DNA of 64,000 nucleotides from assembly GCA_020723485.1 (NCBI GenBank), contig DYIU01000003.1:394347-458346 (forward strand). Reading direction: 5' to 3'. This stretch comes from Acidimicrobium ferrooxidans. Its GTDB lineage: Bacteria > Actinomycetota > Geothermincolia > Fen-727 > Anoxymicrobiaceae. The position numbers and the translations under genes are program-made. This document shows, one piece after another, positions 1 through 64,000 of this stretch. Under the pieces are notes generated by a model, which saw nothing but the letters and a program-made list of their open reading frames with translations, did no database searches and was not told the origin of the DNA. Numbering within the stretch: the first letter of the stretch is position 1; every line of letters begins with the position of its first letter.

Positions 1-1201
1 CCTCCGCGAGGAACCAGGTGGGGGCGGTGATATAGTTGTCCCAGACCTCGGCTCCCGTTGCATCGTTCCCGGTGCCGCAGTACAGGTCTCCCAGCCAGAA
101 AAGGAGCGCGAAAGCCCCCAGGTTGTTGCTGGTGCCAAAGCCGGGGGCGTTTACCTGCTGCCAGTCCGTGAAGGGCGGGCCGCCCGTACAGGCGCTCTGC
201 CAGATCTCCGCTCCCGTGGCGCTGTTCCTGGTACCGGCATACAGGTACGAGCCGTCTGATACCAGCGACGTGACGCCCACGTTCCCGGCATCGCCGAACC
301 CGTTGGGGGCGACGTTGGCCCAATCGGTGTACGGAGGCCCTCCGGCGCCGGAGCTCCTCCATATACTACTTGGCGCCCCGACTCCGCCGTTGTCGACGCC
401 GGCGTAAAGGTACGACCCCTTCACCTCCAGCGTCCGTGCGCTGTAACGGTTGACCGAACCGAAACCCGGGTTGTTCACGCGGACCCAGTCCGTGTACGGG
501 GGCCCGCCCCCGGCGCCCGTGCTCCAGATCTGGCAGCCTGTCGCGGTGTTCTCGACTCCCACGTGGAGCCGCGAGTTGAAGACCGTCATCGACCACGCGT
601 CCTGGTTACCGGTACTTCCGAAGCCGGAGGTGTTCACGCGGACCCAGTCGGCGAAGGGCGGGCCGCCCGCGGCCGCGGTCCTCCAGATCTGCGTGCCGTT
701 CGCCGGGTTATAGGTCCCCGCGTAGAGGTACTGACCGTACGCGGCGAGGCAGTCTATCGAATCGTTGTTCACGTTGCCGAAGCCGTTCGCGTTCACCTGC
801 TGCCAGTCGGTGTAGGGCGGGCCGCCGCCCGCCGCGGTCCTCCACAGCTCGGCGCCGTTCGAGTTCTCGGTTCCGGCGTAGAGGTATCCGCCGTGGACCG
901 TCATCGAGAAGACGGCCACGTTTGCGGCGTCGCCGAAACCAGCGGTGTTCACCCGGACCCAGTTACTGGCGTCATACATCCAGACCTGGCAGCCGGCACC
1001 GTTGCCGACGCCGGCGTACAGGTAGCCCTCGTACTCGACCATAGTCCAGACCCGGGCGTTGGCGGCCGCGCCGAAACCGTCCGTGTTATTCTGCGACCAG
1101 GCGGTCAGGTCTGCCTGCGCGGGGCCCGCCAGCAGGGTCAGTGGGACTATGAGGGCCGCGATGAGGATAACGGAGATTACCGAAGCACGTGTAGACCGCA
1201 T
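1..1201 (-). CDS. Secreted repeat protein, 5'-partial in window (C-terminus lies beyond coordinate 1). Signal peptide, then about 7 tandem ~50-aa repeats of pattern W-x-x-V-N-x-x-GFG ... Y-L-Y-A-G-T ... Q-I/V-W, looking like a beta-propeller or Kelch-like fold.
   Basis: The reverse-strand reading frame is open from 1201 to the window edge. ATG at 1201-1199 gives MRSTRASVISVILIAALIVPLTLLAGPAQA, a signal peptide. The periodic repeats are visible in the translation. Confidence 0.6.
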   Translation of the reverse strand, partial: MRSTRASVISVILIAALIVPLTLLAGPAQADLTAWSQNNTDGFGAAANARVWTMVEYEGYLYAGVGNGAGCQVWMYDASNWVRVNTAGFGDAANVAVFSMTVHGGYLYAGTENSNGAELWRTAAGGGPPYTDWQQVNANGFGNVNNDSIDCLAAYGQYLYAGTYNPANGTQIWRTAAAGGPPFADWVRVNTSGFGSTGNQDAWSMTVFNSRLHVGVENTATGCQIWSTGAGGGPPYTDWVRVNNPGFGSVNRYSARTLEVKGSYLYAGVDNGGVGAPSSIWRSSGAGGPPYTDWANVAPNGFGDAGNVGVTSLVSDGSYLYAGTRNSATGAEIWQSACTGGPPFTDWQQVNAPGFGTSNNLGAFALLFWLGDLYCGTGNDATGAEVWDNYITAPTWFLAE

Positions 1202-1394
1202 GACGCCACCTCCCGGTAGGGTTATCCTTGATTATGTTCCCTTACGCGTGAATAGGCAATCCGCGCGCGCGTTCGCCGGGGGGCATCGGGCTTCAGCTTC
1301 AGCAGCTTCGGCCAGACCGGTCGGCGGGAAGGTGCGCGGGAAGGACTGGATAATATAACGTTAGAAGGAGAAGCATCTCACGGGGGGGTTTGGC

Positions 1395-1769
1395 ATGGAG
1401 GCAAGCAGCAGCGGTTTCCCGGCCTGGTTGATAGTTGTCCTGGCTCTCGTCGGTCTTGCCATCTACATCTATACGGCGTACTGCCTGATGAAGATAGCCG
1501 GGAGGCTGGGGGTGGAGAACGGGTGGTTCGCCTTCATACCGTTCCTCAACTACTGGCTCATCACAAAGATGGGGGGAAGGGACTCCACCTGGTTCATCTT
1601 CATGCTTCTCGGGTCGTTCTGCTGCGGCATCGTCACGATGGTCATGTTCATAATCATCATGATGGACGTCGCCGAAGCGCTGGGATTCCAGGACTGGTGG
1701 GGAATCCTCCTAATCATCCCGCTCTTGAACCTCTACGTCTTCTACAAGCTGGCGTTCACCGAGCCGTGA
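1395..1769 (+). CDS. Small integral membrane protein (3-4 predicted TM helices), function unknown
   Basis: 124-aa ORF made of hydrophobic segments. GAAGGAG sits upstream of the ATG. Confidence 0.5.
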   Translation: MEASSSGFPAWLIVVLALVGLAIYIYTAYCLMKIAGRLGVENGWFAFIPFLNYWLITKMGGRDSTWFIFMLLGSFCCGIVTMVMFIIIMMDVAEALGFQDWWGILLIIPLLNLYVFYKLAFTEP

Positions 1770-1853
1770 TTCATGACGGGTCTCCCGCTCCATTTCTTTT
1801 TTCCGCGGCACCCGAACCGAATGTCGACCGGCGGGCGGGGGCTTCCCGTCCTC

Positions 1854-2015
1854 CCCGCAGGTTTGAATCACAATAGTGTTCAGAAATTAACAATATAATG
1901 AAGTTTGCTTCATTATTAACAGCCCGAGCCGGAAATTCGCAGCAAGGCTGTGGGTCCTGATTAATATTGATATTATTCAAGGCTATTGTTTATTACTGTG
2001 ATTCAAACCTGCGGG
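1854..2015. repeat. AT-rich island of about 124 bp, flanked by a perfect 19-bp inverted repeat (CCGCAGGTTTGAATCACA / TGTGATTCAAACCTGCGG). Could be a MITE-like element or a small RNA locus.
   Basis: Inverted-repeat arms at 1854-1872 and 1997-2015. The interior is about 70% AT in an otherwise 63% GC context and has internal hairpins (AATGAAG...CTTCATT). It lies between convergent gene ends. Confidence 0.5.
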
Positions 2016-2045
2016 ACGCTCTAGATCGAGACGCTGAATCGACCC

Positions 2046-2257
2046 GGGTCGGGCACCCTCTCGGAGGACACCCACGTTGTGCCCGGCGCCAGCAGAGCAG
2101 ATAGATTCCCGGAACCGCGGTTCTACCGAGTCTGATGATCAGGGTCGGCACCCTCACATGGATTCCCGGAACGCCAAACCGGCGGAGTCGTAGCCGCGGT
2201 ACTCGAGCCGCCTCAGTCCGTCGTACAGTACCGCGGTTCTATCGAGTCTGATGATCA
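2046..2257. repeat. Two tandem imperfect direct repeats of about 96 and 116 bp. Each begins GGGTCGG(G)CACCCTC, contains GATTCCCGGAAC and ends ACCGCGGTTCTA(C/T)CGAGTCTGATGATCA.
   Basis: The 28-bp terminal units at 2114-2141 and 2230-2257 differ at 1 of 28 positions. The second unit abuts the stop codon of the 2258-3292 gene. Confidence 0.5.
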
Positions 2258-3292
2258 TCAGTAAGGAGCCCAGTACCAGCCTTTTCCCTCGCAGTTGGGG
2301 CAGGTCTTGGTCGAGCCGTCAGGGAAGATGAAGTAACCCAGGCCGCCGCACTCGGGACACTCTATCCTCTGGCCCCCTGATTCGGACTCCTCCTGCTGCT
2401 GCTGGGCGGCAGCCTGCTGCTCGGCCGCCGCGGCTGCCTGCTGGGCCGCGGCAGTCTCCGACTGGATCCTGGCCTGCTCAGCCGCAACCGCCTCGTTGAC
2501 CTTCTGTTCCGTCTTCTTGGTCCAGTCCCAACCGACGTCTAGGACGCCGAAGCCCTCGTCGGTCTTCTCGACCTGGTCGTTGTCCGCGACGAACTCCCCG
2601 TTGGCCTTTTCGACCGACTTCGCCAGATTCTGCAGCTCCGTGAGTATCTTGTTGAGGTTGTTGACCACGTCTGGATTTATGAGCTGGTTGCCCGCGAGGG
2701 CGTTGTTCAGTGCGGTTATGTACTCGACCATCTTCTTTACGTATTCCTTGTATACCTCGAGGGCAACGGCCAACTGCTCCGCCTTGATATCGCGCGTATT
2801 GGCGGGTTTTGCATCCGGGTTCTTGCGTAAGCCGTCGGTGCCCCCTTTCTCCTCCTGTATCTCCTGGAGGGCGGCCAGCTTCGTCTGGCTCTTCTTGAGG
2901 TCCTCCTGCGCCTGGTTGAGTGAGGCGGTGTCCATGGTTATCCGGGCGACCTCATCACTGTCATCCTCGAGGAGCGCTTCGTAGTCTTCCCAGACCTCCA
3001 TTGTCGCGGCGTCGACCTTGTCGTTCGCGCCGGCCTTGAATATGAAGATGCCTCCGAGCACAAGTCCGCCCAGCACCGCGACCCCGATTATCACGACGAG
3101 GGCTATTCCCGCCGGTGAAGAGAAGAACCCGCCCGAGTCTTTCTTCCTGTCCGCATCCTGTGGCGGCTGTGCCTGTGCCGCGGGAGCGACCGTCATCGGC
3201 GCGGTCGCGCCCGGGTCGCCGAACCGGTAGCCGCACTCGGGGCAGAACTTGCTGCCGTCGTTCACTGAACTGCCGCAGTTTCTACAGAACAT
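2258..3292 (-). CDS. Membrane-anchored coiled-coil protein bracketed by zinc ribbons: N-terminal CxxC-x12-CxxC, one TM helix, a long Ala/Gln/Glu-rich coiled coil, and a C-terminal CPECGG...CPNCEG ribbon
   Basis: 344-aa ORF. The motifs are visible in the translation. No confident family assignment. Confidence 0.55.
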   Translation of the reverse strand: MFCRNCGSSVNDGSKFCPECGYRFGDPGATAPMTVAPAAQAQPPQDADRKKDSGGFFSSPAGIALVVIIGVAVLGGLVLGGIFIFKAGANDKVDAATMEVWEDYEALLEDDSDEVARITMDTASLNQAQEDLKKSQTKLAALQEIQEEKGGTDGLRKNPDAKPANTRDIKAEQLAVALEVYKEYVKKMVEYITALNNALAGNQLINPDVVNNLNKILTELQNLAKSVEKANGEFVADNDQVEKTDEGFGVLDVGWDWTKKTEQKVNEAVAAEQARIQSETAAAQQAAAAAEQQAAAQQQQEESESGGQRIECPECGGLGYFIFPDGSTKTCPNCEGKGWYWAPY

Positions 3293-3368
3293 CGATCATC
3301 ACCCCTCCTCTTGAACCGCGCCCATTCTATATCAGGGAATCGGCGCCCCGACAGCCGCGCGCGGCTAT

Positions 3369-5183
3369 TTGACCTTCGGTCAGGTGATTTCCTATGCTTG
3401 GACTGAAGCGGGAACCGGGTTCATGCCGATACAGAAGATGATGATGATGGGCATACTTCCTCGCTCCTGGTCAATATTCGCTCCGAGGTTCGACAGGAAC
3501 GGTTCCAGGCCGGCGGACCTCGTGGTCGCCGGTGCCCGGATAATCACGTGCCACGAATCCGCGCCGCGGGCGAGCGCGCTGGCGGTCAAGGACGGCCTCA
3601 TCGCTTACGTCGGGGACGATGCCGGCGTCCGCGATTTCGTGGGCCTCTCTACACGGGTGATAAACGGGAAGGGCCGCACGCTCACCCCGGGGTTCATCGA
3701 CAACCACTGCCACGTCCTCTGGATAGGTGGGCTCACCTCGCTGATGACGACGGACCTCTTCACCTGCGAGACGGTGGACGAGATGAGGGAAGTCGTCCAA
3801 AGGCAGGCCGCCCGGTTCCCTGACAGCGCGATAGTCATGGCGCAGGGCTGGAAGCAGCACTGCATCCCGGAAGGCGTATCGCAGCTGGAGCTGCTCGACT
3901 CCTGGGTCCCGGACCGCCCGGCGGCGCTGATGTCGTACATGGCGACCGGCTGGGTCAACTCGAGGATGCTCGAACTCATGACCGAGCGGAACCCGGCCGC
4001 GATGGAGCTGCTGGTCCCGGAGAGGGACGGGGCGGGCGCCTGCAACGGCCTGCTCAGGCACTTCCACGCCTTCAACCCGCTGGACTTCGTCTCGCTCGAT
4101 GAGCTGGGGCCCGGGGTCAAGGAGCTCATGTTCGAGGCCATGGAGCGGGTACTGGGCGAGGCGCTCTCCGTCGGCGTGACCACGATGGACGACGTCCAGG
4201 TCTACAAGCCCTATTTCCCGGTCATCCTGGAGTTCAGGGACCGGGGCGGACTAGACAACGTCAGGGTCAGGTGCGGGTATTACCTGCCCAACTCGGTGCT
4301 CGACGACGAGGCGGCGCTCGAGAGGGACCTTTCATGGTGGAAGGAGCTGGGGAAAGCCGAGTCGGACGAACACCTCACCCTCGGCAGGTCGGTGAAGCTC
4401 TACATCGACGGGGTGGCCTCCAACCACGCCGCGCTCAACTTCGAGCCTTACGCGGACATGCCGGACAGCCTGGGGGACGCCGTCTGGACCCAGGAGGGGT
4501 TCGACAGGGTCATCGAGATAATCGACTCCATGGACCTCCAGGCGTGCACGCACTGCTGCGGGGACGCGGGCATCAACAGGGTCATCAACTCCTACGAGCG
4601 CGCTTACAGGCTACACGGCAAGCGGGACATCCGGCACCGGGCGGACCACTGCAGCCGGCCCGCGGTCGATGACTACGAGAGGCTCGCGAAGGTGGGCGTG
4701 TACGCGGCGATGCAGCCCGCGCACTTCTTCGGGGACCAGACCGTTGAAGCCGCGCTGGGACACAACAGGCTCCAGCACTTCCAGCCGTGGAGGTCTCTCG
4801 AGAAGGCGGGTGTGAACATCTCGTTCGGGAGCGACTGGTGCGCGGGCCCGATCAACCCGGTGTACGGGCTCCTCATCGCGGCCAACAGGATGAACTACCA
4901 TTTCTCCACCAGCTGGGGACCCGCCGAGAAGATAGGCATCGAAGGCGCGATAAGGCACTGGACCATCGACTCGGCGAGGGCCCTGCACATGGAGGACGAC
5001 ATCGGCTCGATCGAGGTCGGGAAGAGGGCGGACTTCGTCCTCTTCAACACGAGCCCGCTGAAGCTTTCGTCACACTGGTTCCTCTTCACGCACGCTCTCG
5101 AGCTGGGGGCGATGGACGGTTACGTGGACCTGACGGTGGTCGGGGGAGAGATAGCCTACCGGAAAGAGGGCGCTCAGGTTTGA
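3369..5183 (+). CDS. Amidohydrolase-family metal-dependent hydrolase (amidohydrolase_3-like)
   Basis: FIDNHCHVLW (the HxH metal-ligand motif), HCCGDAG, and a C-terminal FNTSP...GG segment. The start is uncertain: there are ATGs at 3369, 3423 and 3441-3449. Confidence 0.8.
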   Translation: MTFGQVISYAWTEAGTGFMPIQKMMMMGILPRSWSIFAPRFDRNGSRPADLVVAGARIITCHESAPRASALAVKDGLIAYVGDDAGVRDFVGLSTRVINGKGRTLTPGFIDNHCHVLWIGGLTSLMTTDLFTCETVDEMREVVQRQAARFPDSAIVMAQGWKQHCIPEGVSQLELLDSWVPDRPAALMSYMATGWVNSRMLELMTERNPAAMELLVPERDGAGACNGLLRHFHAFNPLDFVSLDELGPGVKELMFEAMERVLGEALSVGVTTMDDVQVYKPYFPVILEFRDRGGLDNVRVRCGYYLPNSVLDDEAALERDLSWWKELGKAESDEHLTLGRSVKLYIDGVASNHAALNFEPYADMPDSLGDAVWTQEGFDRVIEIIDSMDLQACTHCCGDAGINRVINSYERAYRLHGKRDIRHRADHCSRPAVDDYERLAKVGVYAAMQPAHFFGDQTVEAALGHNRLQHFQPWRSLEKAGVNISFGSDWCAGPINPVYGLLIAANRMNYHFSTSWGPAEKIGIEGAIRHWTIDSARALHMEDDIGSIEVGKRADFVLFNTSPLKLSSHWFLFTHALELGAMDGYVDLTVVGGEIAYRKEGAQV

Positions 5184-6031
5184 GGGGTGGACGCGCCGCC
5201 GGGTGGCTCTGGAGCACCAGCGAGCAGCTGGCGGAGAGGCACCGGTGGTACGCGGTCCTCTTAGAGGCTCTGGTCGATTTCCGGCGCAATAAGCTCCGGT
5301 ACCACACCTACTTCTTCACCGTCAACGCCTTCGTGGGGGTGCTCGCGCTGTTTCTCGCCATATCGTCGCTCATGGGCTTCCTGGGGGACTCCGAGTTCAA
5401 GCGGCAGGTGGTGGACGGGATGACGAGCGTGATGCCGGTGCTGCGCGGGAGCAGCTCCGAGGTCCATAACATCTTCGAGACCTTCAAGGGAGCCGCGGGC
5501 ATTGTAAGCTTTCTCTTCCTCATATGGGCGGCCACCAGGATATTCAGCGCGCTCGAGACCGGGTTCAACATCATCTGGGATTCCGAAAAGAGGCGCTACG
5601 CGCACTCTCTGCTGGTAGGCCTCCTGATGACCGCCGTGGTGGGGGCCCTGTTCCTGCTCACTTCACTGATACAGTTCGGGTTCAACAGGCTGCTCGGAGA
5701 GCTCCTCGAGACGAGGAACGTGGGCTACTACCTCGGTGTGGCGGTCGCAAAGCCCATTATCGGCCTGCTCATAAACTTCCTGCTCTTCCTGTTCGTTTAC
5801 CGCGTGGTCACCGGGGTAAGCCCGCCGTTCACCAGGTGCCTGCCCGCGGCCGCGCTGGCGGCGGTCCTCTTCCTCGGCTCCCAGTATGTCCTCAACCTCT
5901 ACTTCGATTACATCTACAAGGTGCCAGCGATATACGGGAGCCTGGCAAGCGGGATAATACTGATACTCTGGATGCAGGCGACGGGCATGATAACCTTCTA
6001 CGGCGCCGAGGTCATCCACGCGCTCGAATAG
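5180..6031 (+). CDS. yihY: YihY/BrkB-family inner membrane protein
   Basis: Six TM segments with the family-typical N-terminal region (RYHTYFFTVNAFVGVLALFLAISS) and a C-terminal GAEVIHALE. The long upstream ORF extension overlaps the amidohydrolase gene and was discarded. The start is probably TTG at 5180, which overlaps the upstream stop codon. Start is approximate. Confidence 0.7.
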   Translation: MRGGRAAGWLWSTSEQLAERHRWYAVLLEALVDFRRNKLRYHTYFFTVNAFVGVLALFLAISSLMGFLGDSEFKRQVVDGMTSVMPVLRGSSSEVHNIFETFKGAAGIVSFLFLIWAATRIFSALETGFNIIWDSEKRRYAHSLLVGLLMTAVVGALFLLTSLIQFGFNRLLGELLETRNVGYYLGVAVAKPIIGLLINFLLFLFVYRVVTGVSPPFTRCLPAAALAAVLFLGSQYVLNLYFDYIYKVPAIYGSLASGIILILWMQATGMITFYGAEVIHALE

Positions 6032-6111
6032 GGTCAGACCATTTTCGTTGCGTCAGCAACATGTTCAACATGTTAAATAGAGTGCCTGACGCAACGAAAA
6101 TGGTCTGACCC
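6031..6111. terminator. Perfect 26-bp-stem palindrome (GGGTCAGACCATTTTCGTTGCGTCAG ... CTGACGCAACGAAAATGGTCTGACCC) with a 29-nt loop. It exactly fills the gap between two convergent stop codons. Likely a bidirectional terminator and/or a palindromic repeat element.
   Basis: Arms at 6031-6056 and 6086-6111. The loop contains the direct repeat CAACATGTT twice. The arms resemble the repeat family at 11230, 33209, 51278 and 59880. Confidence 0.55.
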
Positions 6112-9100
6112 TATTCGCCGATGGTGGAGGTGCCGGCCCCGCGGCTGTTCCAGTACATCGCCTGTTCGGCCACTATCCCCTTGCCGGGGGTCTTGCAGGT
6201 GACCTCGACGGCGGCGCGGCCTGCCGGTACCCTATCCGACATGTCGTAACTCCTGCGGGAATGCGCGGGCACCACCTCGGAGAAGACGACCTCTTCCCCC
6301 TCTCCGGCCAGCGGCATGTATGAGACCTCTATCTCCACATCCTGGTTGTTGGGGTTCTGCACGATGGTCCATGTCTCGTGGCCGTTGTATGTCTCTCCAT
6401 CCGGCAGGTAGAACGTCCCCCTGGTGGAACCGACCCCGATGGAGCAGTGGCCCGCTTCTCCGTTCGGCGTGTCCCCGCCCCACAGCATGACCCTCTCGGC
6501 GACGATCGGCGCGGAGCCGTGGACTTCCATAGACAGGTCGGTGCTCGCGACCGGCTGTATATCGTTCACCCTGACGGTCCTCCTGGAGCAGGCAGGTATC
6601 TGTAACTCCGACCGCCACCTGCCGCCTTCAGATGTCATGTAGGTCACGGTGACATCCGTGTCTGTGGGCTGCGGGTTCTGCACTACCAGGTACGTCGTGA
6701 ATCCCCAGGCCGTGGTCCCTTCCGCCAGGTAGAAGTCCCTGGAGGGAGTGTCCGTGCCGATGGATTCATGCCCTTCCCTGCGGTTGTTTCCGTACATCGT
6801 CCTCTCGGGGACCACCGGCACGTCGCTTTCCACTTTGATGCTCGCGTCCGCCGCGCCTGTGTCACCGGCAACGTCGATGGAAGCCCGCGACATGGCCGGC
6901 ACCTCGTGACGGACCGTTCTCGGGGCACCGTCCTCGAACATATAGGTCACGTCGCAGGTCGCCGGGGCATCGTTGGGATTGAGAATCGTCAACCAGCACT
7001 CGAAGCCCCATGCGGAGGAGCCCTCTGCGAGGTACCAGGCCTTCCCCGGGGTATCGACTCCCACGGACGAATGGCCTTCCGCGGAAGGCGCACCCTCTCC
7101 AGTCCAGATCATCCTGCGTTCAACGGCAAGAGGCCTGCCCTCCGGGCTCTCCACGACGGTCGAGAAATCCATAGCCCCTATGTCGTCCCGGGGGTTGATG
7201 ACAGTCTGGCTCGAGGCCGGCAACTCGAGGTCGGGACGGGTCACCGGACCTGCCGGAGTAATATAGGTCAGCTTCGCCGCGGTCGCAGTTTCGTTGGGAT
7301 TCATTATCGTGAGGTATGTATCGAATCCCCAGGCGGACGACCCCTCGGCAAGGTACCCGGCAGGGTTTCGCACCTCCAGGTTTGCCGAGAACTCACTGGT
7401 GTTTCCCTCCCCGCTCGGGTCGCCTGCAGGGCTCGCGGCCGTGGCGGATATCAGGTCGCCCGCCGACATTCCGGATACCGTCGTGCTGAATTCACCGGAA
7501 CTGGCGGCCGTCACGGTCGCCAGGTAATCGCGACCCTGACCGTGACCGGAAGGGTCCGGTGAGGCCCCGGTGAGATAGAGCTCGACGGCGGCGCCTGGTG
7601 GAGCCGTGCCGCGCACCAGCGCATCCCCGGAGTCGTCTACCACGGCCTGTCCTCCCGAGAACACCGGGAAGTTGTAGCCGCGCTGGGGCTTCTCCGGGTT
7701 GTTGTTGTTCCCATCGTTGGGGGTCACACCGTCACCGAGGATATCGATGCCCAGACCGCCGTTGCAATAGATGGAATTCCCGCTTATCCGGTCGCTGTAA
7801 GAGTCCGGCGTCCAGACGACGACCCCGGCGGCCTGGTTGTCCGCTATCCGGTTGGACGTCACCTGGTTGCCTGTAGAATCAGAGAACGGGGCGAACGATA
7901 CGCCGCTGCCGAGGTTTCCCTCAATCGTGTTGTCGGAGACCACGCAGTCCGTGCCGCCCAGGCTGACGCCCGAGTCGTAGACCTTCGTGCCGAAGTCGAG
8001 CGCGGGCGGCGAGTACCCGGCGGCGACGGGCAGCGAGCCCACCGGGAGGTAGTCGCTCCCGGGCGATGCGGCCTGGAAGGCGAGCTCAAATCCTCCATCC
8101 TGAATCTCCGAGTTGTCGTAGCCGAAGCCGGGCAGCACCATGTCCATGAAGCCCAGGAGCACCTCTTTGCTGGGGAACACCCCGGCGTCGGCGTACCAGG
8201 TCATGTAGAGGTCCCCTGAGCCGTTCCACGCGTGCACGAGCCCCACGTTGAAGCTCCTGACCCCGTCCGCGAACTGGACGAGGGACCCGTCCGAGGGCAC
8301 CGCTGCGAACTCGCCGGCCGAGGGGTCCCCGATGAAGAAGCACCCCGGGAAGCCCATGATGGTCTCGTCGTAGTCGTTGCCGCCGAGCGAACGAGGCGAG
8401 TTGGAGGCCTCGTAGCAGGGCAGGCCGGTGCCGTTGCCGGTGATGGTATTCAGGCTGACGGTGCACTGGGAGACGCCGCTGAGGATGAGGCCCTGGTGGC
8501 GGTTGTACTTGATGTGGTTGCGCCCCTCTTCCGAGCCGCCCACTACCGTATGGCCCGCTTCGTTCTCAATCCTTATGCCGGTGTTCGCGTTGCCGAGCCC
8601 GGAAGCGCCGTCGCGGTTGGTACCGATGTAGTTGCCGAGCACCTCGTTGTACTCAGTCCCGGCATCCGACAGGTACACCCCCGAGTCGCCGTTGGCCGCG
8701 ATCACGTTCCCCGTGCCCGCGCCTTCTCCACCGACGGTGTTGGGATTCGAGGCCGAACCGGCGCCCGCGGTGATGCTCACGCCGCTGGAATCGTTGGGCA
8801 GGGCGGCCGTCGCTGTCGCATCGAGCCCGATCACGTTGCCGGCGACCACGTTGCCGTCGGCGTTGGGCCCGGTGATGGTCACACCGTTGGGATTGCCGCT
8901 GATCAGGTTTCCCTCTCCGGGACCGCCTCCGCCTATTGTGTTGTTCGAACTCGACGAGGCGCCTCCATCGATCCAGACACCATCGCTCGCGTTGCCGAGC
9001 GCGGCCGTGCCAGTCTTGTCGGTGCCTATGAAATTACCGGCTATGTGATTGCCGTCCGCCCGGATGCACACGCCTTCGTGGGCCGCTGCGCTTATGAGGT

Positions 9101-9791
9101 TGCCGTCCTGCGGCCCGCTGCCTCCCACCGTGTTTCCGGATGCGGAGCTCGATATGTTGATATTGTCGCTCGCCCCCGGAGCAGGAGCACCCAGGCCGTC
9201 CGCGTAAGTGCCGATGTAGTTCCCCGCCACCACGTTCCCTGTCGCGCCAGGTCCCGAGATGCCTATCCCGTTGCTCGTGAACCCGTAGATCGCGAGTCCC
9301 TGGACCGTATTTCCTCCGGAGCCGATGTTGATGCCGGTCCCGACGGAGCCCTGCCCGTTTACGGCCACCAGGATGACCCTCGAAGCTATCGGCCCTGGCG
9401 ACGCTCCATCCTGTGTGTAACCGTCAATAGTGGTGTTTCCACCATGCAGCACGGGAAGGGGTGAAAGAAGGAGTATCTCGTAGGGGCCGGCCGGGATGTC
9501 GAACTCGATGACCTTGGTGTCCTCGGGGAGCTCCGCGCTGGCATCGATCATCGCCTGCCGCAACGACCCGACCCCGGAGTCGTTGACCGTGACTACGGTG
9601 AAGGTATGCGTGTCCGCCGCTCCCGCCGGTCCGGCCACCATGAACACCGTGGCCGCGACCATTGCAATGAGCACGAGTGCGAACGCCGCGGGCACGCGGA
9701 CTATTCCGGGATACCGCTCGAATGGGACCTTCGTCTCCGGCCTCCTCCACTCAGACTTATCGGGATGCAGGTCACTGGACAGGAAGACCAC
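6111..9791 (-). CDS. Large secreted or membrane-anchored surface protein. It has an N-terminal signal anchor, a right-handed parallel beta-helix region (PbH1/NosD-like; many GNxIxGNxIG repeats), a Ser/Thr-rich linker, and 4 C-terminal ~110-aa repeats with the pattern YLAEGxxAWGF-T-L-I-NP.
   Basis: 1226-aa ORF. The periodic NxxGNxxxGN beta-helix motifs and the four repeats are visible in the translation. The start codon is GTG at 9791 or a downstream Met. Confidence 0.7.
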   Translation of the reverse strand: MVFLSSDLHPDKSEWRRPETKVPFERYPGIVRVPAAFALVLIAMVAATVFMVAGPAGAADTHTFTVVTVNDSGVGSLRQAMIDASAELPEDTKVIEFDIPAGPYEILLLSPLPVLHGGNTTIDGYTQDGASPGPIASRVILVAVNGQGSVGTGINIGSGGNTVQGLAIYGFTSNGIGISGPGATGNVVAGNYIGTYADGLGAPAPGASDNINISSSASGNTVGGSGPQDGNLISAAAHEGVCIRADGNHIAGNFIGTDKTGTAALGNASDGVWIDGGASSSSNNTIGGGGPGEGNLISGNPNGVTITGPNADGNVVAGNVIGLDATATAALPNDSSGVSITAGAGSASNPNTVGGEGAGTGNVIAANGDSGVYLSDAGTEYNEVLGNYIGTNRDGASGLGNANTGIRIENEAGHTVVGGSEEGRNHIKYNRHQGLILSGVSQCTVSLNTITGNGTGLPCYEASNSPRSLGGNDYDETIMGFPGCFFIGDPSAGEFAAVPSDGSLVQFADGVRSFNVGLVHAWNGSGDLYMTWYADAGVFPSKEVLLGFMDMVLPGFGYDNSEIQDGGFELAFQAASPGSDYLPVGSLPVAAGYSPPALDFGTKVYDSGVSLGGTDCVVSDNTIEGNLGSGVSFAPFSDSTGNQVTSNRIADNQAAGVVVWTPDSYSDRISGNSIYCNGGLGIDILGDGVTPNDGNNNNPEKPQRGYNFPVFSGGQAVVDDSGDALVRGTAPPGAAVELYLTGASPDPSGHGQGRDYLATVTAASSGEFSTTVSGMSAGDLISATAASPAGDPSGEGNTSEFSANLEVRNPAGYLAEGSSAWGFDTYLTIMNPNETATAAKLTYITPAGPVTRPDLELPASSQTVINPRDDIGAMDFSTVVESPEGRPLAVERRMIWTGEGAPSAEGHSSVGVDTPGKAWYLAEGSSAWGFECWLTILNPNDAPATCDVTYMFEDGAPRTVRHEVPAMSRASIDVAGDTGAADASIKVESDVPVVPERTMYGNNRREGHESIGTDTPSRDFYLAEGTTAWGFTTYLVVQNPQPTDTDVTVTYMTSEGGRWRSELQIPACSRRTVRVNDIQPVASTDLSMEVHGSAPIVAERVMLWGGDTPNGEAGHCSIGVGSTRGTFYLPDGETYNGHETWTIVQNPNNQDVEIEVSYMPLAGEGEEVVFSEVVPAHSRRSYDMSDRVPAGRAAVEVTCKTPGKGIVAEQAMYWNSRGAGTSTIGE

Positions 9792-9827
9792 GTTTGATGG
9801 GGTATTCGGTAATAATTGCCAATAACA

Positions 9828-10583
9828 TTAACTGTGGGAGTCAGACCGTTTTTCCGCGACGAGAATCAGCCGCTCGCTCTCGTACTGCGAGTAGGGGGTG
9901 AAGTCCTTCTCCCCGTAGAACGTGAACCTGGCGATCCCCGCCTGCCGGACCGAGAACTCCAGGTCCGCAGCGGTCAGGTTAAGCAGGTCGAACCTGAAGT
10001 GCCGCATCGATGGCTCGCCGCCCGCCGCGTCGATGAAGAAGAACCTGTGGGTGGTCTTTGTTTCCCCGAAGTCGCGCACGAGCATGAGAAAGCACTCCGG
10101 CTCCGGCTCGACCACCTCTATCTCGATGTTCTCGGCCAGCTGCCTGTCGACGTTAGTGCCGCTGACCAGGAGCACTCCTCCCGGCTCGAGAACCTCGAAC
10201 ATCCCCTTCAGCGATTCGGTGACAGCCTGGCCGTCCGGCTCCAGCGAGAGGGAGTTACCCATGCAGACTACCGCGTCGTACTTACCCGGCACGACCCCGG
10301 GCAGGTCGCGCCACGTGGAGTTGTAGAGGTCGACCTCGAGTCCCGAGCCCGACAGCTTCTCGCGGGCGACCCCCAGCATGTGCTCCGATGCGTCCGAGCC
10401 GATGACAGCGAAACCCTCGCGCGCGAGCACCTCGGTGTGGACCCCCGTCCCGCAGGCGCAGTCGAGGACCGTTTCCGCGCCGTAGCGTTCTAGGATGCTC
10501 ACCAGCATGTCCCGGTCGGCTTCCAGGTCTCTCAGGAACATCCTGTCATAGACCCGGGCGATATCCTCGAAACGGTTCTCCAT
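9828..10583 (-). CDS. Class I SAM-dependent methyltransferase
   Basis: Motif I VLDCACGTGVHT and motif post-I VIGSDASEHM. Start taken at the internal Met (MENRFEDIARVYD). Confidence 0.75.
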   Translation of the reverse strand: MENRFEDIARVYDRMFLRDLEADRDMLVSILERYGAETVLDCACGTGVHTEVLAREGFAVIGSDASEHMLGVAREKLSGSGLEVDLYNSTWRDLPGVVPGKYDAVVCMGNSLSLEPDGQAVTESLKGMFEVLEPGGVLLVSGTNVDRQLAENIEIEVVEPEPECFLMLVRDFGETKTTHRFFFIDAAGGEPSMRHFRFDLLNLTAADLEFSVRQAGIARFTFYGEKDFTPYSQYESERLILVAEKRSDSHS

Positions 10584-10644
10584 TCCCACCGCCCGCTGCC
10601 GGGGCCCAACACCCCGGCTCAAGCCTTCCGAGGTGGAGCCTTTC

Positions 10645-11061
10645 CTACTCGACGACCTTGTCGTACTGGGTGCCCTCCTGCGGGTTGGTGACAGCTGCGA
10701 CTTTGCCCATGGATATACCGACGTACCAGGTCTCCTCGGCGCCGCCGTCGTCGAAGGTCAGCACCACCACACTGCGGTCATCCTCGGCGTCCTCGACTTC
10801 GTAGGTGCCCTTCCTGGACGAGCCCCATGCGTCGCCCTCGAACGTCCCGTCCTTCGTGAAGACGATCGAGCCGGGCCGACCCATGTTGTCCTTGTACGTG
10901 CCGACGATACCGGTCTCCACGTCCTCGTCGAGGGAGACGACCTCGGTCTCATGCTCGCCCTGGGTTTCGTCTTCCGTTGTCTTGCCGCCGCCGCACCCCA
11001 CAACGAGCAGCAGCCCGAGGACGAGGACCCCCAGGCAAAGGACTGCTACATACCTCTTCAT
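10645..11061 (-). CDS. Small lipoprotein (lipobox LVVGC), function unknown
   Basis: Signal peptide followed by a Cys. AAGGGGG Shine-Dalgarno site. Confidence 0.55.
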   Translation of the reverse strand: MKRYVAVLCLGVLVLGLLLVVGCGGGKTTEDETQGEHETEVVSLDEDVETGIVGTYKDNMGRPGSIVFTKDGTFEGDAWGSSRKGTYEVEDAEDDRSVVVLTFDDGGAEETWYVGISMGKVAAVTNPQEGTQYDKVVE

Positions 11062-11229
11062 CGTACGGTACCCCCTTGTTCCGGACCCCCACTCTCTGGA
11101 GGACGTTGTAGAGGCCGCTGCCGGTCTCCACGGCGCCCGCCAGAAATCCTAGCACATCGAGGCGGCCAGGGGCCTGGCCGCCGTCCGGCGGCCGCCCGCT
11201 CCTGAACCATCTATACTATTGTGAGAACT

Positions 11230-11259
11230 GCAAAATCGGGGTCAGGTCACTTTGTTGCA
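11230..11259. repeat. Copy A of the quasi-palindromic repeat GCAAAATCGGGGTCAGGTCA(C/T)TTTGTTGCA. It sits in the 5' leader and ends 20 nt before the ATG of the amino-acid-binding-protein gene.
   Basis: This is 29/30 identical to the copy at 59880-59909 and to the reverse complement of 51278-51306. Confidence 0.6.
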
Positions 11260-11278
11260 TTTTTCAGAGGAGCGCCGC

Positions 11279-12049
11279 ATGAAAAGGGCAGTATTGATGA
11301 GGTCGAGTGCAGTAATGGCCGTCTTGCTCGCGCTTGCCGCGCTGCCTGCCCTCGTGGGCTGCGGCGGCGGGCCCGCGACCGTTCAGGATGGAAGACTCCT
11401 GCTGATGGGCAACGAGAACATAGCCTTCCTGGAGATCGCCAATGGAGAGCCCGGCGGGTTCTCAGCCGAGCTCGTGACGGAGATGGCCGGACGCATGGGG
11501 CTCGAGCTCGAGGTGACCCTGGAGCCGTTCGCCGCGCTCTTCGCCAGTCTGGAAGCCGGGGAGTGCGACATCGCCATGTCGGCGATCACCATCACGCCCG
11601 AGAGGATGGAGCAGGTCGACTTCTCCGACCCTTATTTCGATTCGGGCCAGGCCATCCTGGTGCCGGAGGACTCAGCCGTCTCCGGGGAAGCGGACCTCGC
11701 CGGGAAGCGGGTGGGCGTCCTCGAGGGCTCCACGAACCAGGAGACAGCCGAGAGCATACCCGGTATCGCCGAGATAGTGCGCTTCCGGGAGAAGCCCCCG
11801 ATGTTCGAGGCCCTCGTTGCAGGCGGGCTCGACGCGGTCATCAGCGACACGCCGTTCGCTCAGTTCAACGCGAAGGCCACCGGGAAGACAAAGATCGCAA
11901 AGGTGCTGACCCGCAGTGAGAAGTACGGGATAGCGGTGAAGAAGGGCAACTCCGAGCTGCTGCGGGAACTGAACGACGAGCTGAGGAAGCTCAAAGAGGA
12001 CGGGACGTACGACCGGCTGTACGAGAAGTACTTCGGCGACAGGGTCTAG
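11279..12049 (+). CDS. Amino-acid ABC transporter substrate-binding lipoprotein (SBP_bac_3 family)
   Basis: Lipobox ALVGCGGG. Family-typical DIAMSAITIT, DFSDPYF, GKRVGVLEGST. GAGGAG Shine-Dalgarno site 7 nt upstream of the ATG at 11279. Confidence 0.8.
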   Translation: MKRAVLMRSSAVMAVLLALAALPALVGCGGGPATVQDGRLLLMGNENIAFLEIANGEPGGFSAELVTEMAGRMGLELEVTLEPFAALFASLEAGECDIAMSAITITPERMEQVDFSDPYFDSGQAILVPEDSAVSGEADLAGKRVGVLEGSTNQETAESIPGIAEIVRFREKPPMFEALVAGGLDAVISDTPFAQFNAKATGKTKIAKVLTRSEKYGIAVKKGNSELLRELNDELRKLKEDGTYDRLYEKYFGDRV

Positions 12050-12098
12050 GGAGCGCGACCCGGCCGACGCTTTAGAATCGAAGCGGTTCGAAGCTCTC

Positions 12099-13628
12099 TC
12101 AGTGCACCGGGCCGGTGGCAAGGGAGCCCGCATCCCCCGACAGGAGCTCGGCACTGATGGTGGTGTGCTGCCCGATAACGCTGACGGCGGGCTCTTCCAT
12201 CTCCGAGCACGTGCCGGTGGGGGCCTGCAGCGCGAGCGGCATGGCCACCGCCCCGTCGGCGGGCGGGGTGAACGCCGCGTCCACGTCCAACTGCACGTTG
12301 CAGCGCAGCGGGTCCTGGTTGCCGAAGTAGAACTCCTTGAACTCCCTGCGCTCCTCCTCGGTTATCCGGTCGGTCCAGTCGGATATGTCCGCCGCCGTGG
12401 GGTCCACCGGGACCCAGCCGTAGTTGGGCAGGTAGAACTCGGCCCAGAAATGGCCCGCGAAGTTGCCGGTGAACAGCTGCCAGCCGCCGGTGGTCCGGGC
12501 GGGAATCCCGAGCGAGCGGCAGAGGGCGCTGAAGTACATGCTCTGTGCCCCGCAGTCGCCGCGCTTCATCCTGTGCACGTAGACTGACTCGCGCTCCCCT
12601 CTCGGCCAGGCCGCCATGTGCGGCATGTAACTGTACCTGACCTCTTTCAGGATGTAGTCGTAGAGCTTCTTCGCTGCGAGGTACGGGTTCTTCTCGCGGC
12701 CGACGACCTTCTTAGCCGTGGACCGGATGTCGTCGGATATGTAGATGTTTCCGTATGACCTGGTGTACTCCCTGTAGAGCGCGCTCGACCTGTCGTACTC
12801 GCCGACGTTTTCCGGCTCCACCTTGAAGTTCTCCTGGTAGTGCGTGAACTGGAACTTGACCTCAATGCTCAGGTCGCCCGCGAGCTCCTCGAGCGGTACC
12901 TCGAAGTAGGCGTCCGACAGCGCCCCGTCGAGGGAAGCCGGCTGCTTGAGCCAGGTATCGGGAGTAACCGACACCACCGAGACCGTGTCCTGCGGCCCCA
13001 GCAGCACCGGGAGCGGGAACCAGAGCTTCAGGACACCCTTATCGGGCAGTTCCGGGCGGGGTATGTCGACCGACTCGGTGCCCAGCCACGTCAGGGGATT
13101 GGAGTACGGCTGCCACTCAGGGGCCTGGTACTCGATGTACGGCTTGAAACTCTTTATAAGGCCGGCCACCGTCTCGGACTTCGCGGTGTTCTGGTACGCG
13201 ATGTCGAAGTGGCGTGTCGCTATGTTCTCGGCCGCCTGGTCGAAGTAGTGGACCTTGCCGTCCCAGGTCATGTGCTCGAGCTCGCCGCTCTTTATCCAGC
13301 CCTCGCGCTCTTCGCGCGGCACCTGGGGATACAGCTCTTCGAGCTTCTTCCTGGTGTCTGAGACCAGGTCCGGGTAAGTGGCCATGACGAACATCGCGTC
13401 CTGCGCAGCGTTGCGGCATTCGGTCGCCCTGGCTGCCTCACCCTCCTTCACGAAGAGCGAACGGGCGCGCTCGTACTCCTTCATTGCCTTCGTGAGCTCG
13501 GCCTTCTCCTCGAGCTCCCGGGCCCTTTCGAGGGCCTGCTGCGCGGGCGACCCGCCGCACCCCCCCAGGACCGGCACCACAAGCGCCAGGATGACTAATA
13601 CGATCAGCGTGACGCGTACTCTGGACAT
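12099..13628 (-). CDS. Transglutaminase-like cysteine protease-fold lipoprotein
   Basis: Core GDCGAQSMYFSALCRSLGIPAR (a transglutaminase-like Cys). Lipobox LGGCGGS. AAGGAG Shine-Dalgarno site. Start taken at M28 of the ORF. Confidence 0.7.
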   Translation of the reverse strand: MSRVRVTLIVLVILALVVPVLGGCGGSPAQQALERARELEEKAELTKAMKEYERARSLFVKEGEAARATECRNAAQDAMFVMATYPDLVSDTRKKLEELYPQVPREEREGWIKSGELEHMTWDGKVHYFDQAAENIATRHFDIAYQNTAKSETVAGLIKSFKPYIEYQAPEWQPYSNPLTWLGTESVDIPRPELPDKGVLKLWFPLPVLLGPQDTVSVVSVTPDTWLKQPASLDGALSDAYFEVPLEELAGDLSIEVKFQFTHYQENFKVEPENVGEYDRSSALYREYTRSYGNIYISDDIRSTAKKVVGREKNPYLAAKKLYDYILKEVRYSYMPHMAAWPRGERESVYVHRMKRGDCGAQSMYFSALCRSLGIPARTTGGWQLFTGNFAGHFWAEFYLPNYGWVPVDPTAADISDWTDRITEEERREFKEFYFGNQDPLRCNVQLDVDAAFTPPADGAVAMPLALQAPTGTCSEMEEPAVSVIGQHTTISAELLSGDAGSLATGPVH

Positions 13629-13763
13629 CCTCACTCCTTCGCATCTCTCTTCGAGTGTTGTCGGCTTGCACCGCGCGCTTTCTGAAGCGAGGAATGCATA
13701 ATGGGGCATAATCCCAGGATCTTGATTCCGTGAACGACCCGCCTGCGCCCCGACGGCGATAGC

Positions 13764-15596
13764 CTATCGCGCCGCCCGCAGGAACTCCCTGCAGAGGTTC
13801 ACACCTTCACGGGGATCCAGGGTCCAGGCGTCGGCCCCGACGAAGTCGCGTACGCCCTCGGTGGTCGGCCCGCCTCCTATGATAACGAACCTGCCGCCCC
13901 TGATCCCCCGCTCGCCGAGCAGCTCGACCACCTGTCTCATGGACTCGAAGGTGGGGGTGATAAGCGCCGACATTGCGACTACCGCGGCGCCGGTCTCGGC
14001 GACCTTGTCCACGATGGCTTCCGGCGGCACGTCGACCCCCAGGTCGTGGACGTTGAAACCGCTCGCCCTGAAGAGAGTCGCGGTTATGTTCTTGCCGATG
14101 TCGTGGACGTCACCCTTGGGCGTGGCGATGACCACGACCCCGCCTCCAGCCTCTCCCCCGCCCTCCATGACGAGCGGCTCGAGCCTCTCGGCCACCTCCT
14201 TGAACGCGTCGGCGGTGAGGACCAGCTCGGCCAGGAAATACTCGCCGCTGCTGTACAGCTCGCCCACCTTCTCCATCCCGGAGCGGCAGTCGTCGAGTAT
14301 CTCGAGTGGATCTCTTCCGGCGGAGATATCTCTCTGGACCATCGACATCATCTCGTCCAGTCGGAGCTCGCAAAGCGCCAGGCCGATCTCCCCTTCGAGC
14401 GCCACCTCCACGGCGTCCCGCCCGGCGGTCTCGACGCTCCGAGCGCTGGACCCGGCGGTCTTCCTGCCGCGGTAGGTCCTGCCGGTCTCGACCATTGCCC
14501 TCAGGTTCTCGGGCCTTACGTCGATCGGGCACTCGCACCCGGTGGTGAGCATGAAGCCGCCCCCGTCACCGACCTCATCGATCAGCTTCCTGCAGTAGGC
14601 CTCGACCTCATCCGGCTTCCCGAGCGAAAGCAGCGCGGCCGGCACGTCCCCGCTTATGCACATGTGCCCTTTCAGTATCTCCTTGGCGCGGAAGATGTCG
14701 GTCATGCCGTCCAGGTCGCATACGCATTTGCCCCTCGGGAGCTTCTTCAGGTAAGGCATGTTGAGCGTCCAGTCGGTGTCGAAGTGCAGCCAGGGCGTGA
14801 TGCCCTCCGAGACAAAGGCGTCAACGTAAGCCTGCAGCCACGGCCACTCGAAGCGCTCGAACGTCTCGAGGCGGTAGTAGGCCCCCGAGCCCCTCTCCAA
14901 CACCACGAAAGCCACCATCTTGCCGTTGTTCCTGCAGACCTGCACCGCGTTCGAGATGAGGTCGTCGCACGAAGCGCGCATGGCAGCCTCGACCTTGTCT
15001 GGCACCTCGAAGAGGTCGCGGGTGAACTCGGGGAGAGTCCGGCACAGGGAGAACGCCATCAGCACCGAGTCTACGGCCACCCCAAGGAAGATAGGCATCC
15101 CCTGCTCCTCGCATATCTTCGTGTCCTCGTCGTAGAACTGGTTGCTCAGGGTCTGCATCAACCTGAACTTCTCGGCGGACTTGCCGCTCATCTCCTCGTA
15201 GCGCTCGTCCCAGTATGCGTTCCACCCCAGCGCGGCTATCCTGTCGTAGTCCTCCCTCCCGAAGAGCACCCTCTCGTCTATCTGGTACAGGTCGTCCTCC
15301 CCGAGCTGCCGCCCGGGAATGAGGTTTCGCACCGGCGCCCCGCAGTGCCTGCCGGGTAGCATCGGGTAGTAGTAGTTGGGCTTGCTGCCGTAGTCGTATC
15401 CGAACTCCTTGAAGCACCAGAGGAGCGCCTCGCGGGCCGCGTCGTGGTCGCGCCACGCCTCCCCCTGGGTGATTCCGTACAGCCTCGGCCCCGCCGTGAC
15501 TAGTATCGGGAAAACCGGGTGCCGGTCTACCGGCTCGATGGCCAGGGCGGCCTCGATCCTCTCCTGGGAGGTCATGGTCTCTGTTACTCCGGCCAT
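13764..15596 (-). CDS. Fused corrinoid-dependent methyltransferase. The N-terminal domain is URO-D/MtaA-CmuA-like and the C-terminal domain is a B12-binding corrinoid domain (helical cap plus DxHxxG Rossmann).
   Basis: About 400 aa of URO-D-like domain, then LALCELRLDEMM...GEYFLAELVL (B12-binding cap) and VVIATPKGDVHDIGKNI (the DxHxxG cobalamin-binding motif). GGAAGGAG Shine-Dalgarno site. Confidence 0.7.
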   Translation of the reverse strand: MAGVTETMTSQERIEAALAIEPVDRHPVFPILVTAGPRLYGITQGEAWRDHDAAREALLWCFKEFGYDYGSKPNYYYPMLPGRHCGAPVRNLIPGRQLGEDDLYQIDERVLFGREDYDRIAALGWNAYWDERYEEMSGKSAEKFRLMQTLSNQFYDEDTKICEEQGMPIFLGVAVDSVLMAFSLCRTLPEFTRDLFEVPDKVEAAMRASCDDLISNAVQVCRNNGKMVAFVVLERGSGAYYRLETFERFEWPWLQAYVDAFVSEGITPWLHFDTDWTLNMPYLKKLPRGKCVCDLDGMTDIFRAKEILKGHMCISGDVPAALLSLGKPDEVEAYCRKLIDEVGDGGGFMLTTGCECPIDVRPENLRAMVETGRTYRGRKTAGSSARSVETAGRDAVEVALEGEIGLALCELRLDEMMSMVQRDISAGRDPLEILDDCRSGMEKVGELYSSGEYFLAELVLTADAFKEVAERLEPLVMEGGGEAGGGVVVIATPKGDVHDIGKNITATLFRASGFNVHDLGVDVPPEAIVDKVAETGAAVVAMSALITPTFESMRQVVELLGERGIRGGRFVIIGGGPTTEGVRDFVGADAWTLDPREGVNLCREFLRAAR

Positions 15597-15721
15597 GGGA
15601 GCTCCTTCCCGTGGACTTCAGGCCCAGTCAATTATATCGATGAGGGCATTATTGACATACATGTGGTGTGATGCATATTGTCGGTAGGCTCGAACGAGGA
15701 CTCTGAAGGGGGTTAGCGGCT

Positions 15722-16408
15722 TTGGTCAGACTCGATACTGATGTCGTTAAGGACATCTTCCTCGAGCTGGGTGCGGATCTCTGCGGGATCGCCCCCGCCC
15801 AGAGGTTCGGCGAGGCCCCCGAAGGCTTCAGGCCTACGGATATATTCGGTGACTGCAGAAGCGTGATCGTCTTTGCGAAACGCCTGCCCGCAGGCCCGTT
15901 GTTCGCGGCCAGCTGTATTCCGTACACCCGGTTGAACGACCTCCTGATGACTCGGCTGGACGACGTGGGCTACGCGGCTTCATTAGAGCTCGAGCGCCTG
16001 GGGGCGAAAGCCGTGGCCGTTCCGGCCGACGATCCCTCCGAATACTGGGAGGCGGACCGGCATTACGCTCGCGGTGTTCTCTCACTCCGCCATGCCGGTT
16101 ACCTGGCGGGGCTCGGCGTGCTCGGGCGCAACACGCTCCTGAAGAGCGAGCGGTTCGGGAACATGATCCAGCTCGGCGCGGCGCTCGTGGACGTGGAGCT
16201 CGAGGCCGACCCGGTGGCGTCAGGCGAGGCCTGCCCCTCCGACTGCAGCATCTGCCTGGACGCATGCCCGCAGGGAGCGCTCGACGGCAACACCGTAGAC
16301 CAGAAGCTCTGCCGCCCGCTCTCCAACTACACGAGCCCCAGGGGCTATAAGCTGTACAAGTGCTGGGAGTGCAGGAAAGCCTGCCCCGACGCGCTCGGCA
16401 CCCGGTGA
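15722..16408 (+). CDS. Fe-S protein with a QueG/reductive-dehalogenase-like N-terminal region and a C-terminal CxxxCxxCxxxCP ferredoxin motif
   Basis: N-terminus DIFLELGADLCGIAPAQRF resembles epoxyqueuosine-reductase-family proteins. Motif CPSDCSICLDACP. TTG start with a GAAGGGGG Shine-Dalgarno site. There is a TTGACA-N17 promoter-like sequence at about 15640. Confidence 0.5.
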   Translation: MVRLDTDVVKDIFLELGADLCGIAPAQRFGEAPEGFRPTDIFGDCRSVIVFAKRLPAGPLFAASCIPYTRLNDLLMTRLDDVGYAASLELERLGAKAVAVPADDPSEYWEADRHYARGVLSLRHAGYLAGLGVLGRNTLLKSERFGNMIQLGAALVDVELEADPVASGEACPSDCSICLDACPQGALDGNTVDQKLCRPLSNYTSPRGYKLYKCWECRKACPDALGTR

Positions 16409-16698
16409 AGCATCCCCCATCTGGGGTATATTCGGGTTGTCCCCGAATGCGGATTATTCCTTTTATACCGCGGAATGAGATATCCCCCGTATGGGGGTTA
16501 CGCATGCAAGCGGCGACGGTCAATAATTCATGCAACAGGTCCAGCGGCACATTCCACACCGCCCTGGGCACTGTGGGGTTCAAAATCGAAAGGGAAGCTT
16601 TGACCCGCGGGTTTAAACTGGTCACCTGGCCCGCGGCGAGCGAGTGGTGAAACCGGCCCGATCATCGAGGATCGGGTTTTTTATTGGGGGAGGAGAAC
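16409..16698 (+). promoter_or_regulatory. 290-nt structured non-coding leader ending in an intrinsic terminator (CCCGATC-atcgag-GATCGGG + T6 at 16657-16682), immediately upstream of the RBS and ATG of the SdrD-like gene. Candidate attenuator or riboswitch leader, or an sRNA.
   Basis: Multiple hairpins (ATTCGGG...CCCGAAT, CCCCCgtaTGGGGG, CCGCGGG-18nt-CCCGCGG). The terminator T-tract ends 8 nt before the GGAGG site. Confidence 0.4.
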
Positions 16699-18156
16699 AT
16701 GAGACGAGGAACCGTTTTCGCAGTAGTCGCCCTCATGGCACTCGCATTCGTCATGACAACGGCGGGCGCGCTGGTCGTAGCCGAGGACCCCGCCCCGACC
16801 GCGGTCGATACGAACGTGGGCGTCGTGCAGGCGCTCGTCACGGTCGACGGAGTCATGACCGACGGCATCAACGTCACCCTTTACAGCCTCAACGACGACG
16901 GCACCAGGAACCTCGTCGGCACCATGGCGAGCACCGGGGGGGCATACATGGTCTGGCCGTGGGGGACCTCCTACGCGCCGCCCGAGTCAGGCGGCTGGCA
17001 GAACGGCTGGGTCGGATGGAACGCCCTGCCCACCACGCACGCAGACAAGGACTATGTCGACTACGAAGTCGAGGTCGAGGTGCCCGCCGGTCTCATCTCG
17101 GTTAACGGGACCGTGCAGGGCGGGCTGGAAGTCGGGCGCCTGTGGGCCCCCAGCACTGAACACCCCTTCTGCTGGGGAAGGCAGTTCGAGTTCAAGCTCG
17201 AGAGCAGGCCCGTGGAGTACAGGCTGGACGGTTACAAGTTCAAGGACATGAACGAGAACGGCGTCATGGACGCGGACGAGGTCGGCATCCCCGGTGTCAC
17301 CATAGACCTGGACACCGACAAGGCCTCCGCCCAGACCGACGCCGGCGGTTACTTCAGTTTCACCGTTGCGGCGGGAGAACACACGGTGGCGGTCGACGAG
17401 TCGACGGCGCCCGGTTATTACCCCACCACCCCGACCTCGGTCGTCACCAGCGAGGGCAAAACGGTCTACTTCGGCAACGCGCCTTACGGCTCCATATGCG
17501 GCAAGAAGTACAACGACAAGAACAAGAACGGAAAGCCCGACTGCGGCGAGCCCACGCTGGGCGGCGTCACCATCAAGCTGAGCGGCAAGACCAACGTGGG
17601 CGGCGAAGAGGTGAACAAAGAGACGACCACGGCCACTGACGGCAGTTACTGCTTCACAGGGCTGAAGGCCGGCACGTACATCATCACCGAAGTGGTTCCC
17701 TCCGGCTGGTACGCGACCGGTCCGAACCCGAAGACCGTCACGCTTCTGCCGGGGCAGAACGTGACCGGCGTCGATTTCTTCAACGCTCAGGGCTGCGTGC
17801 CGTACGGTTCGATATACGGCAAGAAGTACAACGACAAGAACAAGAACGGAAGGCGAGACTGCTGGGAGCCCACGGTCTCCGGGGTCAAGGTCAAGCTCAG
17901 CGGAGTCATCGACGGCCAGCTCGTGAACAAGGAGACCACGACCTCGTGGGACGGGAGCTACTCGTTCACAGGGCTGAAGGCCGGCACGTACACGATAACG
18001 GAGGTCGTTCCCTCAGGCTGGCAGGCTACAGGCCTCGTGTCGGTTGAGGTGACGCTCCTTCCGGGACAGAAGGTGACCGGAGTCGATTTCTTCAACGTGA
18101 GGACTTCGACGTGCGGATGGACCCTGGACTGGTGCCTCTTCAGCTGCTGGTTTTAG
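16699..18156 (+). CDS. Secreted adhesin-like protein with tandem SdrD-B/CnaB-type repeats (DxNxNGxxD calcium-binding motif) and a Cys/Trp-rich C-terminal tail
   Basis: Signal peptide MRRGTVFAVVALMALAFVMTTAGA. Two near-identical ~100-aa repeats (GSICGKKYNDKNKNGKPDCGEPTLGGV...TEVVPSGW). Ends TCGWTLDWCLFSCWF. Confidence 0.7.
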   Translation: MRRGTVFAVVALMALAFVMTTAGALVVAEDPAPTAVDTNVGVVQALVTVDGVMTDGINVTLYSLNDDGTRNLVGTMASTGGAYMVWPWGTSYAPPESGGWQNGWVGWNALPTTHADKDYVDYEVEVEVPAGLISVNGTVQGGLEVGRLWAPSTEHPFCWGRQFEFKLESRPVEYRLDGYKFKDMNENGVMDADEVGIPGVTIDLDTDKASAQTDAGGYFSFTVAAGEHTVAVDESTAPGYYPTTPTSVVTSEGKTVYFGNAPYGSICGKKYNDKNKNGKPDCGEPTLGGVTIKLSGKTNVGGEEVNKETTTATDGSYCFTGLKAGTYIITEVVPSGWYATGPNPKTVTLLPGQNVTGVDFFNAQGCVPYGSIYGKKYNDKNKNGRRDCWEPTVSGVKVKLSGVIDGQLVNKETTTSWDGSYSFTGLKAGTYTITEVVPSGWQATGLVSVEVTLLPGQKVTGVDFFNVRTSTCGWTLDWCLFSCWF

Positions 18157-19489
18157 ATGACCTGATAAAGGGAAGCAGCAGGAGGGCGAAAAGGGGCACC
18201 AGTACCAGCATACCCCAGAAGTAGTTGTTGACGATGTCCGTGAAGGCGTAGGTGAACGCCTCCTCGAGGCGGTACCATCGTTCGCCGTGCCTGCTCTTCA
18301 CTTCTATCCTGTCGAACCGGATTCCGACGTAGGTCTCACCGGGCGAGCCCGGCATCCGGGACTCTCCGTTTATCAGGCCCACGAAGTAGTGGTAGCAGGC
18401 ACGGTAGTCGTACGTCTTCCAGAGCTGTGCTCCCCCGCCGCCTGATATTATCGTCCAGACCATCTCGTCATCCTTGTTCCGCCTCATCGCTTCGTCTTCA
18501 TCCAGCTCGCCCGACATATTCCAGATGTCGAAGTCGAATGTATGCAGGTGCGAGCCTACCACGAAGTTCACGTCGTATTTCTCGCAGAGCCTCTTGAACT
18601 CCTGGGCGTTCCGCCGGTCGCCGAGATACTCACTCCAGGGAATCCTCACGCCCTTGTGTGTCTCGTCCCTGTGGCCTTTGAAGGCGGGCACGTGCATGAA
18701 GACCGTGCAGTACCGGTACGCTTCGCTCTCTACGAGCTCGCCCTCGAACCATTCCATCTGCGCGGGCTCGATGCGCTCCTGGTTGGAGTCGTCGAGCATG
18801 ATGAAGTAGTCCTCCCCAATGGAGAACGAGTAGTAGCGCGGGCCGAATATCTTCTCGTAGACGTCCGAAGCCGTGTCTTTCGCGTCGTGGTTTCCCGGCA
18901 CGGTCACGAAAGGCACATCCAGTTTCTTCGCCCTCTCCATGAACAGGCGGTACTGGACCTCGTTCCCGCTCACCGTCAGGTCCCCGTTCGCCACCGCGAA
19001 CAGTATCCTCTTCTTGCGCGTCTCGTTGATCTTCTTCTTCAGGGCGAGCAAAGAGCGGTCGCGTTCGTCCTGGGAGAGGCCAGACGCCTTCCGCGTTTCG
19101 GCGAGCTGCGCCTGGAGCTTCTCGAGCTTCCCCTCAACCTTCACGTTGGTCTGGTTGACCTTTCGCACCAGCTTTAGGAACGTGTGCCTCGAGTCGTGGA
19201 TGTCACCGAACACGGCGACGGAGAAGCCGTCGTCCGCCTCGGGATTGCCGGTGTCATAGAACTTCCGTGCCTGCTCACTGTATTCGCGCTCTATCCTCGC
19301 GAGCTGCGTCACGTTCCAGCTCTCCGGCGGCGCAGGCAGCACCACTGTCGCGTAGACCCTGGCCACCGTGCCCAGCTCGATGAGCGCCGCGACGATGACC
19401 GCGCAGGCAAGGAGGACCGCCGCCTTCCAGCGCGGCAGGCTCGGATTCCTCCGAGCAGTCTCAGGGATGCTTTCCGGGGTCTTGCTCAT
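18140..19489 (-). CDS. Membrane-anchored calcineurin-like metallophosphoesterase
   Basis: GDIHD, GNHD, and a GSHLH-like motif. N-terminal and C-terminal TM helices. Confidence 0.75.
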   Translation of the reverse strand: MSKTPESIPETARRNPSLPRWKAAVLLACAVIVAALIELGTVARVYATVVLPAPPESWNVTQLARIEREYSEQARKFYDTGNPEADDGFSVAVFGDIHDSRHTFLKLVRKVNQTNVKVEGKLEKLQAQLAETRKASGLSQDERDRSLLALKKKINETRKKRILFAVANGDLTVSGNEVQYRLFMERAKKLDVPFVTVPGNHDAKDTASDVYEKIFGPRYYSFSIGEDYFIMLDDSNQERIEPAQMEWFEGELVESEAYRYCTVFMHVPAFKGHRDETHKGVRIPWSEYLGDRRNAQEFKRLCEKYDVNFVVGSHLHTFDFDIWNMSGELDEDEAMRRNKDDEMVWTIISGGGGAQLWKTYDYRACYHYFVGLINGESRMPGSPGETYVGIRFDRIEVKSRHGERWYRLEEAFTYAFTDIVNNYFWGMLVLVPLFALLLLPFIRSSKTSS

Positions 19490-19579
19490 TCCTGCCTGTG
19501 ATGACTTCCGCTATAAGGACTCGCGATTCACCTTTCGCGGTATTATTCGGCATCTCGCGCGCCATACCGTACCGGGAGG

Positions 19580-19897
19580 CTAGTCCCACCAGCCGGCTTC
19601 CTGCATAGACTGGATGGCGACCCTCGAGCCCGGAGGGTCGCCCCTCGCCACGTTGACCCCGCACCCCGCGCCTACCGCCTCGTCGATCTCGGCGATTTCC
19701 CTGTTCGTGAAGCCGGGGCACAGCAGGACCGATGTGATGCCTTCGTCGGCGACCAGCCGCCGGCACTCAGCGAGGGCCTGCTCCTGGTTGCTGACAACAG
19801 TGACGAAGAGCACGTACTTCCCGGTGTCGATCACGCTCCGGTGCTTCTCGGGGTCCGCGTCCGGCGCGTGTGCGAGGAACGCTGCTTTGAAAGGCAT
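19580..19897 (-). CDS. Small conserved hypothetical protein
   Basis: 105-aa ORF with plausible codon usage. No recognisable motif. Confidence 0.4.
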   Translation of the reverse strand: MPFKAAFLAHAPDADPEKHRSVIDTGKYVLFVTVVSNQEQALAECRRLVADEGITSVLLCPGFTNREIAEIDEAVGAGCGVNVARGDPPGSRVAIQSMQEAGWWD

Positions 19898-20026
19898 TTC
19901 GAGAACCTCCTGGATCGAGCTGCCTTAATGAACTCGCTGGGCCTGATTCCCTTATAATGCCATTATTCTATCTCGAACAGGAGCCGGCCGCGCAGGGGGC
20001 CCATAAGACGCAGGGAGGGCGAATCG

Positions 20027-21427
20027 ATGCTCTGGACCATCAAGGCCGCGAGTGACTTCGAATACGGGTACAACGCCGCCAGGGGGCGCTCTCTCCTCTT
20101 CAGGACGGCGATCGACCGCGCCGTCGAAGCCGTCGGCAGACGCGGCACCGACCGTGAGGCCCAGGCCCGGAAAGCGAAGCGGCACGCGGCGCTGCTCGCG
20201 GAGCGCTACCCGGCCCAGCTGGAGCGGCTCTCCGGCCTCGCCCGCGCGACCGGCCTCGAGCCCCTCGAAGCGACGGCGGGTGAGCTCGCGCTCGGCTCGC
20301 TCCTCAGCACCGGCTGCACCAACTTCGCCGCCGTGCCGCCCGCCACGTCGGACGGCAACCCGTACGTCTCCTGGAACTTCGACCTCTCTCCACTTTTCCG
20401 CCTACTCATGGGCCGCACTCCGCTCTACGTCCGTGACATTGCGGGGAAGAAGCCGTACGTGTGCCTCGGCCTGCCGGTGCTCTTCGGGATAGGGGTGATG
20501 AACGCGGACGGCCTCTGCTCCTGCGTCAACTCCGTATCGGCGACGGACGGCGGGGAGGGCCTGATGTTCTTCGAGCTGAACAACCTGGCCATGGAGACGC
20601 AGTCGACCGTGGACGGGGCGGCCGGCGTCTGGCGTGACAACCCGCGCGAGGTTCTCCCGGGCGTGGCCCTCTCCATGATAATGAACTCGAACAGCATCTT
20701 CGCCGACATGAGGGGAGACGCCGCTGTGATAGAGCACTCCCACAACCACATGGCCGTCGAGAAGGCGCGCGACCACGGCGGCGTCCTCGCCTCGGCAAAC
20801 CACCACCAGTTCCTCGACCGTGCGCTCTCCGGCGGGACCGACCCGTCTGTCGAGCCGATGATAACCGGGTCGTACGCGCGGCTGGCCCGGATGTGGGAGC
20901 TGCTGGAGCTCCTTCGCGGGAAGATGGACAGGGAAACGGCCCGGATAATAGTCACAGACCACGAGACCAACTACTCCACGCTCGCCGAGTTCGGCATCAC
21001 GCGGACGCGGTACGAGGAACGCATCGACGACGCCACAATATGCATGCACCCATGGAACTTCTGGCGCCACCTGCGCCGGTTGGAGCTGCTCGAGGCGGTG
21101 CTCGAGGCCAACATGCCGACCCTTAACTCGATACTCATGGACCCGGCGAGGTGCACAGTCTATTTCACCAGGGGCAATCCCTGCCGCAACCAGTACGTGC
21201 CGGTCTGGGTCGGGGACGCTCTTCGCATGGAGTGGGCCGACCGGGCGCGCGGGGAGCTGGACTACAACCCTGAACTGGCAGCCAGCACCTGGTCCCGCCG
21301 CCTCGACTGGTTCCGCCGGCCCGAATCGACCGTGGTGAGCGATGTCCTGAGGTATGTAGCCCTGACGTTCTTCAGGATTGCGGAGCGCCTGACCCCCGCC
21401 AGCGTCATAAACCGGGGTCACGTCTGA
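20027..21427 (+). CDS. Peptidase C45 / acyl-CoA:6-APA acyltransferase-like Ntn-hydrolase
   Basis: STGCTNFAA nucleophile-Cys motif typical of the C45/AAT family. TATAAT -10 sequence at about 19944 and a GGGAGGG Shine-Dalgarno site. Confidence 0.6.
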   Translation: MLWTIKAASDFEYGYNAARGRSLLFRTAIDRAVEAVGRRGTDREAQARKAKRHAALLAERYPAQLERLSGLARATGLEPLEATAGELALGSLLSTGCTNFAAVPPATSDGNPYVSWNFDLSPLFRLLMGRTPLYVRDIAGKKPYVCLGLPVLFGIGVMNADGLCSCVNSVSATDGGEGLMFFELNNLAMETQSTVDGAAGVWRDNPREVLPGVALSMIMNSNSIFADMRGDAAVIEHSHNHMAVEKARDHGGVLASANHHQFLDRALSGGTDPSVEPMITGSYARLARMWELLELLRGKMDRETARIIVTDHETNYSTLAEFGITRTRYEERIDDATICMHPWNFWRHLRRLELLEAVLEANMPTLNSILMDPARCTVYFTRGNPCRNQYVPVWVGDALRMEWADRARGELDYNPELAASTWSRRLDWFRRPESTVVSDVLRYVALTFFRIAERLTPASVINRGHV

Positions 21428-21500
21428 ACTTATGACTCAGGCTTGCGGTGCGGAGGCAGGAGCGGTCACAAAATCAGACGTGACCCCGGTATATACCGGT

Positions 21501-23087
21501 TTAGTCAAAGGGTATTCCATCCCAGACCCGGCGGTCCGCGCCGAAGGGGTCGTCCTGCTGGGCGGACACTACGTTGAAGACCATGGTCGCCCTGTCCTCG
21601 AGGTCGTAGGGCTTCCAGCCCGGGTCGCCCGAGCGGGCGAAGGACAGCCATGCGTCCTGCATGGCGTCGGAGAGCTTCCGGGGCGGGTCCTCCCCGAGGA
21701 GCGCCTCGAACCGTGTCCCCTCGAGGTTGCCGAAGACGAAGGGTAGCTCCATAGCGTGGCACGAGCCGAGCTTCGGCGCCGCCGGGCTGGACCACGTGAA
21801 CAGGTACATGTAGGTCTTCGGCTGTTTCGCCGATGCCTCCGCTACCCTGATGGCCGGCAGGCGGAACATCACGTCAGTCAGCACCGCCATTGTCACGTCA
21901 CCGTCCGTCGCCCCGGGCCTCCTTGACTTGTAGCTTGACGCGATAGCGTCCGCGGAGCCGCCGACGGCCGCCTGCACCTTCGGGATGAACGGCGCGACCA
22001 CGCTCAGGGGATACATTGCCATCGCCGGGGCCTCCGCAGCCCAGAGGCGCATCTCGTCCAGGTTGGTCCCGATGATAAGTTCGACTCCCGAAGCGCTTCC
22101 CGCCGCGATCGAGTGCAGTGGCGGCTCGAGGATGACCGAACCATCGAGGACCGGCCCGAACACCGTGGCCGACGCCGGGTTGGCCCTTATCATGTCGGAC
22201 TCGGCCTGGACGATGCGCTCAGTGTCGAGTGACAGGAGGCCCTGCAGGTCGGTCACCCCGGCATACTGCATGAGCTGCCGGGTGACGGCCGCGGCGTCCC
22301 CGGTCGAATGGATGAGGCTGAGGGCGCCGCTCTCGGCGATGGCCCGGCTGAAGAGCCCTTTGGCGGCGGGAATCGCCATCAGGGTGCATGTGCTCATGCT
22401 GCCGGCCGACTCCCCGAACACGGTGATGTTCCCGGGGTCGCCCCCGAACGCGGCGATGTTGTCGCGCACCCACTCAAGGGCGGCCACCTGGTCGAGCAGG
22501 CCGAGGTTCCCGCTCTGCGCGTACTCAGCCCCTCCCAGCTCGCCGAGATAGAGGAAGCCGAAGGCGCCGAGGCGGTAGTTGAGCGTCACAACCACCACGT
22601 CACCGCGCTTCGCGAGGCGGGCGCCGTCATACAGAGGTTCTGAACCCGCCCCGTTGGTGAACCCACCGCCGTGTATCCAGACCATGACGGGGCGGCGGCC
22701 GCCGTCCACCCCCGGGGTCCAGACGTTGAGGTTAAGGCAGTCTTCGGACTTCACCACGCCTGAGGCGCTGGCGATGTCACCTTTCGGCTGGGCCGCGGCA
22801 TCCCTGAAATCGAATGCTTTGAGCGTCCCGTCCCAGGGTTTCGGGGGCTCCGGCGGCTTGAAGCGGAGCGCATCGACCGGGGGCGCCGCGTAAGGTATCC
22901 CCTTGAAGACAACGACGCCGTTGGCCGCGACTTTGCCTTCGACCCTCCCCTGCGCCGTGACGGCCGTCGTTCCTATACCACAGCCGGCGGAGAACAGTAT
23001 GAGAGCTGAACACAGAGCAGCAATCAGAACGGCGGCGAGTGCGACCCTCGCACGCCCGCCCGGGAAGCTCGTCGGTATCCCGGCCAT
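21501..23087 (-). CDS. Carboxylesterase type B (para-nitrobenzyl-esterase-like) lipoprotein
   Basis: GESAGS nucleophile elbow, HGGGF oxyanion motif, and lipobox FSAGCG. The true start is the ATG at 23087; the 190-codon upstream extension in the ORF track overlaps the rubrerythrin gene. Confidence 0.85.
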   Translation of the reverse strand: MAGIPTSFPGGRARVALAAVLIAALCSALILFSAGCGIGTTAVTAQGRVEGKVAANGVVVFKGIPYAAPPVDALRFKPPEPPKPWDGTLKAFDFRDAAAQPKGDIASASGVVKSEDCLNLNVWTPGVDGGRRPVMVWIHGGGFTNGAGSEPLYDGARLAKRGDVVVVTLNYRLGAFGFLYLGELGGAEYAQSGNLGLLDQVAALEWVRDNIAAFGGDPGNITVFGESAGSMSTCTLMAIPAAKGLFSRAIAESGALSLIHSTGDAAAVTRQLMQYAGVTDLQGLLSLDTERIVQAESDMIRANPASATVFGPVLDGSVILEPPLHSIAAGSASGVELIIGTNLDEMRLWAAEAPAMAMYPLSVVAPFIPKVQAAVGGSADAIASSYKSRRPGATDGDVTMAVLTDVMFRLPAIRVAEASAKQPKTYMYLFTWSSPAAPKLGSCHAMELPFVFGNLEGTRFEALLGEDPPRKLSDAMQDAWLSFARSGDPGWKPYDLEDRATMVFNVVSAQQDDPFGADRRVWDGIPFD

Positions 23088-23119
23088 GGGCAGCTGTGTG
23101 TCGGTCAACCTGGGAATCC

Positions 23120-23677
23120 TCAGGCCTTCCCCTCGAGCTTTGTCAGCTTGTCCTCGTCGAGCTGTATGTGGTCGGCCTCTATCATCGAGAGGGCCGCGAA
23201 CACCTCTTTCACCCTGGGGTCCGTCGCCTCGGCGGCGGAAGCCGCGTAGAACTTCGTGGCGTTGTTCTCGCGCTTGAGCGACTCCCTGACGTTCTCGATG
23301 TAGGCGTCGTGGCACTCCTCGGTGTGCTCCTTGTCGGGCTTGGGCTGGCCGAGCATCTTGAGGATGGTCGACGCGTGCTCGTTCTCGACCTTCGAGAGCG
23401 CCTTGAAGGTGGCGAACCCCTCGAAATCGCCCGCCTCGTCCCCCTTGGCCGATGAGCAGCGGTAGAACGCGGTGTTGGACTGCTCGATGGCAAGAGCCTT
23501 CTCGAGGTTGCCCCTGTCCGTGTCGTTGAGGGTTCCGACCTTCGGGTCGTCCCAGTCGCTCGCGAGGATTATGTACTCCGCGTGTGCCCCGCAGAACGGG
23601 CAGTGCGAGGGTGGCACCGCCCCTATGTAAGGGTCTCCGCAAATCCTGCATCTCCATACGCGCACCTTCATATCCAT
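23120..23677 (-). CDS. Rubrerythrin-family protein with an N-terminal rubredoxin-like zinc/iron ribbon (reverse-rubrerythrin arrangement)
   Basis: CRICGD...CPFCG, then a ferritin-like ExxH four-helix region. Confidence 0.8.
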   Translation of the reverse strand: MDMKVRVWRCRICGDPYIGAVPPSHCPFCGAHAEYIILASDWDDPKVGTLNDTDRGNLEKALAIEQSNTAFYRCSSAKGDEAGDFEGFATFKALSKVENEHASTILKMLGQPKPDKEHTEECHDAYIENVRESLKRENNATKFYAASAAEATDPRVKEVFAALSMIEADHIQLDEDKLTKLEGKA

Positions 23678-23738
23678 ACCTCCCGGTTGGTCCTGGCCGG
23701 ATTCTACAATATCCTGCGCCTCGCGACCTTGAGCTTGC

Positions 23739-26369
23739 TCAGGGGTCGAAGCCTATGGAGTCGTGGGCGCACTGGCGATAACACGTGGCGGTGTCCCAGT
23801 ACATCGCCCGTTCCGCGATGACCGGCTGGTCCGAGGCGACCCTGGTGGAGACGCTGAACTCGTTGGGAAGGCAGTCAGCCACGTTCAGTGTCTTCCGGGT
23901 GTGCGGGGTAAGCGTGAACTCCTGCCCGGCCACCTCTACGCCTCTGGGGGTCTGATAGTAGAGCCTCACGTTGGCAGCCGTATCTCCCGGGTTCTGCACC
24001 AGCACCCACGTCTCGAAGCATCCCTGCTGGCTCGCCCCGGTGCAACCCTCGGCGAGGTACCAGGCGCCGCAGGGCGCAGTGACGCCCACGGAATCGGTGG
24101 CCGACTGGCGGTAGGAGCCCGGGGTGCCTGTCCAGTACATCGAGCGCTCGGCGATCACGGGCTCGTCCGAATCCACCCGCGTGGAGACGCTGAACTCGTT
24201 GGGCAGAAAATCGGCGACGTTGCGTGTCTCGCGCGAGTGGGCGCCCACGGTGAGTTCGTGGCCCTTCACCTCGGTGGTCGGCGTCTGGTAGTAGAGCTGG
24301 ACATGCGCCGGGCTGCTGCCGGGGTTCTGCACGAGGACCCAGGTCTCGAACGAGCCCTGCTCATTGGTGCCGGTGCTTCCTTCGGCGAGGTACCACGCGG
24401 TGCAGGGCGCCGTGACCCCTATGGAGTCGTGGGCCGCCGCCCTGTACGCCCCCGGCGCGCACCAGTACATCGCCCTCTCAGCTATGACTGGCTGGTCGGA
24501 TGTCACCTTCGTGGACACGCTGAACTGGTTGGGCACTACATCGGCCACGTTCCGGGTCTCTCTGGCGTGCGGCTTCACCGTGAACTGGTGCCCTTCGACC
24601 TGCCCGTCCGGGGTCTGGTAGTAGTACTTCACATTGGCGGGCTCGTCTCCCGGGTTCTGAACCAAGACCCACGTCTCGAACCACCCGAATTCGTTGGCTC
24701 CCGTGCTGCCCTCGGCGAGGTACCAGGTCTTCGCCGGGGAGGTCACCCCTATCGAGTCGGTGGCGGACTGACGGAATGCGCCGGGCGCGTCCCAGTACAT
24801 GGAGCGCTCTGCGATTATAGGTCTGTTCGACACCACCCGGGTGGAGACGCTCCACTCACCGGGGACGACGTCGGCCACGCTCCTTGTATCCCGCGAGTGA
24901 GGGGCCAGCGTCATCTGCTGGCCGGGGACTTCACCGGAAGGGGTCTGGTAGAACAGCTGGACGTCCGCGGACTCGTCCCCCGGGTTCTGCACCAGTATCC
25001 AAGTCTCGAAGTAACCGAACTCGTTCACCCCCGTGCTGCCCTCGGCCAGGTACCAGGTGAATGTCGCGGGTGTGTACTTGGCCACGAAAGTGGTGTAGTC
25101 GCCGTCGGGGTCGCTGTTGGATATCGACATGCCGACGGTGTAGACGTTCCCCTTGTCGTCGACGTTGGTGGCGTGCGCCTCATCGGAATAACCGGCCCTG
25201 TTCAGCACCTGCGGGAATCCCGGGGACATCGCCCCGTTCGGAGCGTACCTGTTGGTGTGCACGCTCGTGTCCGCCTGGCGCGTGAACGAGGCCGCGATGT
25301 TGCCCTCGCTGTCCACGGCGCCGTGCCAGGTGTCGGGCGGATGGTAGCCTACCATGCCGGCGGACGAGTCCGTCTTCGGCCACCCGGCGACCTGGGCCCC
25401 GGCTTTCGTGTAACGGTTGACCAGGAGCTTCCCGGAGTCATAGGGCGGGGCGAGCGCCGCGCCCTGGGTGAGCCCCACGAGGCAGTACTGGCCGTTCGAG
25501 TCCTGGGTGACCGATGAGTACTCGTCGTAGAGCGCGCCGCCGGAGGTCCAGGTCTTGGGCCACCCGGCGGCAAGGTTTCCATCCGTGTCCATCTTGAAGA
25601 GGGCCGCGTCCCTGTCCCCTGCGCCCGGGGTCCCGTACCCGGCCGCCACAAGGTTGCCGTCCGAGTCCTGGATTATGTCGTACCCCACCGTGTTGGTGCC
25701 GGACACCTGGTATGTCCTCGGCCAGCCCGAGACGATGGTGCCTGAGGCCGTGTATTTCACCACCAGCAGCGAGTAAACCGTGCCCGCCGCGTTGCGGGCA
25801 TATCCACAGGCGACGATGTTGCCGTCCGAGTCTACGATTGCTGCGGTCCCGTACGAATGGTCGCTCACGTGCATGTACTTCGGCCAACCGGGGAGAGGAT
25901 TGCCCTCGGAATCGAGCCTCCATACGGCCAGGTTCCAGACGTTTCCCGTCGTTATCATGTAGCCGCCGATGGTCATGTCGCCGTTCGGCTCAACGAAGAC
26001 GTCCTGCCCCTCGTTCCAGCGCATGCCGGCCTGGGCGTAGAACCTGGGCCAACCCGGGAGGAGCTTACCGTCCTGCGTGTACCTGCCGACGATGAGCTCG
26101 CCGGGGTCACTACCCACGTTATCGCCGTCAGACCCGACCGCCACCACCGTGCCGTCCGGGCATATCGCCACGTTGTGGTACTCGGGGCAGCGATCAGGCC
26201 TGGGGTCGGCGTAGTAGGAAGTCCAGGGTGCGTTCGAGCCGCCCCCCGGCGCGACCGAGGCCGGCTGCGTGCCGCCCGCAAGGGCCGGCGCGATCCCGAT
26301 GGAGACACAGCAGGCGGAAAGCAGGATAGTGACGGCAAGAGCAAGGAACTGCCGCGTGTTCGCCCACAT
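23739..26369 (-). CDS. Secreted surface protein: signal peptide, an N-terminal DUF5122-like beta-propeller region, and 4-5 C-terminal ~112-aa repeats (WYLAEGSTGxNEFGxFETWVLVQNPG ... VADxxPxxFSVSTxVxSDxPxIAERxMYW ... HDSIGV)
   Basis: The repeats are nearly in register across about 560 aa. Start taken at the ATG at 26369 (MWANTRQFLALAVTILLSA, a signal peptide); the ORF track extends to 26441. Confidence 0.7.
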   Translation of the reverse strand: MWANTRQFLALAVTILLSACCVSIGIAPALAGGTQPASVAPGGGSNAPWTSYYADPRPDRCPEYHNVAICPDGTVVAVGSDGDNVGSDPGELIVGRYTQDGKLLPGWPRFYAQAGMRWNEGQDVFVEPNGDMTIGGYMITTGNVWNLAVWRLDSEGNPLPGWPKYMHVSDHSYGTAAIVDSDGNIVACGYARNAAGTVYSLLVVKYTASGTIVSGWPRTYQVSGTNTVGYDIIQDSDGNLVAAGYGTPGAGDRDAALFKMDTDGNLAAGWPKTWTSGGALYDEYSSVTQDSNGQYCLVGLTQGAALAPPYDSGKLLVNRYTKAGAQVAGWPKTDSSAGMVGYHPPDTWHGAVDSEGNIAASFTRQADTSVHTNRYAPNGAMSPGFPQVLNRAGYSDEAHATNVDDKGNVYTVGMSISNSDPDGDYTTFVAKYTPATFTWYLAEGSTGVNEFGYFETWILVQNPGDESADVQLFYQTPSGEVPGQQMTLAPHSRDTRSVADVVPGEWSVSTRVVSNRPIIAERSMYWDAPGAFRQSATDSIGVTSPAKTWYLAEGSTGANEFGWFETWVLVQNPGDEPANVKYYYQTPDGQVEGHQFTVKPHARETRNVADVVPNQFSVSTKVTSDQPVIAERAMYWCAPGAYRAAAHDSIGVTAPCTAWYLAEGSTGTNEQGSFETWVLVQNPGSSPAHVQLYYQTPTTEVKGHELTVGAHSRETRNVADFLPNEFSVSTRVDSDEPVIAERSMYWTGTPGSYRQSATDSVGVTAPCGAWYLAEGCTGASQQGCFETWVLVQNPGDTAANVRLYYQTPRGVEVAGQEFTLTPHTRKTLNVADCLPNEFSVSTRVASDQPVIAERAMYWDTATCYRQCAHDSIGFDP

Positions 26370-26461
26370 GAGAATCCCTCCCCGTGCAACAACCGCAATG
26401 CAAGGTTCTCCAGGGGGAATCATATATGAACCGGGCGGCAAGTTGCACTGGGGCCGGGGCC

Positions 26462-27484
26462 TCAGAGCCCGATGTAACGCGAGTACAGGGACCGGGCTAC
26501 GCCCTCATCCGTGGTCCCCTTGATGATAGCCCTTCCCGTAGGGAATATCGTCAACTCATGATCGCCGGTTCTGAACACCAGGAGGTACCCGTTGCTCTCG
26601 ACCTCACCCACCCTGGCGAGGTCCGAGAGGAGCTCATCGAGGTCCAGCTCCTTCTCCTCGGCGGGGGTTATCTGCACGGCGTTCCTGCCGCACAACGACG
26701 TGGACCACGAGGTGGCTTTTCTCTCGAGGAAACTGAACTCCCCGCCCGAGCACGCCGGGCATCCGTCGAGGCGGTTGACGGGGAACTGGAGGAACTCGTT
26801 GTCCCAGACGTCGACGAACGTCAGGACTCCGGCCGGCATAGGGTTTCCGGACAGGTACTGGATGGCGTAAGTCGCCTGCAGGTCCCCGATGATGCCGGTG
26901 ACCGTGCCGAGCACTCCCAGCACGTCGCAGCCCTGCAGGGGCTCGGCGGGGCGCCCGGGCAGGTAGCAGCGGTAACAGGCGGTCTCCCACGGGATGACTG
27001 GCATGACCTGGCCGCACGACCCCACTGCCGCCCCGTGTACCCATGGCAGGTCCAGCTTAAGGCACGCGTCGTTCAGCAGGAAGCGTGCCTCAAGGTTGTC
27101 CGTCGCGTCCAGCGCCAGGTCGCAGCCGCGCAGGATGTCCTCGATGTTCGCGGGGACCACGTCGAGCGTGAGCGCCTCGATCTCGACCTCCGAGTTCACC
27201 GCCTCCAGGGACGAGGCGGCGGCCTTCGCCTTGGGCATTCTCAGTCGGGCGTGCTCTTCGTCGAACAGCGTCTGCCTCTGCAGGTTGTCGAGCTCGACGA
27301 AATCGCGGTCGGCTATCCTCAGGTGACCCACGCCCGCGCGCACCAGCCTGTCGGCGATGACGGTGCCCAGGGCTCCGCAGCCTATGAGCGCGGCGCGGGC
27401 GCCCGCCAGCCTCGCCTGACCCTCGGCGCCGATGGGTTCGAAGAGGCACTGCCTCGAATAGCGGTCCTCCTTCGAGCGGTCCAT
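26462..27484 (-). CDS. ThiF/MoeB-family E1-like adenylyltransferase with a C-terminal ~90-aa ubiquitin-like (ThiS/MoaD-like) extension
   Basis: Nucleotide-binding loop LIGCGALG. Zn pairs CYRC and CPAC. C-terminal tail ...HELTIFPTGRAIIKGT. GGAGG Shine-Dalgarno site. Lies 4 nt downstream of the mnmA stop. Confidence 0.75.
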   Translation of the reverse strand: MDRSKEDRYSRQCLFEPIGAEGQARLAGARAALIGCGALGTVIADRLVRAGVGHLRIADRDFVELDNLQRQTLFDEEHARLRMPKAKAAASSLEAVNSEVEIEALTLDVVPANIEDILRGCDLALDATDNLEARFLLNDACLKLDLPWVHGAAVGSCGQVMPVIPWETACYRCYLPGRPAEPLQGCDVLGVLGTVTGIIGDLQATYAIQYLSGNPMPAGVLTFVDVWDNEFLQFPVNRLDGCPACSGGEFSFLERKATSWSTSLCGRNAVQITPAEEKELDLDELLSDLARVGEVESNGYLLVFRTGDHELTIFPTGRAIIKGTTDEGVARSLYSRYIGL

Positions 27485-27488
27485 CTCA

Positions 27489-28583
27489 TCACTCCTCCAC
27501 CCTCGCGGCGACACCGCCGCCGACGACCTCGTCGCCCCGATACAGGACGACCGACTGGCCCGGGGCGGTGGGCTCCTGGGCGGCATGGAATTCGACGCGG
27601 GCCCGGCATCCGTCCAGCGGCAGCAGCGTAGCCGGGACCTCGGGCTTCCGGTACCTGGTCACCGCCGTGACCTCGACGGGCCCTCCGGGCTTCTCGATGG
27701 AGACGTAGTTCATCCTCTCGAGCAGGAGCCGCTCCTGCCCGCGGACCCGGCTCCCCGGAGCAACGATGACCGCGTTTCTTACGGGATCGACGTCGACGAC
27801 GTACATAGCTTCCCTCGTGGAGAGACCCAGCCCTCGCCGCTGGCCGACCGTATAGTTGTGAAGGCCTCCGTGTGTGCCGAGCACCGCCCCCGAATCGTCG
27901 AGTATCGGGCCGGTGCGCCAGGTGCCGGAAGCGTACTCCTCGATGAAGGACCGGTACCCGCCGGCCCCGACGAAGCAGACGTCCTGGCTCTCCTCCTTGT
28001 CGTGGACCTTGAGCCCCAGGCAGGCCGCGAGCTCCCTGGTGTCTTTCTTCTCCATTTCCCCCAGCGGGAACACCGCCGAGGCCAGCTGCTCCTGCGAGAG
28101 CGAGTAAAGGAAGTACGACTGGTCCTTGGAGCGGTCCGTTCCCCTCTCGAGGATGCGCCTGCCGGAATCCCGGTCGCGCGTCACCCTGGCGTAGTGACCG
28201 GTCGCCAGGAAAGGCGCGTTCAGCCCCCTGGCCGCGCGGAGCAGTTCCTCGAACTTGACCACCTCGTTACAGGGGATGCAGGGATTGGGCGTCTCGGCCC
28301 TGAGGTAGGAGGAGACGAAGTAGTCCACGACGGCCTTCCTGAAGACCTCCTCGAAGTTCAGGACGTAGAAAGGAATGCCCAGTTTCTCGGCTACGCGCCT
28401 CGCGTCGTCCATGGCTCCGATGCCGCAGCACGACCTCCGCTCGCCCGGCGCCTCGTCGGACCCGACCAGCCGGAGACCTATGCCCACCACGTCCAGGCTG
28501 GACTCCTTCAGGATAGCCGCGGCGACCGAGGAGTCGACCCCGCCCGACATCGCCACTACCACCCGCTCGCTCGGGGCGGGCAC
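27489..28583 (-). CDS. mnmA: tRNA-specific 2-thiouridylase MnmA
   Basis: PP-loop VVVAMSGGVDSS, catalytic cysteines, and a C-terminal beta-barrel domain. Probable GTG start at 28583, 1 nt after the cysE stop; the ORF track extends to 28685, overlapping cysE. Confidence 0.85.
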   Translation of the reverse strand: MPAPSERVVVAMSGGVDSSVAAAILKESSLDVVGIGLRLVGSDEAPGERRSCCGIGAMDDARRVAEKLGIPFYVLNFEEVFRKAVVDYFVSSYLRAETPNPCIPCNEVVKFEELLRAARGLNAPFLATGHYARVTRDRDSGRRILERGTDRSKDQSYFLYSLSQEQLASAVFPLGEMEKKDTRELAACLGLKVHDKEESQDVCFVGAGGYRSFIEEYASGTWRTGPILDDSGAVLGTHGGLHNYTVGQRRGLGLSTREAMYVVDVDPVRNAVIVAPGSRVRGQERLLLERMNYVSIEKPGGPVEVTAVTRYRKPEVPATLLPLDGCRARVEFHAAQEPTAPGQSVVLYRGDEVVGGGVAARVEE

Positions 28584-28584
28584 G

Positions 28585-29280
28585 CTACCTCTCCACGGCG
28601 CAGGCCGGAGGTTGTGCCTGCGCCCCCGCCTCCCCGGCGCGCTCGAGCCGCTCGAGCCTGCGGTCGATGTCCCCGAGCATCTCAATGAGTGGGTCTGGGA
28701 GGTCTCCGTGGTGGAGGTTCATCTGGGAGATCCTCTCCCCGGAGCAGACCGTCAGGCGACCCGGCACACCCACGACAGTGCAGTTGGGAGGCACGTCCTT
28801 GAGGACCACCGCGCCGGCGCCGACCTTCGAGTTGGCTCCCACCGTGATGGGACCGAGGACGCTCGCCCCCGCGGCTATGACCACGTTGTCGCCTATTGTC
28901 GGGTGCCGCTTTCCCTTCTGCTTGCCGGTGCCGCCAAGCGTCACCCCCTGGTACATGGTGACATTCCTCCCCACTTCCGCCGTCTCTCCTATCACCACAC
29001 CCATCCCGTGGTCGATGAAGAGCCCGCGCCCCAACACCGCCGCCTGGTGTATCTCGATGCCCGTGACCGCCCTTGCGAACATCGAAATGAGTCTCGGCAG
29101 TACCGGCACTTTCCCGCGGTGCAGGTAGCCGGCCAGCCGGTGTATCCAGATCGCGTGAAGCCCCGGGTATGAGAGGACGATCTCCAGTGTCCCCCGGGCC
29201 GCCGGGTCGCGCTCTTTCACGGCCCGGATGTCCTCCTTGAATATCTCAATCGCCTCATCAAGTCGTTTGTTCAAAGTCAT
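28585..29280 (-). CDS. cysE: Serine O-acetyltransferase
   Basis: N-terminal SATase helical domain plus hexapeptide repeats ([11 protein letters not shown]...IGDNVVI). Confidence 0.85.
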
Positions 29281-29295
29281 TCGGCGTCTCCTTCG

Positions 29296-30462
29296 TCATC
29301 TGAACGCCCGCGAGTCTCCGACCTTGCGCAGCCGGTTCACTATGTCCGGCAGTGCCTGGAGGACCCTGTCGATATGCTCTACGGTGTTGTCCCGGCCGAA
29401 CGAGAAGCGCAGGCTCGCCTGAGCCATGAGCGGTTCCAGGCCCATCGCGAGCAGGACGTGCGAAGGCTCGGTGGCTCCGGACGAGCATGCCGAGCCGGTC
29501 GAGACGGCTATGCCGAGGAGGTCGAGGTTCAGGAGCAGCGCCTCGCCGTCCGTTCCCGGGAAACTCATGTTGAGGATATTGGGAAGGCAGTCGCCGTCGC
29601 GGCCGTTCCTGCTTACGCGCTCTATGCGCTCAGATATACCAGACGCCAGCTTCTCCTTCAGCAGCTCCAGGTGTTCCGTCGCCCCCGGGAGCTCCTCTAC
29701 GGCGAGCTCCAGCGCCCTTGCGAACGCGGCGATGCCTCCCACGTTCTCAGTGCCGGGCCGGAGGTTGTGCTCGTGATGGCCCCCGTAGACGATCGGGCGC
29801 AGGGCGGTACCTCTCCTCACGTAGAGCGCGCCTACTCCCTTCGGGCCGTAGATCTTGTGAGCGGACATCGACAGCATGTCCACCCCGAGCGCGTTCACGT
29901 CGACGGGCACCTTCCCCACGGCCTGCACGGCATCGCTGTGGAAGGCCACGCCCTTTCTTCGAGCGATCTCACCGACCTCGGCTATCGGCTGTATCGTGCC
30001 GGTTTCGTTGTTCGCGAACATCACCGAGATGAGTGTCGTCTCGGGCCTGATCGCTTCCACGACCCGCGCGGGCTCGAGCCGGCATTCGCGGTCGACCGGG
30101 AGGTAGGTCACCTGGAATCCCTCTTCCTCGAGAGCGGCGCAGCAGTTGAGAACCGCCGGGTGCTCTATCGCGGTCGTTATCAGGTGGTTTCCCCTGTCCC
30201 TTAGCGCGTATGCGGCGCCCCTTACGGCCAGGTTGTCGCTCTCCGTCCCGCCGCCGGTGAAGATAACCTCTCCGGGTTCCGCGCCGATGGCCGCCGCGGC
30301 CTTCTCCCTTGACTCCTCGAGCACCCTCTTGGCCTCCTGGCCGAACGAATGAATGCTGGAGGCGTTACCGAACGTCGCCGAGAGGGTCTCCTCGAGGACC
30401 TCCAGGACCTCGGGTCGGGGCGGAGTCGTCGCCGCGTGGTCCAGGTAGACACCTTTTTCCAT
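29296..30462 (-). CDS. iscS: Cysteine desulfurase (IscS/NifS family, PLP-dependent)
   Basis: SAHKIYGPKGVGALYV (the PLP-Lys) and SGSACSS (the active-site Cys loop). Start taken at MEKGVYLDHAATT with an AAGGAG Shine-Dalgarno site. Confidence 0.85.
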   Translation of the reverse strand: MEKGVYLDHAATTPPRPEVLEVLEETLSATFGNASSIHSFGQEAKRVLEESREKAAAAIGAEPGEVIFTGGGTESDNLAVRGAAYALRDRGNHLITTAIEHPAVLNCCAALEEEGFQVTYLPVDRECRLEPARVVEAIRPETTLISVMFANNETGTIQPIAEVGEIARRKGVAFHSDAVQAVGKVPVDVNALGVDMLSMSAHKIYGPKGVGALYVRRGTALRPIVYGGHHEHNLRPGTENVGGIAAFARALELAVEELPGATEHLELLKEKLASGISERIERVSRNGRDGDCLPNILNMSFPGTDGEALLLNLDLLGIAVSTGSACSSGATEPSHVLLAMGLEPLMAQASLRFSFGRDNTVEHIDRVLQALPDIVNRLRKVGDSRAFR

Positions 30463-30470
30463 ATTCTCCT

Positions 30471-31310
30471 TCACCCGCTCCGCGATAAAGCGCCCACGAG
30501 CCGTTCGTGGCGCGCGCAGAATTCCGTCTCGGCGTAAAGCTGGGAGAACAGGAGGTCCTTCTGCCAGTGGGCGTTGAACAGCCTGCAGCCTCTCTCCTGA
30601 CAGAACGGTTCCCCGGTCATGTAATAGAAGGCGGCCTGAGCGACATAGCCCTTGATGACCTCTGTCGTACGGGGATCCTCTGGTACGAGCCACTCCCCGG
30701 GCCCGCCTTCCGCGGCGGGCGGCCCGGGGATTCCGAGCTGCCTGCCCAGGTAGTACGACCTGGGCCTTGCAGGTGCCACGACCAGCCCTGAGGTCGAGAC
30801 AACGGTCGGATGGCCGAACACGGCAACCCTCGCGTGGTAACGGGAGTCCCCTTCGTCGAATGTGCCGAAGAGCTGGTCTGTGATCACCACGACCAGGTCC
30901 TCGGGGGAGACGCCCGCGCCTGACATGAGCCGGCCATATGCAGCGCAGAGGCTGAACCCGTCGTACAGGACCCCGGCCGGTCTCGGGGGTTCACGCTCGA
31001 GCATCCGCCTCTCGTACGCGAGCACATGCGGCGAGGGCGCGCCCGCCGGCCTTTCTGCGCCCGGTTCCGTGACCCGCGCGGCCGCGAGCCCGCCCGCAAG
31101 CTCTTCCCTTGCCTCTTCGACACGCGACGCATCGGTCCGCTCCAGGCAGAAGGCGATGAGGTCCCCGTGTCGTTCGACCTCCGGGCCGCCGAGCAGTCTC
31201 TCCCCGTAACGTGCCAGTTCCTCGACGTCCACGGACGGGGACCCTGAGCTGTCGAACAGCATCGCGCCCGGGGGGCGGGTCAGCTCCAGGAGGCTTTCAA
31301 CCTCTCTCAA
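30471..31310 (-). CDS. Conserved hypothetical protein inside the sulfur operon. Carries Cys motifs FCQERGC and FCARHE.
   Basis: 279-aa ORF with a TTG start and a GAGGTGA Shine-Dalgarno site. It is tightly packed between thi4 and iscS. Confidence 0.45.
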
Positions 31311-32082
31311 GGATCACCTCAGCGGCCCTCTTCCCGGAAAGGAGCATCCCGCCGAAGGTCGGGCCCATCCTCGGCAGGCCGAACGCGGTGCTGACAGCCA
31401 TGCCCGTGACGATGAGGCCCGGCCATATCTCGCACGTGTGCTCCAGTATCAGGTCCTCGGACTGCTCCACCCACATTGCATCGTGCCCGGGCAGCTCCAG
31501 CACTCCCCTCTCGGCGAGCTTCGCCAGGACCATTGCGTCGTGGCCGGTCGCGTCGACTACCACGTTCGCCTCGATGGCGATAGGGTCGACACACGTTATC
31601 TGCCTCGGGAGAGCCTGGATGGGGGTCCAGTTGATGACCACCCCGCTGACCCGGTTCCCCTCCCTGATGACAAGGTCGTCGAAGACCGTCATGTTGAGAG
31701 TCTTCGCTCCCGCGTCGCAGGCCGCCGCGATGAGCTTCGAGCAGGCGTGCGGGCCGTCTGCCACGTAGAGCCCCGGGCTCGCCTCCTTGAACGGGATGCC
31801 GAGCTCCTCCAGCTCGAGCTGTGAGGGCGCCCGCGCGGTAATCTTGTTCATCAGGTATCCGCCTATCCAGAACCCTCCCCCCAGGTAGTTGTTTCGCTCG
31901 ATCACCACGACGCTCCGCCCGGCATCGGCGAGGACGCGGGCTGCAGTCAGCCCGCTCGGACCGGCGCCGATTATCACGACGTCGCTCTCGACGAACTCTT
32001 CGAAGGTGGCGGCGAACTCAGTGACAATCGCGCGGGATACGTCCTTCTCCGAGACCCTGGCGAAGACCGGTTCTTTTCCCAT
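31297..32082 (-). CDS. thi4: Thiazole synthase Thi4 (sulfide-dependent ADP-thiazole synthase family)
   Basis: [20 protein letters not shown] fold. [16 protein letters not shown]-terminal [34 protein letters not shown] Shine-Dalgarno site. Confidence 0.8.
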
Positions 32083-32108
32083 CAGCGTTCCTTTCCTTCT
32101 CCTGGTGC

Positions 32109-33065
32109 TTACAGCTGGGCGCTCTCCGTCGAATCCACCGGCTCCTCGAAGAGCCACGTGGACAGGTAGCGCTCCCCGGTGTCCGGGAGGACCACCACGA
32201 TGAGCTTACCCTCGTTCTGGGGCCTCGCCGCCACCTGGACCGCCGCCCAGGTCGCCGCGCCGGAAGAGATGCCCGCGAGTATGCCCTCGCGCGTCGCGAG
32301 CGCCCTCGCCGTCTGGCCGGCAAGCTCGTCCTCAACCGTGATGATCTCGTCGATGAGGTCCGTCCTGAGGACCTCCGGCACGAACCCCGCGCCGATACCC
32401 TGGATCTTGTGAGGGCTTGGCTGGCCCCCCGAGAGCACGGGCGACTTCGCCGGCTCGACCGCTACGGCCTGTAGATCGGGCTTCTTCTCCTTGAGCACCT
32501 CGGCCACCCCGGTGATCGTCCCGCCCGTCCCCACGCCGGCGACCACGATGTCCACCCTGCCGTCAGTGTCCTCCCATATCTCCCGCGCGGTGGTCTCGCG
32601 GTGGATCCTCGGGTTCGCCGGGTTCTTGAACTGCTGGGGCATGAAACCGTTGGAGGTCTCCTTGAGGAGTCGCTCAGCCTCGGCGATGGCCCCGGGCATT
32701 CCCTTGGGGCCCGGGGTGAGCACCAGCTCCGCGCCGAATATGGCCATCAGTTTCCTGCGCTCGACGCTCATGGTCTCGGGCATGGTCAGAACGAGCCTGT
32801 ATCCCCGCGCGGCGCACACGAATGCCAGTGCGATACCGGTGTTACCGCTCGTCGGTTCGATTATCGTCGTCTCCGGGGTGATGAGTCCGGAATCCTCCGC
32901 GTCGGCTATCATGCTCACGCCGATGCGGTCCTTTACGCTCGACTGGGGGTTGAACGACTCGAGCTTCGCGTAGACCTCCGCCCCGGCTCCTTCTGTCACC
33001 CTCCTCAGTCTGACCAGCGGCGTGTTGCCTATTGTCTGCGTTATGTCCTCGTATAACCTGCTCAC
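32109..33065 (-). CDS. cysK: Cysteine synthase (O-acetylserine sulfhydrylase)
   Basis: SVKDRIG PLP-Lys motif. [17 protein letters not shown] start at 33065 with an upstream extended -10 (TGTACAAT). The ORF track's 105-codon N-terminal extension was discarded. Confidence 0.85.
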
Positions 33066-33208
33066 TTTTCCGTCCTTTCCCCGAGTCCGGTCGGTATTGT
33101 ACACTATTTTGATAGGTTTTGTAGGTTGATGATAGTACCCGTCCGCCTCTCGTGTCAAGGTCGGTGGCCCCTCCTGACAGAAGGGCACCCCGCCGCCATG
33201 GCACAAAG

Positions 33209-33236
33209 GCAAAATGGGACCTGACCCCTTGTTGCA
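33209..33236. repeat. Copy D of the repeat family (GCAAAATGGGACCTGACCCCTTGTTGCA). The central GGTCAGGTC core is inverted relative to copies A and B. It lies about 145 nt upstream of the cysK start.
   Basis: The flanks GCAAAAT/TTGTTGCA are shared with 11230 and 59880; the core is the reverse complement. Confidence 0.5.
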
Positions 33237-33315
33237 AGAAGCGATAGCCGGGGGCACCGAGCAATGCCTCCGGCTATCCACGCATCCTTGAAGGGGGTAC
33301 AGTCGTTCTCGAGCT

Positions 33316-36240
33316 TCACCTCCTTCCCGGCGATGCGCTTTCGCGCGCCGCCGTTCCCGCTTGCCCTGTGGTTCCAACGCCGGCTTGACGGTTGCCTGTG
33401 ATCAATTCGTCCCTGCCCTGGCCCACGGTCGTCACCTGCCCGCTCCCTGCGGAGCCGAGCGCGGCGGCGCCGTCCGCAACGGTGTTTCCGATCGAACTCG
33501 CTGCCCGGGGCTCCGGGCTCCTGCCCATGGTCCCGTCGTCCTTCATCGCCGAGCTGATCTGCGCGAACCAGACGAAGAGGAGGGCGAAGACGACCACCAT
33601 GACCACCGGTGCGATCCTGGACACCCAGTTCGTCCTCCCCGGCTTGAAGCGCCTCAGAAGCAGCGAGTTCGAGACGACGGAGATCGAGCTGAGCACCATG
33701 GCCAGGCCCGCCAGTTCCGGCCTCAGCGCGATGCCCAGGGCGGCGAACACGCCCGCCGCGATGGGGATTCCCATAACGTTGTAGAAGAGGGCGAAGAACA
33801 TGTTCTGACGGACCTTGCCGAACGTCTCCTTCGAAAGCTGCTTCGCGGTGACGACGTCCCTCAGGTCGTCTTTGATTATCACGATGCCGCCGGTCTCCAT
33901 CGCCACGTCCGTGCCTGAGCCCATCGCCACCCCGAGGTCGGCCTGGGCGAGCGCGGGCGCGTCGTTGATGCCGTCACCCACCATCGCGACCCTCTCTCCA
34001 CTCGCCTGCAGCTTCTTCACCTCGCTCGCCTTGTCCTCAGGCAGGACCTCGGCCAGGACGTTCCCGATTCCCAGTTCGCCGGCGATCGCCCCGGCGGTGC
34101 GCCGGTTGTCCCCGGTGATCATGTAGATATCGAGGCCCATGTCCTCTAGCTCCGAGATCGCCTCGCGGGACGTATCCTTGACGGTGTCGGCGACCGCCAC
34201 GGCCCCCAGCACCTTCTCGCTCGAGGAGAGTATCATCACGGTTTTTCCCTGCTCTTCGAGCCCCGAAACCGTTGAGTCGATCCCTTCCAGCTCCAGGCCG
34301 ACGACCTCGGTGGCGAGCTTCCGGTTGCCGAAGAAATAACGGCTTCCTTCCACCTGGCCCTGCACCCCCAGGCCGGGGACCGCCCTGAAATCCGAGACGT
34401 CGCGGACCGGGATCGAACGGCCGAGCGCGTGGCCGTATACCGCCTCGGCCAGCGGGTGCTCGGAGGATTTTTCCAGGGATGCCGATATGCGCAGGACGTC
34501 ACTCTCGCTGAACCCGTTGAACGTCAGGACATCCGTCACCTCGGGCTCGCCGTTGGTCAGCGTACCGGTCTTGTCGAAGACGATGGACGTCACCTTCTCA
34601 GCCGACTCCAGCGGCTCGCCTCCCTTGACGAGTATGCCGTACTCCGCGCCCTTGCCGGTGCCGACCATTATGGCGGTGGGGGTGGCAAGTCCCAGAGCGC
34701 ACGGGCAGGCGATGACGATAACGGCGGTGAACGCCATCAGCGAGTAGGTCAGGGACGCGCTGAGGAATACGAACCAGACGGTGAAGGTCAACGCGGCGAT
34801 TGCCAGGACCGCGGGCACGAAGTACTTCGATACCCTGTCCGCGAAGCCCTGGATCGGCGCCTTGGAGCCCTGTGCGTCCTCGATGAGGCGGATTATCTGG
34901 GCGAGCATGGTCTCGGAGCCGACGCGGGTCGCCTCGAACTCGAAGCTCCCGGTCTTGTTGATGGTGACGCCGATCACCGTGTCGCCCACGTTCTTCTCGA
35001 CGGGGATGCTCTCGCCCGTGACCATCGACTCGTCCACAGCCGAGGAACCCCGGGTGATGACTCCGTCGACCGGGACCTTCTCCCCGGGACGGACCAGGAT
35101 GATGTCGCCGTGGACGACGTCCTCCACCGGTATGTCATCGGTGACGCCGTCCCTTATGACGCGCGCCGTCTTCGCCTGCAGGCCCATGAGCTTTTTGATG
35201 GCCTCGGACGTCTTGCCCTTCGCCCGCGCCTCCAGCCACTTGCCGAGCAGCACGAAAGTGATCAGGAACGCCGCCGTCTCGAAGTACATGTTGGGGACCT
35301 TGGCGCCGTCCATGCCGATCAGGGTCGAGTTTGACACGGCGTAGGATATGTATACCGCCAGGCTGTAGAAGTAGGCCGTCGATGTCCCGATCGCGATGAG
35401 GCTGTCCATGTTGAAGGTCCTCATGCGCAGGCTCGACCACGCGCCCTTGTAGAACCCCGCGCCCGCGATGAACTGCACGGGGGTGGCCAGTATGAGGGAG
35501 ACGATTGCGAAGTACGGGGGCAGGGACCCGGCGCCCGGCAGCCATTTGAAGAAATCGAGGAGCATGAAATAGAGCATGGGAAGGCTCAATACCAGGCTGA
35601 ACAGGAACCTGTTCCTGTAGCTCCTGATCTCCCTCTCTCGCCTGTCCGACTCCTGCTCGCTCTCCCTCTCGCCGACGACCGCCGCCCTGTAACCGGCCTT
35701 CCTGACCGCCTCGACGAGGTCTTCAGGCGATACCGTCACGGGATCGTAGTCCACGTACGCCTTCTCGGCGGCGAAGTTCACCGAGGCCTGCCTCACGCCC
35801 TGAGTCTTGTTGAGCGCACGTTCGATGACGGCAGCGCACGAGGTGCAGTGCATCCCTGAGAGTGAAAGCCCGACCCTGCCCGCGGAGCTCCCGGCCTCCA
35901 TGCCGCCGGTTTCCCCGCGGTGGCCGCCGCTCCCCTCCCCGGTCGAATCATGTTCGCCGGGGCCGGGGAGCGGTACGCCGGTGTCGGCTTCGGGGGCGCC
36001 GGGGCCTGCGCCCTCATCGCTGTCGTCGATGAGCTCCGCCCGGTAACCCTCGGCTTCTATCAGGTTGAGGACCATCTGCACCGGGATGATGTCGACCTCC
36101 GCCACAACGGTGCCAGTACCGCTCTCGTAATCGAACTCGGCCGTGCGTACACCGTCCGCGCAAAGGAGGGCATCCTCGATGAGCCGCGCGCAGGAGTTGC
36201 AGTGCATGTCTTCCACCTTGAGCCTGAGTACTCTCTCCAT
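33316..36240 (-). CDS. copA: Copper-translocating P1B-type ATPase with two N-terminal HMA domains
   Basis: MHCNSCA and MHCTSCA metal-binding sites. CPC in TM6. [21 protein letters not shown] Shine-Dalgarno site. Confidence 0.9.
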
Positions 36241-36362
36241 AACAGCCTCCCGGGTTCTTATACCTATACCTATGGTAGGGGTACCAGACAGGAAAGTCAA
36301 GTGTTTTGGTAGGTTATTTCACCGGGAATATTGAACGCTCTGGAGGCCCTGTCTGTGCGGCT

Positions 36363-37886
36363 CTACCCGCAGCACCCGCCCCGGGCCGGGGCGGGGGTTT
36401 CATCCTTCTTGAGGTCGGTCTTGCCCGGTTTTGCAGGGTCCACTACGTCCATGTAACCGGCGACCATCCCCATCCAGCAGCTGAACCGGTACCGCCCCGG
36501 TTCATCGACCTTGAACTCCTTGACGCTGGTTTTGCCGGGGGTCAGGGCGATCTCGCCGCTGAAGAGGTCCTGTGCGATGATGGCGTTGGTGCAGCCGCTC
36601 GTCCCGGTATCCTCTATCTCCCACTTCACCGGGACTCCCGCACGCACAGTCAGGTGGTCAGGACTGTAACCAGACGACGAAGCCTCCATCTCGAGGACCT
36701 GCTTGCCGTCAACGATCTCAGGGAGCTTCACATCGGCCTTCGCCGCGGTCGGTGCCTTGCCAGGGCTGAAGAGGTCCCCGAGGTTCGGCGCGTCCAGCAC
36801 GACCAGCTGATTGTTGATGTTGAACAGCGCGAAGAACAGCACCAGGACTCCTGCGACCTTCAGGAAGGTCGCGGCCAGCCTCGGCTTCTCGAGGAACTTC
36901 ACGCTGGAAAAGCCTATCACCAGCAGCATCGGCAGGGTCCCGAGAGCGAAAGCAAGCATTATGAGAGAGCCCTGGAGCGGATTCCCCGACAGCAGGGCGA
37001 AGCTCTGCGCGGTTATGGTGAACCCACACGGAACAAAGAACGTCAGGGCGCCCATCGCGAGCGGCATGTACCTTCCCTTGAAGTGAGTCTCGTCGGCCAC
37101 GTAACGGGTGACGGACTTCGGCATTGTGAACTGGAACCGGCGAAAGGACTGCACCCCCAGCATCTGGAGACCAAGTACGATCATCACAATCGAGATGGCT
37201 ATTACCATTAGTGCGGAAAACGACGGCGTCAGCCTCAATGTCCCCCCGATGCCGGCAAGCAGCGCCCCGAGCAGGGCAAACGAGACCAGCCGGCCCGCGT
37301 TGAACAGGAGGTGCGGCTCCAGCCTCTTTTTCAACGGATCATCAGGGGAGTAAAGCTCGCCCCACTGCTTGGACATCGACAGGACTATCCCGCCGACGAG
37401 CGCCGCGCAGCTCGAGAAGCCCGCGACCAGGCCGAGCAGGAGGAACACCGGGAGCGAGGACCCGCTGTCCACTTTAACAAGCCCGGTCACCCCCGCCCTC
37501 TGGAGCAGTATGACGAGAGCGACGGCCGAGACGGCCACTCCAGCTACCTTCCCTGCGTCCTTCAGCCGCGAGGAGCCGCCGGCAGCCTTCGGGCTGAGTG
37601 AGAACCTGTACCCCTCCTTCTCGAAAAGCCTGTTCAGGTCTTCAACCTTAGGCGGGCGGCCCTCGTACTCGACTGTGACGGTCTCCCTCGAGACCGACGC
37701 CTCGACCGAGTGGAGCCCGTCGAGCCCTATCAGCTTCTTCTCGATGATGACCTCGCAGGCGGGGCAGTGCATGCCCTCGACGTAGAAGTCTCGCTCGAGA
37801 GCGCCGCCCCTCCCGCGCGCCACATTCGTGGCCTTCGCCCTGTTCGTCCGCTTGTTCTTCTTTCCTGACTTGCCTCGCCTGGCCAT
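36363..37886 (-). CDS. HMA-domain membrane protein: an N-terminal MxCxxC metallochaperone domain fused to a DsbD_2/TauE-like polytopic permease and a C-terminal soluble beta-rich domain ending ...GGCCG
   Basis: GMHCPACE. 8-9 TM helices. The C-terminal approximately 120 residues are hydrophilic with terminal Cys-Cys. Confidence 0.6.
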   Translation of the reverse strand: MARRGKSGKKNKRTNRAKATNVARGRGGALERDFYVEGMHCPACEVIIEKKLIGLDGLHSVEASVSRETVTVEYEGRPPKVEDLNRLFEKEGYRFSLSPKAAGGSSRLKDAGKVAGVAVSAVALVILLQRAGVTGLVKVDSGSSLPVFLLLGLVAGFSSCAALVGGIVLSMSKQWGELYSPDDPLKKRLEPHLLFNAGRLVSFALLGALLAGIGGTLRLTPSFSALMVIAISIVMIVLGLQMLGVQSFRRFQFTMPKSVTRYVADETHFKGRYMPLAMGALTFFVPCGFTITAQSFALLSGNPLQGSLIMLAFALGTLPMLLVIGFSSVKFLEKPRLAATFLKVAGVLVLFFALFNINNQLVVLDAPNLGDLFSPGKAPTAAKADVKLPEIVDGKQVLEMEASSSGYSPDHLTVRAGVPVKWEIEDTGTSGCTNAIIAQDLFSGEIALTPGKTSVKEFKVDEPGRYRFSCWMGMVAGYMDVVDPAKPGKTDLKKDETPAPARGGCCG

Positions 37887-37941
37887 CCCTGATCGCTCCC
37901 TCTGTAGGCCGGGTACCCGGCGCCCCGCAGGTCCAGCCCGC

Positions 37942-38214
37942 CTACTTGTTCGACAGCTTGGTCACCTGGAGTATCTCCTGGATCATCTCCTGCTTGCGCT
38001 TGTCGCTCGCCGACGACATCGCCTTCTTGAAGCAGTCGTTCAGGTGCCCTTCCATCAGCATCTGGTTCGCTGACTTGAGAAGGCCGATTACGGCGAGGTC
38101 CTGCTGCATTATGTCGACGCAGTACTCGTCGTTCTCTATCATCTTGATGATCTTCCCGAGAAGGCTCTGCGCTTTCTTGAAGTTGATGAGGGTCTTTTCC
38201 TTCTGGACGTTCAA
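37942..38214 (-). CDS. csoR: CsoR/RcnR-family metal-sensing transcriptional repressor
   Basis: 90-aa protein with conserved Cys and His positions (...DEYCVD...GHLNDC). First gene of the copper operon. Confidence 0.75.
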   Translation of the reverse strand: MNVQKEKTLINFKKAQSLLGKIIKMIENDEYCVDIMQQDLAVIGLLKSANQMLMEGHLNDCFKKAMSSASDKRKQEMIQEILQVTKLSNK

Positions 38215-38253
38215 GAGGCCACCTCCTTGTCTACCCCTACCATGGGTATAGGT

Positions 38254-38910
38254 CTATGACGAGAGATTACCACCCGGGGTTCCCCCTGTCAAACGGGCCG
38301 CGGCGTCCTGCAGGTCCGCTATCAGGAAGTAGCCGCTCAGGGCCGTCAGGTTCGGTCGCAGCCTCACTTCCCTTCCGGCACCGGAGAACCAGGACTTCTC
38401 TATGGTGATGCCCCCCGATTCACAGTAGTCGACAAAATCGCCGATGCTCAGGAAGTGCAGGTTCGGAGTATCGTGCCAGGCATATGGGAGCGAAGGCGTC
38501 ACGGGAGTCCGCCCCCTGAGCAGTATCTGAGCCCTCGCCCGGTAGTGAGCGAAGTTCGAGAACCCGACTATCGTCTTCTCGCTCACCCTCAAGGCTTCCC
38601 GCAACACGGCGTGGGGCCTGCGCACGACCCTCTGCAGGCTGCCGTCGAATATCGTGTAATCAAATGCGCCGCTCCCGTAGTCCCGCAGGGCGTCGTCGAC
38701 CTCCTCGTGAAGGACGTTGAGCCCCTTCTCTATGCATGAGAACACCGACGCGTCGTCCAGTTCTATCCCGTGGGCCCTGACGCCCCGTTCGGACGCCAGG
38801 CGTGCCAGGAGGTCCCCGCTGCCGCAGCCGAGTTCCAGCACCGAGGAACCGGGCTCGACCCAGTCGACAATGATATCCTGCGCCGACCTGCCCTCTTTTC
38901 GAACCGCCAC
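38254..38910 (-). CDS. metW: Methionine biosynthesis protein MetW
   Basis: VLELGCGSGDLL methyltransferase-like fold. Directly follows metX. Confidence 0.75.
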   Translation of the reverse strand: MAVRKEGRSAQDIIVDWVEPGSSVLELGCGSGDLLARLASERGVRAHGIELDDASVFSCIEKGLNVLHEEVDDALRDYGSGAFDYTIFDGSLQRVVRRPHAVLREALRVSEKTIVGFSNFAHYRARAQILLRGRTPVTPSLPYAWHDTPNLHFLSIGDFVDYCESGGITIEKSWFSGAGREVRLRPNLTALSGYFLIADLQDAAARLTGGTPGGNLSS

Positions 38911-38911
38911 T

Positions 38912-40060
38912 TCAGCCCTCCTCCTCCACCGTCCGCAGGAAATGCGTTATGAGCCTGGTCTGCTCATCGACCTCGAGAAGGAACGCGTCGTGGCCGTATG
39001 TGGAGGGGACCTCGCAGTACGACACCTCGACGCCCGCCCTCTTGCATGCCCGCACTACATGCTGTGACTGGTAGGACGGGTACAGCCAGTCGGACCCGAA
39101 TGACATGACAAGGACCCTGGCCTCGAGGCCCTCGAACGCGGCCGCCAGGCTTCCGCCCCGCGCGGCGTCATACTCGTCGATCGCCCTCGTGATGTAGAGG
39201 TAAGAGTTCGCATCGAACCTCTCAACGAAGGAGGAGCCCTTGTGATGCAGGTAGTCCTCCACCTCGAACCCGTTGCCGAACGGGTGGGACCTCCCGTCAG
39301 GGCAGACCCGCCTTCCGAACTTCTCCGACATCGAGGTGTCACTCATGTAGGTTATGTGGCCGACCATGCGGGCGACGCTGAGCCCGCCCGCCGGCCGCTC
39401 GCCACCGTAGTAGTCCCCGTGGTTCCAGTTCGGATCAGAGAGGATGGCCTGCCGTCCCACCTCGTTGAAGGCTATCTGCTGGGGCGAATGCTTCGCAGCG
39501 GTAGCGCACACGATTGCACTCCTTGTCCTTCCGGAATAGGAGACCAGCCATTCGAGGACCTGCTGGCCGCCCATGGAGCCCCCCGCAACACTCAGCAGCG
39601 TGTCGATTCCCAGGTGGTCCAGCAGGCACGCCTGGACCCTCACCATGTCGGGGATGGTCACCGGGGGAAAGGAGCCTCCGAACGGCCGCCCCGTGGCGGG
39701 GTCAACGGTCGAAGGGCCGGTGGTTCCTCTGCATCCTCCGAGGACGTTCGAGCAGACTATGAAGAACCTGTCGGTGTCGAATGCCCTGCCCGGCCCGATC
39801 ATGTCGTGCCACCAGCCCGGTTTCCGGTCTCCCCGGTGCCAGCCGGCGGCATGCGCGTCTCCGGAGAAAGCGTGCGCGACCAGTACCGCGTTGGACCGGT
39901 CCGCGTTCAGCCTGCCATAGGTCTCGTAGGCCACGGTGACAGGGCTCAGGCTCTCGCCGCAGTCCAGGAGGAACGAATCCGGGGGCGGGGCGATAGTCAC
40001 GGAACGGGGCTCTACCAGGCCGACCCCGTCAAGCACCGCCGTAGTATCTTCTCTTTCCAT
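38912..40060 (-). CDS. metX: Homoserine O-acetyltransferase MetX
   Basis: Alpha/beta hydrolase with GGSMGG nucleophile elbow. Start at MEREDTT with a GAGGTGAG Shine-Dalgarno site. The ORF track's 133-codon extension was discarded. Confidence 0.85.
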   Translation of the reverse strand: MEREDTTAVLDGVGLVEPRSVTIAPPPDSFLLDCGESLSPVTVAYETYGRLNADRSNAVLVAHAFSGDAHAAGWHRGDRKPGWWHDMIGPGRAFDTDRFFIVCSNVLGGCRGTTGPSTVDPATGRPFGGSFPPVTIPDMVRVQACLLDHLGIDTLLSVAGGSMGGQQVLEWLVSYSGRTRSAIVCATAAKHSPQQIAFNEVGRQAILSDPNWNHGDYYGGERPAGGLSVARMVGHITYMSDTSMSEKFGRRVCPDGRSHPFGNGFEVEDYLHHKGSSFVERFDANSYLYITRAIDEYDAARGGSLAAAFEGLEARVLVMSFGSDWLYPSYQSQHVVRACKRAGVEVSYCEVPSTYGHDAFLLEVDEQTRLITHFLRTVEEEG

Positions 40061-40068
40061 TACCGCTC

Positions 40069-41700
<1,632 letters not shown>

Positions 41701-41754
41701 CGTAACTATCACCGCAAGGCCCCGGTGCCTTCGACGGAGAGGAACACAAGCGAC

Positions 41755-42237
41755 ATGAAGATCTCGACACGGGCGCGGTACGGCATGCGCGCCATGCTCG
41801 ACATAGCAGTTCACAGCGACGGCGGCCTGGTCCTCTTGAAGGACATCGCCGCCAGGCAGGAGATCTCGAAGCGCTATCTCGAGCACATGATGACGCAGCT
41901 TCGGAACAGCGGTCTCGTGGTCTCCGAGCGCGGCGCGAGCGGCGGCTATCGACTCGCCCGCGACCCGGGCGACATAAGGCTCGACGAGATATTCGAGGCG
42001 CTCGAGGGGGAGATAGCGGTGGTGGAGTGCATAAGAGACGCCGCCATCTGCAGCAGGGCCGATGAATGCGTCACAAGGGACCTCTGGTGCGAGGTGGCCT
42101 CCGCCATACGTTCCGTGCTGGGGACCAAGACCCTGGCGGATCTCAAGAAGCGATATGAAAGGGTAAAGGAACAGGGGAGGGATTCCGGCAGGGGAGATGT
42201 TCGGGTTCACTCCTCGACGGGAAGGGCCGTGAAGTAG
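41755..42237 (+). CDS. Rrf2-family transcriptional regulator with three clustered Cys (IscR/NsrR-like Fe-S cluster ligands)
   Basis: N-terminal wHTH (ISTRARYGMRAMLDIA) and CIRDAAICSRADEC. Divergent from metY. Confidence 0.8.
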   Translation: MKISTRARYGMRAMLDIAVHSDGGLVLLKDIAARQEISKRYLEHMMTQLRNSGLVVSERGASGGYRLARDPGDIRLDEIFEALEGEIAVVECIRDAAICSRADECVTRDLWCEVASAIRSVLGTKTLADLKKRYERVKEQGRDSGRGDVRVHSSTGRAVK

Positions 42238-44135
42238 AAAGTGGCTCCCTCACCGGGCTTGCCCTCAGCCCAGACCCTTCCGCCGTGGCGGCGCACTATG
42301 CGCTGTACTACCGCGAGGCCTATGCCCACACCCTCGTACTCCTCGGGGGAGTGCAGCCTGCGGAACACGCCGAAGAGCTTGTCGGCATAGCGCATGTCGA
42401 AGCCGGCGCCGTTGTCCTTTACGAAGTAGACGTTCTCCCCGTCGCCGCGGAGGCTGCCGACCTTTATCCGGGCAACGTCCGTCTCCCGCGTGAACTTCAC
42501 CGCGTTCGAGAGGAGGTTGTCCCACACCTGCTGCCACATCACCGGGTCGCCCATCGCGTGAGGGAGCTCGTCGACCTCGAACTCGACGGCGCGCCCGTCG
42601 ATGGAAGGCTCGAGCTCCCCGATGACGTTGCCGACCAGCTCGTTCATATCGACCTCGCGCTCGGCGAGCTCCCGCCTGTCCACCCTCGACAGCATCAACA
42701 GGTGCTCGATGAGCTCGGCCATGTAGTCGCAGTTCTGCCTTATGACTGAGAGCAGCCTCAGGCCCTCACCGTCAATCGACTCCGAGTGCTCTTCCTCCAG
42801 GATGCGCGAGAACCCTTCGATCGCCCTTAGCGGAGTGCGCAGGTCGTGCGACACGGAGTATGAGAACGCCTCGAGCTCCTTGTAGGCCGACTGGAGCTGC
42901 GCCGTGCGCTCGATGACACGCCGCTCGAGCTCCTGGCTCAGCTTCCGGCGCTCCTCTTCGATGCGTTTTCGCTCCGATATGTCGCGCACTATACCAACAG
43001 CACCGTTTCGTTCACCCTGCTTGTCAGTAGTCTGCCAGACGCATAGAGACACGGGCATAGTCGTTCCATCCTTGCGGATGTACTCCTTTTCGAACTCATC
43101 GCAGTAACCTTTTGACACGAGCTGCCTGCCGACTATCTCCCTCTCGAGCTCATGCCAATTGGCGGGGGTGACCTGCTCAAAGGTCATCTCCGAAAGCTCT
43201 TCCATCTCGTATCCGAGCATATCCAGGAATGCCTGATTCGCCCCGGTGAAACGGCCATCCAGGTCACAGGATACGATCCCATCCCTGCTTGATTCGTAAA
43301 GCGTGCGGTACTTCTCCTCGGAATCCCTGAGCCTGGCCTGGGCCTCTTTCTGCTTGGTTATGTCGCGCGAGACCACCAGTACGCCATAAGGGTTGCCTTC
43401 CTTGTCACGCAGGAACCCCGCGCTCAGCTCCGCCGGGTAGGTCGAGCCGTCCTTCCGCAGCTGCTCAACCTCCACCCTCACCGGGACCGGGGGGTCTGTG
43501 TTGGTCTCCACCTGCCGGGCGAACTGCTCGGCGAAGACTTCGGACACGCTTCTGAACGACTCCTCCGTTATGAACTCCCTCGTGCTCCGGCCGAGGCCTT
43601 CCTCCGGCGTGAACCCCGTGTTCCTCTCGACCGAAGGGCTCACGTAGGTGACTTTGAGCTCCATGTCCGTTGTGATTATGAGCTCATTGGCGTTCTCCAC
43701 CAGCAGGCGGTAGTGCTCCTCGCTCTCACGGAGGGCGCGCTCGGCATGATGGCGCACTATCGAATAGCGCATCGACCTCTCGAGCGAATCCGGGCTTATC
43801 CTTCCCTTGGTGAGATAGTCCTGAGCGCCCATATCGAGAGCACGGGACGCAGTGCCGCTCTCGTCGAGGCCGGTGAGGACCACCACCGGCACCTCGACCG
43901 ACACGTGATTGAGAACTCTCTCTACGGTCTCCAGCCCATGGGCGTCGGGCAGGGTGAGGTCGAGCAGCAGGATGTCGAACGGCTCAGCCTCGATGCGGGC
44001 CAGGCCGGACGTCAGGCTCCCCTCGGCCTCGAGCTCGAAGGGCCCCCCGGGGGCGTCCTTCAGCAGTTCGGCGATGAGCCGGGCGTCGCCCGGGTTGTCC
44101 TCTATCAGCAGTACGCGCATGCCGTCTCCGCTCAT
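42207..44135 (-). CDS. Hybrid sensor histidine kinase: N-terminal REC receiver, three PAS domains, HisKA, HATPase_c
   Basis: LLIEDNPGD...VVLTG (receiver domain). PAS repeats. H-box SHDLRTP. N, G1 and G2 boxes (GIGLAVV). Confidence 0.8.
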
Positions 44136-44578
44136 CCTCCATCCCCCGTGGGAAGCTTTACGACCGTCAGCCAGAAATCCTCCACCGCCTTCACCACCGA
44201 GACGAACTGCTGAAGGTCGACCGGCTTGGTTATGTAGCAGTTAGCGTGCAGGTCGTAGCTCTTCAGTATGTCCCGCTCGTCCCTCGATATCGTCAGTATC
44301 ACGACCGGGATGCGCTTCAGGTCCGGGTCCCCCTTGATCTCGGCCAGGACCTCCCTGCCGTTCTTCCTTGGAAGGTTGAGGTCGAGGAGCACCAGGTCGG
44401 GGCGGGCGGCCTCTTCGTATTTCCCCTGCCTGCGCAGGTACTCCATCGCCTCCTCGCCGTCCATCACCACGTTCAGCTTGTTGAGGACTTTGCCCTCCTT
44501 CATGACCTCCCGGGTGAGCCTTATGTCGCCGGGATTGTCCTCGACGAGGAGTATCTCGAGCGGCTTCATCCTGTTCAT
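44132..44578 (-). CDS. Single-domain response regulator (CheY-like receiver)
   Basis: LLVEDNPGD...LLDLNLP...KPV. 4-nt overlaps with both flanking kinase genes. Confidence 0.8.
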
Positions 44579-46557
44579 TCAGGCTCTCCTTCCGCGGGCA
44601 TCGTGAAGTAGAAGGTGGCGCCCTCGCCCGGCTCGGACTCCGCCCAGATCCTTCCACCGTGCTGCTCGACTATCTTCCTGCTTATGGCGAGCCCTATCCC
44701 CGTACCCTTATACGTTCCCCTGGGGTTGAGCCTCTGGAATATGTCAAAGATGCGCTCGGAGTGCCTGGGGTCGAAACCGATGCCGCTGTCCTTCACCGAG
44801 AAGACCCATTCTCCCCCCTCGAGGTTCGCGGAGACGTGTACCCTCGGAGGCTCCGAGCCCCTGAACTTTATCGAGTTGCCTATGAGGTTCTGGAACAGCT
44901 GAGAGAGGTTGGTCTCGTCAGCCATGACCGACGGAAGGGTGTCGCTCGTGATGACCGCGCCGGATTCCTCGATCGGGAACGCGAGGTTGGCCCGCGCCCT
45001 GCCCAGCGCCACGTTCACGTCGGTAGGCTTCATCTCCTCTCCACCCGTCCCGACCCGCGACAGGGCCAACAAGTCGCTGATAAGCGTCTGCATCCGTTCG
45101 GCCCCGTCCACCGCGTACCCTATGAACTCGTCGGCGTCGTCGTCGAGGCGCCCCCGGTACCGGTCTGCGAGCAGCTGAACGTAGCTCGAGATCATGCGCA
45201 GCGGCTCCTGGAGGTCGTGTGAGGCCACGTAGGCGAACTGCTGCAGCTCGGCGTTCGAACGCTCGAGCTCGGCCATCGCCTCGTGCAGCTCGGCGGTGCG
45301 CTCGGTTACCAGCTCCTCCAGGACCTCCCGGCGCAGGCGGAGCTCGACCTCGGCCCGGTAGCGCCCGAGTGCTTCCATGAAGGCAGCCCCCAGGGCATCG
45401 AGGTCCTGGACGTCCTCTTCCTCGAAGCCGCCCTCCTTGTTGGCGAGCGCGATGACGCCGACAGCCCGGTCCTCCCACCTGAGCGGGACTCCCAGGAACG
45501 ACCTGATCGGCGGGTGTCCCACCGGGGTGCCGGTGGTGTCGGGGTCGGACGCGGGGTCGTTCACCAGCTGTGGCTTGCCTTCCTTGATGACCCTCCCCCA
45601 GAAGCTGGTGAGCTCCATGTCGTTTATCATCCGGACGGCCTGGGTCTCCGGCATCATGCATTCCGCCCAGCCGGGCTCGCTCAGGGACTTGGTGTCGAGC
45701 AGCCCTTTCTCGTTGACCATCCCCAGGAACCCGAACCTGGCCCCCGAGATGCGCTCCGCCACCGACAAGCATGCGCGGGCGATATCCTCCTCGTCCTCGG
45801 TGGTGAGGCCGGTCCTGAACACGAGGTTGAACCCCTCGAGTATCTCTCCCTTGCTCTTGACGCGCTCGGTCATCCGGTTGAACGAGGCGGCGGCCTCTGC
45901 TATCTCGTTCCTGCCGCGCACCTCTATTGGGGTCTCGAGGTCCCCCTCGGCCACTCTCCTGGTCCCCTCCCCGATGGCGTCCATTCCCTTCAGGACCCAG
46001 ACGCTCACCACAACGGTGTCCGCGACGACGAGGAGAGCGAGCAGCGCCACCAGGACCGTCGGGAGGATGACACCGAGCCTTATCGCGCTTGAGAGCTCCT
46101 GCCTGCTTTCGTTTGTGAGCTGCGCGCTGAAGTCGGCGACCTCCTGGGCTTTCGCGGTCAGGTCCCCGACTATCTGGTCCTCGACGCGCTGGGAGGCGAT
46201 GGCATCTATCGCGCCTGACTGCAGGGCCTGCCAGTTGGCCTCGAGCCTGTCGAAGCCTTCGCCTACCGCGGGCTGATAACCCAGCAGCAGGCCTATCTTC
46301 GCCACGTGGTCGCCTCCGGCGAATTCGCGGTCGGCATCCTTCAGCAGGCTTATCACCCGCTCGTGTACGGCGTGCCACTGCCTCGCCGTCCTCTCGTTGT
46401 GCAGCAGCAGCCAGTCGGACCTGAGGGCTATCCGCTCGAAAGCCGCCTCCGAGAGCTCCGAGGCGGTCTCCAGCCTCCGGGACGCCCCGCTCGCGCGGGA
46501 AAGGACGAGTGTACTAGCGGTTATTACGACCGCCGCCACCACTATCGTCGCGGCCAT
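44575..46557 (-). CDS. Sensor histidine kinase: N-terminal TM, periplasmic or helical sensor, TM, HAMP, GAF, HisKA, HATPase_c
   Basis: H-box [13 protein letters not shown] core. GTGIGLAI G2 box. Confidence 0.8.
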
Positions 46558-46597
46558 CGCAAGTATGAGAAGGGTCCTTATCTTCAGCGCATCCTCC

Positions 46598-47611
46598 CTA
46601 GTGTGCCACCTCGACAGCTTCGGGATCGGCCCTTTGTAGGCCGGTGAAATCTATTCTCTCCAGGTAGTCCGGCGCGGGAGTCCCGCCCGCGAAGCCGCTC
46701 TCGACGTACCAGGTGGCCTCGAGGTCGAGCTGGAGCATCAGGCAGTTGGTGAGTGATATCTCATAGAAGTTGTTCGGCCATGCGTAATCAAGGTACGGCA
46801 TGCTGAGCCCGTATGCCATGGAGACTGCGCGCCTGGCGTCGCGCGGGTTCTTCCTGATGAAATCCACCGCGTCGACGAGCGAGCGCATCAGCCGCTCGGA
46901 CATGCCGGGCGCCCGCTTCAAGACCTCCTCGGTGGAAATGGCGGTGAAGTGGAAATGCTGGTCGCCGAGGGCCGACCAGGTCACCGCCTCCTCTCCGAGC
47001 ATCTCCTTGAGCTGGTAGGCCACCGGGTCCCAGATGACGACCGCTTCTACGGTGCCCGCGGCGAGCGCCCGGCTCATCTCCTCCGGGGCGAGGTCGACCA
47101 CTGTGACGTCGCCAATGGTGAGGCCCTCCCTCTTGAGGCTGCTTCCCAGAGCGTACGCGCCGAGCGTTCCGGGGGAGACGCCCACCCGGCGGCCCTTGAG
47201 GCCGGCGGCGGTCGATATCCCGCTGCTCGTGGTGGTGATAAGCCATATGGTCTTTACCCTGTCAATCGACGCGAGCAGGCGGAGGGAAGGCTCGCTGAAG
47301 CTGGCGCTCGCGAAGACGTAGTCCGCCGCGGTGGCGACGTCCGCGTCCCCCGCCAGCAGGGTCTGAACCGCCGCGGCGCCGGTCTGGCTCTCGACCTGGG
47401 TCACGTCAAGGCCGTTGGACTGGAAATAACCTTCGGCCTCGGCGACGGCGATCGGAGCGGACATCTCACCCGGGTATATCGCTATTCGCACTTTCATCGC
47501 GGGAGTTGGAGCCCCGCATCCCGCCGCGCCCAGCGCGACCGACGCACTGAGCGCCACGACAAGTACCAGTGCCGTTAAAGCCGGTCCCAAGTGTCTCTTT
47601 GAGCTACGCAT
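46598..47611 (-). CDS. ABC-type substrate-binding lipoprotein of the NitT/TauT (NMT1-like) family, located upstream of the kinase genes
   Basis: Lipobox AAGCG. NMT1/SsuA-like fold. Confidence 0.65.
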   Translation of the reverse strand: MRSSKRHLGPALTALVLVVALSASVALGAAGCGAPTPAMKVRIAIYPGEMSAPIAVAEAEGYFQSNGLDVTQVESQTGAAAVQTLLAGDADVATAADYVFASASFSEPSLRLLASIDRVKTIWLITTTSSGISTAAGLKGRRVGVSPGTLGAYALGSSLKREGLTIGDVTVVDLAPEEMSRALAAGTVEAVVIWDPVAYQLKEMLGEEAVTWSALGDQHFHFTAISTEEVLKRAPGMSERLMRSLVDAVDFIRKNPRDARRAVSMAYGLSMPYLDYAWPNNFYEISLTNCLMLQLDLEATWYVESGFAGGTPAPDYLERIDFTGLQRADPEAVEVAH

Positions 47612-47819
47612 TTCACTGCCGCCGGTGAATGGACACACTGCCGCTCGCCTGTCCGCTCTCAGATCCCCTGCCAGGCTGTATTCATTGTAGCATTACCGGT
47701 CACCCTCACATGATAGGGAGACCTCCTAATAATCCCTGCCGCTCCGGCACGCATTTCCAGTGGGATTTTGAGTAAGATTAGTCTTTGAGCGTTGTGACGT
47801 CCGGACCTGGAGGGCGGCG

Positions 47820-48542
47820 GTGCAGGCATTCAGTGACAAATGGATACGTTACTTCGAGAGGCCCGGGCCGGCCAATACGCGGGATACCCTCGAATGCTGC
47901 AGGCGGAGAGCCGTCGAGCTGGGCCTCCGAACCGTTGTGATTGCGAGCCTCAGGGGGGAGAGCGCGCTGCTCGCTCTCGAGGTGCTCGCGGGGACGGGGT
48001 TCGAGGTCGTAGCGGTAACCATCCCTCCCGGCGCATTCTGGACCGTGGGCTCTATGCACAACGACATCTGGGACGACATCCCCGAGCTGAGGGCGCAGAG
48101 GGAGGCGTGGGAGAGCGAAGGCCTCGGGCGGGTGCGGATGGACATGGACGAGGATACGGAGGCCCGTCTGACCGCCATGGGGGTGAAGGTGGTCCGGGGT
48201 ACGATACCGTTCTACGCCATTGGGACCTCGCTCGCCGCCCGCTTCGGGGGCTTGAACTTCGAGCAGTACTTCACCGAGGCCCTGCGGCTGTTCTCGGGTG
48301 GTACGATAGTGTGCGTCGAGGCCGCGCTGATGGCCGCGGATGCCGGCGCGGTCTCCATTGAAGACGAGGTGGTCGCGGCCGCCGGCACTTCGATGGGGCT
48401 CGACACCGCAATGGTCGTCAGGCCCTCGACCAGCCTGACCTTCCTCGAGCCCGGCTCCGGCCTCGAGATTCGGGAAGTCGTAGCGATGCCGCGTGCAAAA
48501 CCGAAATACTCTCCCGGGGGAATGGGAGAGGAATACCGATAG
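47820..48542 (+). CDS. Hypothetical protein, possibly with a pyruvate-kinase C-terminal-like (alpha/beta) domain
   Basis: GTG start with a GGAGGG Shine-Dalgarno site. 240 aa. Only a weak family resemblance. Confidence 0.4.
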   Translation: MQAFSDKWIRYFERPGPANTRDTLECCRRRAVELGLRTVVIASLRGESALLALEVLAGTGFEVVAVTIPPGAFWTVGSMHNDIWDDIPELRAQREAWESEGLGRVRMDMDEDTEARLTAMGVKVVRGTIPFYAIGTSLAARFGGLNFEQYFTEALRLFSGGTIVCVEAALMAADAGAVSIEDEVVAAAGTSMGLDTAMVVRPSTSLTFLEPGSGLEIREVVAMPRAKPKYSPGGMGEEYR

Positions 48543-48571
48543 CCCAGCTGAGGCAGAGGGCGAATGGAACG

Positions 48572-49093
48572 ATGCTGATAAACACGGAAAGCGTGGAGAT
48601 AACGTGCTCGCAGGACCACCCCGGCGACGAGGACTGGCTGGCGAAGGCGCGCGTGCCTGAGGACCTAACTCCAATCATGCCGTACGTCAACGCAGTCGTG
48701 AAGCGCACTGACTACTACACCGACGTGCCGGCGATAATCTGGATGCACGGAGACCGCAGAGTCGCGGTGCGTCCTCACGAGATAGCCGTGAGCCACGTCG
48801 GCGATACTGAGGAGGCCGCGGTCGAGGTCCGCAAGGTCGTCGACTGGCTCAACGACCTCTGGGAACGGCGGGACGCAGTGACCCCCATGGCGGAGCCGAA
48901 GTCCCTGCCTCCGCTTATGAGCGTCCTGAGGCTTCTGCCGATGAACAACTGCGGGGAATGCGCCCTGCCTACGTGCACCGCTTTCGCGGTCAACCTCATC
49001 GAGGGCGACAGGCGCATCGAGGACTGCCCGGCGCTCACGTCGGAAGAGGGCCGGGAGAGAGCGCGGGCGCTCGAGGACATGGGCCTCACCTGA
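48572..49093 (+). CDS. Protein with a C-terminal four-Cys FeS domain like the N-terminus of the corrinoid iron-sulfur protein large subunit (CGECxxPTCxxFA...C)
   Basis: Motif LLPMNNCGECALPTCTAFAVNLIEGDRRIEDCPAL. Confidence 0.5.
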   Translation: MLINTESVEITCSQDHPGDEDWLAKARVPEDLTPIMPYVNAVVKRTDYYTDVPAIIWMHGDRRVAVRPHEIAVSHVGDTEEAAVEVRKVVDWLNDLWERRDAVTPMAEPKSLPPLMSVLRLLPMNNCGECALPTCTAFAVNLIEGDRRIEDCPALTSEEGRERARALEDMGLT

Positions 49094-49114
49094 GAGGCCC
49101 GGGAAAGGACCGAA

Positions 49115-49783
49115 ATGACCGGACTGAACGAACGGCGCTTCTTCTGCTCCTGGAGCGGAGGCAAGGATGCTTGCCTCGCGCTCTACCGCGCGGTGCAGGC
49201 TGGCGGGAAGCCGGCCGCGCTCCTCACGACGCTGAACGAGGACGGCCTGAGCTCGCGAGGCCATGGCATAGAGCCGGGCTTGTTGCGGGCCCAGGCTGAG
49301 AGCCTCGGGATCGAGCTGGTCACCAGGCCCACGAGCTGGGAAGGCTACCGGGAAGAGTTCCTGGCCGCTGCGCGGACGCTGGCCGGCGGAGGGGTCGGGA
49401 TCGGCGTTTTCGGAGATATAGACCTCCAGGTGCACCGTGACTGGATCGAAGACGTCACGTCCGACGCGGGGGTGGAGCCGTTCTTCCCGCTGTGGAAGTG
49501 CGAACGCTCCGAGCTGGTCGGCCAGTTCATCGATGCAGGTTTCAAGGCCACCGTCATCTCTGTGAAGGAAGAGGTGCTGCCGGCCGGGCTCCTGGGGGAG
49601 GAGCTCACCGCCGAGACGCTCGCTGCGATAGAGAAAGCGGGGGCGGACCTCTGCGGTGAGGACGGCGAGTACCATACCATTGTGACCGACGGACCTCTGT
49701 TCATGACGCCGCTCGAGCTGGTGACCGGCGGCACGTCCGAGCGCGACGGCTACACGGTACTCGATATCCGGGGCAAGGCATGA
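49115..49783 (+). CDS. PP-loop ATP pyrophosphatase of the Dph6/MJ0570-like (diphthine-ammonia ligase-like) family
   Basis: CSWSGGKDA PP-loop at the N-terminus. 222 aa. Confidence 0.7.
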   Translation: MTGLNERRFFCSWSGGKDACLALYRAVQAGGKPAALLTTLNEDGLSSRGHGIEPGLLRAQAESLGIELVTRPTSWEGYREEFLAAARTLAGGGVGIGVFGDIDLQVHRDWIEDVTSDAGVEPFFPLWKCERSELVGQFIDAGFKATVISVKEEVLPAGLLGEELTAETLAAIEKAGADLCGEDGEYHTIVTDGPLFMTPLELVTGGTSERDGYTVLDIRGKA

Positions 49784-49815
49784 GAGTCTATCTCGGCGAC
49801 CTGGAAGGAGTGCGC

Positions 49816-50604
49816 ATGAGAACAGTGAGCCTGACGGCGGTTGCCCTGCTGGTTGCGGTCGCCTTGACCTCCGGCGCGGGCTGCGGGACATCGACAGGTG
49901 GGGGCGGGCGCCTGGAAGGGACCCGCTGGGCGCTCGAGTCCTACGACTCCGGTGGCCGGGCGGTGGGAGTGCCCTCCGGGTCCGAGGTAGACGCCACCTT
50001 CGAGAACGGGCGGGTGAGCGGGTCTTCTGGGGTCAACACCTACAGCGGGGAATACGTCCTCTCCGGGAGCCGGCTCACCATAAGCAAGCTGGCGTCCACC
50101 CTGATGGCCGGGCCTCAGGAGCTCATGGACCTGGAGCAGGCGTACCTGGGTCTCCTGGAGCAGACTGCTTCATACACCGCGGAGGATGGCGGGCTTACCC
50201 TGTTCGGCAAGAACGGCGACGTGCTGCTCGAGTACTCAAAAGGCAAAGCCGCCTCCCTCACGGGCGGCACGTGGAACGTCATAAGCTACTATAACGGCCG
50301 CGATGCGTTGACCAGCGTAATAAACGGCACCGCGCTCACCTCCGTCTTTGGAAAGGACGGCGCCGTCACCGGCTCGGGAGGCGTGAACACCTACCGCGCG
50401 TCGTACAGCACGAGCGGGAAGAAGATCACCATCGGCACGCCGACGACGACCCTTATGGCAGCGACCGACCCGGCCGTCTCGCAGCAGGAGACCGAGTTCC
50501 TTGCCGCCCTCGAGCTGGCGGTCGAATTCGAGGTAACGGGAAGCTCACTCAAGCTGTTGCGCGAAGGCGGAACGATCGCGGTCACATACGAGCTCGCAGA
50601 GTAG
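49816..50604 (+). CDS. Lipoprotein with two tandem META (HslJ-like, DUF306) domains
   Basis: Lipobox LTSGAGCG. Two copies of W-x-L...G...Y...L...T-M-M...E-Q-x-Y-L. Confidence 0.65.
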   Translation: MRTVSLTAVALLVAVALTSGAGCGTSTGGGGRLEGTRWALESYDSGGRAVGVPSGSEVDATFENGRVSGSSGVNTYSGEYVLSGSRLTISKLASTLMAGPQELMDLEQAYLGLLEQTASYTAEDGGLTLFGKNGDVLLEYSKGKAASLTGGTWNVISYYNGRDALTSVINGTALTSVFGKDGAVTGSGGVNTYRASYSTSGKKITIGTPTTTLMAATDPAVSQQETEFLAALELAVEFEVTGSSLKLLREGGTIAVTYELAE

Positions 50605-50714
50605 CGCAGCACCGATTCACCTTGAAAACCACCTGCGGATAGTACTATGATACCCGCGGGTCAAAACAACGGTCTGATGTGGGCGGACCCGGCCCCGAGC
50701 TCAAGGAGGCAGAG

Positions 50715-51236
50715 ATGGCATGTGAATGCGCCGAGTGCACCGAACACGGAGGGCCGAACCCGATAATAATGACGTTCCGGGTCATGGTCATCGTGGCCCA
50801 GATGGTCCTGGGAGCCTACGGGATGCTCAAGGAACGCTCGTATAAAGCCCTCTGGGCGTGGCTGGGTGCGCTCGCCCTGTTCTGGACAATACCGCGCTAT
50901 CTCATCTGCGCCCGGTGCCCCGGGTACGGGCAGAAATGCTACAGCCTGTACCTGGGCAAGATAACCTCGATGTATATGCTGAAGGTGGAGGGACACGAGC
51001 AGGAGCACCCTTCGAGCCTGGCGATCGGGCTGGAAGTGCTCTCACTCGCAACCATCAGCAACGCCCCGGCTATCGGGCTGCGCGGGGACAAGAAGCTCCT
51101 GCGGCTCTACATGCTCCTGTCGACGATAACCCTCTGGAGCCAGTTCCTCCACGCCTGCAGGCACTGCGCCACATACGGCGAGGGCTGGAAGAAGGACTGC
51201 CCGTCAGCCCAGACCTACCGCAGGCTGTTCGGGTAA
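50715..51236 (+). CDS. Cys-rich membrane protein (N-terminal CECAEC, later CARCPGYGQKC and CRHC), function unknown
   Basis: ATG at 50715 with a strong AAGGAGG Shine-Dalgarno site. 3-4 TM helices. Confidence 0.45.
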   Translation: MACECAECTEHGGPNPIIMTFRVMVIVAQMVLGAYGMLKERSYKALWAWLGALALFWTIPRYLICARCPGYGQKCYSLYLGKITSMYMLKVEGHEQEHPSSLAIGLEVLSLATISNAPAIGLRGDKKLLRLYMLLSTITLWSQFLHACRHCATYGEGWKKDCPSAQTYRRLFG

Positions 51237-51277
51237 GCAGGTCAGGCTTTAACGCTTGTGCCGGATGAGTTGAAAAC

Positions 51278-51306
51278 GCAACAAAATGACCTGACCCCGA
51301 TTTTGC
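51278..51306. repeat. Copy C of the repeat family (reverse orientation: GCAACAAAATGACCTGACCCCGATTTTGC), between the Cys-rich membrane protein gene and the sulfatase-like gene
   Basis: Reverse complement is 29/30 identical to 59880-59909. There is an additional partial core CAGGTCAGG at 51238-51246. Confidence 0.6.
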
Positions 51307-51355
51307 GTTCTGTGCTAGGATTCAGCTACCTTTGAGGCAATCCAGGGAGGCGCGG

Positions 51356-52876
51356 GTGCAGGTAGTGTTCCATCCATTTCTGCTGGCGGTCGCGCCCGTC
51401 CTCTTTCTTTACGCGTTCAATATAGACCAGGTCGTCTTCGGGGATGCGCTCTGGCCGCTGCTGGTGAGCCTCGCGGTAGCGTCCGCCCTCTTCTTCGCGC
51501 TTTCGGCCCTGCTGAAGAACAAGAAAGAGGCGGGACTCCTGGTCTCGCTGGGCCTTATCCTGTTCTTCTCCTACGGGCACCTGATGAGCGTCCTGCGCGA
51601 ACTCGGCCTGACCGACGGCCCGTGGCTCTGGCTCCCCGTGTTCGCGGCCGCCTTCGCCGCCGGGGCGTTCCTCGTCGTCAGGTACCGGGACAGGCTCACG
51701 ACGCCCACCTACCTGCTCAACGTGGTAGCGATAGTGCTCGTAGGCCTCTCGCTCTTCAACATTGTCAGCCACGAGCTGCGCTCGAAACCGGAGGTGCCGC
51801 AGCCGGACATCGTGGTAAAGGAGGGAAAGAAGCCCGCCGGGGTGACGGAGCCACCGGATATCTACTACATCATCCTCGACGCTTACGGCTCTCAGAGCAC
51901 GCTGGAGGAGGCTTACGGCTTCGATAACAGCGAGTTCCTCGGGTTTCTCCAGGAGAAGGGATTCTACGTCCCCGAGGACTCGAGGAGCAACTACTTCGAG
52001 ACGTTCCTGTCGCTCTCCTCAGCGCTCAACATGGAGTACCTGGGCTTCCTGGAGAAGGACCCGGGCCCGGACTCGAACGACCGCTCGATCCCCTACCAGA
52101 TGCTGCAGGACAACGCCGTCGCGCGCTTCCTGAAGTCGAGCGGCTACGAGTATGTCTTCTTCGCCTCCGGCTGGTCCGGGACGTCCCACAGCCGGGCCGC
52201 CGACCGCGTTGTAGCCGAGCACCACCTCTTTGACAACGAGTTCTGGAACGCGCTTGTCAGGACCACCGCCCTTCGGCCGCTCGCGCGCAACTGGCTGTTC
52301 ACAAGGGCGGCGGTGAACGCCACTTTCGAGCGGATACCGGAGGCGGTCGGCAGGTCGGACGGGCCGGCGTTCGTCTTCGCGCACATCGTCCCGCCGCACC
52401 ACCCGTTCAGGTTCGCCGCGGACGGCGGCTTGCCGGAGCCGGCGGGATCTGGCGTCGAGGCCAGGAAAGCCGCCTACGTAGAGCAGGTCCAGTACGTGAA
52501 CGGCAAGATAGAGGAACTGGTAGACGATCTGCTGTCCCGGGAGGGCCCGCGGCCGGTCATCATCATCCAGGGAGACCACGGTCCGAGCTACGCGGGGAAC
52601 CCGGCCAGCCGAGAGGCGTCTCCCGGCAAGAGGGAGCCGGTGGACGAATACGTCCAGGAGCGCTCCGGCATCCTCAACGCATACTACCTGCCGGCGCCGG
52701 ACGGCGGAACCGTCTCTCTCTACGAGGGAATCTCACCGGTCAACAGCTTCCGAGAGGTGTTCGACCTGTACCTGGGGACGGGCATGGAGAGGCTTCCAGA
52801 CCGCATCTACTACTCCACCTACAGCCGCCCGTTCGACTTCCGCGACGTCACCGACACGGTGAAGGACGCCGACTGA
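51356..52876 (+). CDS. Membrane-anchored sulfatase / LTA-synthase-like (alkaline-phosphatase superfamily) protein
   Basis: 5 N-terminal TM helices, then a sulfatase-like domain (DIYYIILDAYGS, HIVPPHHP, IIIQGDHGP). GTG start at 51356 with a GGGAGG Shine-Dalgarno site; the ORF track starts at TTG 51332. Confidence 0.7.
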   Translation: MQVVFHPFLLAVAPVLFLYAFNIDQVVFGDALWPLLVSLAVASALFFALSALLKNKKEAGLLVSLGLILFFSYGHLMSVLRELGLTDGPWLWLPVFAAAFAAGAFLVVRYRDRLTTPTYLLNVVAIVLVGLSLFNIVSHELRSKPEVPQPDIVVKEGKKPAGVTEPPDIYYIILDAYGSQSTLEEAYGFDNSEFLGFLQEKGFYVPEDSRSNYFETFLSLSSALNMEYLGFLEKDPGPDSNDRSIPYQMLQDNAVARFLKSSGYEYVFFASGWSGTSHSRAADRVVAEHHLFDNEFWNALVRTTALRPLARNWLFTRAAVNATFERIPEAVGRSDGPAFVFAHIVPPHHPFRFAADGGLPEPAGSGVEARKAAYVEQVQYVNGKIEELVDDLLSREGPRPVIIIQGDHGPSYAGNPASREASPGKREPVDEYVQERSGILNAYYLPAPDGGTVSLYEGISPVNSFREVFDLYLGTGMERLPDRIYYSTYSRPFDFRDVTDTVKDAD

Positions 52877-53264
52877 GCTCCGGCTCAACGTGAAACAGCC
52901 ACGAATGCATACTCTGCAGAGTGCCCAAGACCCGGCACGCGTTCAATCAACGCTTTGAGTTCCGTTACGGCCCGTCATGGTACGGCGCGGTCAAGGGGGC
53001 GGTGGCCGGTTTACTCAATGCGTTGAGTAATCCCCGCCGGGGGCAGGCCGGCAAACCCGGGACAGGCGGTGTCGGACATTTGCATAACAAAACCAACAAC
53101 AGTTGACCGATGAATCATCCTCAACGGAAACAGCCTCTTCGAGGCTCTCGAAGTCGGCTCAGCCGTTATTCATGTTGCTTGTGTTGCTTTCTGGTAAGAG
53201 AAATGCTTTTTGTGACGCAAACGCCCGACACCATCGATCGTCCGACTCCCCCCACAAACCTTGT

Positions 53265-54125
53265 TTAAAGGAATGCATTCCACGGGGCGCCTCCCGAGCC
53301 CCTGACGGACTGCTGGTGATTTTCTCGTTCGCGTGGCCTATGCGTGGCTTCAGACATCTCACTGACGAGACGGGAGAGGGGCTCGAGGCTGCCATCCGTT
53401 TCGGCGACAGCTTTCATGAGGGCACTGCCGACGATGACGCCGTCGGCCATCGCCGCGGCCTCGCGGCACTGCTCCGGCGTCGAGATGCCGACCCCCACCG
53501 CGATGGGGCATGAGGCATGCTCGCGGACGCGGGCCAGGAACCCGGGCAGCCCGGGCGGCAGCGATTCTCGCGCGCCCGTGGTGCCGAGCTGCGAGACGCA
53601 GTAGAGGAACCCTGTGGTCGCCGCGGCCGCCGCCCCGAGCCTCTGGGGGCTCGTCGTCGGCGCGCAGAACGCGACGGTCGCGAGCCCCGCGGAATCACAG
53701 GCCGCCTTGAGGGGGCCCATCTCTTCGACCGGCAGGTCCGGGACCACGAGCCCGTCGGCGCCCGCCGAATGGGCGCGGTGGGCAAAGCGCTCGAGCCCGT
53801 AGCGGAAGACCGGGTTGTAGTAGGTCATGATAAGGAGGGGGCGCGCGGTCCCGCCCCGGACCTCACGGAGGAGGTCCAGTACCGAATCGACCGTCGCGCC
53901 GGCCGAGAGCGCCGCGACGCTTGTCTTCTGTATCACCGGGCCGTCCATCACCGGGTCAGAGAACGGCACGCCTATCTCGACGGCGTCCGCTCCCGCCGCG
54001 AGCATTGCACGGACCACCTCCGCGCTCCGCTTCCGGTCGGGGTAGCATCCCGTGGCGTACGTTATGAGTGCGGCCCCTGACGGTGCGGCCACCTGGAACA
54101 TCTCCCTCAGTGCTTCTGCGCTCAC
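53265..54125 (-). CDS. trpA: Tryptophan synthase alpha subunit
   Basis: Family-typical sequence. Last gene of the operon. 4-nt overlap with trpB. Confidence 0.9.
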
Positions 54126-55300
54126 ATGTGCTCCTTCATGGTCTCAAGGTCTTTGTCCCCCCGTCCGGAGAGGCAGACGACAATTGACTGCCCAGGGCGC
54201 ATCCCCGGCGCGGCGCGCATGGCGTAGGCCACTGCATGGGCGCTCTCGAGTGCCGGCAGGATGCCCTCAGTCCTCGCGAGGAAGCGCGCCGCCTCGAGAG
54301 CTTCGCCGTCGCTCGCGCTCGTGTAGGTCGCAAGCCCTTCCTCCTTCATGCGGGCGTGCTCAGGCCCGACACCCGGGTAGTCGAGGCCGGCCGAGACCGA
54401 GTGGGTATCCGCCACCTGTCCATCGCCGTCCTGCAGCAGGTAGCTCATGGCGCCGTGCAGGACGCCGACCTCGCCCAGGCCCAGTGTCGCGCCGTGCTCG
54501 CCGGGCGCCGCGCCCCGACCCCCTGCCTCCACCCCCATGAGCAAGGGGCCCTCCCCGACGAACGGCGCGAACATCCCCATGGCGTTGCTGCCGCCCCCGA
54601 CGCAGGCCACAAGCACGTCCGGCATCTTCCCCTCGGCCGCCAGGAACTGTTCGAGCATCTCCGTCCCTATCACTGACTGGAACTCGGCAACCATCCCCGG
54701 GAACGGGTGGGGCCCGACCACCGAGCCGATGCAGTAGTGGGTCCCGGACACGTTCTCGACCCAGTCGCGCAGGGCCTCGTTTATCGCGTCTTTCAGTGTG
54801 CGGGAGCCGCTCCCGACCGGCCTGACCTCCGCGCCAAGGAGCTCCATCCTGGAGACGTTGGGCGCCTGGCGCTCTATGTCGACCTCCCCCATGTAGACCA
54901 CGCACTCCTGGGAGAAGAGCGCGGCGGCGGTCGCGCAGGCGACGCCGTGCTGCCCGGCGCCCGTTTCCGCTATCACCCTGGGCTTACCCATCCGGCGCGC
55001 GAGCAGGCACTGCCCCAGGGTGTTGTTGAGCTTGTGCGAGCCGGTGTGGCAGAGGTCCTCCCGCTTGAGGTAGACCGTCGCGCCGCCAAGAAGGCGGGTC
55101 ATGTTGTCCGCCCTGTAGAGGGGGGTTGGACGGCCGGCGTACTCGCGCCTCAGGCGAGAGGACTCCGCTGTGAAAGCCCCGTCCCGCTTCGCCTCGAGGA
55201 ACGCCTCCTCGAGCTCGAGCAGCGCCGCCATCAGCGGTTCGGGAACGAACCTGCCTCCGAACCTGCCGTAGTATCCTTTCTTTGCGTCGATCATCTGCAT
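54122..55300 (-). CDS. trpB: Tryptophan synthase beta subunit
   Basis: [12 protein letters not shown]-Lys motif. GGGSNAMG. Confidence 0.9.
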
Positions 55301-55914
55301 GCCTCCATGCCGGCGTTCCTCGCCTCTTCCACGAACCTCCGCATGAGCGCGTGGTCCTTCTTCCGGGGAGCGCGCTCCACCCCGCTTGCGACGTCCACCC
55401 CGAACGGCTGCGCGAGCCTGACCGCTTCAGCGACGTTCTCCGGGGCCAGGCCTCCAGCGATGAGTGTGCGCCTCGCGGCCGCGAATGGCCTGGCGGCTCT
55501 CCAGTCAAAACCGTCTCCGGGCCCGGCCCGCCGCCCGGTCTTGGGGGCTTCCAGCAAGACGAGGGAACACCCATGGCCCGTCACGGCGCCGACCGCGGGT
55601 ACGTCCTCAAGCCTGACGGTCCTTATCACCATCCCGCCGAGCGCCGAGCAGTACTCCGGGCTCTCGCTGCCGTGGAGCTGGACCATGTCCAGCCCGCAGC
55701 GCTCGACCACATCGAGTACATCCTCTAGCGGGCTGTCGGCGAACACGCCCACCTTCGTCACCCCGCGGGGCACTGACCCGGCGATGCGGCGCGCGCACTC
55801 CGGCGTCACCCTCCTCGGGCTCTCCGCGAAGATGAAACCGACCGCGTCCGCCCCCAGCTCAGCAGCGCAAAGGGCGTCCTCGAGCCTGGTGATGCCGCAG
55901 ATCTTCACCCACAT
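55291..55914 (-). CDS. trpF: Phosphoribosylanthranilate isomerase
   Basis: MWVKICGIT...GADAVGFIF. Confidence 0.85.
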
Positions 55915-56729
55915 CCCTGGTCGGCCCCCTCAGTTTCCGCGAGCGTGCCGGCGGCTGCCGCGACCAGCTCGCGCAGCCTGTCTCCCGGACTCGCGGCTCT
56001 CATGAGTTCCTCCCCTATGAGGAGCGCGTCCACGCCCATCTCCGACAGCTCCCTGACTCTCTCGACGGTCCTTATTCCGCTCTCGCTCACAACCGTCACA
56101 CCGTCCGGGATGAGTCGCAGGAGCCTCTCCGTGGTCGAGGGGTCCACCTCCAGTGTGCGGAGGTCACGGTTGTTGATGCCTACGATCTCCGCCCCCGCTT
56201 CCAGGGCTCGTGCGATACCCGCCGCCGTGTGTGCCTCCACCAGCGCGTCGACGCCCAGCTCGAGGCTCTGCGTCACGAGGGTCTCGAGCACCGAATCCTC
56301 CAGGGCTTCCGCTATGAGAAGCACCGCCGAGGCGCCATACGCGGCCGCTTCCAGGACCTGGTACGGCAGGCTGACGAAGTCCTTGCGGAGCAGGGGCAGG
56401 CCGCAGGCCGCCCCCGCCAGGGCGAGGTCGTAGATGCTTCCGCCGAACCTGTACTCGCAAGTGAGCACCGACACAGCCGCGGCCCCCGCTTCCTGGTATG
56501 CCGTGGCGTGCCTGCCGACGTCGGCGCCGGCCGCTATCGGGCCCGCCGAGGGCGACATCTTCTTCACCTCCGCGATGATACGGGCGCCCCCGCCCCTCGT
56601 CACAGCCTGCTTGAAACCGGGCGCGGGCCCGAGCCACCCGAGGCGCCGCTCGAGGTAATCCGCGCCGATGAGCTCCATCCTGTCCCGTGCCGCGTGCCTC
56701 GAGGACGCCATCGCCTCGTCAATGAACAT
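55905..56729 (-). CDS. trpC: Indole-3-glycerol-phosphate synthase
   Basis: IAEVKKMSPS...LRKDFV...GINNRDL. Confidence 0.85.
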   Translation of the reverse strand: MFIDEAMASSRHAARDRMELIGADYLERRLGWLGPAPGFKQAVTRGGGARIIAEVKKMSPSAGPIAAGADVGRHATAYQEAGAAAVSVLTCEYRFGGSIYDLALAGAACGLPLLRKDFVSLPYQVLEAAAYGASAVLLIAEALEDSVLETLVTQSLELGVDALVEAHTAAGIARALEAGAEIVGINNRDLRTLEVDPSTTERLLRLIPDGVTVVSESGIRTVERVRELSEMGVDALLIGEELMRAASPGDRLRELVAAAAGTLAETEGADQGCG

Positions 56730-57774
56730 CAGTTGCCTCCACGTTGTCTACTGCCGACGGGAGGTCGGAGCTACAGTAGTCGATGAGCCTCTCGAGGACC
56801 CGGGCCGCCTCCCCGGTCTCCACGGCGCGGCCGGCCATCTCCACGGCCTCGGCGAGCGAGCCCGCCGCGCCGGACGCGAGCACTGCGAACGACGCGTTGG
56901 CAACCGCCACGTCCCTTCTCGGGCCGGCGCGCCCCTCGAGCACCTCCAGCGTTATCTCGGCGTTGCGCCGGGCGTCCCCTCCCTCGAGCTCGCCCTCCGT
57001 GCACCGCTCGAACCCAAGGTCCTCGGGCGCGAGGACGTATTCCAGCAGGCTTCCCGACCTTACCTCGCAGACGCTCGTCTCCTCCACCAGCGTGAATTCG
57101 TCCATGCCGTCCAGGCCGTGGAGCACGAAAGCGCTGCGGCGCCCCAGCTGGCTCAAGGTGCTGCCCACCGTCCTCACGAGTTCGGGCCTGTTCACCCCAA
57201 CGACCTGGGAGGTCGCTCCCGCCGGGTTGACCAGGGGCCCGAGCACGTTGAATATCGTCGGGATGCCCAGGGCCTTCCGGGGCCCCGCTACCCTGCGCAT
57301 GGCCGGGTGGAACACCGGCGCGAACATGAACCCGATGCCGACCTTCTCTATGCACGCCCGCACCTGCTCCGGCTCCATCTCGACCCGCACCCCGAGCGCC
57401 TCGAGCACATCGGCGCTGCCGCACCGGGAAGACACTCCCCTGTTGCCGTGCTTGGCGACCGGCACCCCGCATGCGGCTGTGATGAACGCCGCGGTCGTCG
57501 ATATGTTGAAGGTGCCCTTCCCGTCCCCGCCGGTGCCGCACGTGTCGACGAGCCTGTCCACCCGGGGGGTGATGGAGACCTCCACCTCGCGCATGCCCTC
57601 GACGAAACCGGCTATCTCGCCCGCCGACTCGCCCCGGGCCTTCAGGGCTACCAGCAGCCCCCCGATGACCGAGTCCGGCACGTCCCCCGAGAGTATCTCG
57701 ACAGCCGCGCGCCGCGACTCGTCACGGTCGAGGTTCCTGCCCGAGACGAGCTTCTCGATAGCTTCGGTCAACAT
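56719..57774 (-). CDS. trpD: Anthranilate phosphoribosyltransferase
   Basis: DTCGTGGDG. NISTTAAF. Start MLTEAIEKL with a GGAAGGGGGA Shine-Dalgarno site. The ORF track's 118-codon extension was discarded. Confidence 0.85.
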   Translation of the reverse strand: MLTEAIEKLVSGRNLDRDESRRAAVEILSGDVPDSVIGGLLVALKARGESAGEIAGFVEGMREVEVSITPRVDRLVDTCGTGGDGKGTFNISTTAAFITAACGVPVAKHGNRGVSSRCGSADVLEALGVRVEMEPEQVRACIEKVGIGFMFAPVFHPAMRRVAGPRKALGIPTIFNVLGPLVNPAGATSQVVGVNRPELVRTVGSTLSQLGRRSAFVLHGLDGMDEFTLVEETSVCEVRSGSLLEYVLAPEDLGFERCTEGELEGGDARRNAEITLEVLEGRAGPRRDVAVANASFAVLASGAAGSLAEAVEMAGRAVETGEAARVLERLIDYCSSDLPSAVDNVEATDVH

Positions 57775-58373
57775 ATAGTCCCCCTTCCGTTCGCTCCACT
57801 CATCGCCAGGAAGTTGCCGAGGAGCTCGAGCCCGCCGTCGGTCAGGATGGACTCCGGGTGGAACTGTACGCCCTCGACCGGATGCTCCCTGTGACGCAGG
57901 CCCATCACTAGACCGTCCTCGCTGTAGCACGTGACCTCGAGGCACTCCGGCACGCTCTCCCGGTCTACGACCAGCGAGTGGTACCGGGTCGCTACGAGGG
58001 GGCTTTCGAGCCCCGCGAAGATGGTGCGCCCGTCGTGCGACACACGCGACGTTTTCCCGTGCACCGGCGCCGGGCCGCGGACTACCCGCCCTCCCATGAC
58101 GTGCCCGATCACCTGGTGGCCCAGGCACACCCCGAGGACGGGCACCACTCCCGCGAACGCGCGCACCGCGTCGCAGGATACGCCGGCGTCCTTCGGCCCC
58201 CCCGGGCCGGGTGATATGACCAGGTGCGTGGGGCAGAGCGCCCGGATGCCCTCGACGTCTATCTCGTCGTTCCTGCAGACGCGCACCTCGCTGCCCAGCT
58301 GCATCAGGTACTGCGACAGGTTGTAGGTGAACGAGTCGTAGTTATCTATCAGTACCGCCAGGGGTTCTCCCAT
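57768..58373 (-). CDS. trpG: Anthranilate synthase component II (glutamine amidotransferase)
   Basis: Class I GATase with catalytic GVCLGHQ and HPES. Confidence 0.85.
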   Translation of the reverse strand: MGEPLAVLIDNYDSFTYNLSQYLMQLGSEVRVCRNDEIDVEGIRALCPTHLVISPGPGGPKDAGVSCDAVRAFAGVVPVLGVCLGHQVIGHVMGGRVVRGPAPVHGKTSRVSHDGRTIFAGLESPLVATRYHSLVVDRESVPECLEVTCYSEDGLVMGLRHREHPVEGVQFHPESILTDGGLELLGNFLAMSGANGRGTIC

Positions 58374-59955
58374 GCGCCCTCCTCTCGTCGGAACGGGCCG
58401 CCTCCGCCAGTCGTATCGCCCGCGTCAGCGCCCCGGCTTTGCTCTCCGTCTCGCGCCTCTCTCCCGCCGGGTCGGAATCGGCGACGACTCCGGCCCCGGC
58501 CTGGACGCTGGCCACTCCGTCCTGAACGGTGACGGTCCTTATCGCTATGCAGGTATCCATGTCGCCGGAGTAGCTCACGTAGCCGACCGCGCCGGCGTAA
58601 GGGCCCCGCGCGTCCGGCTCGAGCTCGTCGATTATCTGCGCGGCCCGCACCTTGGGCGCCCCGACCACGGTGCCGGCCGGGAACGTCGCCTTGAGAAGCT
58701 CGTAGTTTCCGCGCCCCTCCTCCAGCCGCCCCTCTACCTCGCTCACCATGTGCATGACGTGCGAGAACCGCTCCACCTCCATCATCCTGGTCACCCTCAC
58801 CGTCCCGGGAACAGATACCCGCCCCAGGTCGTTCCGCGCGAGGTCGACCAGCATCACGTGCTCGGCCCTCTCCTTGGCGTCCGCCTTCAGCTCCGCTTCG
58901 AGCCGCGAGTCTTCCACCCGGTCTGAGCCGCGCGGCCTGGTGCCGGCTATCGGCCTGACCGTCGCGGTCCCTCCCCGACGCGTGACCATCGGCTCCGGGC
59001 TGGACCCGACGAGCGTGAGCCCAGGGAGCTCCAGGTAGAACATGTAAGGCGAGGGGTTCCCGGCGCGCAGGTGCCGGTACACGGAGAGCGGGTCGGCGTC
59101 GAACCCGGCAGAGAACCTGCGGGAGACGACCACCTGGAACGCGTCCCCCGCCCTTATGTACTCGAGCGCGTCCGAGACCATCTCCTCGAACCGGCCGCCG
59201 GGCACGCTGCACTCGAACGTCTCCGCCGCCGAGGCGCCGGGGTCATCCTCCTCGAGCCGGATGCCCCCGCCGTCCGGCAGCGGGCGCGCGAGGCTCTCCG
59301 ACATCTCGCGTATCGCCGCCCCCGCCCGCCGGTAGGCCACTGCCCTGTCCTCGGGCGAGCCCCCGGCGTCGGCCAGCGCGCAGAGCCTCATCCGCGAGCG
59401 CAGGTGGTCGAACATGACGAGCCGTTCCGGGAACATGAACGCCATGTCCGGTGCCGTCCCTCCCGGTGCCGTGAGCCTCACGCTCTCGACCAGCGGGAGG
59501 ATACCGTATCCGAAGTACCCGACCGCCCCACCGGCGAACGGCATGTCCCCGGGGACAAGGGCCCTCGTCCCCTCCACCATGTCGAAGAACGCGCGCAGCG
59601 GGTACTCCCCGGGGGCCCGCGGCCCGGAGCCGGACCGCGGGCCGTCGAGACGGAGCTCCCCGCCGGCGAGTGAGACCAGCGTACCGGGCTCGAACCCGAG
59701 GAAGGAGTAACGCCCCAGGGTGCCCCCCTCCGCGCTCTCCAGCATGAAGCACGGACCCCCATCCCTGAGCTTCATGAACGCGGACACCGGCGTCTCCAGG
59801 TCGCTCGAGACCTCCGCCCAGACCATCGCCGCGTCGTACCCCTCCAGCGCCTCGAACTCCTCCCGCCCCGGCCTCAAACGCAAAATCGGGGTCAGGTCAT
59901 TTTGTTGCAGAAATGCGTCGCGCCCGCTGTGACCGGCCATTTCCGGACCATCCAT
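58342..59955 (-). CDS. trpE: Anthranilate synthase component I
   Basis: LLESAEGG and the chorismate-binding domain (GAPKVRA, GGAVGY). Start taken at the ATG at 59955, which is preceded by GGAGGA and lies just after the attenuator. The conserved N-terminal region (REEFEAL...DLETPVSAF) rules out the later Met at 59826. The ORF track extends to GTG 59994. Confidence 0.8.
   Translation of the reverse strand: MDGPEMAGHSGRDAFLQQNDLTPILRLRPGREEFEALEGYDAAMVWAEVSSDLETPVSAFMKLRDGGPCFMLESAEGGTLGRYSFLGFEPGTLVSLAGGELRLDGPRSGSGPRAPGEYPLRAFFDMVEGTRALVPGDMPFAGGAVGYFGYGILPLVESVRLTAPGGTAPDMAFMFPERLVMFDHLRSRMRLCALADAGGSPEDRAVAYRRAGAAIREMSESLARPLPDGGGIRLEEDDPGASAAETFECSVPGGRFEEMVSDALEYIRAGDAFQVVVSRRFSAGFDADPLSVYRHLRAGNPSPYMFYLELPGLTLVGSSPEPMVTRRGGTATVRPIAGTRPRGSDRVEDSRLEAELKADAKERAEHVMLVDLARNDLGRVSVPGTVRVTRMMEVERFSHVMHMVSEVEGRLEEGRGNYELLKATFPAGTVVGAPKVRAAQIIDELEPDARGPYAGAVGYVSYSGDMDTCIAIRTVTVQDGVASVQAGAGVVADSDPAGERRETESKAGALTRAIRLAEAARSDERRAHGRTPGGTDR
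59880..59909. repeat. Copy B of the repeat family (GCAAAATCGGGGTCAGGTCATTTTGTTGCA). It lies in frame within the non-conserved N-terminal extension of trpE and encodes ...AFLQQNDLTPILRL...
   Basis: 29/30 identical to 11230-11259. Confidence 0.6.
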
Positions 59956-60001
59956 ACTTCCTCCAAATAGCAAGACCGTGGCTTTGAGTGCCACGGTCGG
60001 T

Positions 60002-60039
60002 AAAAAAAAGCCGCGGCCCTCGATGAAGAGGGCCTGCGG
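60002..60039 (-). terminator. trp attenuator terminator: CCGCAGGCCCUC-uucauc-GAGGGCCGCGG followed by U8 (read on the minus strand). The plus strand carries an A8 tract, so it may act bidirectionally.
   Basis: Sits 40 nt downstream of the leader-peptide stop and about 45 nt upstream of the trpE start. Upstream segments GGGCCCUC (overlapping the Trp codons) and GAGGGUCACCGCGG can form the alternative 1:2 and 2:3 pairings. Confidence 0.65.
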
Positions 60040-60079
60040 TTTCTAACTATGTGCGCTCAGGCGCGGCCGCGGTGACCCT

Positions 60080-60136
60080 CTATCGAGGGCCCCACCAGAA
60101 GCTGTGAAGCTTTGCCTTGCCTGATATGTCCTTCAT
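60080..60136 (-). CDS. trpL: trp leader peptide MKDISGKAKLHSFWWGPR, carrying tandem Trp codons
   Basis: 18-codon ORF with UGG-UGG four codons before the stop, located between a strong promoter and the terminator. The mRNA is essentially leaderless (ATG about 3 nt from the predicted TSS). Confidence 0.6.
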   Translation of the reverse strand: MKDISGKAKLHSFWWGPR

Positions 60137-60145
60137 GGTCAACGG

Positions 60146-60174
60146 AGTATAGAGGCGGGCGGCCGCGTTGTCAA
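60146..60174 (-). promoter_or_regulatory. trp operon promoter: -35 TTGACA (60174-60169), 17-nt spacer, -10 TATACT (60151-60146)
   Basis: Consensus hexamers with correct spacing, read on the minus strand. Confidence 0.55.
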
Positions 60175-60239
60175 ATCGAACGATGGGAATTGGACACATC
60201 CTCTTACGATTCAACAAGGTCAACAATAAGCCACAGCGG

Positions 60240-60524
60240 TTAGCTCTTCTTGTACGTCTTTTCGTCTCGCTGGCGGATGTACACGATGTAGATGACGTTG
60301 TCGCGGGGCGGGTAATAGACGATGCGCCAACTGCCCTTCCTGGCCCGTCGACAACCCTCCCAGGCACCTTTGAGCTTGCACGTCAGAGCCCGGTCGTAGG
60401 GATCGGCCTGAACAGCCTTGAGCAGCTCGATGATGAGGCCGCGGTCATTCTTACTGATGTTCTTTAATGCCTTGGCGGCAATATTGGAAAACTCTATGCG
60501 GTAGTCCTCAGAGGAGCGACTCAC
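60240..60524 (-). CDS. RelE/ParE-family toxin
   Basis: RIEFSNIAAKALK...SWRIVYY...NVIYIVYIRQRDEKTY. Likely GTG start at 60524, overlapping the antitoxin 3' end by 17 nt. Confidence 0.7.
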   Translation of the reverse strand: MSRSSEDYRIEFSNIAAKALKNISKNDRGLIIELLKAVQADPYDRALTCKLKGAWEGCRRARKGSWRIVYYPPRDNVIYIVYIRQRDEKTYKKS

Positions 60525-60774
60525 CGAAGACCTCTTCGACGGACTTGGTACGTCCTTTCTCAATGTCCTCTCGTCCTGCTTTGAGCATGCCATATGATTC
60601 GAGGTCGCTCATTTCCTCGACCGTGGCGATCAGCGATCGGTATTCTTCTATGCCCATGAGGACCGCCTTCGGTTTCCCTCTGCTATGGATGATGTAAGAC
60701 TCACCCTCGGTTGAGCTCTTGCTCACAACCTCGGAGAGATTAGCCCTCACACTGGCCATATTGATCGCTTTCAT
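60508..60774 (-). CDS. Phd/YefM-family antitoxin
   Basis: MKAINMASVRANLSEVV...KPKAVLMGIEEYRSL. Confidence 0.75.
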   Translation of the reverse strand: MKAINMASVRANLSEVVSKSSTEGESYIIHSRGKPKAVLMGIEEYRSLIATVEEMSDLESYGMLKAGREDIEKGRTKSVEEVFGESLL

Positions 60775-60789
60775 TTCTTACCTCCCCAT

Positions 60790-60880
60790 GCCGGGAGCCG
60801 GAAATCTATAGTACCTTATTTATCACATAATTATGTACTATAATATGTACAATTACAAGTGCTTATTGACAAGTGCTCTG
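60790..60880 (-). promoter_or_regulatory. AT-rich toxin-antitoxin promoter/operator region with palindromes (CATAATTATG; direct repeat ACAAGTGCT x2)
   Basis: Read from sequence. Directly upstream of the antitoxin start. Confidence 0.4.
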
Positions 60881-61024
60881 CGGCTGCCCTTTCCCTTGCT
60901 GATCCGAGGTCGGTTTCTGGCAGGGTCGAGGTAATAAAACGGGCGCCTGCCTCGTCAAAGAAGGTGCATGCTGTCGTTCAGGCGGAATAGTATACAGATG
61001 AGCCGGCGTTGAAAGGAACGCGCC

Positions 61025-62113
61025 TTGAGGAAATGCAGCGAGTGCGGATTCCCGCTGAAGTTCGCCAGGTATTTCGACTGGCGGAGCGACGGGACCATCA
61101 TCGGGACCCACAGGGTAAAGGGCCAGTCGCGTATCACGTTCCTCGAGTGCGGAGAGCTGGAGGGTCTCTTCAAGGACCTGTCGGTCGTGCTCGGAGTGAG
61201 CATCGACCATATCCTCATAGAGGCTGAGAAGAATATCGGCAAGGCGTTCTACGAGAGCACCCCGCTGCGGTACCTGAGGTTCGCGCCGCACAGCCCCCGG
61301 ATGCGACCGGAATGGGTCTCGAAGGCCTCGGTCAGGATTGTGCGCAACGAAGTGGCCGGCCTTGGTTCGGGCGTCATCAGGGCTGAGAGCTACCACGCCG
61401 GGGAGTCGATGGTCATCAGGATCTCCAACCCGTGTTTCGTCGAGAGGACAGTCGGCAACACCGTCGGCATCTACGAATCGATCGAGCGCGTGCACGGTGT
61501 CGCATACGAGTACTCCATCGAGGGTGGCGACCTGGTCATCAGGATGCGGAACCCCAGCGGCCCGACCGAGACGCTCGCCGACACGCGCCTGGCGCTCGAC
61601 CCGATAATGCCCGCGGAGGGGCCGGTGCGCTTCGACCGCTGCGCGGTCTGCGGAGTGCCGCGCGCCGCCTCGGACTGGTTCCAGTGGGACTTCAGCAGAG
61701 GTTCCATAACAAACCGTGTCACCGGGAAGCGGGAGGTCACCGGCGCCGCGCAGACGGTGAGCGCTATGCTCCGAGAGCTCGAGGCCGAGCTCGGGGAGGA
61801 AGTGCTGGGCCTCCTCTACGACTGCCAGAAGGAGATAACGCACCAGCGCCTGGCGCGCGACTACGGGGAGGCCGGCGCCGATTTCTGGGAGCGTTTCCTC
61901 TTCGAGGGGGCCGTGCGCGGGCTGGGGTACCCCGCAGACCACCGCATTGAGGACAACTCGGTGACGGTGCGCATCATCAACGCCTACCAGCACACTCTCT
62001 ACGCCGCGAAGGTCGCAGCGGCGTTCGAGTTCTCGACCGGCACGCAGTCATCTATCGAATGGGAGACAAGACGCCCCTACATGGCGGCGTTCACCGTATC
62101 GGCCGAGTGTTAG
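61025..62113 (+). CDS. Hypothetical protein with an N-terminal Cys-x2-Cys zinc-ribbon-like start (MRKCSECGFP) and a second CAVCG motif
   Basis: 362-aa ORF. No confident family. Confidence 0.4.
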   Translation: MRKCSECGFPLKFARYFDWRSDGTIIGTHRVKGQSRITFLECGELEGLFKDLSVVLGVSIDHILIEAEKNIGKAFYESTPLRYLRFAPHSPRMRPEWVSKASVRIVRNEVAGLGSGVIRAESYHAGESMVIRISNPCFVERTVGNTVGIYESIERVHGVAYEYSIEGGDLVIRMRNPSGPTETLADTRLALDPIMPAEGPVRFDRCAVCGVPRAASDWFQWDFSRGSITNRVTGKREVTGAAQTVSAMLRELEAELGEEVLGLLYDCQKEITHQRLARDYGEAGADFWERFLFEGAVRGLGYPADHRIEDNSVTVRIINAYQHTLYAAKVAAAFEFSTGTQSSIEWETRRPYMAAFTVSAEC

Positions 62114-62118
62114 CACAA

Positions 62119-64000
62119 TCACTGGGGCTGGTAGGCGGCGGCGCCGATGGTGTCGGTGCCTGCGCCCCGGCCGTCCCAGTACATCGACCTCTCCGCCGTC
62201 ACGCTCTTACCCGGAGTAACGCAAGTGACCGCGATGGCCGCCCGTCCCGTGATGCCGCCGTGCTCGAAGAGTCCGAACGTCCGCCTGGCTCCTGCCGGCA
62301 CCGACTCGACGTGATGTAGGTTGCCGTCACCGGTCGGGGTGAGGTAGGAGATCATGACCTGCACCGGGACGTCGTTGGGGTTCGCGACCACGGTCCAGGT
62401 CTCGTATCCTCCTCCAGCCTGACCGTCCGGGAAGTAGAAGGTGCTGTGCGGAGAGCTCATCCCTATCGAGCCGTGACACGCTTCGCCCAGCGGGGTACCC
62501 TCCCCCCAGAACATCGAGCGCTCGGCCACCAGGGGGCGGCTCCCGCTGACACGCGTAGAGAAGTCGGTGCTCGAAAGCCCGGGGACGTCGTTCGCCCTTA
62601 TGGTCTTTCTGGACCTCGCGGGCATCTCGAACGGCTGCTGGGCAAGCGTCCCTCCCGGCGTCATGTAGTTCACGGTTACCGTGTTGGGTTCGCTGTTCGG
62701 GTTCTGTATCACCACGTAGGTCGTGAAGCCCCATGCAGTAGTGCCTTCAGCGAGATAGAAGTCCGACCCCGGTGCCGCAGCGCCGATCGACTCCTGCCCC
62801 TCCCTGCGCTCGTTCCTGTACATCGTACGCTCGGCCACCACCGGTCTGTCTGAGCTCACCTGGACCGAAGCGTCGCCTCTGCCGATGTCCGCCTCCATGC
62901 CGAAGGTCGAGCGCGAGCGGGCGGGCACCGTCTTCCGCACGCTCAACGGACCAGAGCCCTCCACCATGTACGTCAGCACGACGGAGGCCGCGGAGGAGTC
63001 AGGATTCTGCACGCAGGTCCACGTCTCGAACCCCCAGGCGCTCGAGCCGTCCGCCAGGTACCAGGTGCCGGACGGCGCCGTCGCGCCGACCGAGCAGTGG
63101 CCCTCTGGGGCGGGGGCGCCGGGACCGGTCCAGGACATGGTCCTGTCGACAGCGACAGCCTGGCCGCCCGGACAGGTCACCCTCGTGGAGAAATCGGCCT
63201 GGCCTATCGAGCCGAGTATGTAGTCGCTGCCCAGGGTGGTCTGGGAGGAAGCCGGCAGCGTGACGCGGCGTGTCCTGTTCGCTCCCCCGACGGGCATGAA
63301 CGTGACATTCGCGGCCACCCGTTCCGTGTTCGGGTTCAATATCGTGATGTAAGTACTGAAGCCCCAGGCTGTGCTCCCCTCGGCCAGGTACCAGGTCGAG
63401 TTGACGCTGCTCACGGTGAAGGCGCCCGCTCGGGTCGCCGACTTACCGTCCGGGTTCTGCACGAAGAGGTCCCATGCCCCGGGCGCCGCGCCCGCGAGGT
63501 CGAACCCGCACCTTAGACTCGTGTCTGACTCGACCAGTACGCCGGTGGCGACCAGGTCCGCCTGCCCGGGCTTCCGCAGCTTCACGACTGTCGAGCCGAA
63601 AGTCTCGAAACCGGTGCCGGCCACCTGTGCGCTCGCCGCCGTCCCCTGCCTGGCGCTGGACGGGGAGACAGATGTGATGGTCGGGGGAGGATAATCAACC
63701 GTGTAGTCCCTGGAATCGGAGGTGCCGAACGGCGTGGTAACCGTGACCGGCACGGGGCCGGGCATGTTGACCGGCGCCACGCATTGTATTTCGGCACCGG
63801 TCCACGACAGGTACTCGGCGACCTGCTGCGAGCCGAACGAGACGTAGGATGCGCCGCCGTCCGGGCCGAAGTAGTTGCCCGCCAGCGTCACGGTCTCGCC
63901 CACCGGCCCGGTCGAGGGAGATATCGAGTCCAGGGCCGGGCCGCCCATGTAGCCGAGCGCGTCCCGCATGGTCATCACCGGGACGCCCGAGTTCTCGATC
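62119..64000 (-). CDS. Secreted surface protein, N-terminus beyond the window edge: an IPT/TIG-like domain or domains, then 4 ~110-aa YLAEGxxAWGF...QNP...AERxM(Y/F)W repeats. Close paralog of the C-terminal module of the 6111-9791 gene.
   Basis: The frame is open to coordinate 64000. The repeats align with those of the 6111 and 23739 genes. Confidence 0.7.
   Translation of the reverse strand, partial: IENSGVPVMTMRDALGYMGGPALDSISPSTGPVGETVTLAGNYFGPDGGASYVSFGSQQVAEYLSWTGAEIQCVAPVNMPGPVPVTVTTPFGTSDSRDYTVDYPPPTITSVSPSSARQGTAASAQVAGTGFETFGSTVVKLRKPGQADLVATGVLVESDTSLRCGFDLAGAAPGAWDLFVQNPDGKSATRAGAFTVSSVNSTWYLAEGSTAWGFSTYITILNPNTERVAANVTFMPVGGANRTRRVTLPASSQTTLGSDYILGSIGQADFSTRVTCPGGQAVAVDRTMSWTGPGAPAPEGHCSVGATAPSGTWYLADGSSAWGFETWTCVQNPDSSAASVVLTYMVEGSGPLSVRKTVPARSRSTFGMEADIGRGDASVQVSSDRPVVAERTMYRNERREGQESIGAAAPGSDFYLAEGTTAWGFTTYVVIQNPNSEPNTVTVNYMTPGGTLAQQPFEMPARSRKTIRANDVPGLSSTDFSTRVSGSRPLVAERSMFWGEGTPLGEACHGSIGMSSPHSTFYFPDGQAGGGYETWTVVANPNDVPVQVMISYLTPTGDGNLHHVESVPAGARRTFGLFEHGGITGRAAIAVTCVTPGKSVTAERSMYWDGRGAGTDTIGAAAYQPQ

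Follow-up and report, generated by a model that had tools for sequence, protein, structure and literature searches.

The question raised by this locus is what an AT-rich island bounded by inverted repeats, with a pair of direct repeats close behind it, represents between two converging genes, and whether it should be read as a mobile element or its footprint, as a small RNA locus or as something less exceptional. The feature proved real, though for the most part ordinary, consisting of a pseudogene scrap beside a unique intergenic hairpin. The window, that is, the whole stretch of DNA that was analysed, measures 64 kb and has a mean GC content of 64.3% (sd 5.5%). The locus lies in a 488-bp spacer that separates a DUF5684 membrane-protein gene from a zinc-ribbon/coiled-coil gene, the 3' ends of which converge, as the sequence-only reading had stated (Table 1).

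Table 1. Positions of the features discussed, numbered from the first letter of the window.
Feature	Position	Strand	Description
DUF5684 membrane-protein gene	1395-1769	+	Left flank of the spacer
Inverted repeat, left arm	1854-1875		CCCGCAGGTTTGAATCACAATA; outer 19 nt perfect
AT-rich core	1876-1993		Two AT-rich flanks around a GC-richer centre
Inverted repeat, right arm	1994-2015		TACTGTGATTCAAACCTGCGGG; pairs with the left arm
Spacer, island to unit A	2016-2045		30 nt; no significant similarity to the repeat unit
Unit A, degenerate copy	2046-2141	-	28-mer 2114-2141; 16-nt block 2098-2113; without the 59-nt glmS centre
Unit A, further parts	2060-2097 and 2046-2059	-	38-nt A-specific insert; 14-nt block
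Unit B, fuller copy	2142-2257	-	28-mer 2230-2257; 59-nt centre 2171-2229
Unit B, further parts	2155-2170 and 2142-2154	-	16-nt block; 13-nt block
glmS 5' coding fragment	2255-2160	-	GlmS codons 8-39, IIRLDRTAVLYDGLRRLEYRGYDSAGLAFRES; by blastn, TIGR01135 and our own HMM
Accidental 34-codon ORF	2258-2154	-	MIIRLDRTAVLYDGLRRLEYRGYDSAGLAFRESM, then stop; ATG overlaps the zinc-ribbon TGA stop (TGATG)
Zinc-ribbon/coiled-coil gene	2258-3292	-	Right flank of the spacer
Long hairpin	6025-6117		32 nt perfect, 29-nt AT-rich loop, -69 to -72 kcal/mol, z -12.5
Long hairpin	21407-21494		30 nt at 87%, z -6.9 to -8.1

By its protein matches, the window belongs to an actinobacterial MAG of Geothermincolia-like type. 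When about 48 of its ORFs were scanned with Pfam, ordinary chromosomal genes were returned, including the trp operon, mnmA, a cysteine desulfurase, a copper ATPase, histidine kinases and several DUF5719 paralogues, and no integrase, excisionase, transposase, recombinase or reverse transcriptase was found among them. A scan for tRNA and tmRNA found none. The zinc-ribbon protein was found in identical form only in one NCBI contig and in the Logan assembly of run SRR13164373; weaker matches to two named relatives, annotated as proteins of 'Candidatus Geothermincolia' and of an 'Actinobacteria' MAG, were also obtained, and relatives above 47% identity were not found. The comparison with orthologous regions, proposed earlier as a check, covered seven loci from four relatives, in which synteny was mostly lost and the spacer was unconserved.

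The arms of the island are 22 nt long and 95% complementary, and the 19-mer that forms their outer part was found at only these two sites in the window (0.01 expected). The earlier description of an AT-rich core bounded by a perfect 19-bp inverted repeat was accurate for the repeat and for the distance of 124 bp between the 19-nt arms, but the AT content of this core is 65% and not about 70% (61% for the whole 162-bp island). Its standing as a compositional outlier was borne out, since the 120-nt stretch at 1884-2003, with 34% GC, is the minimum of the window. Both halves of the island carry a subterminal AAT(T/A)AACAATA motif, and the open reading frames within it are spurious only, leaving no coding capacity. 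Three small predicted hairpins (approximately 1895-1916, 1919-1951 and 1953-1984) lie in the core inside the long closing stem, and the predicted structure of 22-bp stem and three internal hairpins is a clean multibranch on both strands, with minimum free energies of -65 kcal/mol (z -7.1) for the plus strand and -72 kcal/mol (z -8.8) for the minus strand. Most of this energy comes from the 22-bp inverted repeat; the two strands fold alike because the DNA palindrome dominates the signal, and the fold of the island alone is therefore no indicator of an RNA gene. A reading of the island as a full-length palindrome was rejected, only the arms being significantly palindromic. A third, degenerate copy of the 28-mer described below was also sought in the 30 nt between the island and unit A, and was rejected with an alignment not above background (p ~0.2).

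Beyond the island, a 28-nt direct repeat, ACCGCGGTTCTAYCGAGTCTGATGATCA, occurs twice with one mismatch and a spacing of 116 nt, where no occurrence was expected by chance (0 expected). Two tandem units of about 100 bp had been described here. The 28-mer does stand twice, but of the 116 nt in unit B only about 57 have a counterpart in unit A, in blocks of 28, 16 and 13 nt, the remainder consisting of indels of 59 and 38 nt, and Tandem Repeats Finder called no array at the two units. Unit A corresponds to unit B minus 59 nt plus 38 nt, with the 28-mer joined directly to the post-core block. The ends of the 59-nt deletion share short microhomology (GCGGT / GGCGT), and the 38-nt insert contains GTGCCCG, an inverted copy of the adjacent CGGGCAC; such a deletion, together with the snap-back-like insert, is a sign of slippage, template-switch or end-joining repair. 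The repeat region was found to fold no better than shuffled sequences (z +0.4 and +0.6).

The origin of the repeats became apparent from a blastn comparison of positions 1780-2290 with plasmids, in which the glmS gene of about 30 records was matched, always at window positions 2168-2233. The records belong to Burkholderia, Pseudomonas, Rhizobium, Tsukamurella and many haloarchaea, and in B. thailandensis the aligned segment falls 43-91 nt from the glmS start, in antisense orientation to the plus strand of the window. At the protein level, the 34-aa ORF aligned with positions 9-37 of the 607 positions of NCBIfam TIGR01135 (E=1e-8), and an HMM of the GlmS N-terminus, built from 21 GlmS N-termini retrieved with the fragment, gave one hit only in the six-frame translation of the window, at 2255..2160 and model positions 8-39 (E=6e-14). 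Unit B keeps GlmS codons 8-39 uninterrupted over 96 nt, including the LRRLEYRGYDSAG motif, and the 28-mer consists of glmS codons ~8-15 and the edge of the unit. In its codon usage the fragment is consistent with the host genes (score 0.17 vs 0.30 +/- 0.21). Judged by this similarity, the 'tandem repeats' represent the first ~100 bases of glmS, present here in two decayed copies, and form a pseudogene fragment duplicated in tandem. An extension of the homology past codon 39 into unit A or the spacer (GARPGSIQRLDLE vs GK..NLE) was considered and set aside, being unsupported by NCBIfam or by our own HMM.

The marks of a functional glmS, namely a Met-Cys start, a length of about 600 aa and an isomerase domain, are missing from the unit B fragment. 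It is without codons 1-7 and thus its own start codon, without the MCGIVG start and without the catalytic Cys2, and its frame stops after codon ~40, two codons past the point at which the homology fades. The 34-aa ORF, which is listed as a predicted protein (source NCBI) in a public protein collection, starts with MII, contains no Cys and reaches 34 bits against a TIGR01135 cutoff of 418. No complete glmS and no other glmS-like segment was found in the window. For the genuine glmS of the lineage, a protein search with the fragment returned the fragment alone, and an exact look-up of the 34-aa ORF gave no contig.

This identity also bears on the CTGATGA motif (CUGAUGA in RNA), which the sequence-only reading had noted in each unit while remarking that it did not form a standard C/D arrangement. 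Both remarks stand: the motif occurs once per unit on the plus strand, and no C/D arrangement was detected with Rfam. The motif is the reverse complement of ...TCATCAG..., the minus-strand stop/start overlap at the unit edge (zinc-ribbon TGA and accidental ATG, TGATG), and its reading as a ribozyme or C/D motif was rejected. Since the repeats are opposite-strand glmS fragments, both the 28-nt repeat and CTGATGA are therefore explained without an RNA motif. Rfam gave no hits at this locus when the whole window was searched at gathering level, and at E<=10 no hammerhead, glmS ribozyme, C/D box, Y RNA or other relevant family was found in 1700-2400. The same search yielded a match of 15 bits, attributable to chance, to Pseudomonas P5 at 1787-1849. 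The proposal of an sRNA locus found no support, there being no Rfam hit, no terminator and only such promoter-like hexamers as any AT-rich stretch gives.

With the repeats assigned to glmS, the island is left to be explained. All inverted repeats in the window were listed and the three longest were compared, these being the island and the hairpins at 6025-6117 and 21407-21494. Each of the three was found in one of the ~6 convergent gene junctions, which make up less than 2% of the window, and one of them overlaps both stop codons. They share no sequence and do not form one repeat family, and long hairpins were not found in the fetched loci of distant relatives. The convergent position had been called atypical for a promoter; convergent it is, but it is not odd for a hairpin and is in fact typical of the long hairpins of this window, since the other two lie likewise. 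With all three exceptional long hairpins standing between converging genes, the island is therefore most likely a terminator or 3'-end protector. If functional at all, it would most likely act as a U-tract-less bidirectional terminator/insulator, in which the candidate hairpin would stop or protect transcripts from both sides and so insulate the two genes. Some features of the island do not favour this assignment. On neither strand did the terminator scan detect a canonical intrinsic terminator at 1854-2015, the sequence that follows the stem (GGGACGCUC on the plus strand, GGGGAGGAC on the minus strand) contains no U tract, and the interior of 118 nt, structured and AT-rich, is far larger than a terminator needs, the loops of the other two hairpins being 28-29 nt long.

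The best explanation of the locus is that the glmS relic and the island are two unrelated things standing side by side in the 488-bp spacer, the relic being without function of its own. Most likely, the locus combines a genomic scar with a transcription stop and is neither a new RNA gene nor an active mobile element. The full composite, i.e., a glmS relic together with a U-tract-less bidirectional hairpin terminator/3'-end protector of possibly once-mobile origin, is considered to have a slightly better than even chance of being correct. A history of copying, duplication and decay is inferred for the glmS piece. A segment of ~100 nt of the 5' coding region of glmS (glutamine--fructose-6-phosphate aminotransferase) lies on the minus strand, duplicated head to tail with a 116-nt period, and unit A has lost its 59-nt centre and gained its 38-nt insert, probably by slippage or by template-switch/end-joining repair. 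The AT-richness and terminal inverted repeats of the island suggest a foreign or once-mobile origin, and it may have come in during the same break-and-repair episode as the glmS piece. The relic reading does not account for why an internal 5' piece of glmS landed at this site, and the uninterrupted frame of 32 codons would also fit a young or maintained sequence.

Two other explanations would make the locus the trace of a mobile element. The island could be a MITE, an internally deleted insertion sequence that retains both ends, with the glmS scraps as filler or cargo of transposition or of an earlier excision. Its architecture agrees with this, given the terminal inverted repeats (22-nt arms, 95%), the small size of 162 bp, the non-coding interior without a transposase, the GC content of 34% vs 64% in the genome, the subterminal motif in each half and the visibly scrambled adjoining DNA. 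However, the flanks (GTCCTC before CCCGCAGG and ACGCTC after CCTGCGGG) show no direct repeat, so that the target-site duplication named earlier as a check was not found, the sole candidate being a palindromic CG that belongs to the inverted repeat itself. The inner halves of the island are not significantly palindromic, no transposase is present in the window, and a mismatch-tolerant search and nhmmer found no further copies of the island or the units, either in the window or in the 94 kb of sequence fetched from the loci of relatives. Among 185,579 GTDB genomes, the arm-gap-arm pattern (12+12 nt) was found at one Polyangiaceae locus, with the arms only; its interior is unrelated and GC-rich, and it was rejected as a copy of the island and taken as a chance hit (~0.07-0.7 expected). 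The 19-mer occurred at two independent loci in JGI metagenomes, as a single arm or a 7-bp mini-hairpin without an island, which is chance level. Four scans of viral contigs (IMG/VR) found nothing, blastn against plasmids and phages gave no hit for the island, and a protein-word search with the longest frame of the island, used as a proxy for spurious ORFs on other copies, also found nothing. The GTDB and JGI collections are without the source genome, the island itself having been retrieved neither by the arm pattern in GTDB nor by the 19-mer in JGI, and 'single copy' here refers to the 64 kb plus the public collections. Because neither a target-site duplication nor, in the sequences searched, a further copy was found, the island was not filed as a MITE, and this explanation is considered unlikely; of the earlier suggestion of a MITE or mobile-element footprint, the architecture holds and 'footprint or scar' comes close, but no duplication, no second copy in the sequences searchable and no nearby transposase could be added to it. 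Rather improbable is the related explanation that the direct repeats and the island are the remains of an attachment site, left by an element that targeted the 5' end of glmS and was later displaced, or carried on an element since decayed. The attL/attR sites of tyrosine integrases usually consist of direct repeats of a conserved-gene fragment beside an AT-rich segment with internal repeats, an anatomy that this locus fits, with a fragment from the 5' end of glmS. Against this, there is no glmS within the 64 kb and no integrase or excisionase in the window, the fragment comes from within the gene (codons 8-39) and does not include the start codon required of an attP that restores a 5' end, and the flanking genes are ordinary backbone genes, a DUF5719 gene standing near a zinc-ribbon homologue at a locus of a distant relative (L005), as it does here. 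Elements that integrate at the 5' end of glmS were sought in the literature, and none was found.

The remaining explanations concern the assembly and a possible transcript. A chimeric join through k-mers common to the real glmS could have created the tandem structure, and the Logan assembly of SRR13164373, which is independent and contains the island and units A and B identical base for base, does break at this point: one contig ends at 2226 and the other begins at 2201, both inside unit B and within its best-conserved glmS core, leaving the join unspanned there. The break would fit a k=31 graph with an exact repeat of ~34 nt (2197-2230, the LYDGLRRLEYR codons) common to another locus, which is presumably the real glmS of the same or a co-occurring organism. 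Nevertheless, a real glmS follows on neither side (to the right Cys2 is missing, and to the left a stop is reached), each contig carries the 28-mer in the register of the tandem array and the two contigs share 26 identical overlapping bases, so that an artefact is scarcely credible. The z values and the clean multibranch obtained for each strand would agree with a novel structured RNA, non-coding, in which a long stem closes a predicted junction of three hairpins. The probability of this reading is nonetheless put very low, given that the energy is mostly that of the inverted repeat, that the strands are equal, as in any DNA palindrome, and that neither an Rfam family at E<=10 nor a homologue for a covariation test was found. 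The glmS fragment itself offers a further possibility, namely that a plus-strand RNA acts in trans as an antisense to glmS codons 8-39 and lowers glmS expression from a promoter in the island. In favour of this, 2160-2255 reads antisense to glmS on the plus strand, the island contains a promoter-like TTAACA-18-CATTAT at 1887-1916 and a perfect TATAAT at 1894-1899, and the glmS frame is intact over the 96 nt of unit B. However, promoter-like matches are expected from the AT-richness and are present on both strands, no plus-strand terminator was found, so that transcription would continue in antisense through the zinc-ribbon gene, the repeat region carries no fold signal, and no homologous locus was found in the collections searched. 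Moreover, the complementary core is precisely what is missing from unit A, a loss that speaks against selection. This regulatory role is accordingly held to be quite improbable; if true, amino-sugar synthesis in a little-known actinobacterial class (Geothermincolia-like) would be regulated by an RNA derived from part of the very gene that it targets.

The result is mainly a correction, in which an array of motifs that looked like RNA or a mobile element proves to be a remnant of a housekeeping gene, and it serves as a warning that CTGATGA-type motifs need to have both strands translated before they are read. The relic would be the record of a break-repair or template-switch event, by which a piece from within the 5' part of glmS was copied to a distant site, and if a plus-strand transcript exists, it would provide a ready-made antisense regulator of glmS. 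The unusually long and individually unique hairpins at convergent junctions, three of them in 64 kb of a little-studied lineage, suggest a possible terminator/insulator strategy.

Several known systems resemble parts of the locus. Bacterial MITEs, such as Correia/NEMIS of Neisseria, RUP and ERIC, are likewise short and non-coding, with terminal inverted repeats and a long hairpin, and are also found in intergenic positions near gene 3' ends with a composition unlike that of the host. What defines these families is their presence in tens to hundreds of copies, and the island differs from them in that no target-site duplication and, in the sequences searched, no further copies or parent insertion sequence were found. 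A conserved stretch of glmS is also involved in attTn7, but that site uses the 3' end of glmS and the downstream region, whereas the present fragment comes from the 5' end (codons 8-39) and is without Tn7-type ends (TGT...ACA) and tns genes. The hammerhead ribozyme and C/D-box RNAs share CUGAUGA with the repeats, which differ in having neither a GAAA core nor a three-stem context. The closest likeness for the repeats is with pseudogene fragments of housekeeping genes, unit B matching the GlmS profile with all of the conserved residues, although only ~5% of glmS is represented here, as an internal piece, tandemly duplicated and away from the glmS locus. For the island, the comparison lies with REP/BIME palindromes and with the U-tract-less 'I-shaped' hairpin terminators described in high-GC actinobacteria. 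Although the island is unique and not a member of a repeated family, and although its branched, AT-rich interior of 118 nt is unusual among them, it resembles these systems in presenting a long stable stem between converging genes.

Both genes that flank the inverted repeat at 6025-6117, namely the BrkB-family gene, which ends at 6031, and the 1226-aa DUF5719 gene, which ends at 6111, were found to have their final codons and TAG stop inside its arms (CGAATAG on each strand). The predicted fold of this repeat had an MFE of about -70 kcal/mol, with a z value of -12.5. The Logan contig L001, assembled from run SRR13164373, ended at 6054 within the left arm, a break that is expected where an inverted repeat exceeds k = 31 in length. 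In the repeat at 21407-21494, the left arm contained the TGA stop codon of gene 20027-21427 (+), which converges with a minus-strand carboxylesterase gene (21501-23657), and the fold of this repeat presented z values of -6.9 to -8.1.

L001 and a second Logan contig of the same run, L002, both ended inside unit B, the fuller glmS-derived repeat copy, with an overlap of 26 nt. These stops imply that about 34 nt of the glmS core (2197-2230) recur without a mismatch at another place in the SRR13164373 sample; could that copy be the genuine glmS?

Only one stretch of the window had a lower GC content than the promoter region of the ParE locus (35%), which carried overlapping palindromes at 60808-60853; the segment 60240-60860 appears to form a toxin-antitoxin module together with its operator. 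A local GC dip (45% at 53085-53204) was also observed in the gap at 52877-53264, along with small palindromes, such as TTACTCAATGCGTTGAGTAA at about 53011-53030, and no Rfam match was found in this gap. Directly downstream of the c-di-GMP-II riboswitch lies the gene 16684-18156, encoding a surface protein with SdrD-B, SpaA and CarboxypepD_reg domains. DUF5719 matches were found in three of the four large secreted paralogues, and the one at 1-1201 presented a repeat motif of roughly 50 aa with GGPP at its end. Internal tandem repeats of 312-330 nt were located in 17481-18097 and 23796-24725.

Features of the window and of one outside locus
Feature	Position	Strand	Details
Inverted repeat	6025-6117		32 bp, perfect, 29-nt AT-rich loop; between converging BrkB-family and DUF5719 genes
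c-di-GMP-II riboswitch	16584-16667	+	RF01786, 61 bits, E=4e-11
Inverted repeat	21407-21494		30 nt at 87%, 17 nt perfect (GGGGTCACGTCTGA...); convergent junction
Gene-free gap, 388 nt	52877-53264		Between converging sulfatase-like 51332-52876 (+) and trpA 53265-54125 (-)
ParE-toxin gene	60240-60521	-	Partner ORF upstream
Large paralogous secreted proteins (four)	1-1201; 6111-9791; 23739-26441; 62119-63978		
Hairpin, 47 nt	L015 (WBZR01000189.1) 3356-3402		CCCGCAG-33 nt-CTGCGGG

Outside the window, the first 20 nt of the L015 hairpin, which lies in the spacer separating the minus-strand genes for an AraC-like regulator and a DUF1801-like protein, were identical to an arm of the island, the AT-rich foldback at 1854-2015, probably by chance. 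In a Polyangiaceae MAG (JAXLYP010000013.1), locus L003 presented at 4245-4397 an inverted repeat, the sole match of its kind in 596 Gb, which may be intergenic, the gene calls there being ambiguous. The likeness of its arms to those of the island was judged a coincidence: 12-nt arms were identical (GGTTTGAATCAC / GTGATTCAAACC) and their spacing was nearly equal (129 nt versus 126 nt in the island), whereas its interior was GC-rich and unrelated to that of the island.

Follow-up and report, generated by a model that had tools for sequence, protein, structure and literature searches.

What kind of element is the long perfect palindrome at the convergent ends of two genes in the 64-kb stretch of DNA analysed here (the window): a terminator, a mobile element or a protein recognition site? 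The inverted-repeat check placed its arms at 6025-6056 and 6086-6117, complementary at 32 of 32 positions with 29 nt between them, the whole palindrome covering 93 bp (6025-6117). The left arm has the sequence CGAATAGGGTCAGACCATTTTCGTTGCGTCAG, the loop reads CAACATGTTCAACATGTTAAATAGAGTGC, and the outer six bases on the two sides are CGAATA and TATTCG. The features of the locus are the following:

5180..6031, plus strand: gene of a YihY/BrkB-family membrane protein, 283 aa (PF03631, 2.7e-36), ending ...GAEVIHALE and its stop inside the element
6025..6056, plus strand: left arm, one repeat unit consisting of CGAATA, GGGTCAGACC and ATTTTCGTTGCGTCAG, in which the YihY/BrkB gene has its final Glu codon and its TAG (6029-6031)
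6057..6085, no strand: spacer (loop) of 29 nt, non-palindromic, with a tandem duplication of CAACATGTT at 6057-6074 and the 8-nt palindrome AACATGTT in each copy
6086..6117, minus strand: right arm, perfect reverse complement of the left arm, with the last Glu codon and the TAG (6111-6113, minus strand) of the DUF5719 gene
6111..9791, minus strand: large gene of a DUF5719-family secreted/surface protein with a C-terminal DUF5719 module, ending ...RGAGTSTIGE and its stop inside the element

In the preliminary description the stem was 26/26 complementary and bridged the two stop codons exactly. Its perfect pairing stands, but its extent does not: the real arms run 6 nt further on each side, and 6031-6056/6086-6111 is their inner part. 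Neither are the stops exactly bridged, since both arms hold the TAG stop and the preceding GAA (Glu) codon of the adjoining convergent gene, and the element thus overlaps both ORFs. The outer boundary of the arms is supported by an independent Logan assembly of SRR13164373 (L046), whose contig carries the YihY gene in identical form and stops precisely at window position 6054. For a repeated segment beginning at 6025, a k=31 de Bruijn unitig has to break at this very position, and the break point also argues against an artefact of one assembly.

The two copies of CAACATGTT reported earlier for the 29-nt loop were found again as the tandem pair at 6057-6074. The octamer AACATGTT occurs three times in the 64-kb window against 0.13 expected, and the 25-nt arm core is present only in the two arms (0 expected). 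The RNA fold of the region has a free energy of -69.2 kcal/mol on the plus and -72 kcal/mol on the minus strand (z = -12.5), and none of 200 shuffled sequences was equally stable. Also the reported lack of a U tract was confirmed on both strands, the stem being followed by CCGATGGTGG on the plus and by AGCGCGTGGA on the minus strand. When Rfam 15 was searched at gathering and permissive thresholds, no family matched the element above its gathering threshold. It gave only sub-threshold matches to microRNA-precursor models (28.8 bits against the 75 needed), which arise because such models resemble any long hairpin. The sole Rfam match elsewhere in the window was a c-di-GMP-II riboswitch.

Repeat search and nhmmer identified eight related units at six loci in the 64 kb, all of them intergenic. 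The focal arm is homologous to a unit of roughly the form GCAACAWnG-GGGTCAGGTCAYTTTGTTGC, which is present at five other intergenic places of the window as three to four single units and one inverted doublet:

21407..21494, no strand: second doublet, arms 21407-21436 and 21465-21494 (30 nt, 87% complementary), spacer 28 nt
11229..11264, plus strand: single unit TGCAAAATCGGGGTCAGGTCACTTTGTTGCATTTTT, with a -10-like TATACT on one side and the RBS of a solute-binding-protein gene on the other
51273..51309, minus strand: single unit, 36 nt past the upstream stop in the interval between two genes of the same direction
59877..59908, plus strand: single unit, identical to 51278-51309 at 32 of 32 positions, abutting the TTG start of trpE (minus strand)
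33208..33237, minus strand: divergent single unit TTGCAACAAGGGGTCAGGTCCCATTTTGCC, between the stop of a copA-like ATPase gene and a cysteine-synthase-like gene

The second doublet also lies between convergent ORFs, with the TGA of ORF 20027-21427 inside its left arm and the stop of a carboxylesterase gene (21501-21503) 7 nt from its right arm. Aligned over their core, all window units consist of an A/T-rich lead (GCAAAAT, GCAACA or CGAATA), (C)GGGGTCA[GC], a few bases and ATTTTG(T)TGC; in other words, an invariant GGGGTCAG-type head is combined with an A/T-rich tail, ATTTTGTTGC. The focal arm matches the single units in about 23 of 28 aligned columns, which bears out the earlier impression that the arms resemble a 30-bp repeat family. 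Around the GGGGTCAGGTC core of the unit there are complementary flanks (GCAACA/TGTTGC and CGAATA/ATTTTCG). In the single units, however, folding is no more stable than in shuffled controls (z from +0.4 to -1.2), and the feature of a REP being itself a hairpin is thus weak. As an 8-mer, GGGGTCAG occurs eight times in the window against 4.2 expected, an enrichment of about twofold. The search of the window with an nhmmer profile of the unit detected no extra diverged copies. The pattern GGGTCAGNNCATTTTN{0,1}GTTGC was found at 45 loci in 185,579 GTDB genomes and at 55 in JGI metagenome contigs, about the number due to chance; these matches were all single with unrelated flanks, and the source lineage was outside the reach of both scans.

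The best homologs of both neighbouring genes carry the names Actinobacteria, Candidatus Geothermincolia or Candidatus Anoxymicrobium/Anoxymicrobiaceae. Together with the riboswitch, these names mark the source as an uncultured actinobacterial MAG. Stretches of about 20 kb around homologs from other MAGs were inspected for doublets, and the search for homologous elements elsewhere proposed in the preliminary description thus yielded, besides the five other loci of the window, the following doublets in related genomes:

L047 13473-13547 (GCA_018831265): arms 21 nt, loop 33 nt, 5 nt from the stop of a DUF5719 gene
L108 20950-21029 (GCA_936417815): arms 25/25, loop 30 nt, 2 nt past the ruvB stop
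L175 8011-8088 (GCA_936417815): arms 23/23, loop 32 nt, 10 nt past a stop
L175 13106-13194 (GCA_936417815): arms 24/24, loop 41 nt, between divergent genes

In these Geothermincolia/Anoxymicrobiaceae MAGs the GGGGTCAG head is outermost, the arms are 21-25 nt and the loops 30-41 nt long; for the family doublets overall, the heads point outward, the arms are 21-32 nt and the spacers about 28-41 nt. For five of the six doublets, the distance to a stop codon is 0-10 nt. The window unit at 11229-11264 and positions 8000-8035 of L175, which include the left arm of a doublet and its flank, are identical at 32 of 36 positions (89%), while the sole protein found in common between the window and the L175 stretch is 70% identical. 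No such element was present at the related loci L106, L107, L109, L110 and L176. A separate small hairpin with a GTAG head was seen in the relatives L174 and L177 and is absent from the window.

Pairing within the six doublets is nearly complete, with Watson-Crick pairs at 115 of the 120 stem positions. Six head pairs are invariant, and all 14 variable pairs have changed on both sides; no G-U pair was found on the plus strand across these stems. All 16 arms, drawn from four genomes, carry the head (G)GGGTCAG but differ in their remaining sequence, and arms of different doublets within one genome diverge strongly outside the head. The near absence of wobble pairs points to complementarity made or kept at the DNA level, as selection on the RNA fold alone would tolerate wobble. 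It suggests that the stem pairing may be maintained by copying of one arm from the other or through a DNA hairpin intermediate.

The syntenic comparison disclosed gain and loss of such elements at the ruvB-queH junction. In L178, with a RuvB 88% identical, the orthologous junction is a 24-nt spacer and has no hairpin. In L108 an 80-nt GGGGTCAGG doublet is in place of the first two queH codons, and queH opens at an ATG within the doublet loop. L177 (RuvB 95% identical) has a different GC-rich palindrome, which starts on the ruvB stop. With three states of one junction among the relatives, the hairpins are not conserved gene-specific signals, and the elements have been gained and lost. Judged from these junctions, the sister hairpins between ruvB and queH are insertions or replacements that come and go.

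Also the two genes flanking the focal palindrome have been affected. In the alignment, the window YihY ends at a conserved ...GAEVvyvLE, and all 13 homologs run 12-29 residues longer. The DUF5719 module ends in ...RGAGTDTIGGYSD, which is almost invariant, but the focal protein stops at TIGE without the near-invariant GYSD; exactly four residues of the GYSD type follow TIG in 95 of 120 DUF5719 homologs, and the DUF5719 paralog at 62119 in the window also runs further than the focal protein. The last codon and stop of both genes are now supplied by the outermost bases of the element, C-GAA-TAG, which, given the longer C-termini of the homologs, must have replaced both native tails. The alignments show the focal copy to be the derived state, which occupies the former place of the native 3' ends of both convergent genes.

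The region downstream of YihY was different in every relative compared. In L047, the YihY gene and a DUF5719 gene with its own hairpin have four genes (2.6 kb) between them. The variability downstream of YihY together with the arrangement in L047 makes a rearrangement or deletion at the focal junction likely. The protein collection included no close relative in which an empty site could be compared with the focal locus, the best YihY homolog being 67% identical. The hairpin beside the DUF5719 gene of L047 is only suggestive of a positional ortholog of the focal one, because DUF5719 is a large paralogous family (52-61% identity).

Taken together, the focal palindrome is probably an inverted doublet of a dispersed unit, a REPIN/MITE-like non-autonomous element of a family specific to a Geothermincolia/Anoxymicrobiaceae-like lineage. 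The fit to REPINs and MITEs lies in the inverted pair of a dispersed unit, the non-conserved spacer, the intergenic location, the presence and absence among relatives and the lack of an encoded protein. A mobile palindromic element that targeted the intergenic gap had been one of the earlier proposals. Its mobile part is favoured by the homologous units, the truncation of both neighbours and the gain and loss of sister elements at an orthologous junction, but a simple insertion into the gap does not agree with the replaced native 3' ends. Transposition in trans would have brought the element to the site, or else a repeat-mediated rearrangement combined with a deletion, and the 2.6 kb with four genes that separate YihY from DUF5719 in L047 possibly reflect such a deletion. 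Recent origin, or template-switch homogenisation of a quasi-palindrome, would have kept the arms perfect at the DNA level.

REP units are found in tens to hundreds per genome in extragenic space, have GTAG or GTGG at the 5' end, and are accompanied by a single-copy RAYT (Y1/HUH transposase) that is usually REP-flanked. In REPINs, two inverted REPs and a spacer form a near-perfect hairpin of about 89 bp, and REP singlets are read as decaying remnants (PMC3337134). The RAYT groups 2 and 3 associated with REPs have been analysed mainly in Enterobacteriaceae and Pseudomonas (PMC5581495). The focal family shares with REPINs and the REP-RAYT system the inverted short units around a non-conserved spacer, forming a near-perfect hairpin of about 90 bp (32/32 in the focal element, arms of 21-30 nt in the others), and with REPIN, REP and BIME the presence of the unit also as dispersed extragenic singlets. 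As in REPINs, there is no target-site duplication and the doublets are better conserved than the singlets; the window singlets, with their order of tail complement, head and tail, resemble the 'long palindromic REP singlets' of SBW25 (PMC3337134). Unlike in REPs, however, the head is GGGGTCAG without GTAG and self-pairing of the unit is weak, and unlike in a REPIN population with a master sequence, the doublet arms of one genome diverge strongly beyond the head. In further contrast to REP-RAYT systems, none of the about 44 scanned window genes is a RAYT and the host belongs to a deep-branching actinobacterial lineage. Membership in the REP-RAYT family proper is therefore not established.

The scan of these about 44 window genes revealed no transposase of the RAYT/Y1, IS630 or Tn3 type, and neither was a transposase present among the Pfam labels of the annotated loci of relatives. 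The 5-nt flanks of the focal copy, GAATA and TATTC, are inverted and not direct, and thus do not form a target-site duplication; neither TA nor a direct repeat is found at the ends of the L047, L108 and two L175 doublets. A duplicated target, either of TA or of 5 bp in the manner of the Tn3 family (its ends likewise begin with GGGG), was rejected on the grounds that the flanks are inverted and differ between copies. On general criteria, the element is not an integron attC (no R/L boxes), an inverton (the spacer is too short to invert) or a protelomerase site (the palindrome is interrupted).

A broader reading, tentative and rather doubtful, is that the GGGGTCAG-headed perfect palindromes, with arms of 21-32 bp and spacers of about 30-40 nt, could form a lineage-wide system of deep-branching Actinomycetota and some phage-like contigs. 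The head would be read by a dedicated putative protein, and copying at the DNA level would keep the arms paired and let the elements overwrite gene ends and supply stops and starts. Candidates for the partner protein are a RAYT-like HUH enzyme, another nuclease or recombinase, or an RNA-processing factor.

It is improbable that the invariant GGGGTCAG(G) head is instead the binding site of a dedicated host protein, be it a regulator, a nucleoid protein, a nuclease or an uptake-signal receptor, the paired copies then being functional sites and not selfish DNA. Recognition by a host protein would agree with the constancy of the head in 16 arms from four genomes against the variable rest of the arm, with the full identity (32/32) of two single units, and with the location of units beside promoters or RBSs of unrelated genes. 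Long hairpins with a GGGGTCAGG head were found in IMG/VR at 45 loci, 11 of them with extended arms, against 18 and 1 with a scrambled head, and a phage-like contig, L150, contains hairpins of this kind in five of its intergenic gaps; this comparison, however, rests on one scrambled control head, and those contigs may be unrelated. The units are also inconsistent in orientation and in distance to the adjoining genes, which are functionally unrelated, the elements are absent from several related loci (the five named above), and the 8-mer is enriched only about twofold in the window.

At the transcript level, the two convergent transcripts would either finish within a perfect 32-bp RNA stem of about -70 kcal/mol or continue into it. 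Such a stem would block 3'-to-5' exonucleases and be an ideal RNase III substrate, and would thus define and insulate both mRNA 3' ends; with each stop codon inside the stem, the ribosome would have to unwind it to terminate. The transcripts of Correia elements form hairpins that RNase III binds and cleaves, and the stability of neighbouring mRNAs is altered (PMC2649163). A role of the focal element as a 3'-end hairpin or processing site is therefore plausible, while its action as a classical intrinsic terminator is unlikely. The stem is not a canonical terminator because it lacks a U tract, which mycobacterial RNA polymerase requires for termination (PMC3993855). The terminator and promoter scan detected no canonical terminator or promoter inside or beside the element, and canonical hairpin-plus-T terminators were not enriched in 1-20000 (10 against 10.6 expected).

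The element resembles intrinsic bidirectional terminators, the inverted DUS/USS pairs of Neisseria and Haemophilus among them, in being a stable hairpin exactly between convergent genes and in having a conserved short motif in inverted pairs at gene 3' ends. It differs from them in having no flanking A/U tracts, where a U-rich tract of 7-9 nt would be expected, in its 29-nt loop, in its far longer stem of 32 bp, and in that the conserved motif is confined to the outer third of the arm. A bidirectional terminator evolved locally, that is, a hairpin selected in situ against both convergent RNA polymerases and not mobile, has a low probability. It would account for the exact position at the two gene ends, the very stable RNA stem on both strands, the other doublets abutting stop codons and the compensatory nature of all variable stem pairs, and as canonical terminators are not enriched, another signal could serve in their place. 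However, the U tract needed by actinobacterial RNA polymerase (PMC3993855) is missing on both sides, and units homologous to the arm are found in 5' regions and between divergent genes. Conserved C-terminal residues were lost from both genes, a signature of insertion or replacement and not of a hairpin that evolved by degrees; one relative has no hairpin at the orthologous ruvB-queH junction, and the absence of G-U pairs argues for maintenance at the DNA and not the RNA level.

Terminal inverted repeats, as in MITEs, are present in the focal element and in the sister doublets. The focal family is similar to Correia elements (CREE/NEMIS) and to RUP, ERIC and YPAL in small size, inverted ends of about 24-26 bp and TA termini (PMC2649163, PMC2229807), and to Correia elements and bacterial MITEs in lying in intergenic regions beside gene ends, where elements can be fused to ORF ends (PMC2649163, PMC2229807). 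Unlike Correia elements, it has no sequence similarity to them, no consistent TA duplication among the family members, a much shorter length (81-93 bp) and common single half-elements; also unlike them, no IHF site or outward promoter was detected in the focal element. A classical TIR-type MITE, IS630/Tc1-like or Correia-like, with 26-bp ends GGGTCAG...CTGACCC and a duplicated TA target, is distinctly improbable. TA does directly adjoin each of the 26-nt arms on its outer side (6029-6030 and 6112-6113), the doublet at 21407 has on its right side a TA beside CCGG, and many bacterial MITEs have 5'-TA-3' termini and a long stem-loop transcript (PMC2229807). However, the pairing runs 4 nt past the TA (CGAA/TTCG), and according to the family alignment the A/T-rich 5' flank belongs to the unit. 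A TA to the left and right of the 26-nt core is seen at none of the other five doublets, the L047, L108 and both L175 doublets lacking TA as well as direct duplication at their ends; furthermore, single units without a partner arm exist, and a non-systematic inspection of about 300 kb of lineage sequence revealed no IS with matching ends.

Unlikely, and the least credible, is a chimeric join of two loci with one repeat unit each. In its favour, the contig comes from a metagenome assembly and carries a dispersed unit, both genes seem truncated exactly at the unit boundary, and the Logan contig ends within the arm without spanning the junction. Standard metagenome assemblers, however, use larger k-mers and reads that exceed 32 nt, and a repeat of this length would normally be spanned; sister doublets of the same geometry are present in other independent assemblies, and the break at 6054 is predicted by a true inverted copy of the 31-mer.

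Proteobacteria, Neisseria and streptococci have well-documented small palindromic repeats such as REP/REPIN and MITEs, and no description of such repeats was found for uncultured Geothermincolia/Anoxymicrobiaceae actinobacteria. The REPIN/MITE-like family is an ordinary bacterial repeat type in a poorly studied lineage and not a new class of system. Mildly unusual among its traits are the overwriting of gene termini and the combination of an invariant head with arms that are variable between copies yet perfectly paired within each copy, which could point to a protein partner or to a palindrome-homogenising process. In the focal copy one element has remodelled two genes, trimming both C-termini and donating both stop codons, and the ends of both annotated ORFs should be read with caution as element-derived. 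The sister element in L108, for its part, donates the start codon to queH.

In the relatives, a second repeat, GTAGCGCCGGCCTCCGGCCGGC, was found that is distinct from the short dispersed unit of the window and consists of a GTAG head and a GC-rich mini-hairpin, in which it is like classical REP. In GCA_936417815 and a close relative the copies lie on stop codons or just 3' of them, and the repeat has no copy within the 64-kb window. It was located in two related stretches:

L174, 5644-5665: GTAGCGCCGGCCTCCGGCCGGC repeat
L174, 12292-12313: GTAGCGCCGGCCTCCGGCCGGC repeat
L177, 1652-1747: GTAGCGCCGGCCTCCGGCCGGC repeat, doubled into a palindrome at the ruvB-queH junction

In L108, a stretch of GCA_936417815, queH carries a doublet: the first two codons are replaced by the GGGGTCAGG doublet (20950-21029), the annotated start is an ATG within its hairpin loop, and the reading frame crosses the right arm of the doublet (MVDAGEFTIQDLTP-ILVHTCCAP).

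Further palindromes were detected in L047, from the relative GCA_018831265, and in L150 (IMGVR_UViG_3300029286_003067), a phage-like contig of 7.4 kb:

L047, 346-425, 462-593 and 8142-8176: additional intergenic palindromes
L150, 1868-1928, 2707-2767, 5064-5123, 6210-6269 and 7192-7282: hairpins

L047 includes three copies of TGAAAGAAAACCTCAGACCATTTCTTTCA, which shares TCAGACCATTT with the focal arm (one arm of the palindrome that overlaps the ends of the YihY and DUF5719 genes of the window), and a hairpin with a perfect 15-bp stem, AGTGTAGCAAAAGGG-cttga-CCCTTTTGCTACACT, 5' of the amidohydrolase-YihY operon. The hairpin of L150, GGGGTCAGGTCTTGYRTTGCCAC-N9-GTGGCAAYRCAAGACCTGACCCC (55-60 nt), occupies five intergenic gaps, with both orientations represented. 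Other IMG/VR contigs bear inverted arrays of GGGGTCA/GGAGTCA heptamers.

Within the window, the following additional features were identified:

2-1201; 6111-9791, 23739-26441 and 62119-63978, all minus strand: paralogous DUF5719-module surface proteins
16584-16667, plus strand: cyclic-di-GMP-II riboswitch, whose 61 bits exceed the gathering score
16655-16678: terminator-like hairpin, the canonical hairpin-plus-T expression platform of the riboswitch
16684-18156: ORF for a secreted adhesin-like protein with SdrD_B/SpaA domains
33316-36300, 36363-37886 and 37942-38214, all minus strand: genes for a copper P-type ATPase, a DsbD_2/HMA/cupredoxin protein and a repressor of the CsoR family (PF02583)
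36256-36283 and 38232-38259: TACCCCTACCATGGGTATAGGT-like inverted pair, 28 nt, 89% complementary
53265-59877, minus strand: complete trp operon, trpE-G-D-C-F-B-A
59960-60015: hairpin upstream of trpE, 9-bp stem
60508-60774, minus strand: Phd/YefM-type antitoxin gene (PF02604)

The TTG start of trpE abuts a single repeat unit. The hairpin upstream of the gene is followed by A8 on the plus strand, equivalent to T8 ahead of it on the minus strand, and no leader peptide with Trp codons was seen upstream of trpE.

The copper genes form two neighbouring minus-strand units, one the ATPase gene and the other the pair of the repressor and the DsbD_2/HMA/cupredoxin protein, each with one TACCCCTACCATGGGTATAGGT-like copy at its upstream end. 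We take these copies to resemble CsoR operators of a copper-resistance cluster (putative). The riboswitch and its expression platform are situated directly 5' of the adhesin-like ORF (16584-18156).

The DUF5719-module family has very many members in Geothermincolia/Anoxymicrobiaceae, and the paralogues of the window contain internal repeats of ~330 nt each (e.g. 23796-25120). The C-terminus of the family is near-invariant (...RGAGTDTIGGYSD) and is possibly a sorting or anchoring signal.

Follow-up and report, generated by a model that had tools for sequence, protein, structure and literature searches.

Four fused ASRT-like (DUF5719) domains as a candidate cell-wall anchoring module of Geothermincolia-type Actinomycetota

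Background

The superfamily of ASRAH domains was described by De Souza, Iyer & Aravind (2009, Biol Direct 4:25), who gave as its features a conserved Trp opening strand 1 and, closing strand 2, an Asn that hardly varies, with an ungapped turn. ASRAH domains come in twos or fours, and the same authors predicted that these dyads and tetrads mimic a tetramer and that the domains bind a sugar or another small molecule, in a cleft on one face of a sheet. For the tetrads associated with amidases in Chloroflexi, binding to an element of peptidoglycan was proposed. In the literature that we searched, the name ASRAH is used in the 2009 paper only. The solo proteins ASRT and TM1070 oligomerise and are tetramer-forming, and published work on ASRT itself deals with DNA looping (PMC8660804).

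Among the established wall-binding modules, CWB2 consists of three repeats of ~90 aa and is found in 29 paralogues that include amidase and protease heads. The tetrad family described here is absent from two broad reviews, one on wall-binding modules and one on wall hydrolases, and the literature on Geothermincolia does not cover surface proteins in its titles and abstracts.

Results and discussion

Three genes with a C-terminal tetrad

The window, which is the whole 64-kb stretch of DNA analysed here, was scanned in all six reading frames with a repeat profile built from the window repeats. Three genes, A, B and C, have exactly four tandem repeats each at the C-terminus, with per-copy E values from 1e-32 to 1e-45, and no further gene with the repeat was found by this profile in the six frames of the window. 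The three ORFs named in a preliminary description of this DNA all exist on the minus strand, the start given there for B (26369) being an in-frame ATG at residue 25. The features are as follows.

6111..9791, minus strand: gene A, ORF of 1226 aa; signal-like N-terminus, then right-handed beta-helix head, then C-terminal ASRT-like tetrad
9615..9791, minus strand: N-terminal leader of A, hydrophobic segment …VPAAFALVLIAMVAATVFMVAGPAGA/AD, read as Sec signal peptide
7359..9614, minus strand: head of A, parallel beta-helix of the GNxxxGNxIG type plus linker domain
7038..7358, minus strand: A repeat 1, residues 812-918 (repeat profile, E 6e-38)
6735..7037, minus strand: A repeat 2, residues 919-1019 (repeat profile, E 1.6e-39)
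6414..6734, minus strand: A repeat 3, residues 1020-1126 (repeat profile, E 3.1e-41)
6114..6413, minus strand: A repeat 4, residues 1127-1226 (E 1.4e-32), running up to the stop codon
23739..26441, minus strand: gene B, 900 aa from TTG or 876 aa from ATG at 26369; signal peptide, DUF5122/delta-60 propeller head, homogeneous C-terminal tetrad
25056..26369, minus strand: leader and beta-propeller head of B (DUF5122 at 39 bits)
24726..25055, minus strand: B repeat 1, residues 463-572 (repeat profile, E 1.7e-42)
24396..24725, minus strand: B repeat 2, residues 573-682 (repeat profile, E 9.6e-45)
24063..24395, minus strand: B repeat 3, residues 683-793 (repeat profile, E 6.8e-42)
23742..24062, minus strand: B repeat 4, residues 794-900 (E 6.6e-41), running up to the stop codon
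62119..64000, minus strand: gene C, 626 aa visible, N-terminus past the window end; IPT/TIG head(s), then C-terminal tetrad
63700..63939, minus strand: IPT/TIG domain of C, visible residues 21-100 (PF01833 at 48-52 bits)
63064..63393, minus strand: C repeat 1, visible residues 203-312 (repeat profile, E 2.1e-37)
62761..63063, minus strand: C repeat 2, residues 313-413 (repeat profile, E 3.7e-40)
62440..62760, minus strand: C repeat 3, residues 414-520 (repeat profile, E 8.6e-42)
62122..62439, minus strand: C repeat 4, residues 521-626 (E 1.6e-32), ending 6 residues before the stop

The leader of A reaches a hydropathy of 2.85 in a 12-residue window and, judged from its sequence, is presumably a Sec signal peptide with a putative cleavage site; the actual start codon of this gene may lie further inside. 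For B the in-frame ATG is a more plausible start than the TTG. A possible lipobox (LSAC) is present in the leader of B, and no lipobox cysteine was found in gene A. Pfam matches a different head in each protein, as had been described: Beta_helix in A (PF13229, 31.6 bits, residues 612-688 of the head), DUF5122 in B and TIG in C. The TIGR02608 delta-60 repeat scores 72.1 bits in B, slightly under its cutoff of 76.5. With sizes of 876-1226 aa, to call these proteins giant was an overstatement.

The 12 window repeats are 100-111 aa long, ~105 being typical. Of the 4-5 tandem ~110-aa copies reported earlier, the tandem arrangement stands and the fifth copy does not, as the profile always finds four. 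The conserved blocks listed at that time (WYLAEG, QNP, TYMT/YYQTP, SRxT, FSVST, AERxMYW and HxSIG) are all found in the repeats, and seven residues, Y2, G6, N24, P25, V74, M86 and G103, are identical in all 12.

Repeats of A and C are most alike at the same position (A1 to C1 50 %, A2 to C2 54 %, A3 to C3 56 %, A4 to C4 48 % identity), compared to 22-45 %, mostly 25-40 %, off the diagonal. The repeats of B share 62-71 % identity among themselves and 28-42 % with those of A and C, confirming that the modules of A and C are nearer to each other than to that of B; at the DNA level the B repeats show a 330-bp period with 71 % matches. The tetrad of A is nearer to proteins of other genomes (61-62 % identity) than to C (53 %) and we therefore regard A and C as old paralogues rather than the product of a local expansion.

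Assignment to the ASRT-like/DUF5719 fold

Pfam matches DUF5719 (PF18986) in all three proteins, at 54.2 bits in A, 64.6 bits in B and 53.1 bits in C against a cutoff of 26.2 bits; the strongest stretch in A covers residues 1015-1095, around repeat 3. The repeat is predicted to fold as a beta-sandwich of eight strands, and this fold superposes on both TM1070 and ASRT. Matches of the window repeat profile to the PDB chains of ASRT and TM1070 are weak (E 0.009-0.011), and 10 of 93 relatives match PF07100 (ASRT) at E<=1e-5, the best at 2.1e-14. The ASRAH marks, a strand-1 aromatic residue and an invariant Asn ending strand 2, are present in the repeats: position 1, in the consensus T-W-Y-L-A-E-G, is W in seven of the 12, F in four and G in one, and N24-P25 is invariant in all 12 as well as in 50-sequence alignments. 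As far as domain and family are concerned, and these alone, we are nearly certain that each ~105-aa repeat is an ASRT-like (ASRAH) eight-stranded beta-sandwich.

The domain has thus already been named, and therefore the earlier claim of a novel repeat outside any named family falls: Pfam DUF5719 is above threshold in A, B and C, the fold is that of TM1070/ASRT and the superfamily was described in 2009. The Pfam match and the fold together refute the reading as an unknown repeat family. What the profile search supplies is a family name, DUF5719, for a domain whose function is a prediction only.

The window proteins differ from the solo members of the superfamily (PDB 1NC7 for TM1070; 2II7 for the Anabaena sensory rhodopsin transducer). 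Those are intracellular, single-domain and carry a SHEshChhN signature, whereas the window domains are secreted, stand four in a row and are joined to other domains. The H and C of this signature (Pfam ASRT, formerly DUF1362), which contact the ligand in TM1070, are replaced in the window repeats by F (or H/Y in repeat 4) and by V/L/I, and for this reason the TM1070 pocket cannot be transferred to them.

Canonical DUF5719 is probably family 3 of De Souza et al., a lipoprotein of actinobacteria in which conserved N- and C-terminal extensions flank a pair of ASRAH domains and whose gene lies near those for WhiB, a glycosyltransferase and an inactive zincin. The window proteins resemble it in their scores (54-65 bits, with a gathering threshold of 26.2), and some relatives are named 'DUF5719 family protein' by NCBI. 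They differ in having four domains and not two, and most tetrad proteins are probably not lipoproteins. The window matches span profile positions ~45-130 of 319, those of relatives at most ~40-251; they take in the core of the domain and leave out the flanking extensions. No WhiB, glycosyltransferase or zincin domain was found among 20 neighbouring or large window ORFs scanned.

The tetrad as a predicted rigid body

Structure prediction gives a pLDDT of 94.7 and a pTM of 0.92 for the tetrad of A, and 97.2 and 0.93 for that of B. According to these models the four domains, which follow one another with hardly any linker, make up a single rigid body. Copy number is four in 359 of 389 relatives and eight in 8, in a sample that was ranked by score and in which proteins with fewer copies are under-sampled.

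Two forms of the tetrad are seen. In differentiated tetrads, identity between repeats at the same position is 58-67 % compared to 30-39 % between other positions. In homogenised, B-type tetrads the positional signal across proteins is absent, and four copies are still kept. The rigid tetrad would be a pseudo-tetramer, linked covalently, in place of the homotetramer that solo ASRT/TM1070 form, and its four domains may be arranged as in that tetramer.

The preliminary description named a shared stalk among the possible roles of the 4-5 repeats. Taken further, this would make them a hitherto unknown family forming an extended stalk of variable length, and the lack of any mention of 'DUF5719' in the literature searched fits such a reading. 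We give it next to no credence given the Pfam and fold assignment above, the copy number fixed at four and the block predicted as one rigid body.

Distribution and architecture of relatives

The tetrad is widespread in MAGs of Geothermincolia/Anoxymicrobiaceae-type Actinomycetota. Relatives are confined to this group and expanded in it, two MAGs each contributing at least 13-14 tetrad loci to the best 79 matches, in agreement with the earlier suggestion of a lineage-specific system. A search with the single-repeat profile returns 8268 sequence clusters at 50 % identity.

In 254 of the 261 relatives fetched first, at most 15 aa follow the last repeat, and the median is 0. Such an extreme C-terminal place would suit a sorting or secretion signal that is removed or covalently processed, in the manner of the T9SS C-terminal domain or of sortase/exosortase signals. 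This we find highly improbable: with its 415-440 aa the tetrad far exceeds all known sorting signals, it precedes the enzyme in 35 relatives and is internal in 5, and Sec-type leaders are present. Moreover, none of A, B and C has an LPXTG motif or a C-terminal extension past the last repeat. A signal-like leader is found in 196 of 298 relatives starting with Met, and a simple pattern test detects a lipobox-like motif in 8 of these 196.

More than 40 Pfam head families are fused to the tetrad, which bears out the proposal of domain shuffling. Heads in the 93 relatives scanned include TIG, S8, C39, C1 and C14 proteases, lipases, Metallophos and propellers. Fusions to peptidoglycan enzymes comprise Amidase_3, Peptidase_M23, SpoIID, Beta-lactamase2 and an M99-like carboxypeptidase; the Amidase_3 fusion occurs in the relatives P0279, P0302 and P0360 and is syntenic in two assemblies.

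The tetrad could also be a carbohydrate-binding module that faces outward, serving adhesion or substrate targeting on environmental polysaccharides or other cells and not the cell's own wall. We think this unlikely. A glycoside hydrolase is the head in only about one of 93 relatives, and the common substrate location of the tetrad enzymes (proteases, phosphatases and lipases, besides peptidoglycan enzymes of five kinds) is the cell's own wall. An invariant module on so many unrelated heads suits a common address more than a common substrate.

Sixty-four relatives consist only of a leader (or a truncated N-terminus) and the tetrad, 25 of them with a proper leader. These secreted tetrad-only proteins, together with double tetrads, the great abundance of the family and the oligomerisation of solo ASRT and TM1070, would be expected of a self-assembly module, be it a coat resembling an S-layer or a unit through which tetrad proteins oligomerise with one another. 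Yet a rigid four-domain fusion, as modelled, would most simply satisfy the tetramer interfaces within one molecule, fusions to peptidoglycan hydrolases are unexpected for lattice subunits, and dozens of heads are found in place of a single dominant paralogue. We consider a lattice role quite improbable.

Proposed function in wall anchoring

On balance we lean, by analogy, towards the reading that the tetrad of ASRT-like/DUF5719 domains, as one rigid body, is a non-covalent cell-wall anchoring module. Non-covalent wall binding is inferred from the fusions to peptidoglycan enzymes, the terminal position and the many paralogues. Among the stalk, S-layer and wall-binding roles first suggested, the stalk is lost and wall binding is the best supported, given the peptidoglycan enzymes to which the tetrad is joined in relatives. 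Tetrad proteins would be exported by Sec through their N-terminal signal peptides. The tetrad would then bind a cell-wall glycan non-covalently, either peptidoglycan or an attached secondary polymer, and the fused head would be held on the surface of Geothermincolia-type cells. Cargo would be the adhesin-like TIG, beta-helix and propeller heads in the window, and proteases, phosphatases, lipases and peptidoglycan hydrolases in relatives. Both the glycan binding and the wall as its target are putative, and the tetrad-only secreted proteins, anchors with no cargo, are odd under an anchoring function. The exchange of the ligand-contacting H and C counts against it too.

A, B and C are surrounded by unrelated housekeeping genes. 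The neighbours encode an amidohydrolase, BrkB, a methyltransferase, rubrerythrin and ThiF, and there is a 362-aa ORF that no Pfam family matches; in the window neighbourhoods no conserved neighbour ties A, B and C to a wall-polymer pathway. Synteny is lacking between B and its orthologue in a Geothermincolia MAG. A phage endolysin with the module would have independently supported wall binding. Two scans of viral contigs revealed none, so this support is absent; only two loci were found, of which one, next to recombination genes, encodes a protein made of leader and tetrad alone and the other a 25 % relative.

The Chloroflexi tetrads associated with amidases make up family 2 of De Souza et al. 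(2009). They are likewise secreted with four tandem ASRAH domains, and relatives of B share the Amidase_3 fusion. A, B and C differ from these Chloroflexi proteins in having no amidase domain by Pfam, in carrying the tetrad C-terminally behind a beta-helix, propeller or TIG head and in their host lineage, which similarity places near Geothermincolia in the Actinomycetota, the best genome match being 61 % identical. The Geothermincolia-type module also differs in the number of its head families, in the many paralogues per genome and in its two forms, differentiated and homogenised.

With the CWB2 (PF04122) and SLH (PF00395) triads of Firmicutes the tetrad shares a logic, that of a fixed small number of ~90-105-aa tandem domains making one pseudo-symmetric terminal body, and also the many paralogues with unrelated heads, amidases and proteases included. 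Folds and sequences are unrelated, and there are four repeats here compared to three there. CWB2 binds PSII and SLH a pyruvylated wall polysaccharide, while the glycan ligand of the tetrad is putative. Neither PF00395 nor PF04122 matches in A, B or C, and neither is among the 25 most frequent families listed for the 93 relatives.

Conclusions

The two tetrad forms offer a clean case of a homo-oligomer hard-wired into one chain, one form being ancient with a fixed repeat order and the other repeatedly homogenised, always with four copies. It is conceivable, and we propose it tentatively and with some doubt, that the fused ASRAH tetrad is the main, so far unrecognised surface-anchoring system of Geothermincolia-type Actinomycetota, in which four predicted sugar clefts, set in one rigid body after the pattern of the ASRT/TM1070 homotetramer, would recognise a wall glycan specific to the lineage. 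If this is true, the pseudo-oligomeric wall-binding modules SLH, CWB2 and choline-binding repeats would be joined by a fourth kind, and the ASRT/DUF5719 superfamily as a whole would gain its first biochemical function, the conserved DUF5719 lipoprotein of actinobacteria included. A role as wall anchor would also give the superfamily a testable ligand hypothesis, yield a compact surface-display tag and define the way in which exoenzymes and adhesins are displayed by an uncultured class of actinobacteria.

Three genes share a C-terminal four-repeat module

Three genes of the window, named A, B and C, encode secreted proteins with a shared C-terminal repeat module, a proposal of the preliminary description that the ORFs, an alignment of the repeats and a six-frame profile search confirm. 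Repeat boundaries were set by the WYLAEG starts and HxSIG ends, and the repeats were then aligned.

Genes carrying the module (repeat positions in residues)
6111-9791, minus strand: gene A, ORF of 1226 aa; repeats start at 812, 919, 1020 and 1127 and end at 1226
23739-26441, minus strand: gene B, ORF of 900 aa from TTG; repeats start at 463, 573, 683 and 794 and end at 900
62119 to beyond 64000, minus strand: gene C, ORF with 626 aa visible; repeats start at 203, 313, 414 and 521 and end at 626 of the visible residues

The start given earlier for gene B, 26369, is an in-frame ATG at residue 25 and the likelier start; the ORF extends to the TTG at 26441. In the alignment, four repeats of 100-111 aa each close all three proteins, which stop in the last repeat without a C-terminal extension and lack LPXTG. 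Hydrophobic leaders are found at the N-termini of A and B. A profile of the 12 repeats matched exactly 12 copies in the six reading frames of the window (per-copy E 1e-32 to 1e-45) and none beyond them, so that the copy number is four per gene and not '4-5', and chance is excluded.

Repeats of A and C at the same position are 50, 54, 56 and 48 % identical, compared to 22-45 % (mostly 25-40 %) off the diagonal. The gene B repeats, seen in its DNA as a 330-bp period, are 62-71 % identical among themselves and 28-42 % identical to those of A and C. The earlier view that A and C are mutually closer than either is to B thus holds, as does the view that each module is fused to a different domain, or head: Beta_helix (Pfam) in A, a DUF5122/delta-60 propeller in B and IPT/TIG in C.

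Other genes of the window

A secreted SdrD_B/CarboxypepD_reg/SpaA-type protein of 490 aa (16684-18156, plus strand) has neither the module nor LPXTG. Its unusual Cys/Trp-rich C-terminal tail, TSTCGWTLDWCLFSCWF, might act as another kind of C-terminal signal, for anchoring or for lipidation. The 718-aa ORF at 21501-23657 (minus strand) appears by eye to be of carboxylesterase type; its true start is probably internal (…MAGIPTSFPGGRARVALAAVLIAALCSALILFSAGCG…), in which case its signal peptide would include a lipobox-like LFSAGC. Two ORFs, 61025-62113 (plus strand) and 10645-11061 (minus strand), show strong coding-type GC3 (0.86) and no Pfam match; the former is convergent with gene C and ends 6 bp from its stop codon. 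A copper P-type ATPase with HMA domains adjoining a DsbD_2-HMA-cupredoxin protein (33316-37886, minus strand) and a same-strand ORF run including an anthranilate synthase gene (53265-59994, minus strand; gene at 58342-59994) are ordinary housekeeping context without link to genes A, B and C.

The repeat belongs to a known superfamily

The repeat had been described as novel. Pfam DUF5719 (PF18986), however, scores 54.2, 64.6 and 53.1 bits on A, B and C against a cutoff of 26.2, and Pfam ASRT (PF07100) directly matches 10 of 93 representative relatives, that is, proteins matching the repeat profile (best E 2.1e-14). Some relatives are labelled 'DUF5719 family protein' at NCBI. We assign the repeat to ASRAH, the beta-sandwich superfamily with the solo proteins TM1070 and ASRT that was defined by De Souza, Iyer and Aravind (2009, PMC2739507). 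Its diagnostics are an aromatic residue opening strand 1 and an invariant Asn ending strand 2 (PMC2739507); the repeats have W/F at position 1 and an invariant N24-P25.

Described members are solo intracellular tetramer-forming proteins, four-domain secreted amidases of Chloroflexi and a two-domain actinobacterial lipoprotein adjoining WhiB and a glycosyltransferase (PMC2739507). Sugar binding by these domains is a prediction, and dyads and tetrads were proposed to mimic the tetramer, whose interface contributes to the binding cleft (PMC2739507). Unlike the solo ASRT family, A, B and C are multi-domain and lack the H/C signature. They differ from the canonical DUF5719 dyad lipoprotein in having four domains, with the profile matching the domain core only, and in lacking the WhiB/glycosyltransferase context; they differ from the amidase family in lacking the amidase domain.

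Four domains are predicted to form one unit

A single-repeat profile retrieved 8268 clusters at 50 % identity, of which 3388 reach E<=1e-30. Among 389 fetched relatives, a score-ranked sample in which low-copy proteins are therefore under-represented, 359 have four copies (one tetrad) and 8 have eight (two tetrads), other numbers being very rare; even so, the lack of proteins with 6, 12 or 16 copies among the best-scoring ones is informative. In some of the double-tetrad proteins (P0121-P0131) the first tetrad immediately follows the signal peptide and the second is C-terminal, with TIG arrays separating them; in others the two are back to back. One relative with 7 copies at a period of ~113 aa (P0156) looks like a truncated gene.

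A head followed by a C-terminal tetrad is found in 255 of the 389 and a leader (or truncated N-terminus) with the tetrad only in 64; the tetrad is N-terminal to another domain in 35 and internal in 5. For the first 261 relatives retrieved, a median of 0 residues follows the last repeat. With the tetrad N-terminal or internal in some relatives, we regard a sorting signal as a very improbable role.

Tetrads of the A/C type have intra-protein repeat identities of 30-40 %, and across proteins 58-67 % at matching positions compared to 30-39 % at other positions, which marks the tetrad as old and its repeat order, R1-R2-R3-R4, as fixed. The 27 proteins with B-type tetrads have at least 50 % identity between their own repeats and show no positional signal across proteins (53-56 % everywhere); these repeats undergo homogenisation or re-amplification, with the count still four. 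Models of the four-repeat block reached pLDDT 94.7 and pTM 0.92 for A (49 homologues) and pLDDT 97.2 and pTM 0.93 for B. That both forms settle on four, with pTM above 0.9, argues for one structural unit instead of a stalk. The novel stalk repeat proposed initially is refuted, and we give it practically no weight.

Distribution and heads

A scan of species-representative genomes gave at least 522 confirmed loci. Nearly all of the best 79 of these belong to Actinomycetota MAGs with labels such as Geothermincolia and Anoxymicrobiaceae, 14 of them in one MAG and 13 in another. Two loci 54-60 % identical to A (L004 and L060; JAHIKV010000381.1 and JAHIKV010000324.1) lie in a Planctomycetota-labelled MAG, which is probably mis-binned or mislabelled; all other top matches are Actinomycetota. 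The A tetrad is 61-62 % identical to proteins of other genomes and 53 % identical to that of C, so three genes in 64 kb reflect a high genomic density and not local duplication.

The closest relative of gene B (82 % identity, Geothermincolia MAG) is not syntenic. At locus L080 (GCA_038326775.1, JBBQKJ010000036.1, 8273-14244) the 82 %-identical orthologue adjoins a polysaccharide-synthesis cluster (Wzz/tyrosine-kinase-like, Bac_transf, split transketolase, DegT aminotransferase, GT4), a single case not repeated in the window. A 50-kb viral-classed contig (L083, IMG/VR UViG_3300014204_000035, 5878-7266) encodes a signal peptide with an A/C-type tetrad only, 49 % identical to that of A, near a Gp3-like recombination directionality factor, a PD-(D/E)XK nuclease and an SMC-like ATPase.

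Signal-like leaders occur in 196 of 298 relatives starting with Met, and 8 of the 196 have a lipobox-like motif. Heads in the 93 representative relatives include TIG (34), Metallophos (7), peptidases (C39, S8, C1, C14), lipases, polysaccharide deacetylase, BNR/sortilin and RCC1 propellers, 5'-nucleotidase and a single glycoside hydrolase, GH42. The many unrelated heads support the domain shuffling suggested earlier. Gene B relatives are fused to peptidoglycan enzymes (Pfam Amidase_3, Peptidase_M23, SpoIID, Beta-lactamase2 and M99-like carboxypeptidase), with the tetrad N-terminal of the enzyme in most and C-terminal in the SpoIID fusion. The tetrad-Amidase_3 gene has a common neighbourhood in two assemblies (L081 4001-6010 and L082 4001-5998), which suggests a conserved core wall-remodelling gene. 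The order there is two-component system, dUTPase/DCD, YgjP-like, Metallophos, tetrad-Amidase_3, T2SSE ATPase, histone-deacetylase-like and NlpC/P60.

A candidate wall anchor

The best-supported reading is that tetrad proteins would be exported by Sec and that the tetrad would bind cell-wall glycan non-covalently, keeping the fused head at the surface; how the four domains are arranged, what they bind and that the wall is the target are inferred. Pointing this way are a single invariant terminal module that each genome combines with dozens of unrelated secreted heads, heads of five enzyme kinds that act on the cell's own wall, and the near-absence of glycoside hydrolases. The shared surface or wall module first proposed is likewise supported.

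Several observations weigh against wall anchoring. The repeats have not kept the TM1070 cleft residues, tetrad-only relatives exist, the scanned neighbouring and large ORFs of the window hold no polymer-pathway link, and scans of viral contigs found no phage endolysins with the tetrad. An outward-facing CBM or adhesin module is an alternative that we consider unlikely, with one glycoside hydrolase among the heads of the 93 relatives; a self-assembly or lattice module is less likely still. Wall anchoring by the tetrad would have parallels: its architecture pattern is shared with SLH and with CWB2, which binds PSII through three repeats of ~90 aa, has amidase and protease heads and numbers 29 paralogues in C. 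difficile, although its fold is unrelated to either.

Two broad reviews, of wall-binding modules and of wall hydrolases respectively, mention neither DUF5719 nor ASRT, and we found no mention of DUF5719 in the literature searched. The domain itself is already known, having been named in Pfam and described in 2009. The module is best regarded as an ASRAH tetrad of general use, mostly C-terminal, among the secreted proteins of one actinobacterial class. A specialist is unlikely to be greatly surprised by it; the size of the DUF5719/ASRT-like family and the clean four-in-one architecture nonetheless make the tetrad a definite and testable candidate for a new kind of wall anchor.

Follow-up and report, generated by a model that had tools for sequence, protein, structure and literature searches.

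The stretch of DNA analysed here (64 kb, hereafter the window) carries four copies of a short repeat, termed F1, and two longer inverted repeats of related sequence. The gene map of the window is based on GC3 and the identities of the genes come from Pfam scans. Copy A is located between a divergent ORF (10645..11061, minus strand) and the gene of a family-3 solute-binding protein (SBP_bac_3; 11279..12049, plus strand). Its end is 19 nt from the ATG at 11279, in agreement with a first-pass annotation of this DNA, which had placed the repeat shortly before the start of an amino-acid-binding-protein gene. Copy B is found inside trpE. Copy C lies between a gene (50679..51236, plus strand) and a sulfatase-like ORF of the same direction and is antisense to both; its distance of ~50 nt to the sulfatase-like ORF is as first described. 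Copy D is 3' of the stop codon (33316) of a P-type ATPase gene and 5' of the best predicted cysK promoter, TTGACA-18-TATCAT (33158 to 33129, 11/12 in a consensus scan). Since D is upstream of this promoter, it is probably outside the cysK leader in which it had been placed.

The 30-mer GCAAAATCGGGGTCAGGTCATTTTGTTGCA has three matches in the window with at most 1 mismatch, 11230-11259 (plus strand), 51277-51306 (minus strand) and 59880-59909 (plus strand), and none in 100 dinucleotide-preserving shuffles of the window, which excludes chance for the three near-identical copies that had been reported; copy C merely starts at 51277. The similarity reaches further, over ~33-39 nt, from a 5' AAC through a 3' T-run. 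Copy D had been described as a divergent fourth copy with its core flipped between conserved flanks. It is indeed a diverged copy, but the whole element is on the minus strand, where it reads TGCAACAA-GGGGTCAGGTC-CCATTTTGCC, and GGGGTCAGGTC is the exact core. Its flanks look conserved because the arms of the element are symmetric, and the idea of an invertible or asymmetric recognition core came from misreading this reverse-oriented copy. The head of copy D forms a 5-bp mini-hairpin, which is followed by a T-run. A partial core noted at 51238-51246 matches in 8 of 9 bases and sits where the partner arm of a decayed doublet would lie. The segment GCAGGTCAGGCTTTAACGCTTG, immediately preceded by the stop codon TAA 51234-51236, may be such a partner arm of copy C, an assignment that is uncertain.

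Both inverted repeats lie between convergent genes. The palindrome first seen around 6031-6111 is confirmed and exceeds the size claimed for it, with arms at 6025-6056 and 6086-6117. It fills the entire gap between the two genes, provides the final codon and stop (GAA TAG) of both, and has a folding energy of -65 kcal/mol (z -13). The doublet at 21407-21494, which the first reading had missed, is a member of the same superfamily; its left arm includes the TGA (21425-21427) at which the plus-strand gene stops, and its folding energy is -50 kcal/mol (z -6.3).

Table 1 Repeat elements of the window and families that share the head.
Feature	Sequence	Location	Strand	Remark
F1 copy A, singlet	AACTGCAAAATCGGGGTCAGGTCACTTTGTTGCATTTTT	11226..11264	+	nhmmer E=2.6e-14
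F1 copy B, singlet, antisense to trpE		59877..59909	+	inside trpE CDS
F1 copy C, singlet or half of decayed doublet		51272..51309	-	nhmmer E=4.4e-13
Possible decayed partner arm of copy C	GCAGGTCAGGCTTTAACGCTTG	51237..51262	+	position and ~60% resemblance
Diverged F1 copy D	TGCAACAAGGGGTCAGGTCCCATTTTGCC	33209..33238	-	nhmmer E=0.033
Sister-family inverted doublet	arm CGAATAGGGTCAGACCATTTTCGTTGCGTCAG	6025..6117		perfect 32-nt arms, 29-nt spacer
Second sister-family doublet	arm ATAWACCGGGGTCACGTCTGAxxTTxTGAC	21407..21494		30-nt arms 87% complementary, 28-nt spacer
F1 family	consensus around head	window, L001-L023		
F1 variant	...CAYTTTTGTGCA	L023		
Second family	GGGGTCAGGTCTTGAATCGTGAATTT	L023, L024		
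Third family	GGGTCAGACCATTTTCGTTGCGTCAG	window 6025-6117		
Fourth family	GGGGTCACGTCTGATTTTGTGAC	window 21407-21494		
Fifth family	GGGGTCAGAYCTGATTTCATYAGTG	L001, L014, L017		
Sixth family	GGGGTCAGACACCCTGACATGAATT	L017, L021		
F1-like variant	AACGCAAAATGGGGTCAAACCACTTTTTGCATTTT	L028		

The F1 unit: anatomy, distribution and folding

The F1 unit measures ~36-38 nt, and the consensus of 33 copies oriented on the core can be described as aaYGCAACAYY-GGGGTCAGGTCAC-TTTGTTGCR-TTTT (in full, aaYGCAACAYYGGGGTCAGGTCACTTTGTTGCRTTTT), in which 20 columns are invariant. Symmetric arms, YGCAACA and TGTTGCR, surround the invariant, asymmetric core GGGGTCAGGTCAC, and a short T-run follows. An exact 22-mer has a single match in 185,579 species genomes, in a metagenome-assembled genome of Candidatus Geothermincolia (L001). 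A metagenome scan gave 20 short contigs (L002-L021) from four samples with 30 F1 copies. F1 also occurs in L022 and L023, two syntenic loci, and L028 has a variant of it. The F1-bearing contigs and the window have only the element in common, except for the orthologous pair L011/L016. In 6 of the 20 contigs an end is located within 60 nt of the core, while 1.6 are expected (p=0.004), which is the signature of a multi-copy repeat that breaks assemblies; the elements fragment metagenome assemblies.

Three arrangements of F1 occur, namely singlets, tandems (L002, L010) and inverted, tail-to-tail doublets. Seven inverted doublets are found among the metagenome contigs (L003, L005, L006, L011, L014, L015, L018), and whole F1 doublets are 80-86% identical to one another, part of the spacer included. 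Across F1 and its sister families, the 17 doublets comprise 77-100 bp, with inverted arms of 22-36 nt and spacers of differing sequence. Four F1 copies and two sister doublets are present in the 64 kb of the window, and four doublets in the 20.7 kb of L023.

The term quasi-palindromic, which had been used for the repeat, applies to its sequence but not to its folding. Over nine arm pairs in the 33 aligned copies, 81.5% of the cells are paired, compared with 31-54% in slid controls. Single units fold as RNA with only -3 to -10 kcal/mol, at z -2.1 to +0.3 against shuffles, while the doublets reach -50 to -65 kcal/mol, at z -6 to -13. The covariation score of the arms is 0.071 against a shuffled mean of 0.080; variation breaks pairs and is left without compensation. 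The Y/R positions beside the arms (11 T/A, 5 C/G, 4 T/G and 10 C/A) vary independently. Given the folding and covariation results, an RNA or single-stranded DNA hairpin was rejected for single units. In L028, GCAAAA/TTTTGC replaces the GCAACA/TGTTGC seen elsewhere, a suggestive case of compensation that amounts to a single event.

Several signals of known type were considered and rejected. In the window, no Rfam 15 family overlaps the elements at the gathering score, which argues against a riboswitch or other known RNA; at E<=1, the doublets give only generic hairpin matches to miRNA-precursor models. The GG-N10-GC spacing and TTGCA would fit a sigma-54 promoter. That reading was dropped: the -24 element is a poor one, the orientation is random, and the promoters of a doublet would fire into each other. 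Consensus scans for a sigma-70 promoter or a terminator in the singlets were blank at copies A and C, and copy D offers only its mini-hairpin and T-run. The tandem units have no spacers between them and the inverted doublets are incompatible with an array, which sets CRISPR aside, and a phage origin was rejected as two scans of viral contigs gave no matches.

Placement of the elements and the insertion in trpE

The elements are intergenic irrespective of the function of the neighbouring gene or the direction of its transcription, and they often abut or overlap stop codons. Of the ~40 copies that were examined, copy B is the only one that is neither intergenic nor overlapping a gene end. Many of the copies outside the window begin at a stop codon, whose TAA overlaps the 5' AA of the element. 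The neighbours of F1 are functionally unrelated: the ~30 copies outside the window flank genes for a thiolase-like protein, a PyrR-type phosphoribosyltransferase, a CobQ-type amidotransferase and an ADP-forming acyl-CoA synthetase, and further neighbours are ketopantoate reductase, LytR-CpsA-Psr, SDR, aldehyde dehydrogenase, a B12-binding protein and TrmD. Relative to the adjacent transcription unit, 9 singlets are forward and 7 reverse (n=16, p=0.8). In L001, L002, L007 and L012, copies are located 20-30 nt 5' of a start codon, and a copy in L002 is within a 5' leader, between the PyrR site and pyrR.

Copy B shows that the element can be tolerated in frame inside a gene at least once. The trpE gene starts with ATG 59955, behind the strong Shine-Dalgarno sequence GGAGGAAG (59964), and a database protein that is identical over 537 aa (P0001) starts at the same ATG. 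With this start, copy B corresponds to trpE codons 16-27 (LQQNDLTPILRL), and the frame in which it is read is the only stop-free one of the three in its orientation. The peptide LQQNDLTPILRL is absent from 119 TrpE homologues. From the start of TrpE to the conserved D-x-ETP motif there are 51 residues here, compared with mostly 40-45 in homologues. Copy B is therefore, as judged from these sequence comparisons, a lineage-specific in-frame insertion in the variable N-terminal extension of TrpE, as the first-pass annotation had it.

The trp operon of the window has an attenuator of its own. Its promoter (TTGACA 60174, TATACT 60151) is followed on the minus strand by a leader peptide, MKDISGKAKLHSFWWGPR and stop (60136 to 60080), and by a GC-rich hairpin with T8 (60042 to 60002). 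The same trp leader, with FWWG, is found upstream of trpE in the relatives L026, L027 and L028; the regions upstream of trpE in the relatives contain no F1 motif. In L026 and L027, which have the trpE genes closest to that of the window, there is no F1 copy in 30 kb.

Sister families, turnover and mobilisation

Sister families were listed from every GGGGTCA or GGGTCAG in ~160 kb (the window and related loci) and from syntenic intergenic regions. Several families open with GGGGTCAG(G/A)(T/C)C and then diverge in the tail, and the head GGGGTCAG(GTC) is common to at least six repeat families (Table 1). Both arms of a doublet invariably carry the head at their outer ends. Families can also be combined, as in L014 and L017, where a GGGGTCAGATCTGATTTCAT unit directly adjoins an F1 unit.

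Comparison of copies and loci shows that the elements multiply within genomes and that turnover at orthologous sites outpaces the divergence of the flanking genes. Three copies of the window carry GCAAAAT, where 30 copies from other genomes have GCAACAY, and this shared variant implies descent from a genome-specific master copy or homogenisation within the genome. Two doublets of L023, 1.1 kb apart, have both the variant tail TTTTGTGCA and the same spacer in common. Such genome-specific diagnostic variants indicate copying inside a genome. Turnover is seen in a comparison of orthologous loci, which had been proposed at the outset. The syntenic loci L023 and L024 have ~86% identity over 20 kb, with an alignment that breaks off precisely at the element sites. 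The site 3' of ftsY is occupied by an F1 doublet in L023 and by an unrelated repeat in L024. At three more sites, one of them the trmD-rplS gap, the two differ in the family present or one has half an element. The trmD-rplS gap is occupied by F1 doublets in L018 and L023, by a doublet of another family in L024 and by only a CTGACCCC remnant in L022, and at a fourth site a doublet in L023 corresponds to half a doublet in L024. Most of the elements at the L023/L024 sites are missing in L022. At these loci whole intergenic regions are replaced or absent, and no pair of filled and empty sites with alignable flanks was obtained. The singlets of the window are not decaying, and the core has 22 identical nt across genomes in which TrpE identity is at most 69%; this constraint, which holds the head constant in diverged genomes, may reflect either a host function or a co-evolving enzyme.

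We consider it likely that F1 is one of several related families of short, non-coding repeats of the REP/REPIN/MITE kind, which lie interspersed in the genomes of a clade of uncultivated, Geothermincolia-like Actinomycetota and make up a superfamily restricted to that clade. A REP/MITE-like reading, with in-frame tolerance as in RPEs, had been among the first suggestions, and it is supported by the multiple copies, their intergenic location in both orientations, the singlets, doublets and tandems, the lineage-specific proliferation, the differing presence at orthologous sites, and the insertion in trpE. An enzyme acting in trans would copy the elements, with the conserved head or the hairpin as its recognition signal. 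As target-site duplication is not seen, the most likely candidate would be a single-strand transposase (HUH/Y1, RAYT-like) acting on the folded doublet. The singlets might then be half-elements or an independently copied unit, and effects on the host, such as 3'-end hairpins and bidirectional termination between convergent genes, would be secondary. Pfam scans of 20 window ORFs and of 10 element-flanking ORFs (L001-L018) gave no transposase, and none, Y1/HUH types included, is listed in the gene tables of L022-L029 (~160 kb of related loci), ~220 kb of clade DNA overall, so that the mobilising enzyme is one that we purely infer.

A different origin, which we regard as unlikely, would make the doublets classical MITEs that end at or near GGGGTCAG and derive from a DDE insertion sequence (IS630/Tc1 with a TA target, or Tn3-type with GGGG), the singlets being solo ends. 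The doublets have the size, the long inverted arms and the conserved head at the outer ends that this predicts; in some sister families TA is placed symmetrically just outside the head (TA-GGGTCAG...CTGACCC-TA at 6029-6113, TA-CATGGGG...CCCCATG-TA in L001), and horizontal spread of a parent IS would be in line with the patchy distribution in the clade. However, no direct duplication of at least 2 nt is found in the 17 doublets, whose flanks share 0-1 nt once the inverted repeat has been extended outward, a comparison in which a palindromic TA duplication would stay hidden inside the inverted repeat, as is compatible with two of the sister families. The result speaks against a DDE transposon with a direct duplication and excludes a Tn3-type 5-bp duplication. 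Moreover, the conserved sequence of F1 runs ~10 nt outside the head (YGCAACAYY), T-A flanks only ~9 of 33 copies, mostly within TAA stop codons, highly conserved singlets predominate in the window, and no full-length parent IS with such ends was seen in the DNA examined. Ends of Tn3 type were also rejected in their own right, since they share the GGGGTC start but the arm length is wrong and TAAG is absent, and the TGTTGCA of F1, which we take to resemble an IS26/IS6-type end, has no supporting feature. The elements could also be kept mainly for the host, as terminators, 3'-end stabilisers or sites of an abundant DNA-binding protein, with GGGGTCAG as the signal, although we give this quite a low probability. 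A precedent is provided by REPs, whose co-option for such functions is known (PMC3337134, PMC3479197). The identity of the 22-nt core despite diverged TrpE, the occupation of the same intergenic sites in several genomes by different families, the very stable doublets that fill gaps between convergent genes, and the 5-bp head hairpin with T-run in copy D and in the copies upstream of rpsP (L023, L024) are in line with such a role. Against it, the singlets are equally frequent in both orientations relative to transcription (9:7) and have no significant fold or covariation, and copies are located in a divergent promoter region (A), in a CDS (B) and in the L002 leader. In addition, the organism has canonical terminators, such as that of the trp attenuator, and the close relatives L022, L026 and L027 lack elements at the same sites.

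Two further readings are very improbable. A shared operator or RNA hairpin of one amino-acid and sulfur regulon (trpE, cysK, amino-acid uptake, sulfatase) was suggested by the genes near the four window copies, and the copies 20-30 nt 5' of starts would suit it. It does not hold up against the unrelated neighbours of the other copies, the balanced orientation, the absent fold of singlets and the lack of the motif upstream of trpE in relatives; besides, copies B and C run antisense to the gene next to them, D is upstream of the predicted cysK promoter, trp is served by its attenuator, and many copies are found behind stop codons or in the gap between convergent genes. DNA uptake signals (DUS/USS) often occur as inverted pairs behind genes. 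The short invariant core of F1, its two orientations and its inverted pairs 3' of genes recall such a genome-wide signal, which we nevertheless find hardly credible, given that GGGGTCAG occurs 8 times in the window (both strands) against ~4.5 expected from base composition, the excess being the four F1 copies, and that the head 8-mer shows no excess in coding DNA once these are removed. The density is ~1 per 5-15 kb instead of ~1 per kb, and the conserved unit comprises 36 nt or more, with family-specific tails. To return to the REP/REPIN/MITE-kind superfamily, a more specific proposal, for which we see a small chance only, is that the head GGGGTCAG(GTC) is what a domesticated single-copy enzyme or a clade-specific host nucleic-acid-binding system recognises. 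If this were true, the repeats would form a population of sequences that co-evolves and is inherited vertically, and not ordinary transposon debris, and the enzyme version would mean that Actinomycetota have a partnership like that of REPIN and RAYT or a novel type of transposase or nuclease. Should a head-recognising enzyme be found, the clade could serve as a second, independent system in which to study the upkeep of short-repeat populations by bacterial genomes.

Whatever their origin, elements of 36-100 bp explain features that could be misread as regulation, namely odd 'operators', palindromes between convergent genes, altered C-termini and stops, and the insertion in TrpE. A literature search for the F1 core sequence gave unrelated eukaryotic matches only, none in a bacterial context, and the literature that mentions Geothermincolia contained nothing on repeats. 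A REP/REPIN-like superfamily in this uncultivated actinobacterial class is apparently undescribed, but it is an instance of a familiar phenomenon.

Comparison with known repeat systems

In PMC3337134, a REPIN is described as two inverted REPs with a non-conserved spacer that form a hairpin of ~89 bp, and single-strand transposition by an HUH enzyme is proposed for it. REP-associated RAYTs of Groups 2 and 3 have been analysed in Escherichia and Pseudomonas (PMC5581495). The elements studied here resemble the REP/REPIN-RAYT systems of E. coli and P. fluorescens SBW25 (PMC3116915, PMC3337134) in being short extragenic repeats with several families per genome. As in those systems, singlets, tandem or mosaic clusters and inverted doublets of ~80-100 bp occur, the latter capable of forming a hairpin around a non-conserved spacer, together with terminal A/T runs, no target duplication and genome-specific sequence populations. 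The inverted pair around a poorly conserved spacer, by which a REPIN is recognised, is found in 17 doublets, and the doublets fold into a stable hairpin. However, the best-conserved part of F1 is the asymmetric 13-nt centre and not a palindromic stem, and stem pairing, which is maintained in REPs, is not maintained in single F1 units. In the REPs of E. coli and Stenotrophomonas, a conserved 5' tetranucleotide of GT[A/G]G type adjoins the stem; the F1 consensus has no such tetranucleotide and its invariant part is GGGGTCAG. The singlets of SBW25 look like decaying remnants, whereas the F1 singlets of the window are as conserved as doublets. Furthermore, no RAYT gene was identified in the ~220 kb of clade DNA examined, and the host is of an actinobacterial lineage.

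Other systems share part of these features. With MITEs derived from DDE elements, F1 and its sisters have terminal inverted repeats in common, but not the direct target-site duplication. Correia/NEMIS elements of Neisseria and other IS630-type MITEs are ~100-150 bp long, have long terminal inverted repeats and are intergenic near gene ends; they can form hairpins in transcripts, duplicate a TA target and derive from a recognisable transposase family. The long inverted repeats, the location near gene ends and the hairpin capacity are similar here, while F1 shows no consistent TA duplication and singlets of 36 nt are common. Rickettsia palindromic elements (RPE) have ~100-150 bp and are frequently intragenic. 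The tolerance of a palindromic repeat in frame is comparable, as copy B lengthens the variable N-terminus of TrpE by 12 codons, but only 1 of ~40 copies examined is inside a CDS. BIMEs of enterobacteria are mosaic clusters of REPs in alternating orientation, associated with binding of IHF, gyrase or Pol I; the mixed clusters of GGGGTCAGATCTGATTTCAT and F1 in L014 and L017 and the tandems in L002 and L010 are of this type, although the sequences are unrelated. Because the behaviour is REPIN-like, two REP features are lacking and the duplication of a MITE is absent, we file the elements as "short interspersed palindromic repeats of bacteria". Membership in a RAYT system is not claimed; by these analogies, F1 appears to be most like a REPIN in its working.

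Repeats and large repeat-domain proteins

Features of the window and of related loci
Feature	Locus	Position	Strand	Details
162-bp element with 22-nt inverted ends	window	1854-2015		ends CCCGCAGGTTTGAATCACAATA / TACTGTGATTCAAACCTGCGGG, 95%
Two 28-nt direct repeats	window	2114-2141, 2230-2257		beside the 162-bp element
28-nt repeat pair, inverted orientation	window	36256-36283, 38232-38259		TACCCCTACCAT.GGTATAGGT..., 89% complementary
~330-nt coding repeat, four tandem copies	window	23796-25120	-	inside 900-aa ORF 23739..26441
Modules related to the ~330-nt repeat	window	6350-7400	-	1226-aa ORF 6111..9791, DUF5719 match
Modules related to the ~330-nt repeat	window	62140-63400	-	ORF 62119..63978
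Cyclic di-GMP-II riboswitch aptamer, RF01786	window	16584-16667	+	61 bits vs gathering score 53.5, full-length
PyrR binding-site RNA, RF00515	L002	1024-1121	-	50.3 bits, slightly below gathering score 54
Classical trp attenuator, 5' of trpE	window	60174-59953	-	promoter, leader peptide, terminator hairpin
Second interspersed repeat, CCCATCGTGGAT...ACGATGGGTGCCCACCAC...	L023; L024	18585-18921; 4282-4379		intergenic, unrelated to F1
Two head-containing units, GGGGTCAGRCCCCTTTCATTGCA and AACGCAACAARAGGGGTCRGACCC	L023; L024	8805-8900; 8790-8880		conserved leader region upstream of rpsP

The 162-bp element, which is housed in a 488-nt convergent intergenic region, has a 118-nt AT-rich centre between its inverted ends. 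Its arm resembles the GGGGTCAGGTCTTGAATCGTGAAT family of the syntenic loci L023 and L024, so the element may be distantly related to the superfamily comprising F1 (the ~36-38-nt interspersed repeat family) and its sister families. The second repeat of these two loci is found in L024 at the position where L023 carries an F1 doublet. Both rpsP-leader units are kept in L023 and L024, unlike the remaining element sites, and the first of them folds into a hairpin of 5 bp with a T-rich tract after it.

The three ORFs that contain the ~330-nt coding repeat or its related modules are one family of large repeat-domain proteins.

Putative CsoR operators

The 28-nt inverted repeats look like candidate CsoR operators. 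The two sites are about 2 kb apart; one adjoins the start of a copper-type P-type ATPase gene (33316..36300, minus strand), and the other adjoins a CsoR-family repressor gene (37942..38214, minus strand).

RNA elements in gene leaders

Directly downstream of the cyclic di-GMP-II aptamer is a 490-aa ORF (16684..18156). In L002, a metagenome contig carrying F1 copies, a PyrR-like gene lies downstream of the RF00515 match, and the PyrR attenuator is separated from the start codon by an insertion of two F1 units in tandem.

The trp attenuator includes a promoter composed of TTGACA at 60174 and TATACT at 60151, which is followed by the leader peptide MKDISGKAKLHSFWWGPR* (60136 to 60080), in which two Trp codons lie side by side. 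The terminator hairpin, with a T8 tract, spans 60042 to 60002, and after it come the SD sequence and the trpE ATG at 59955. The FWWG leader is also conserved in three relatives (L026, L027 and L028).
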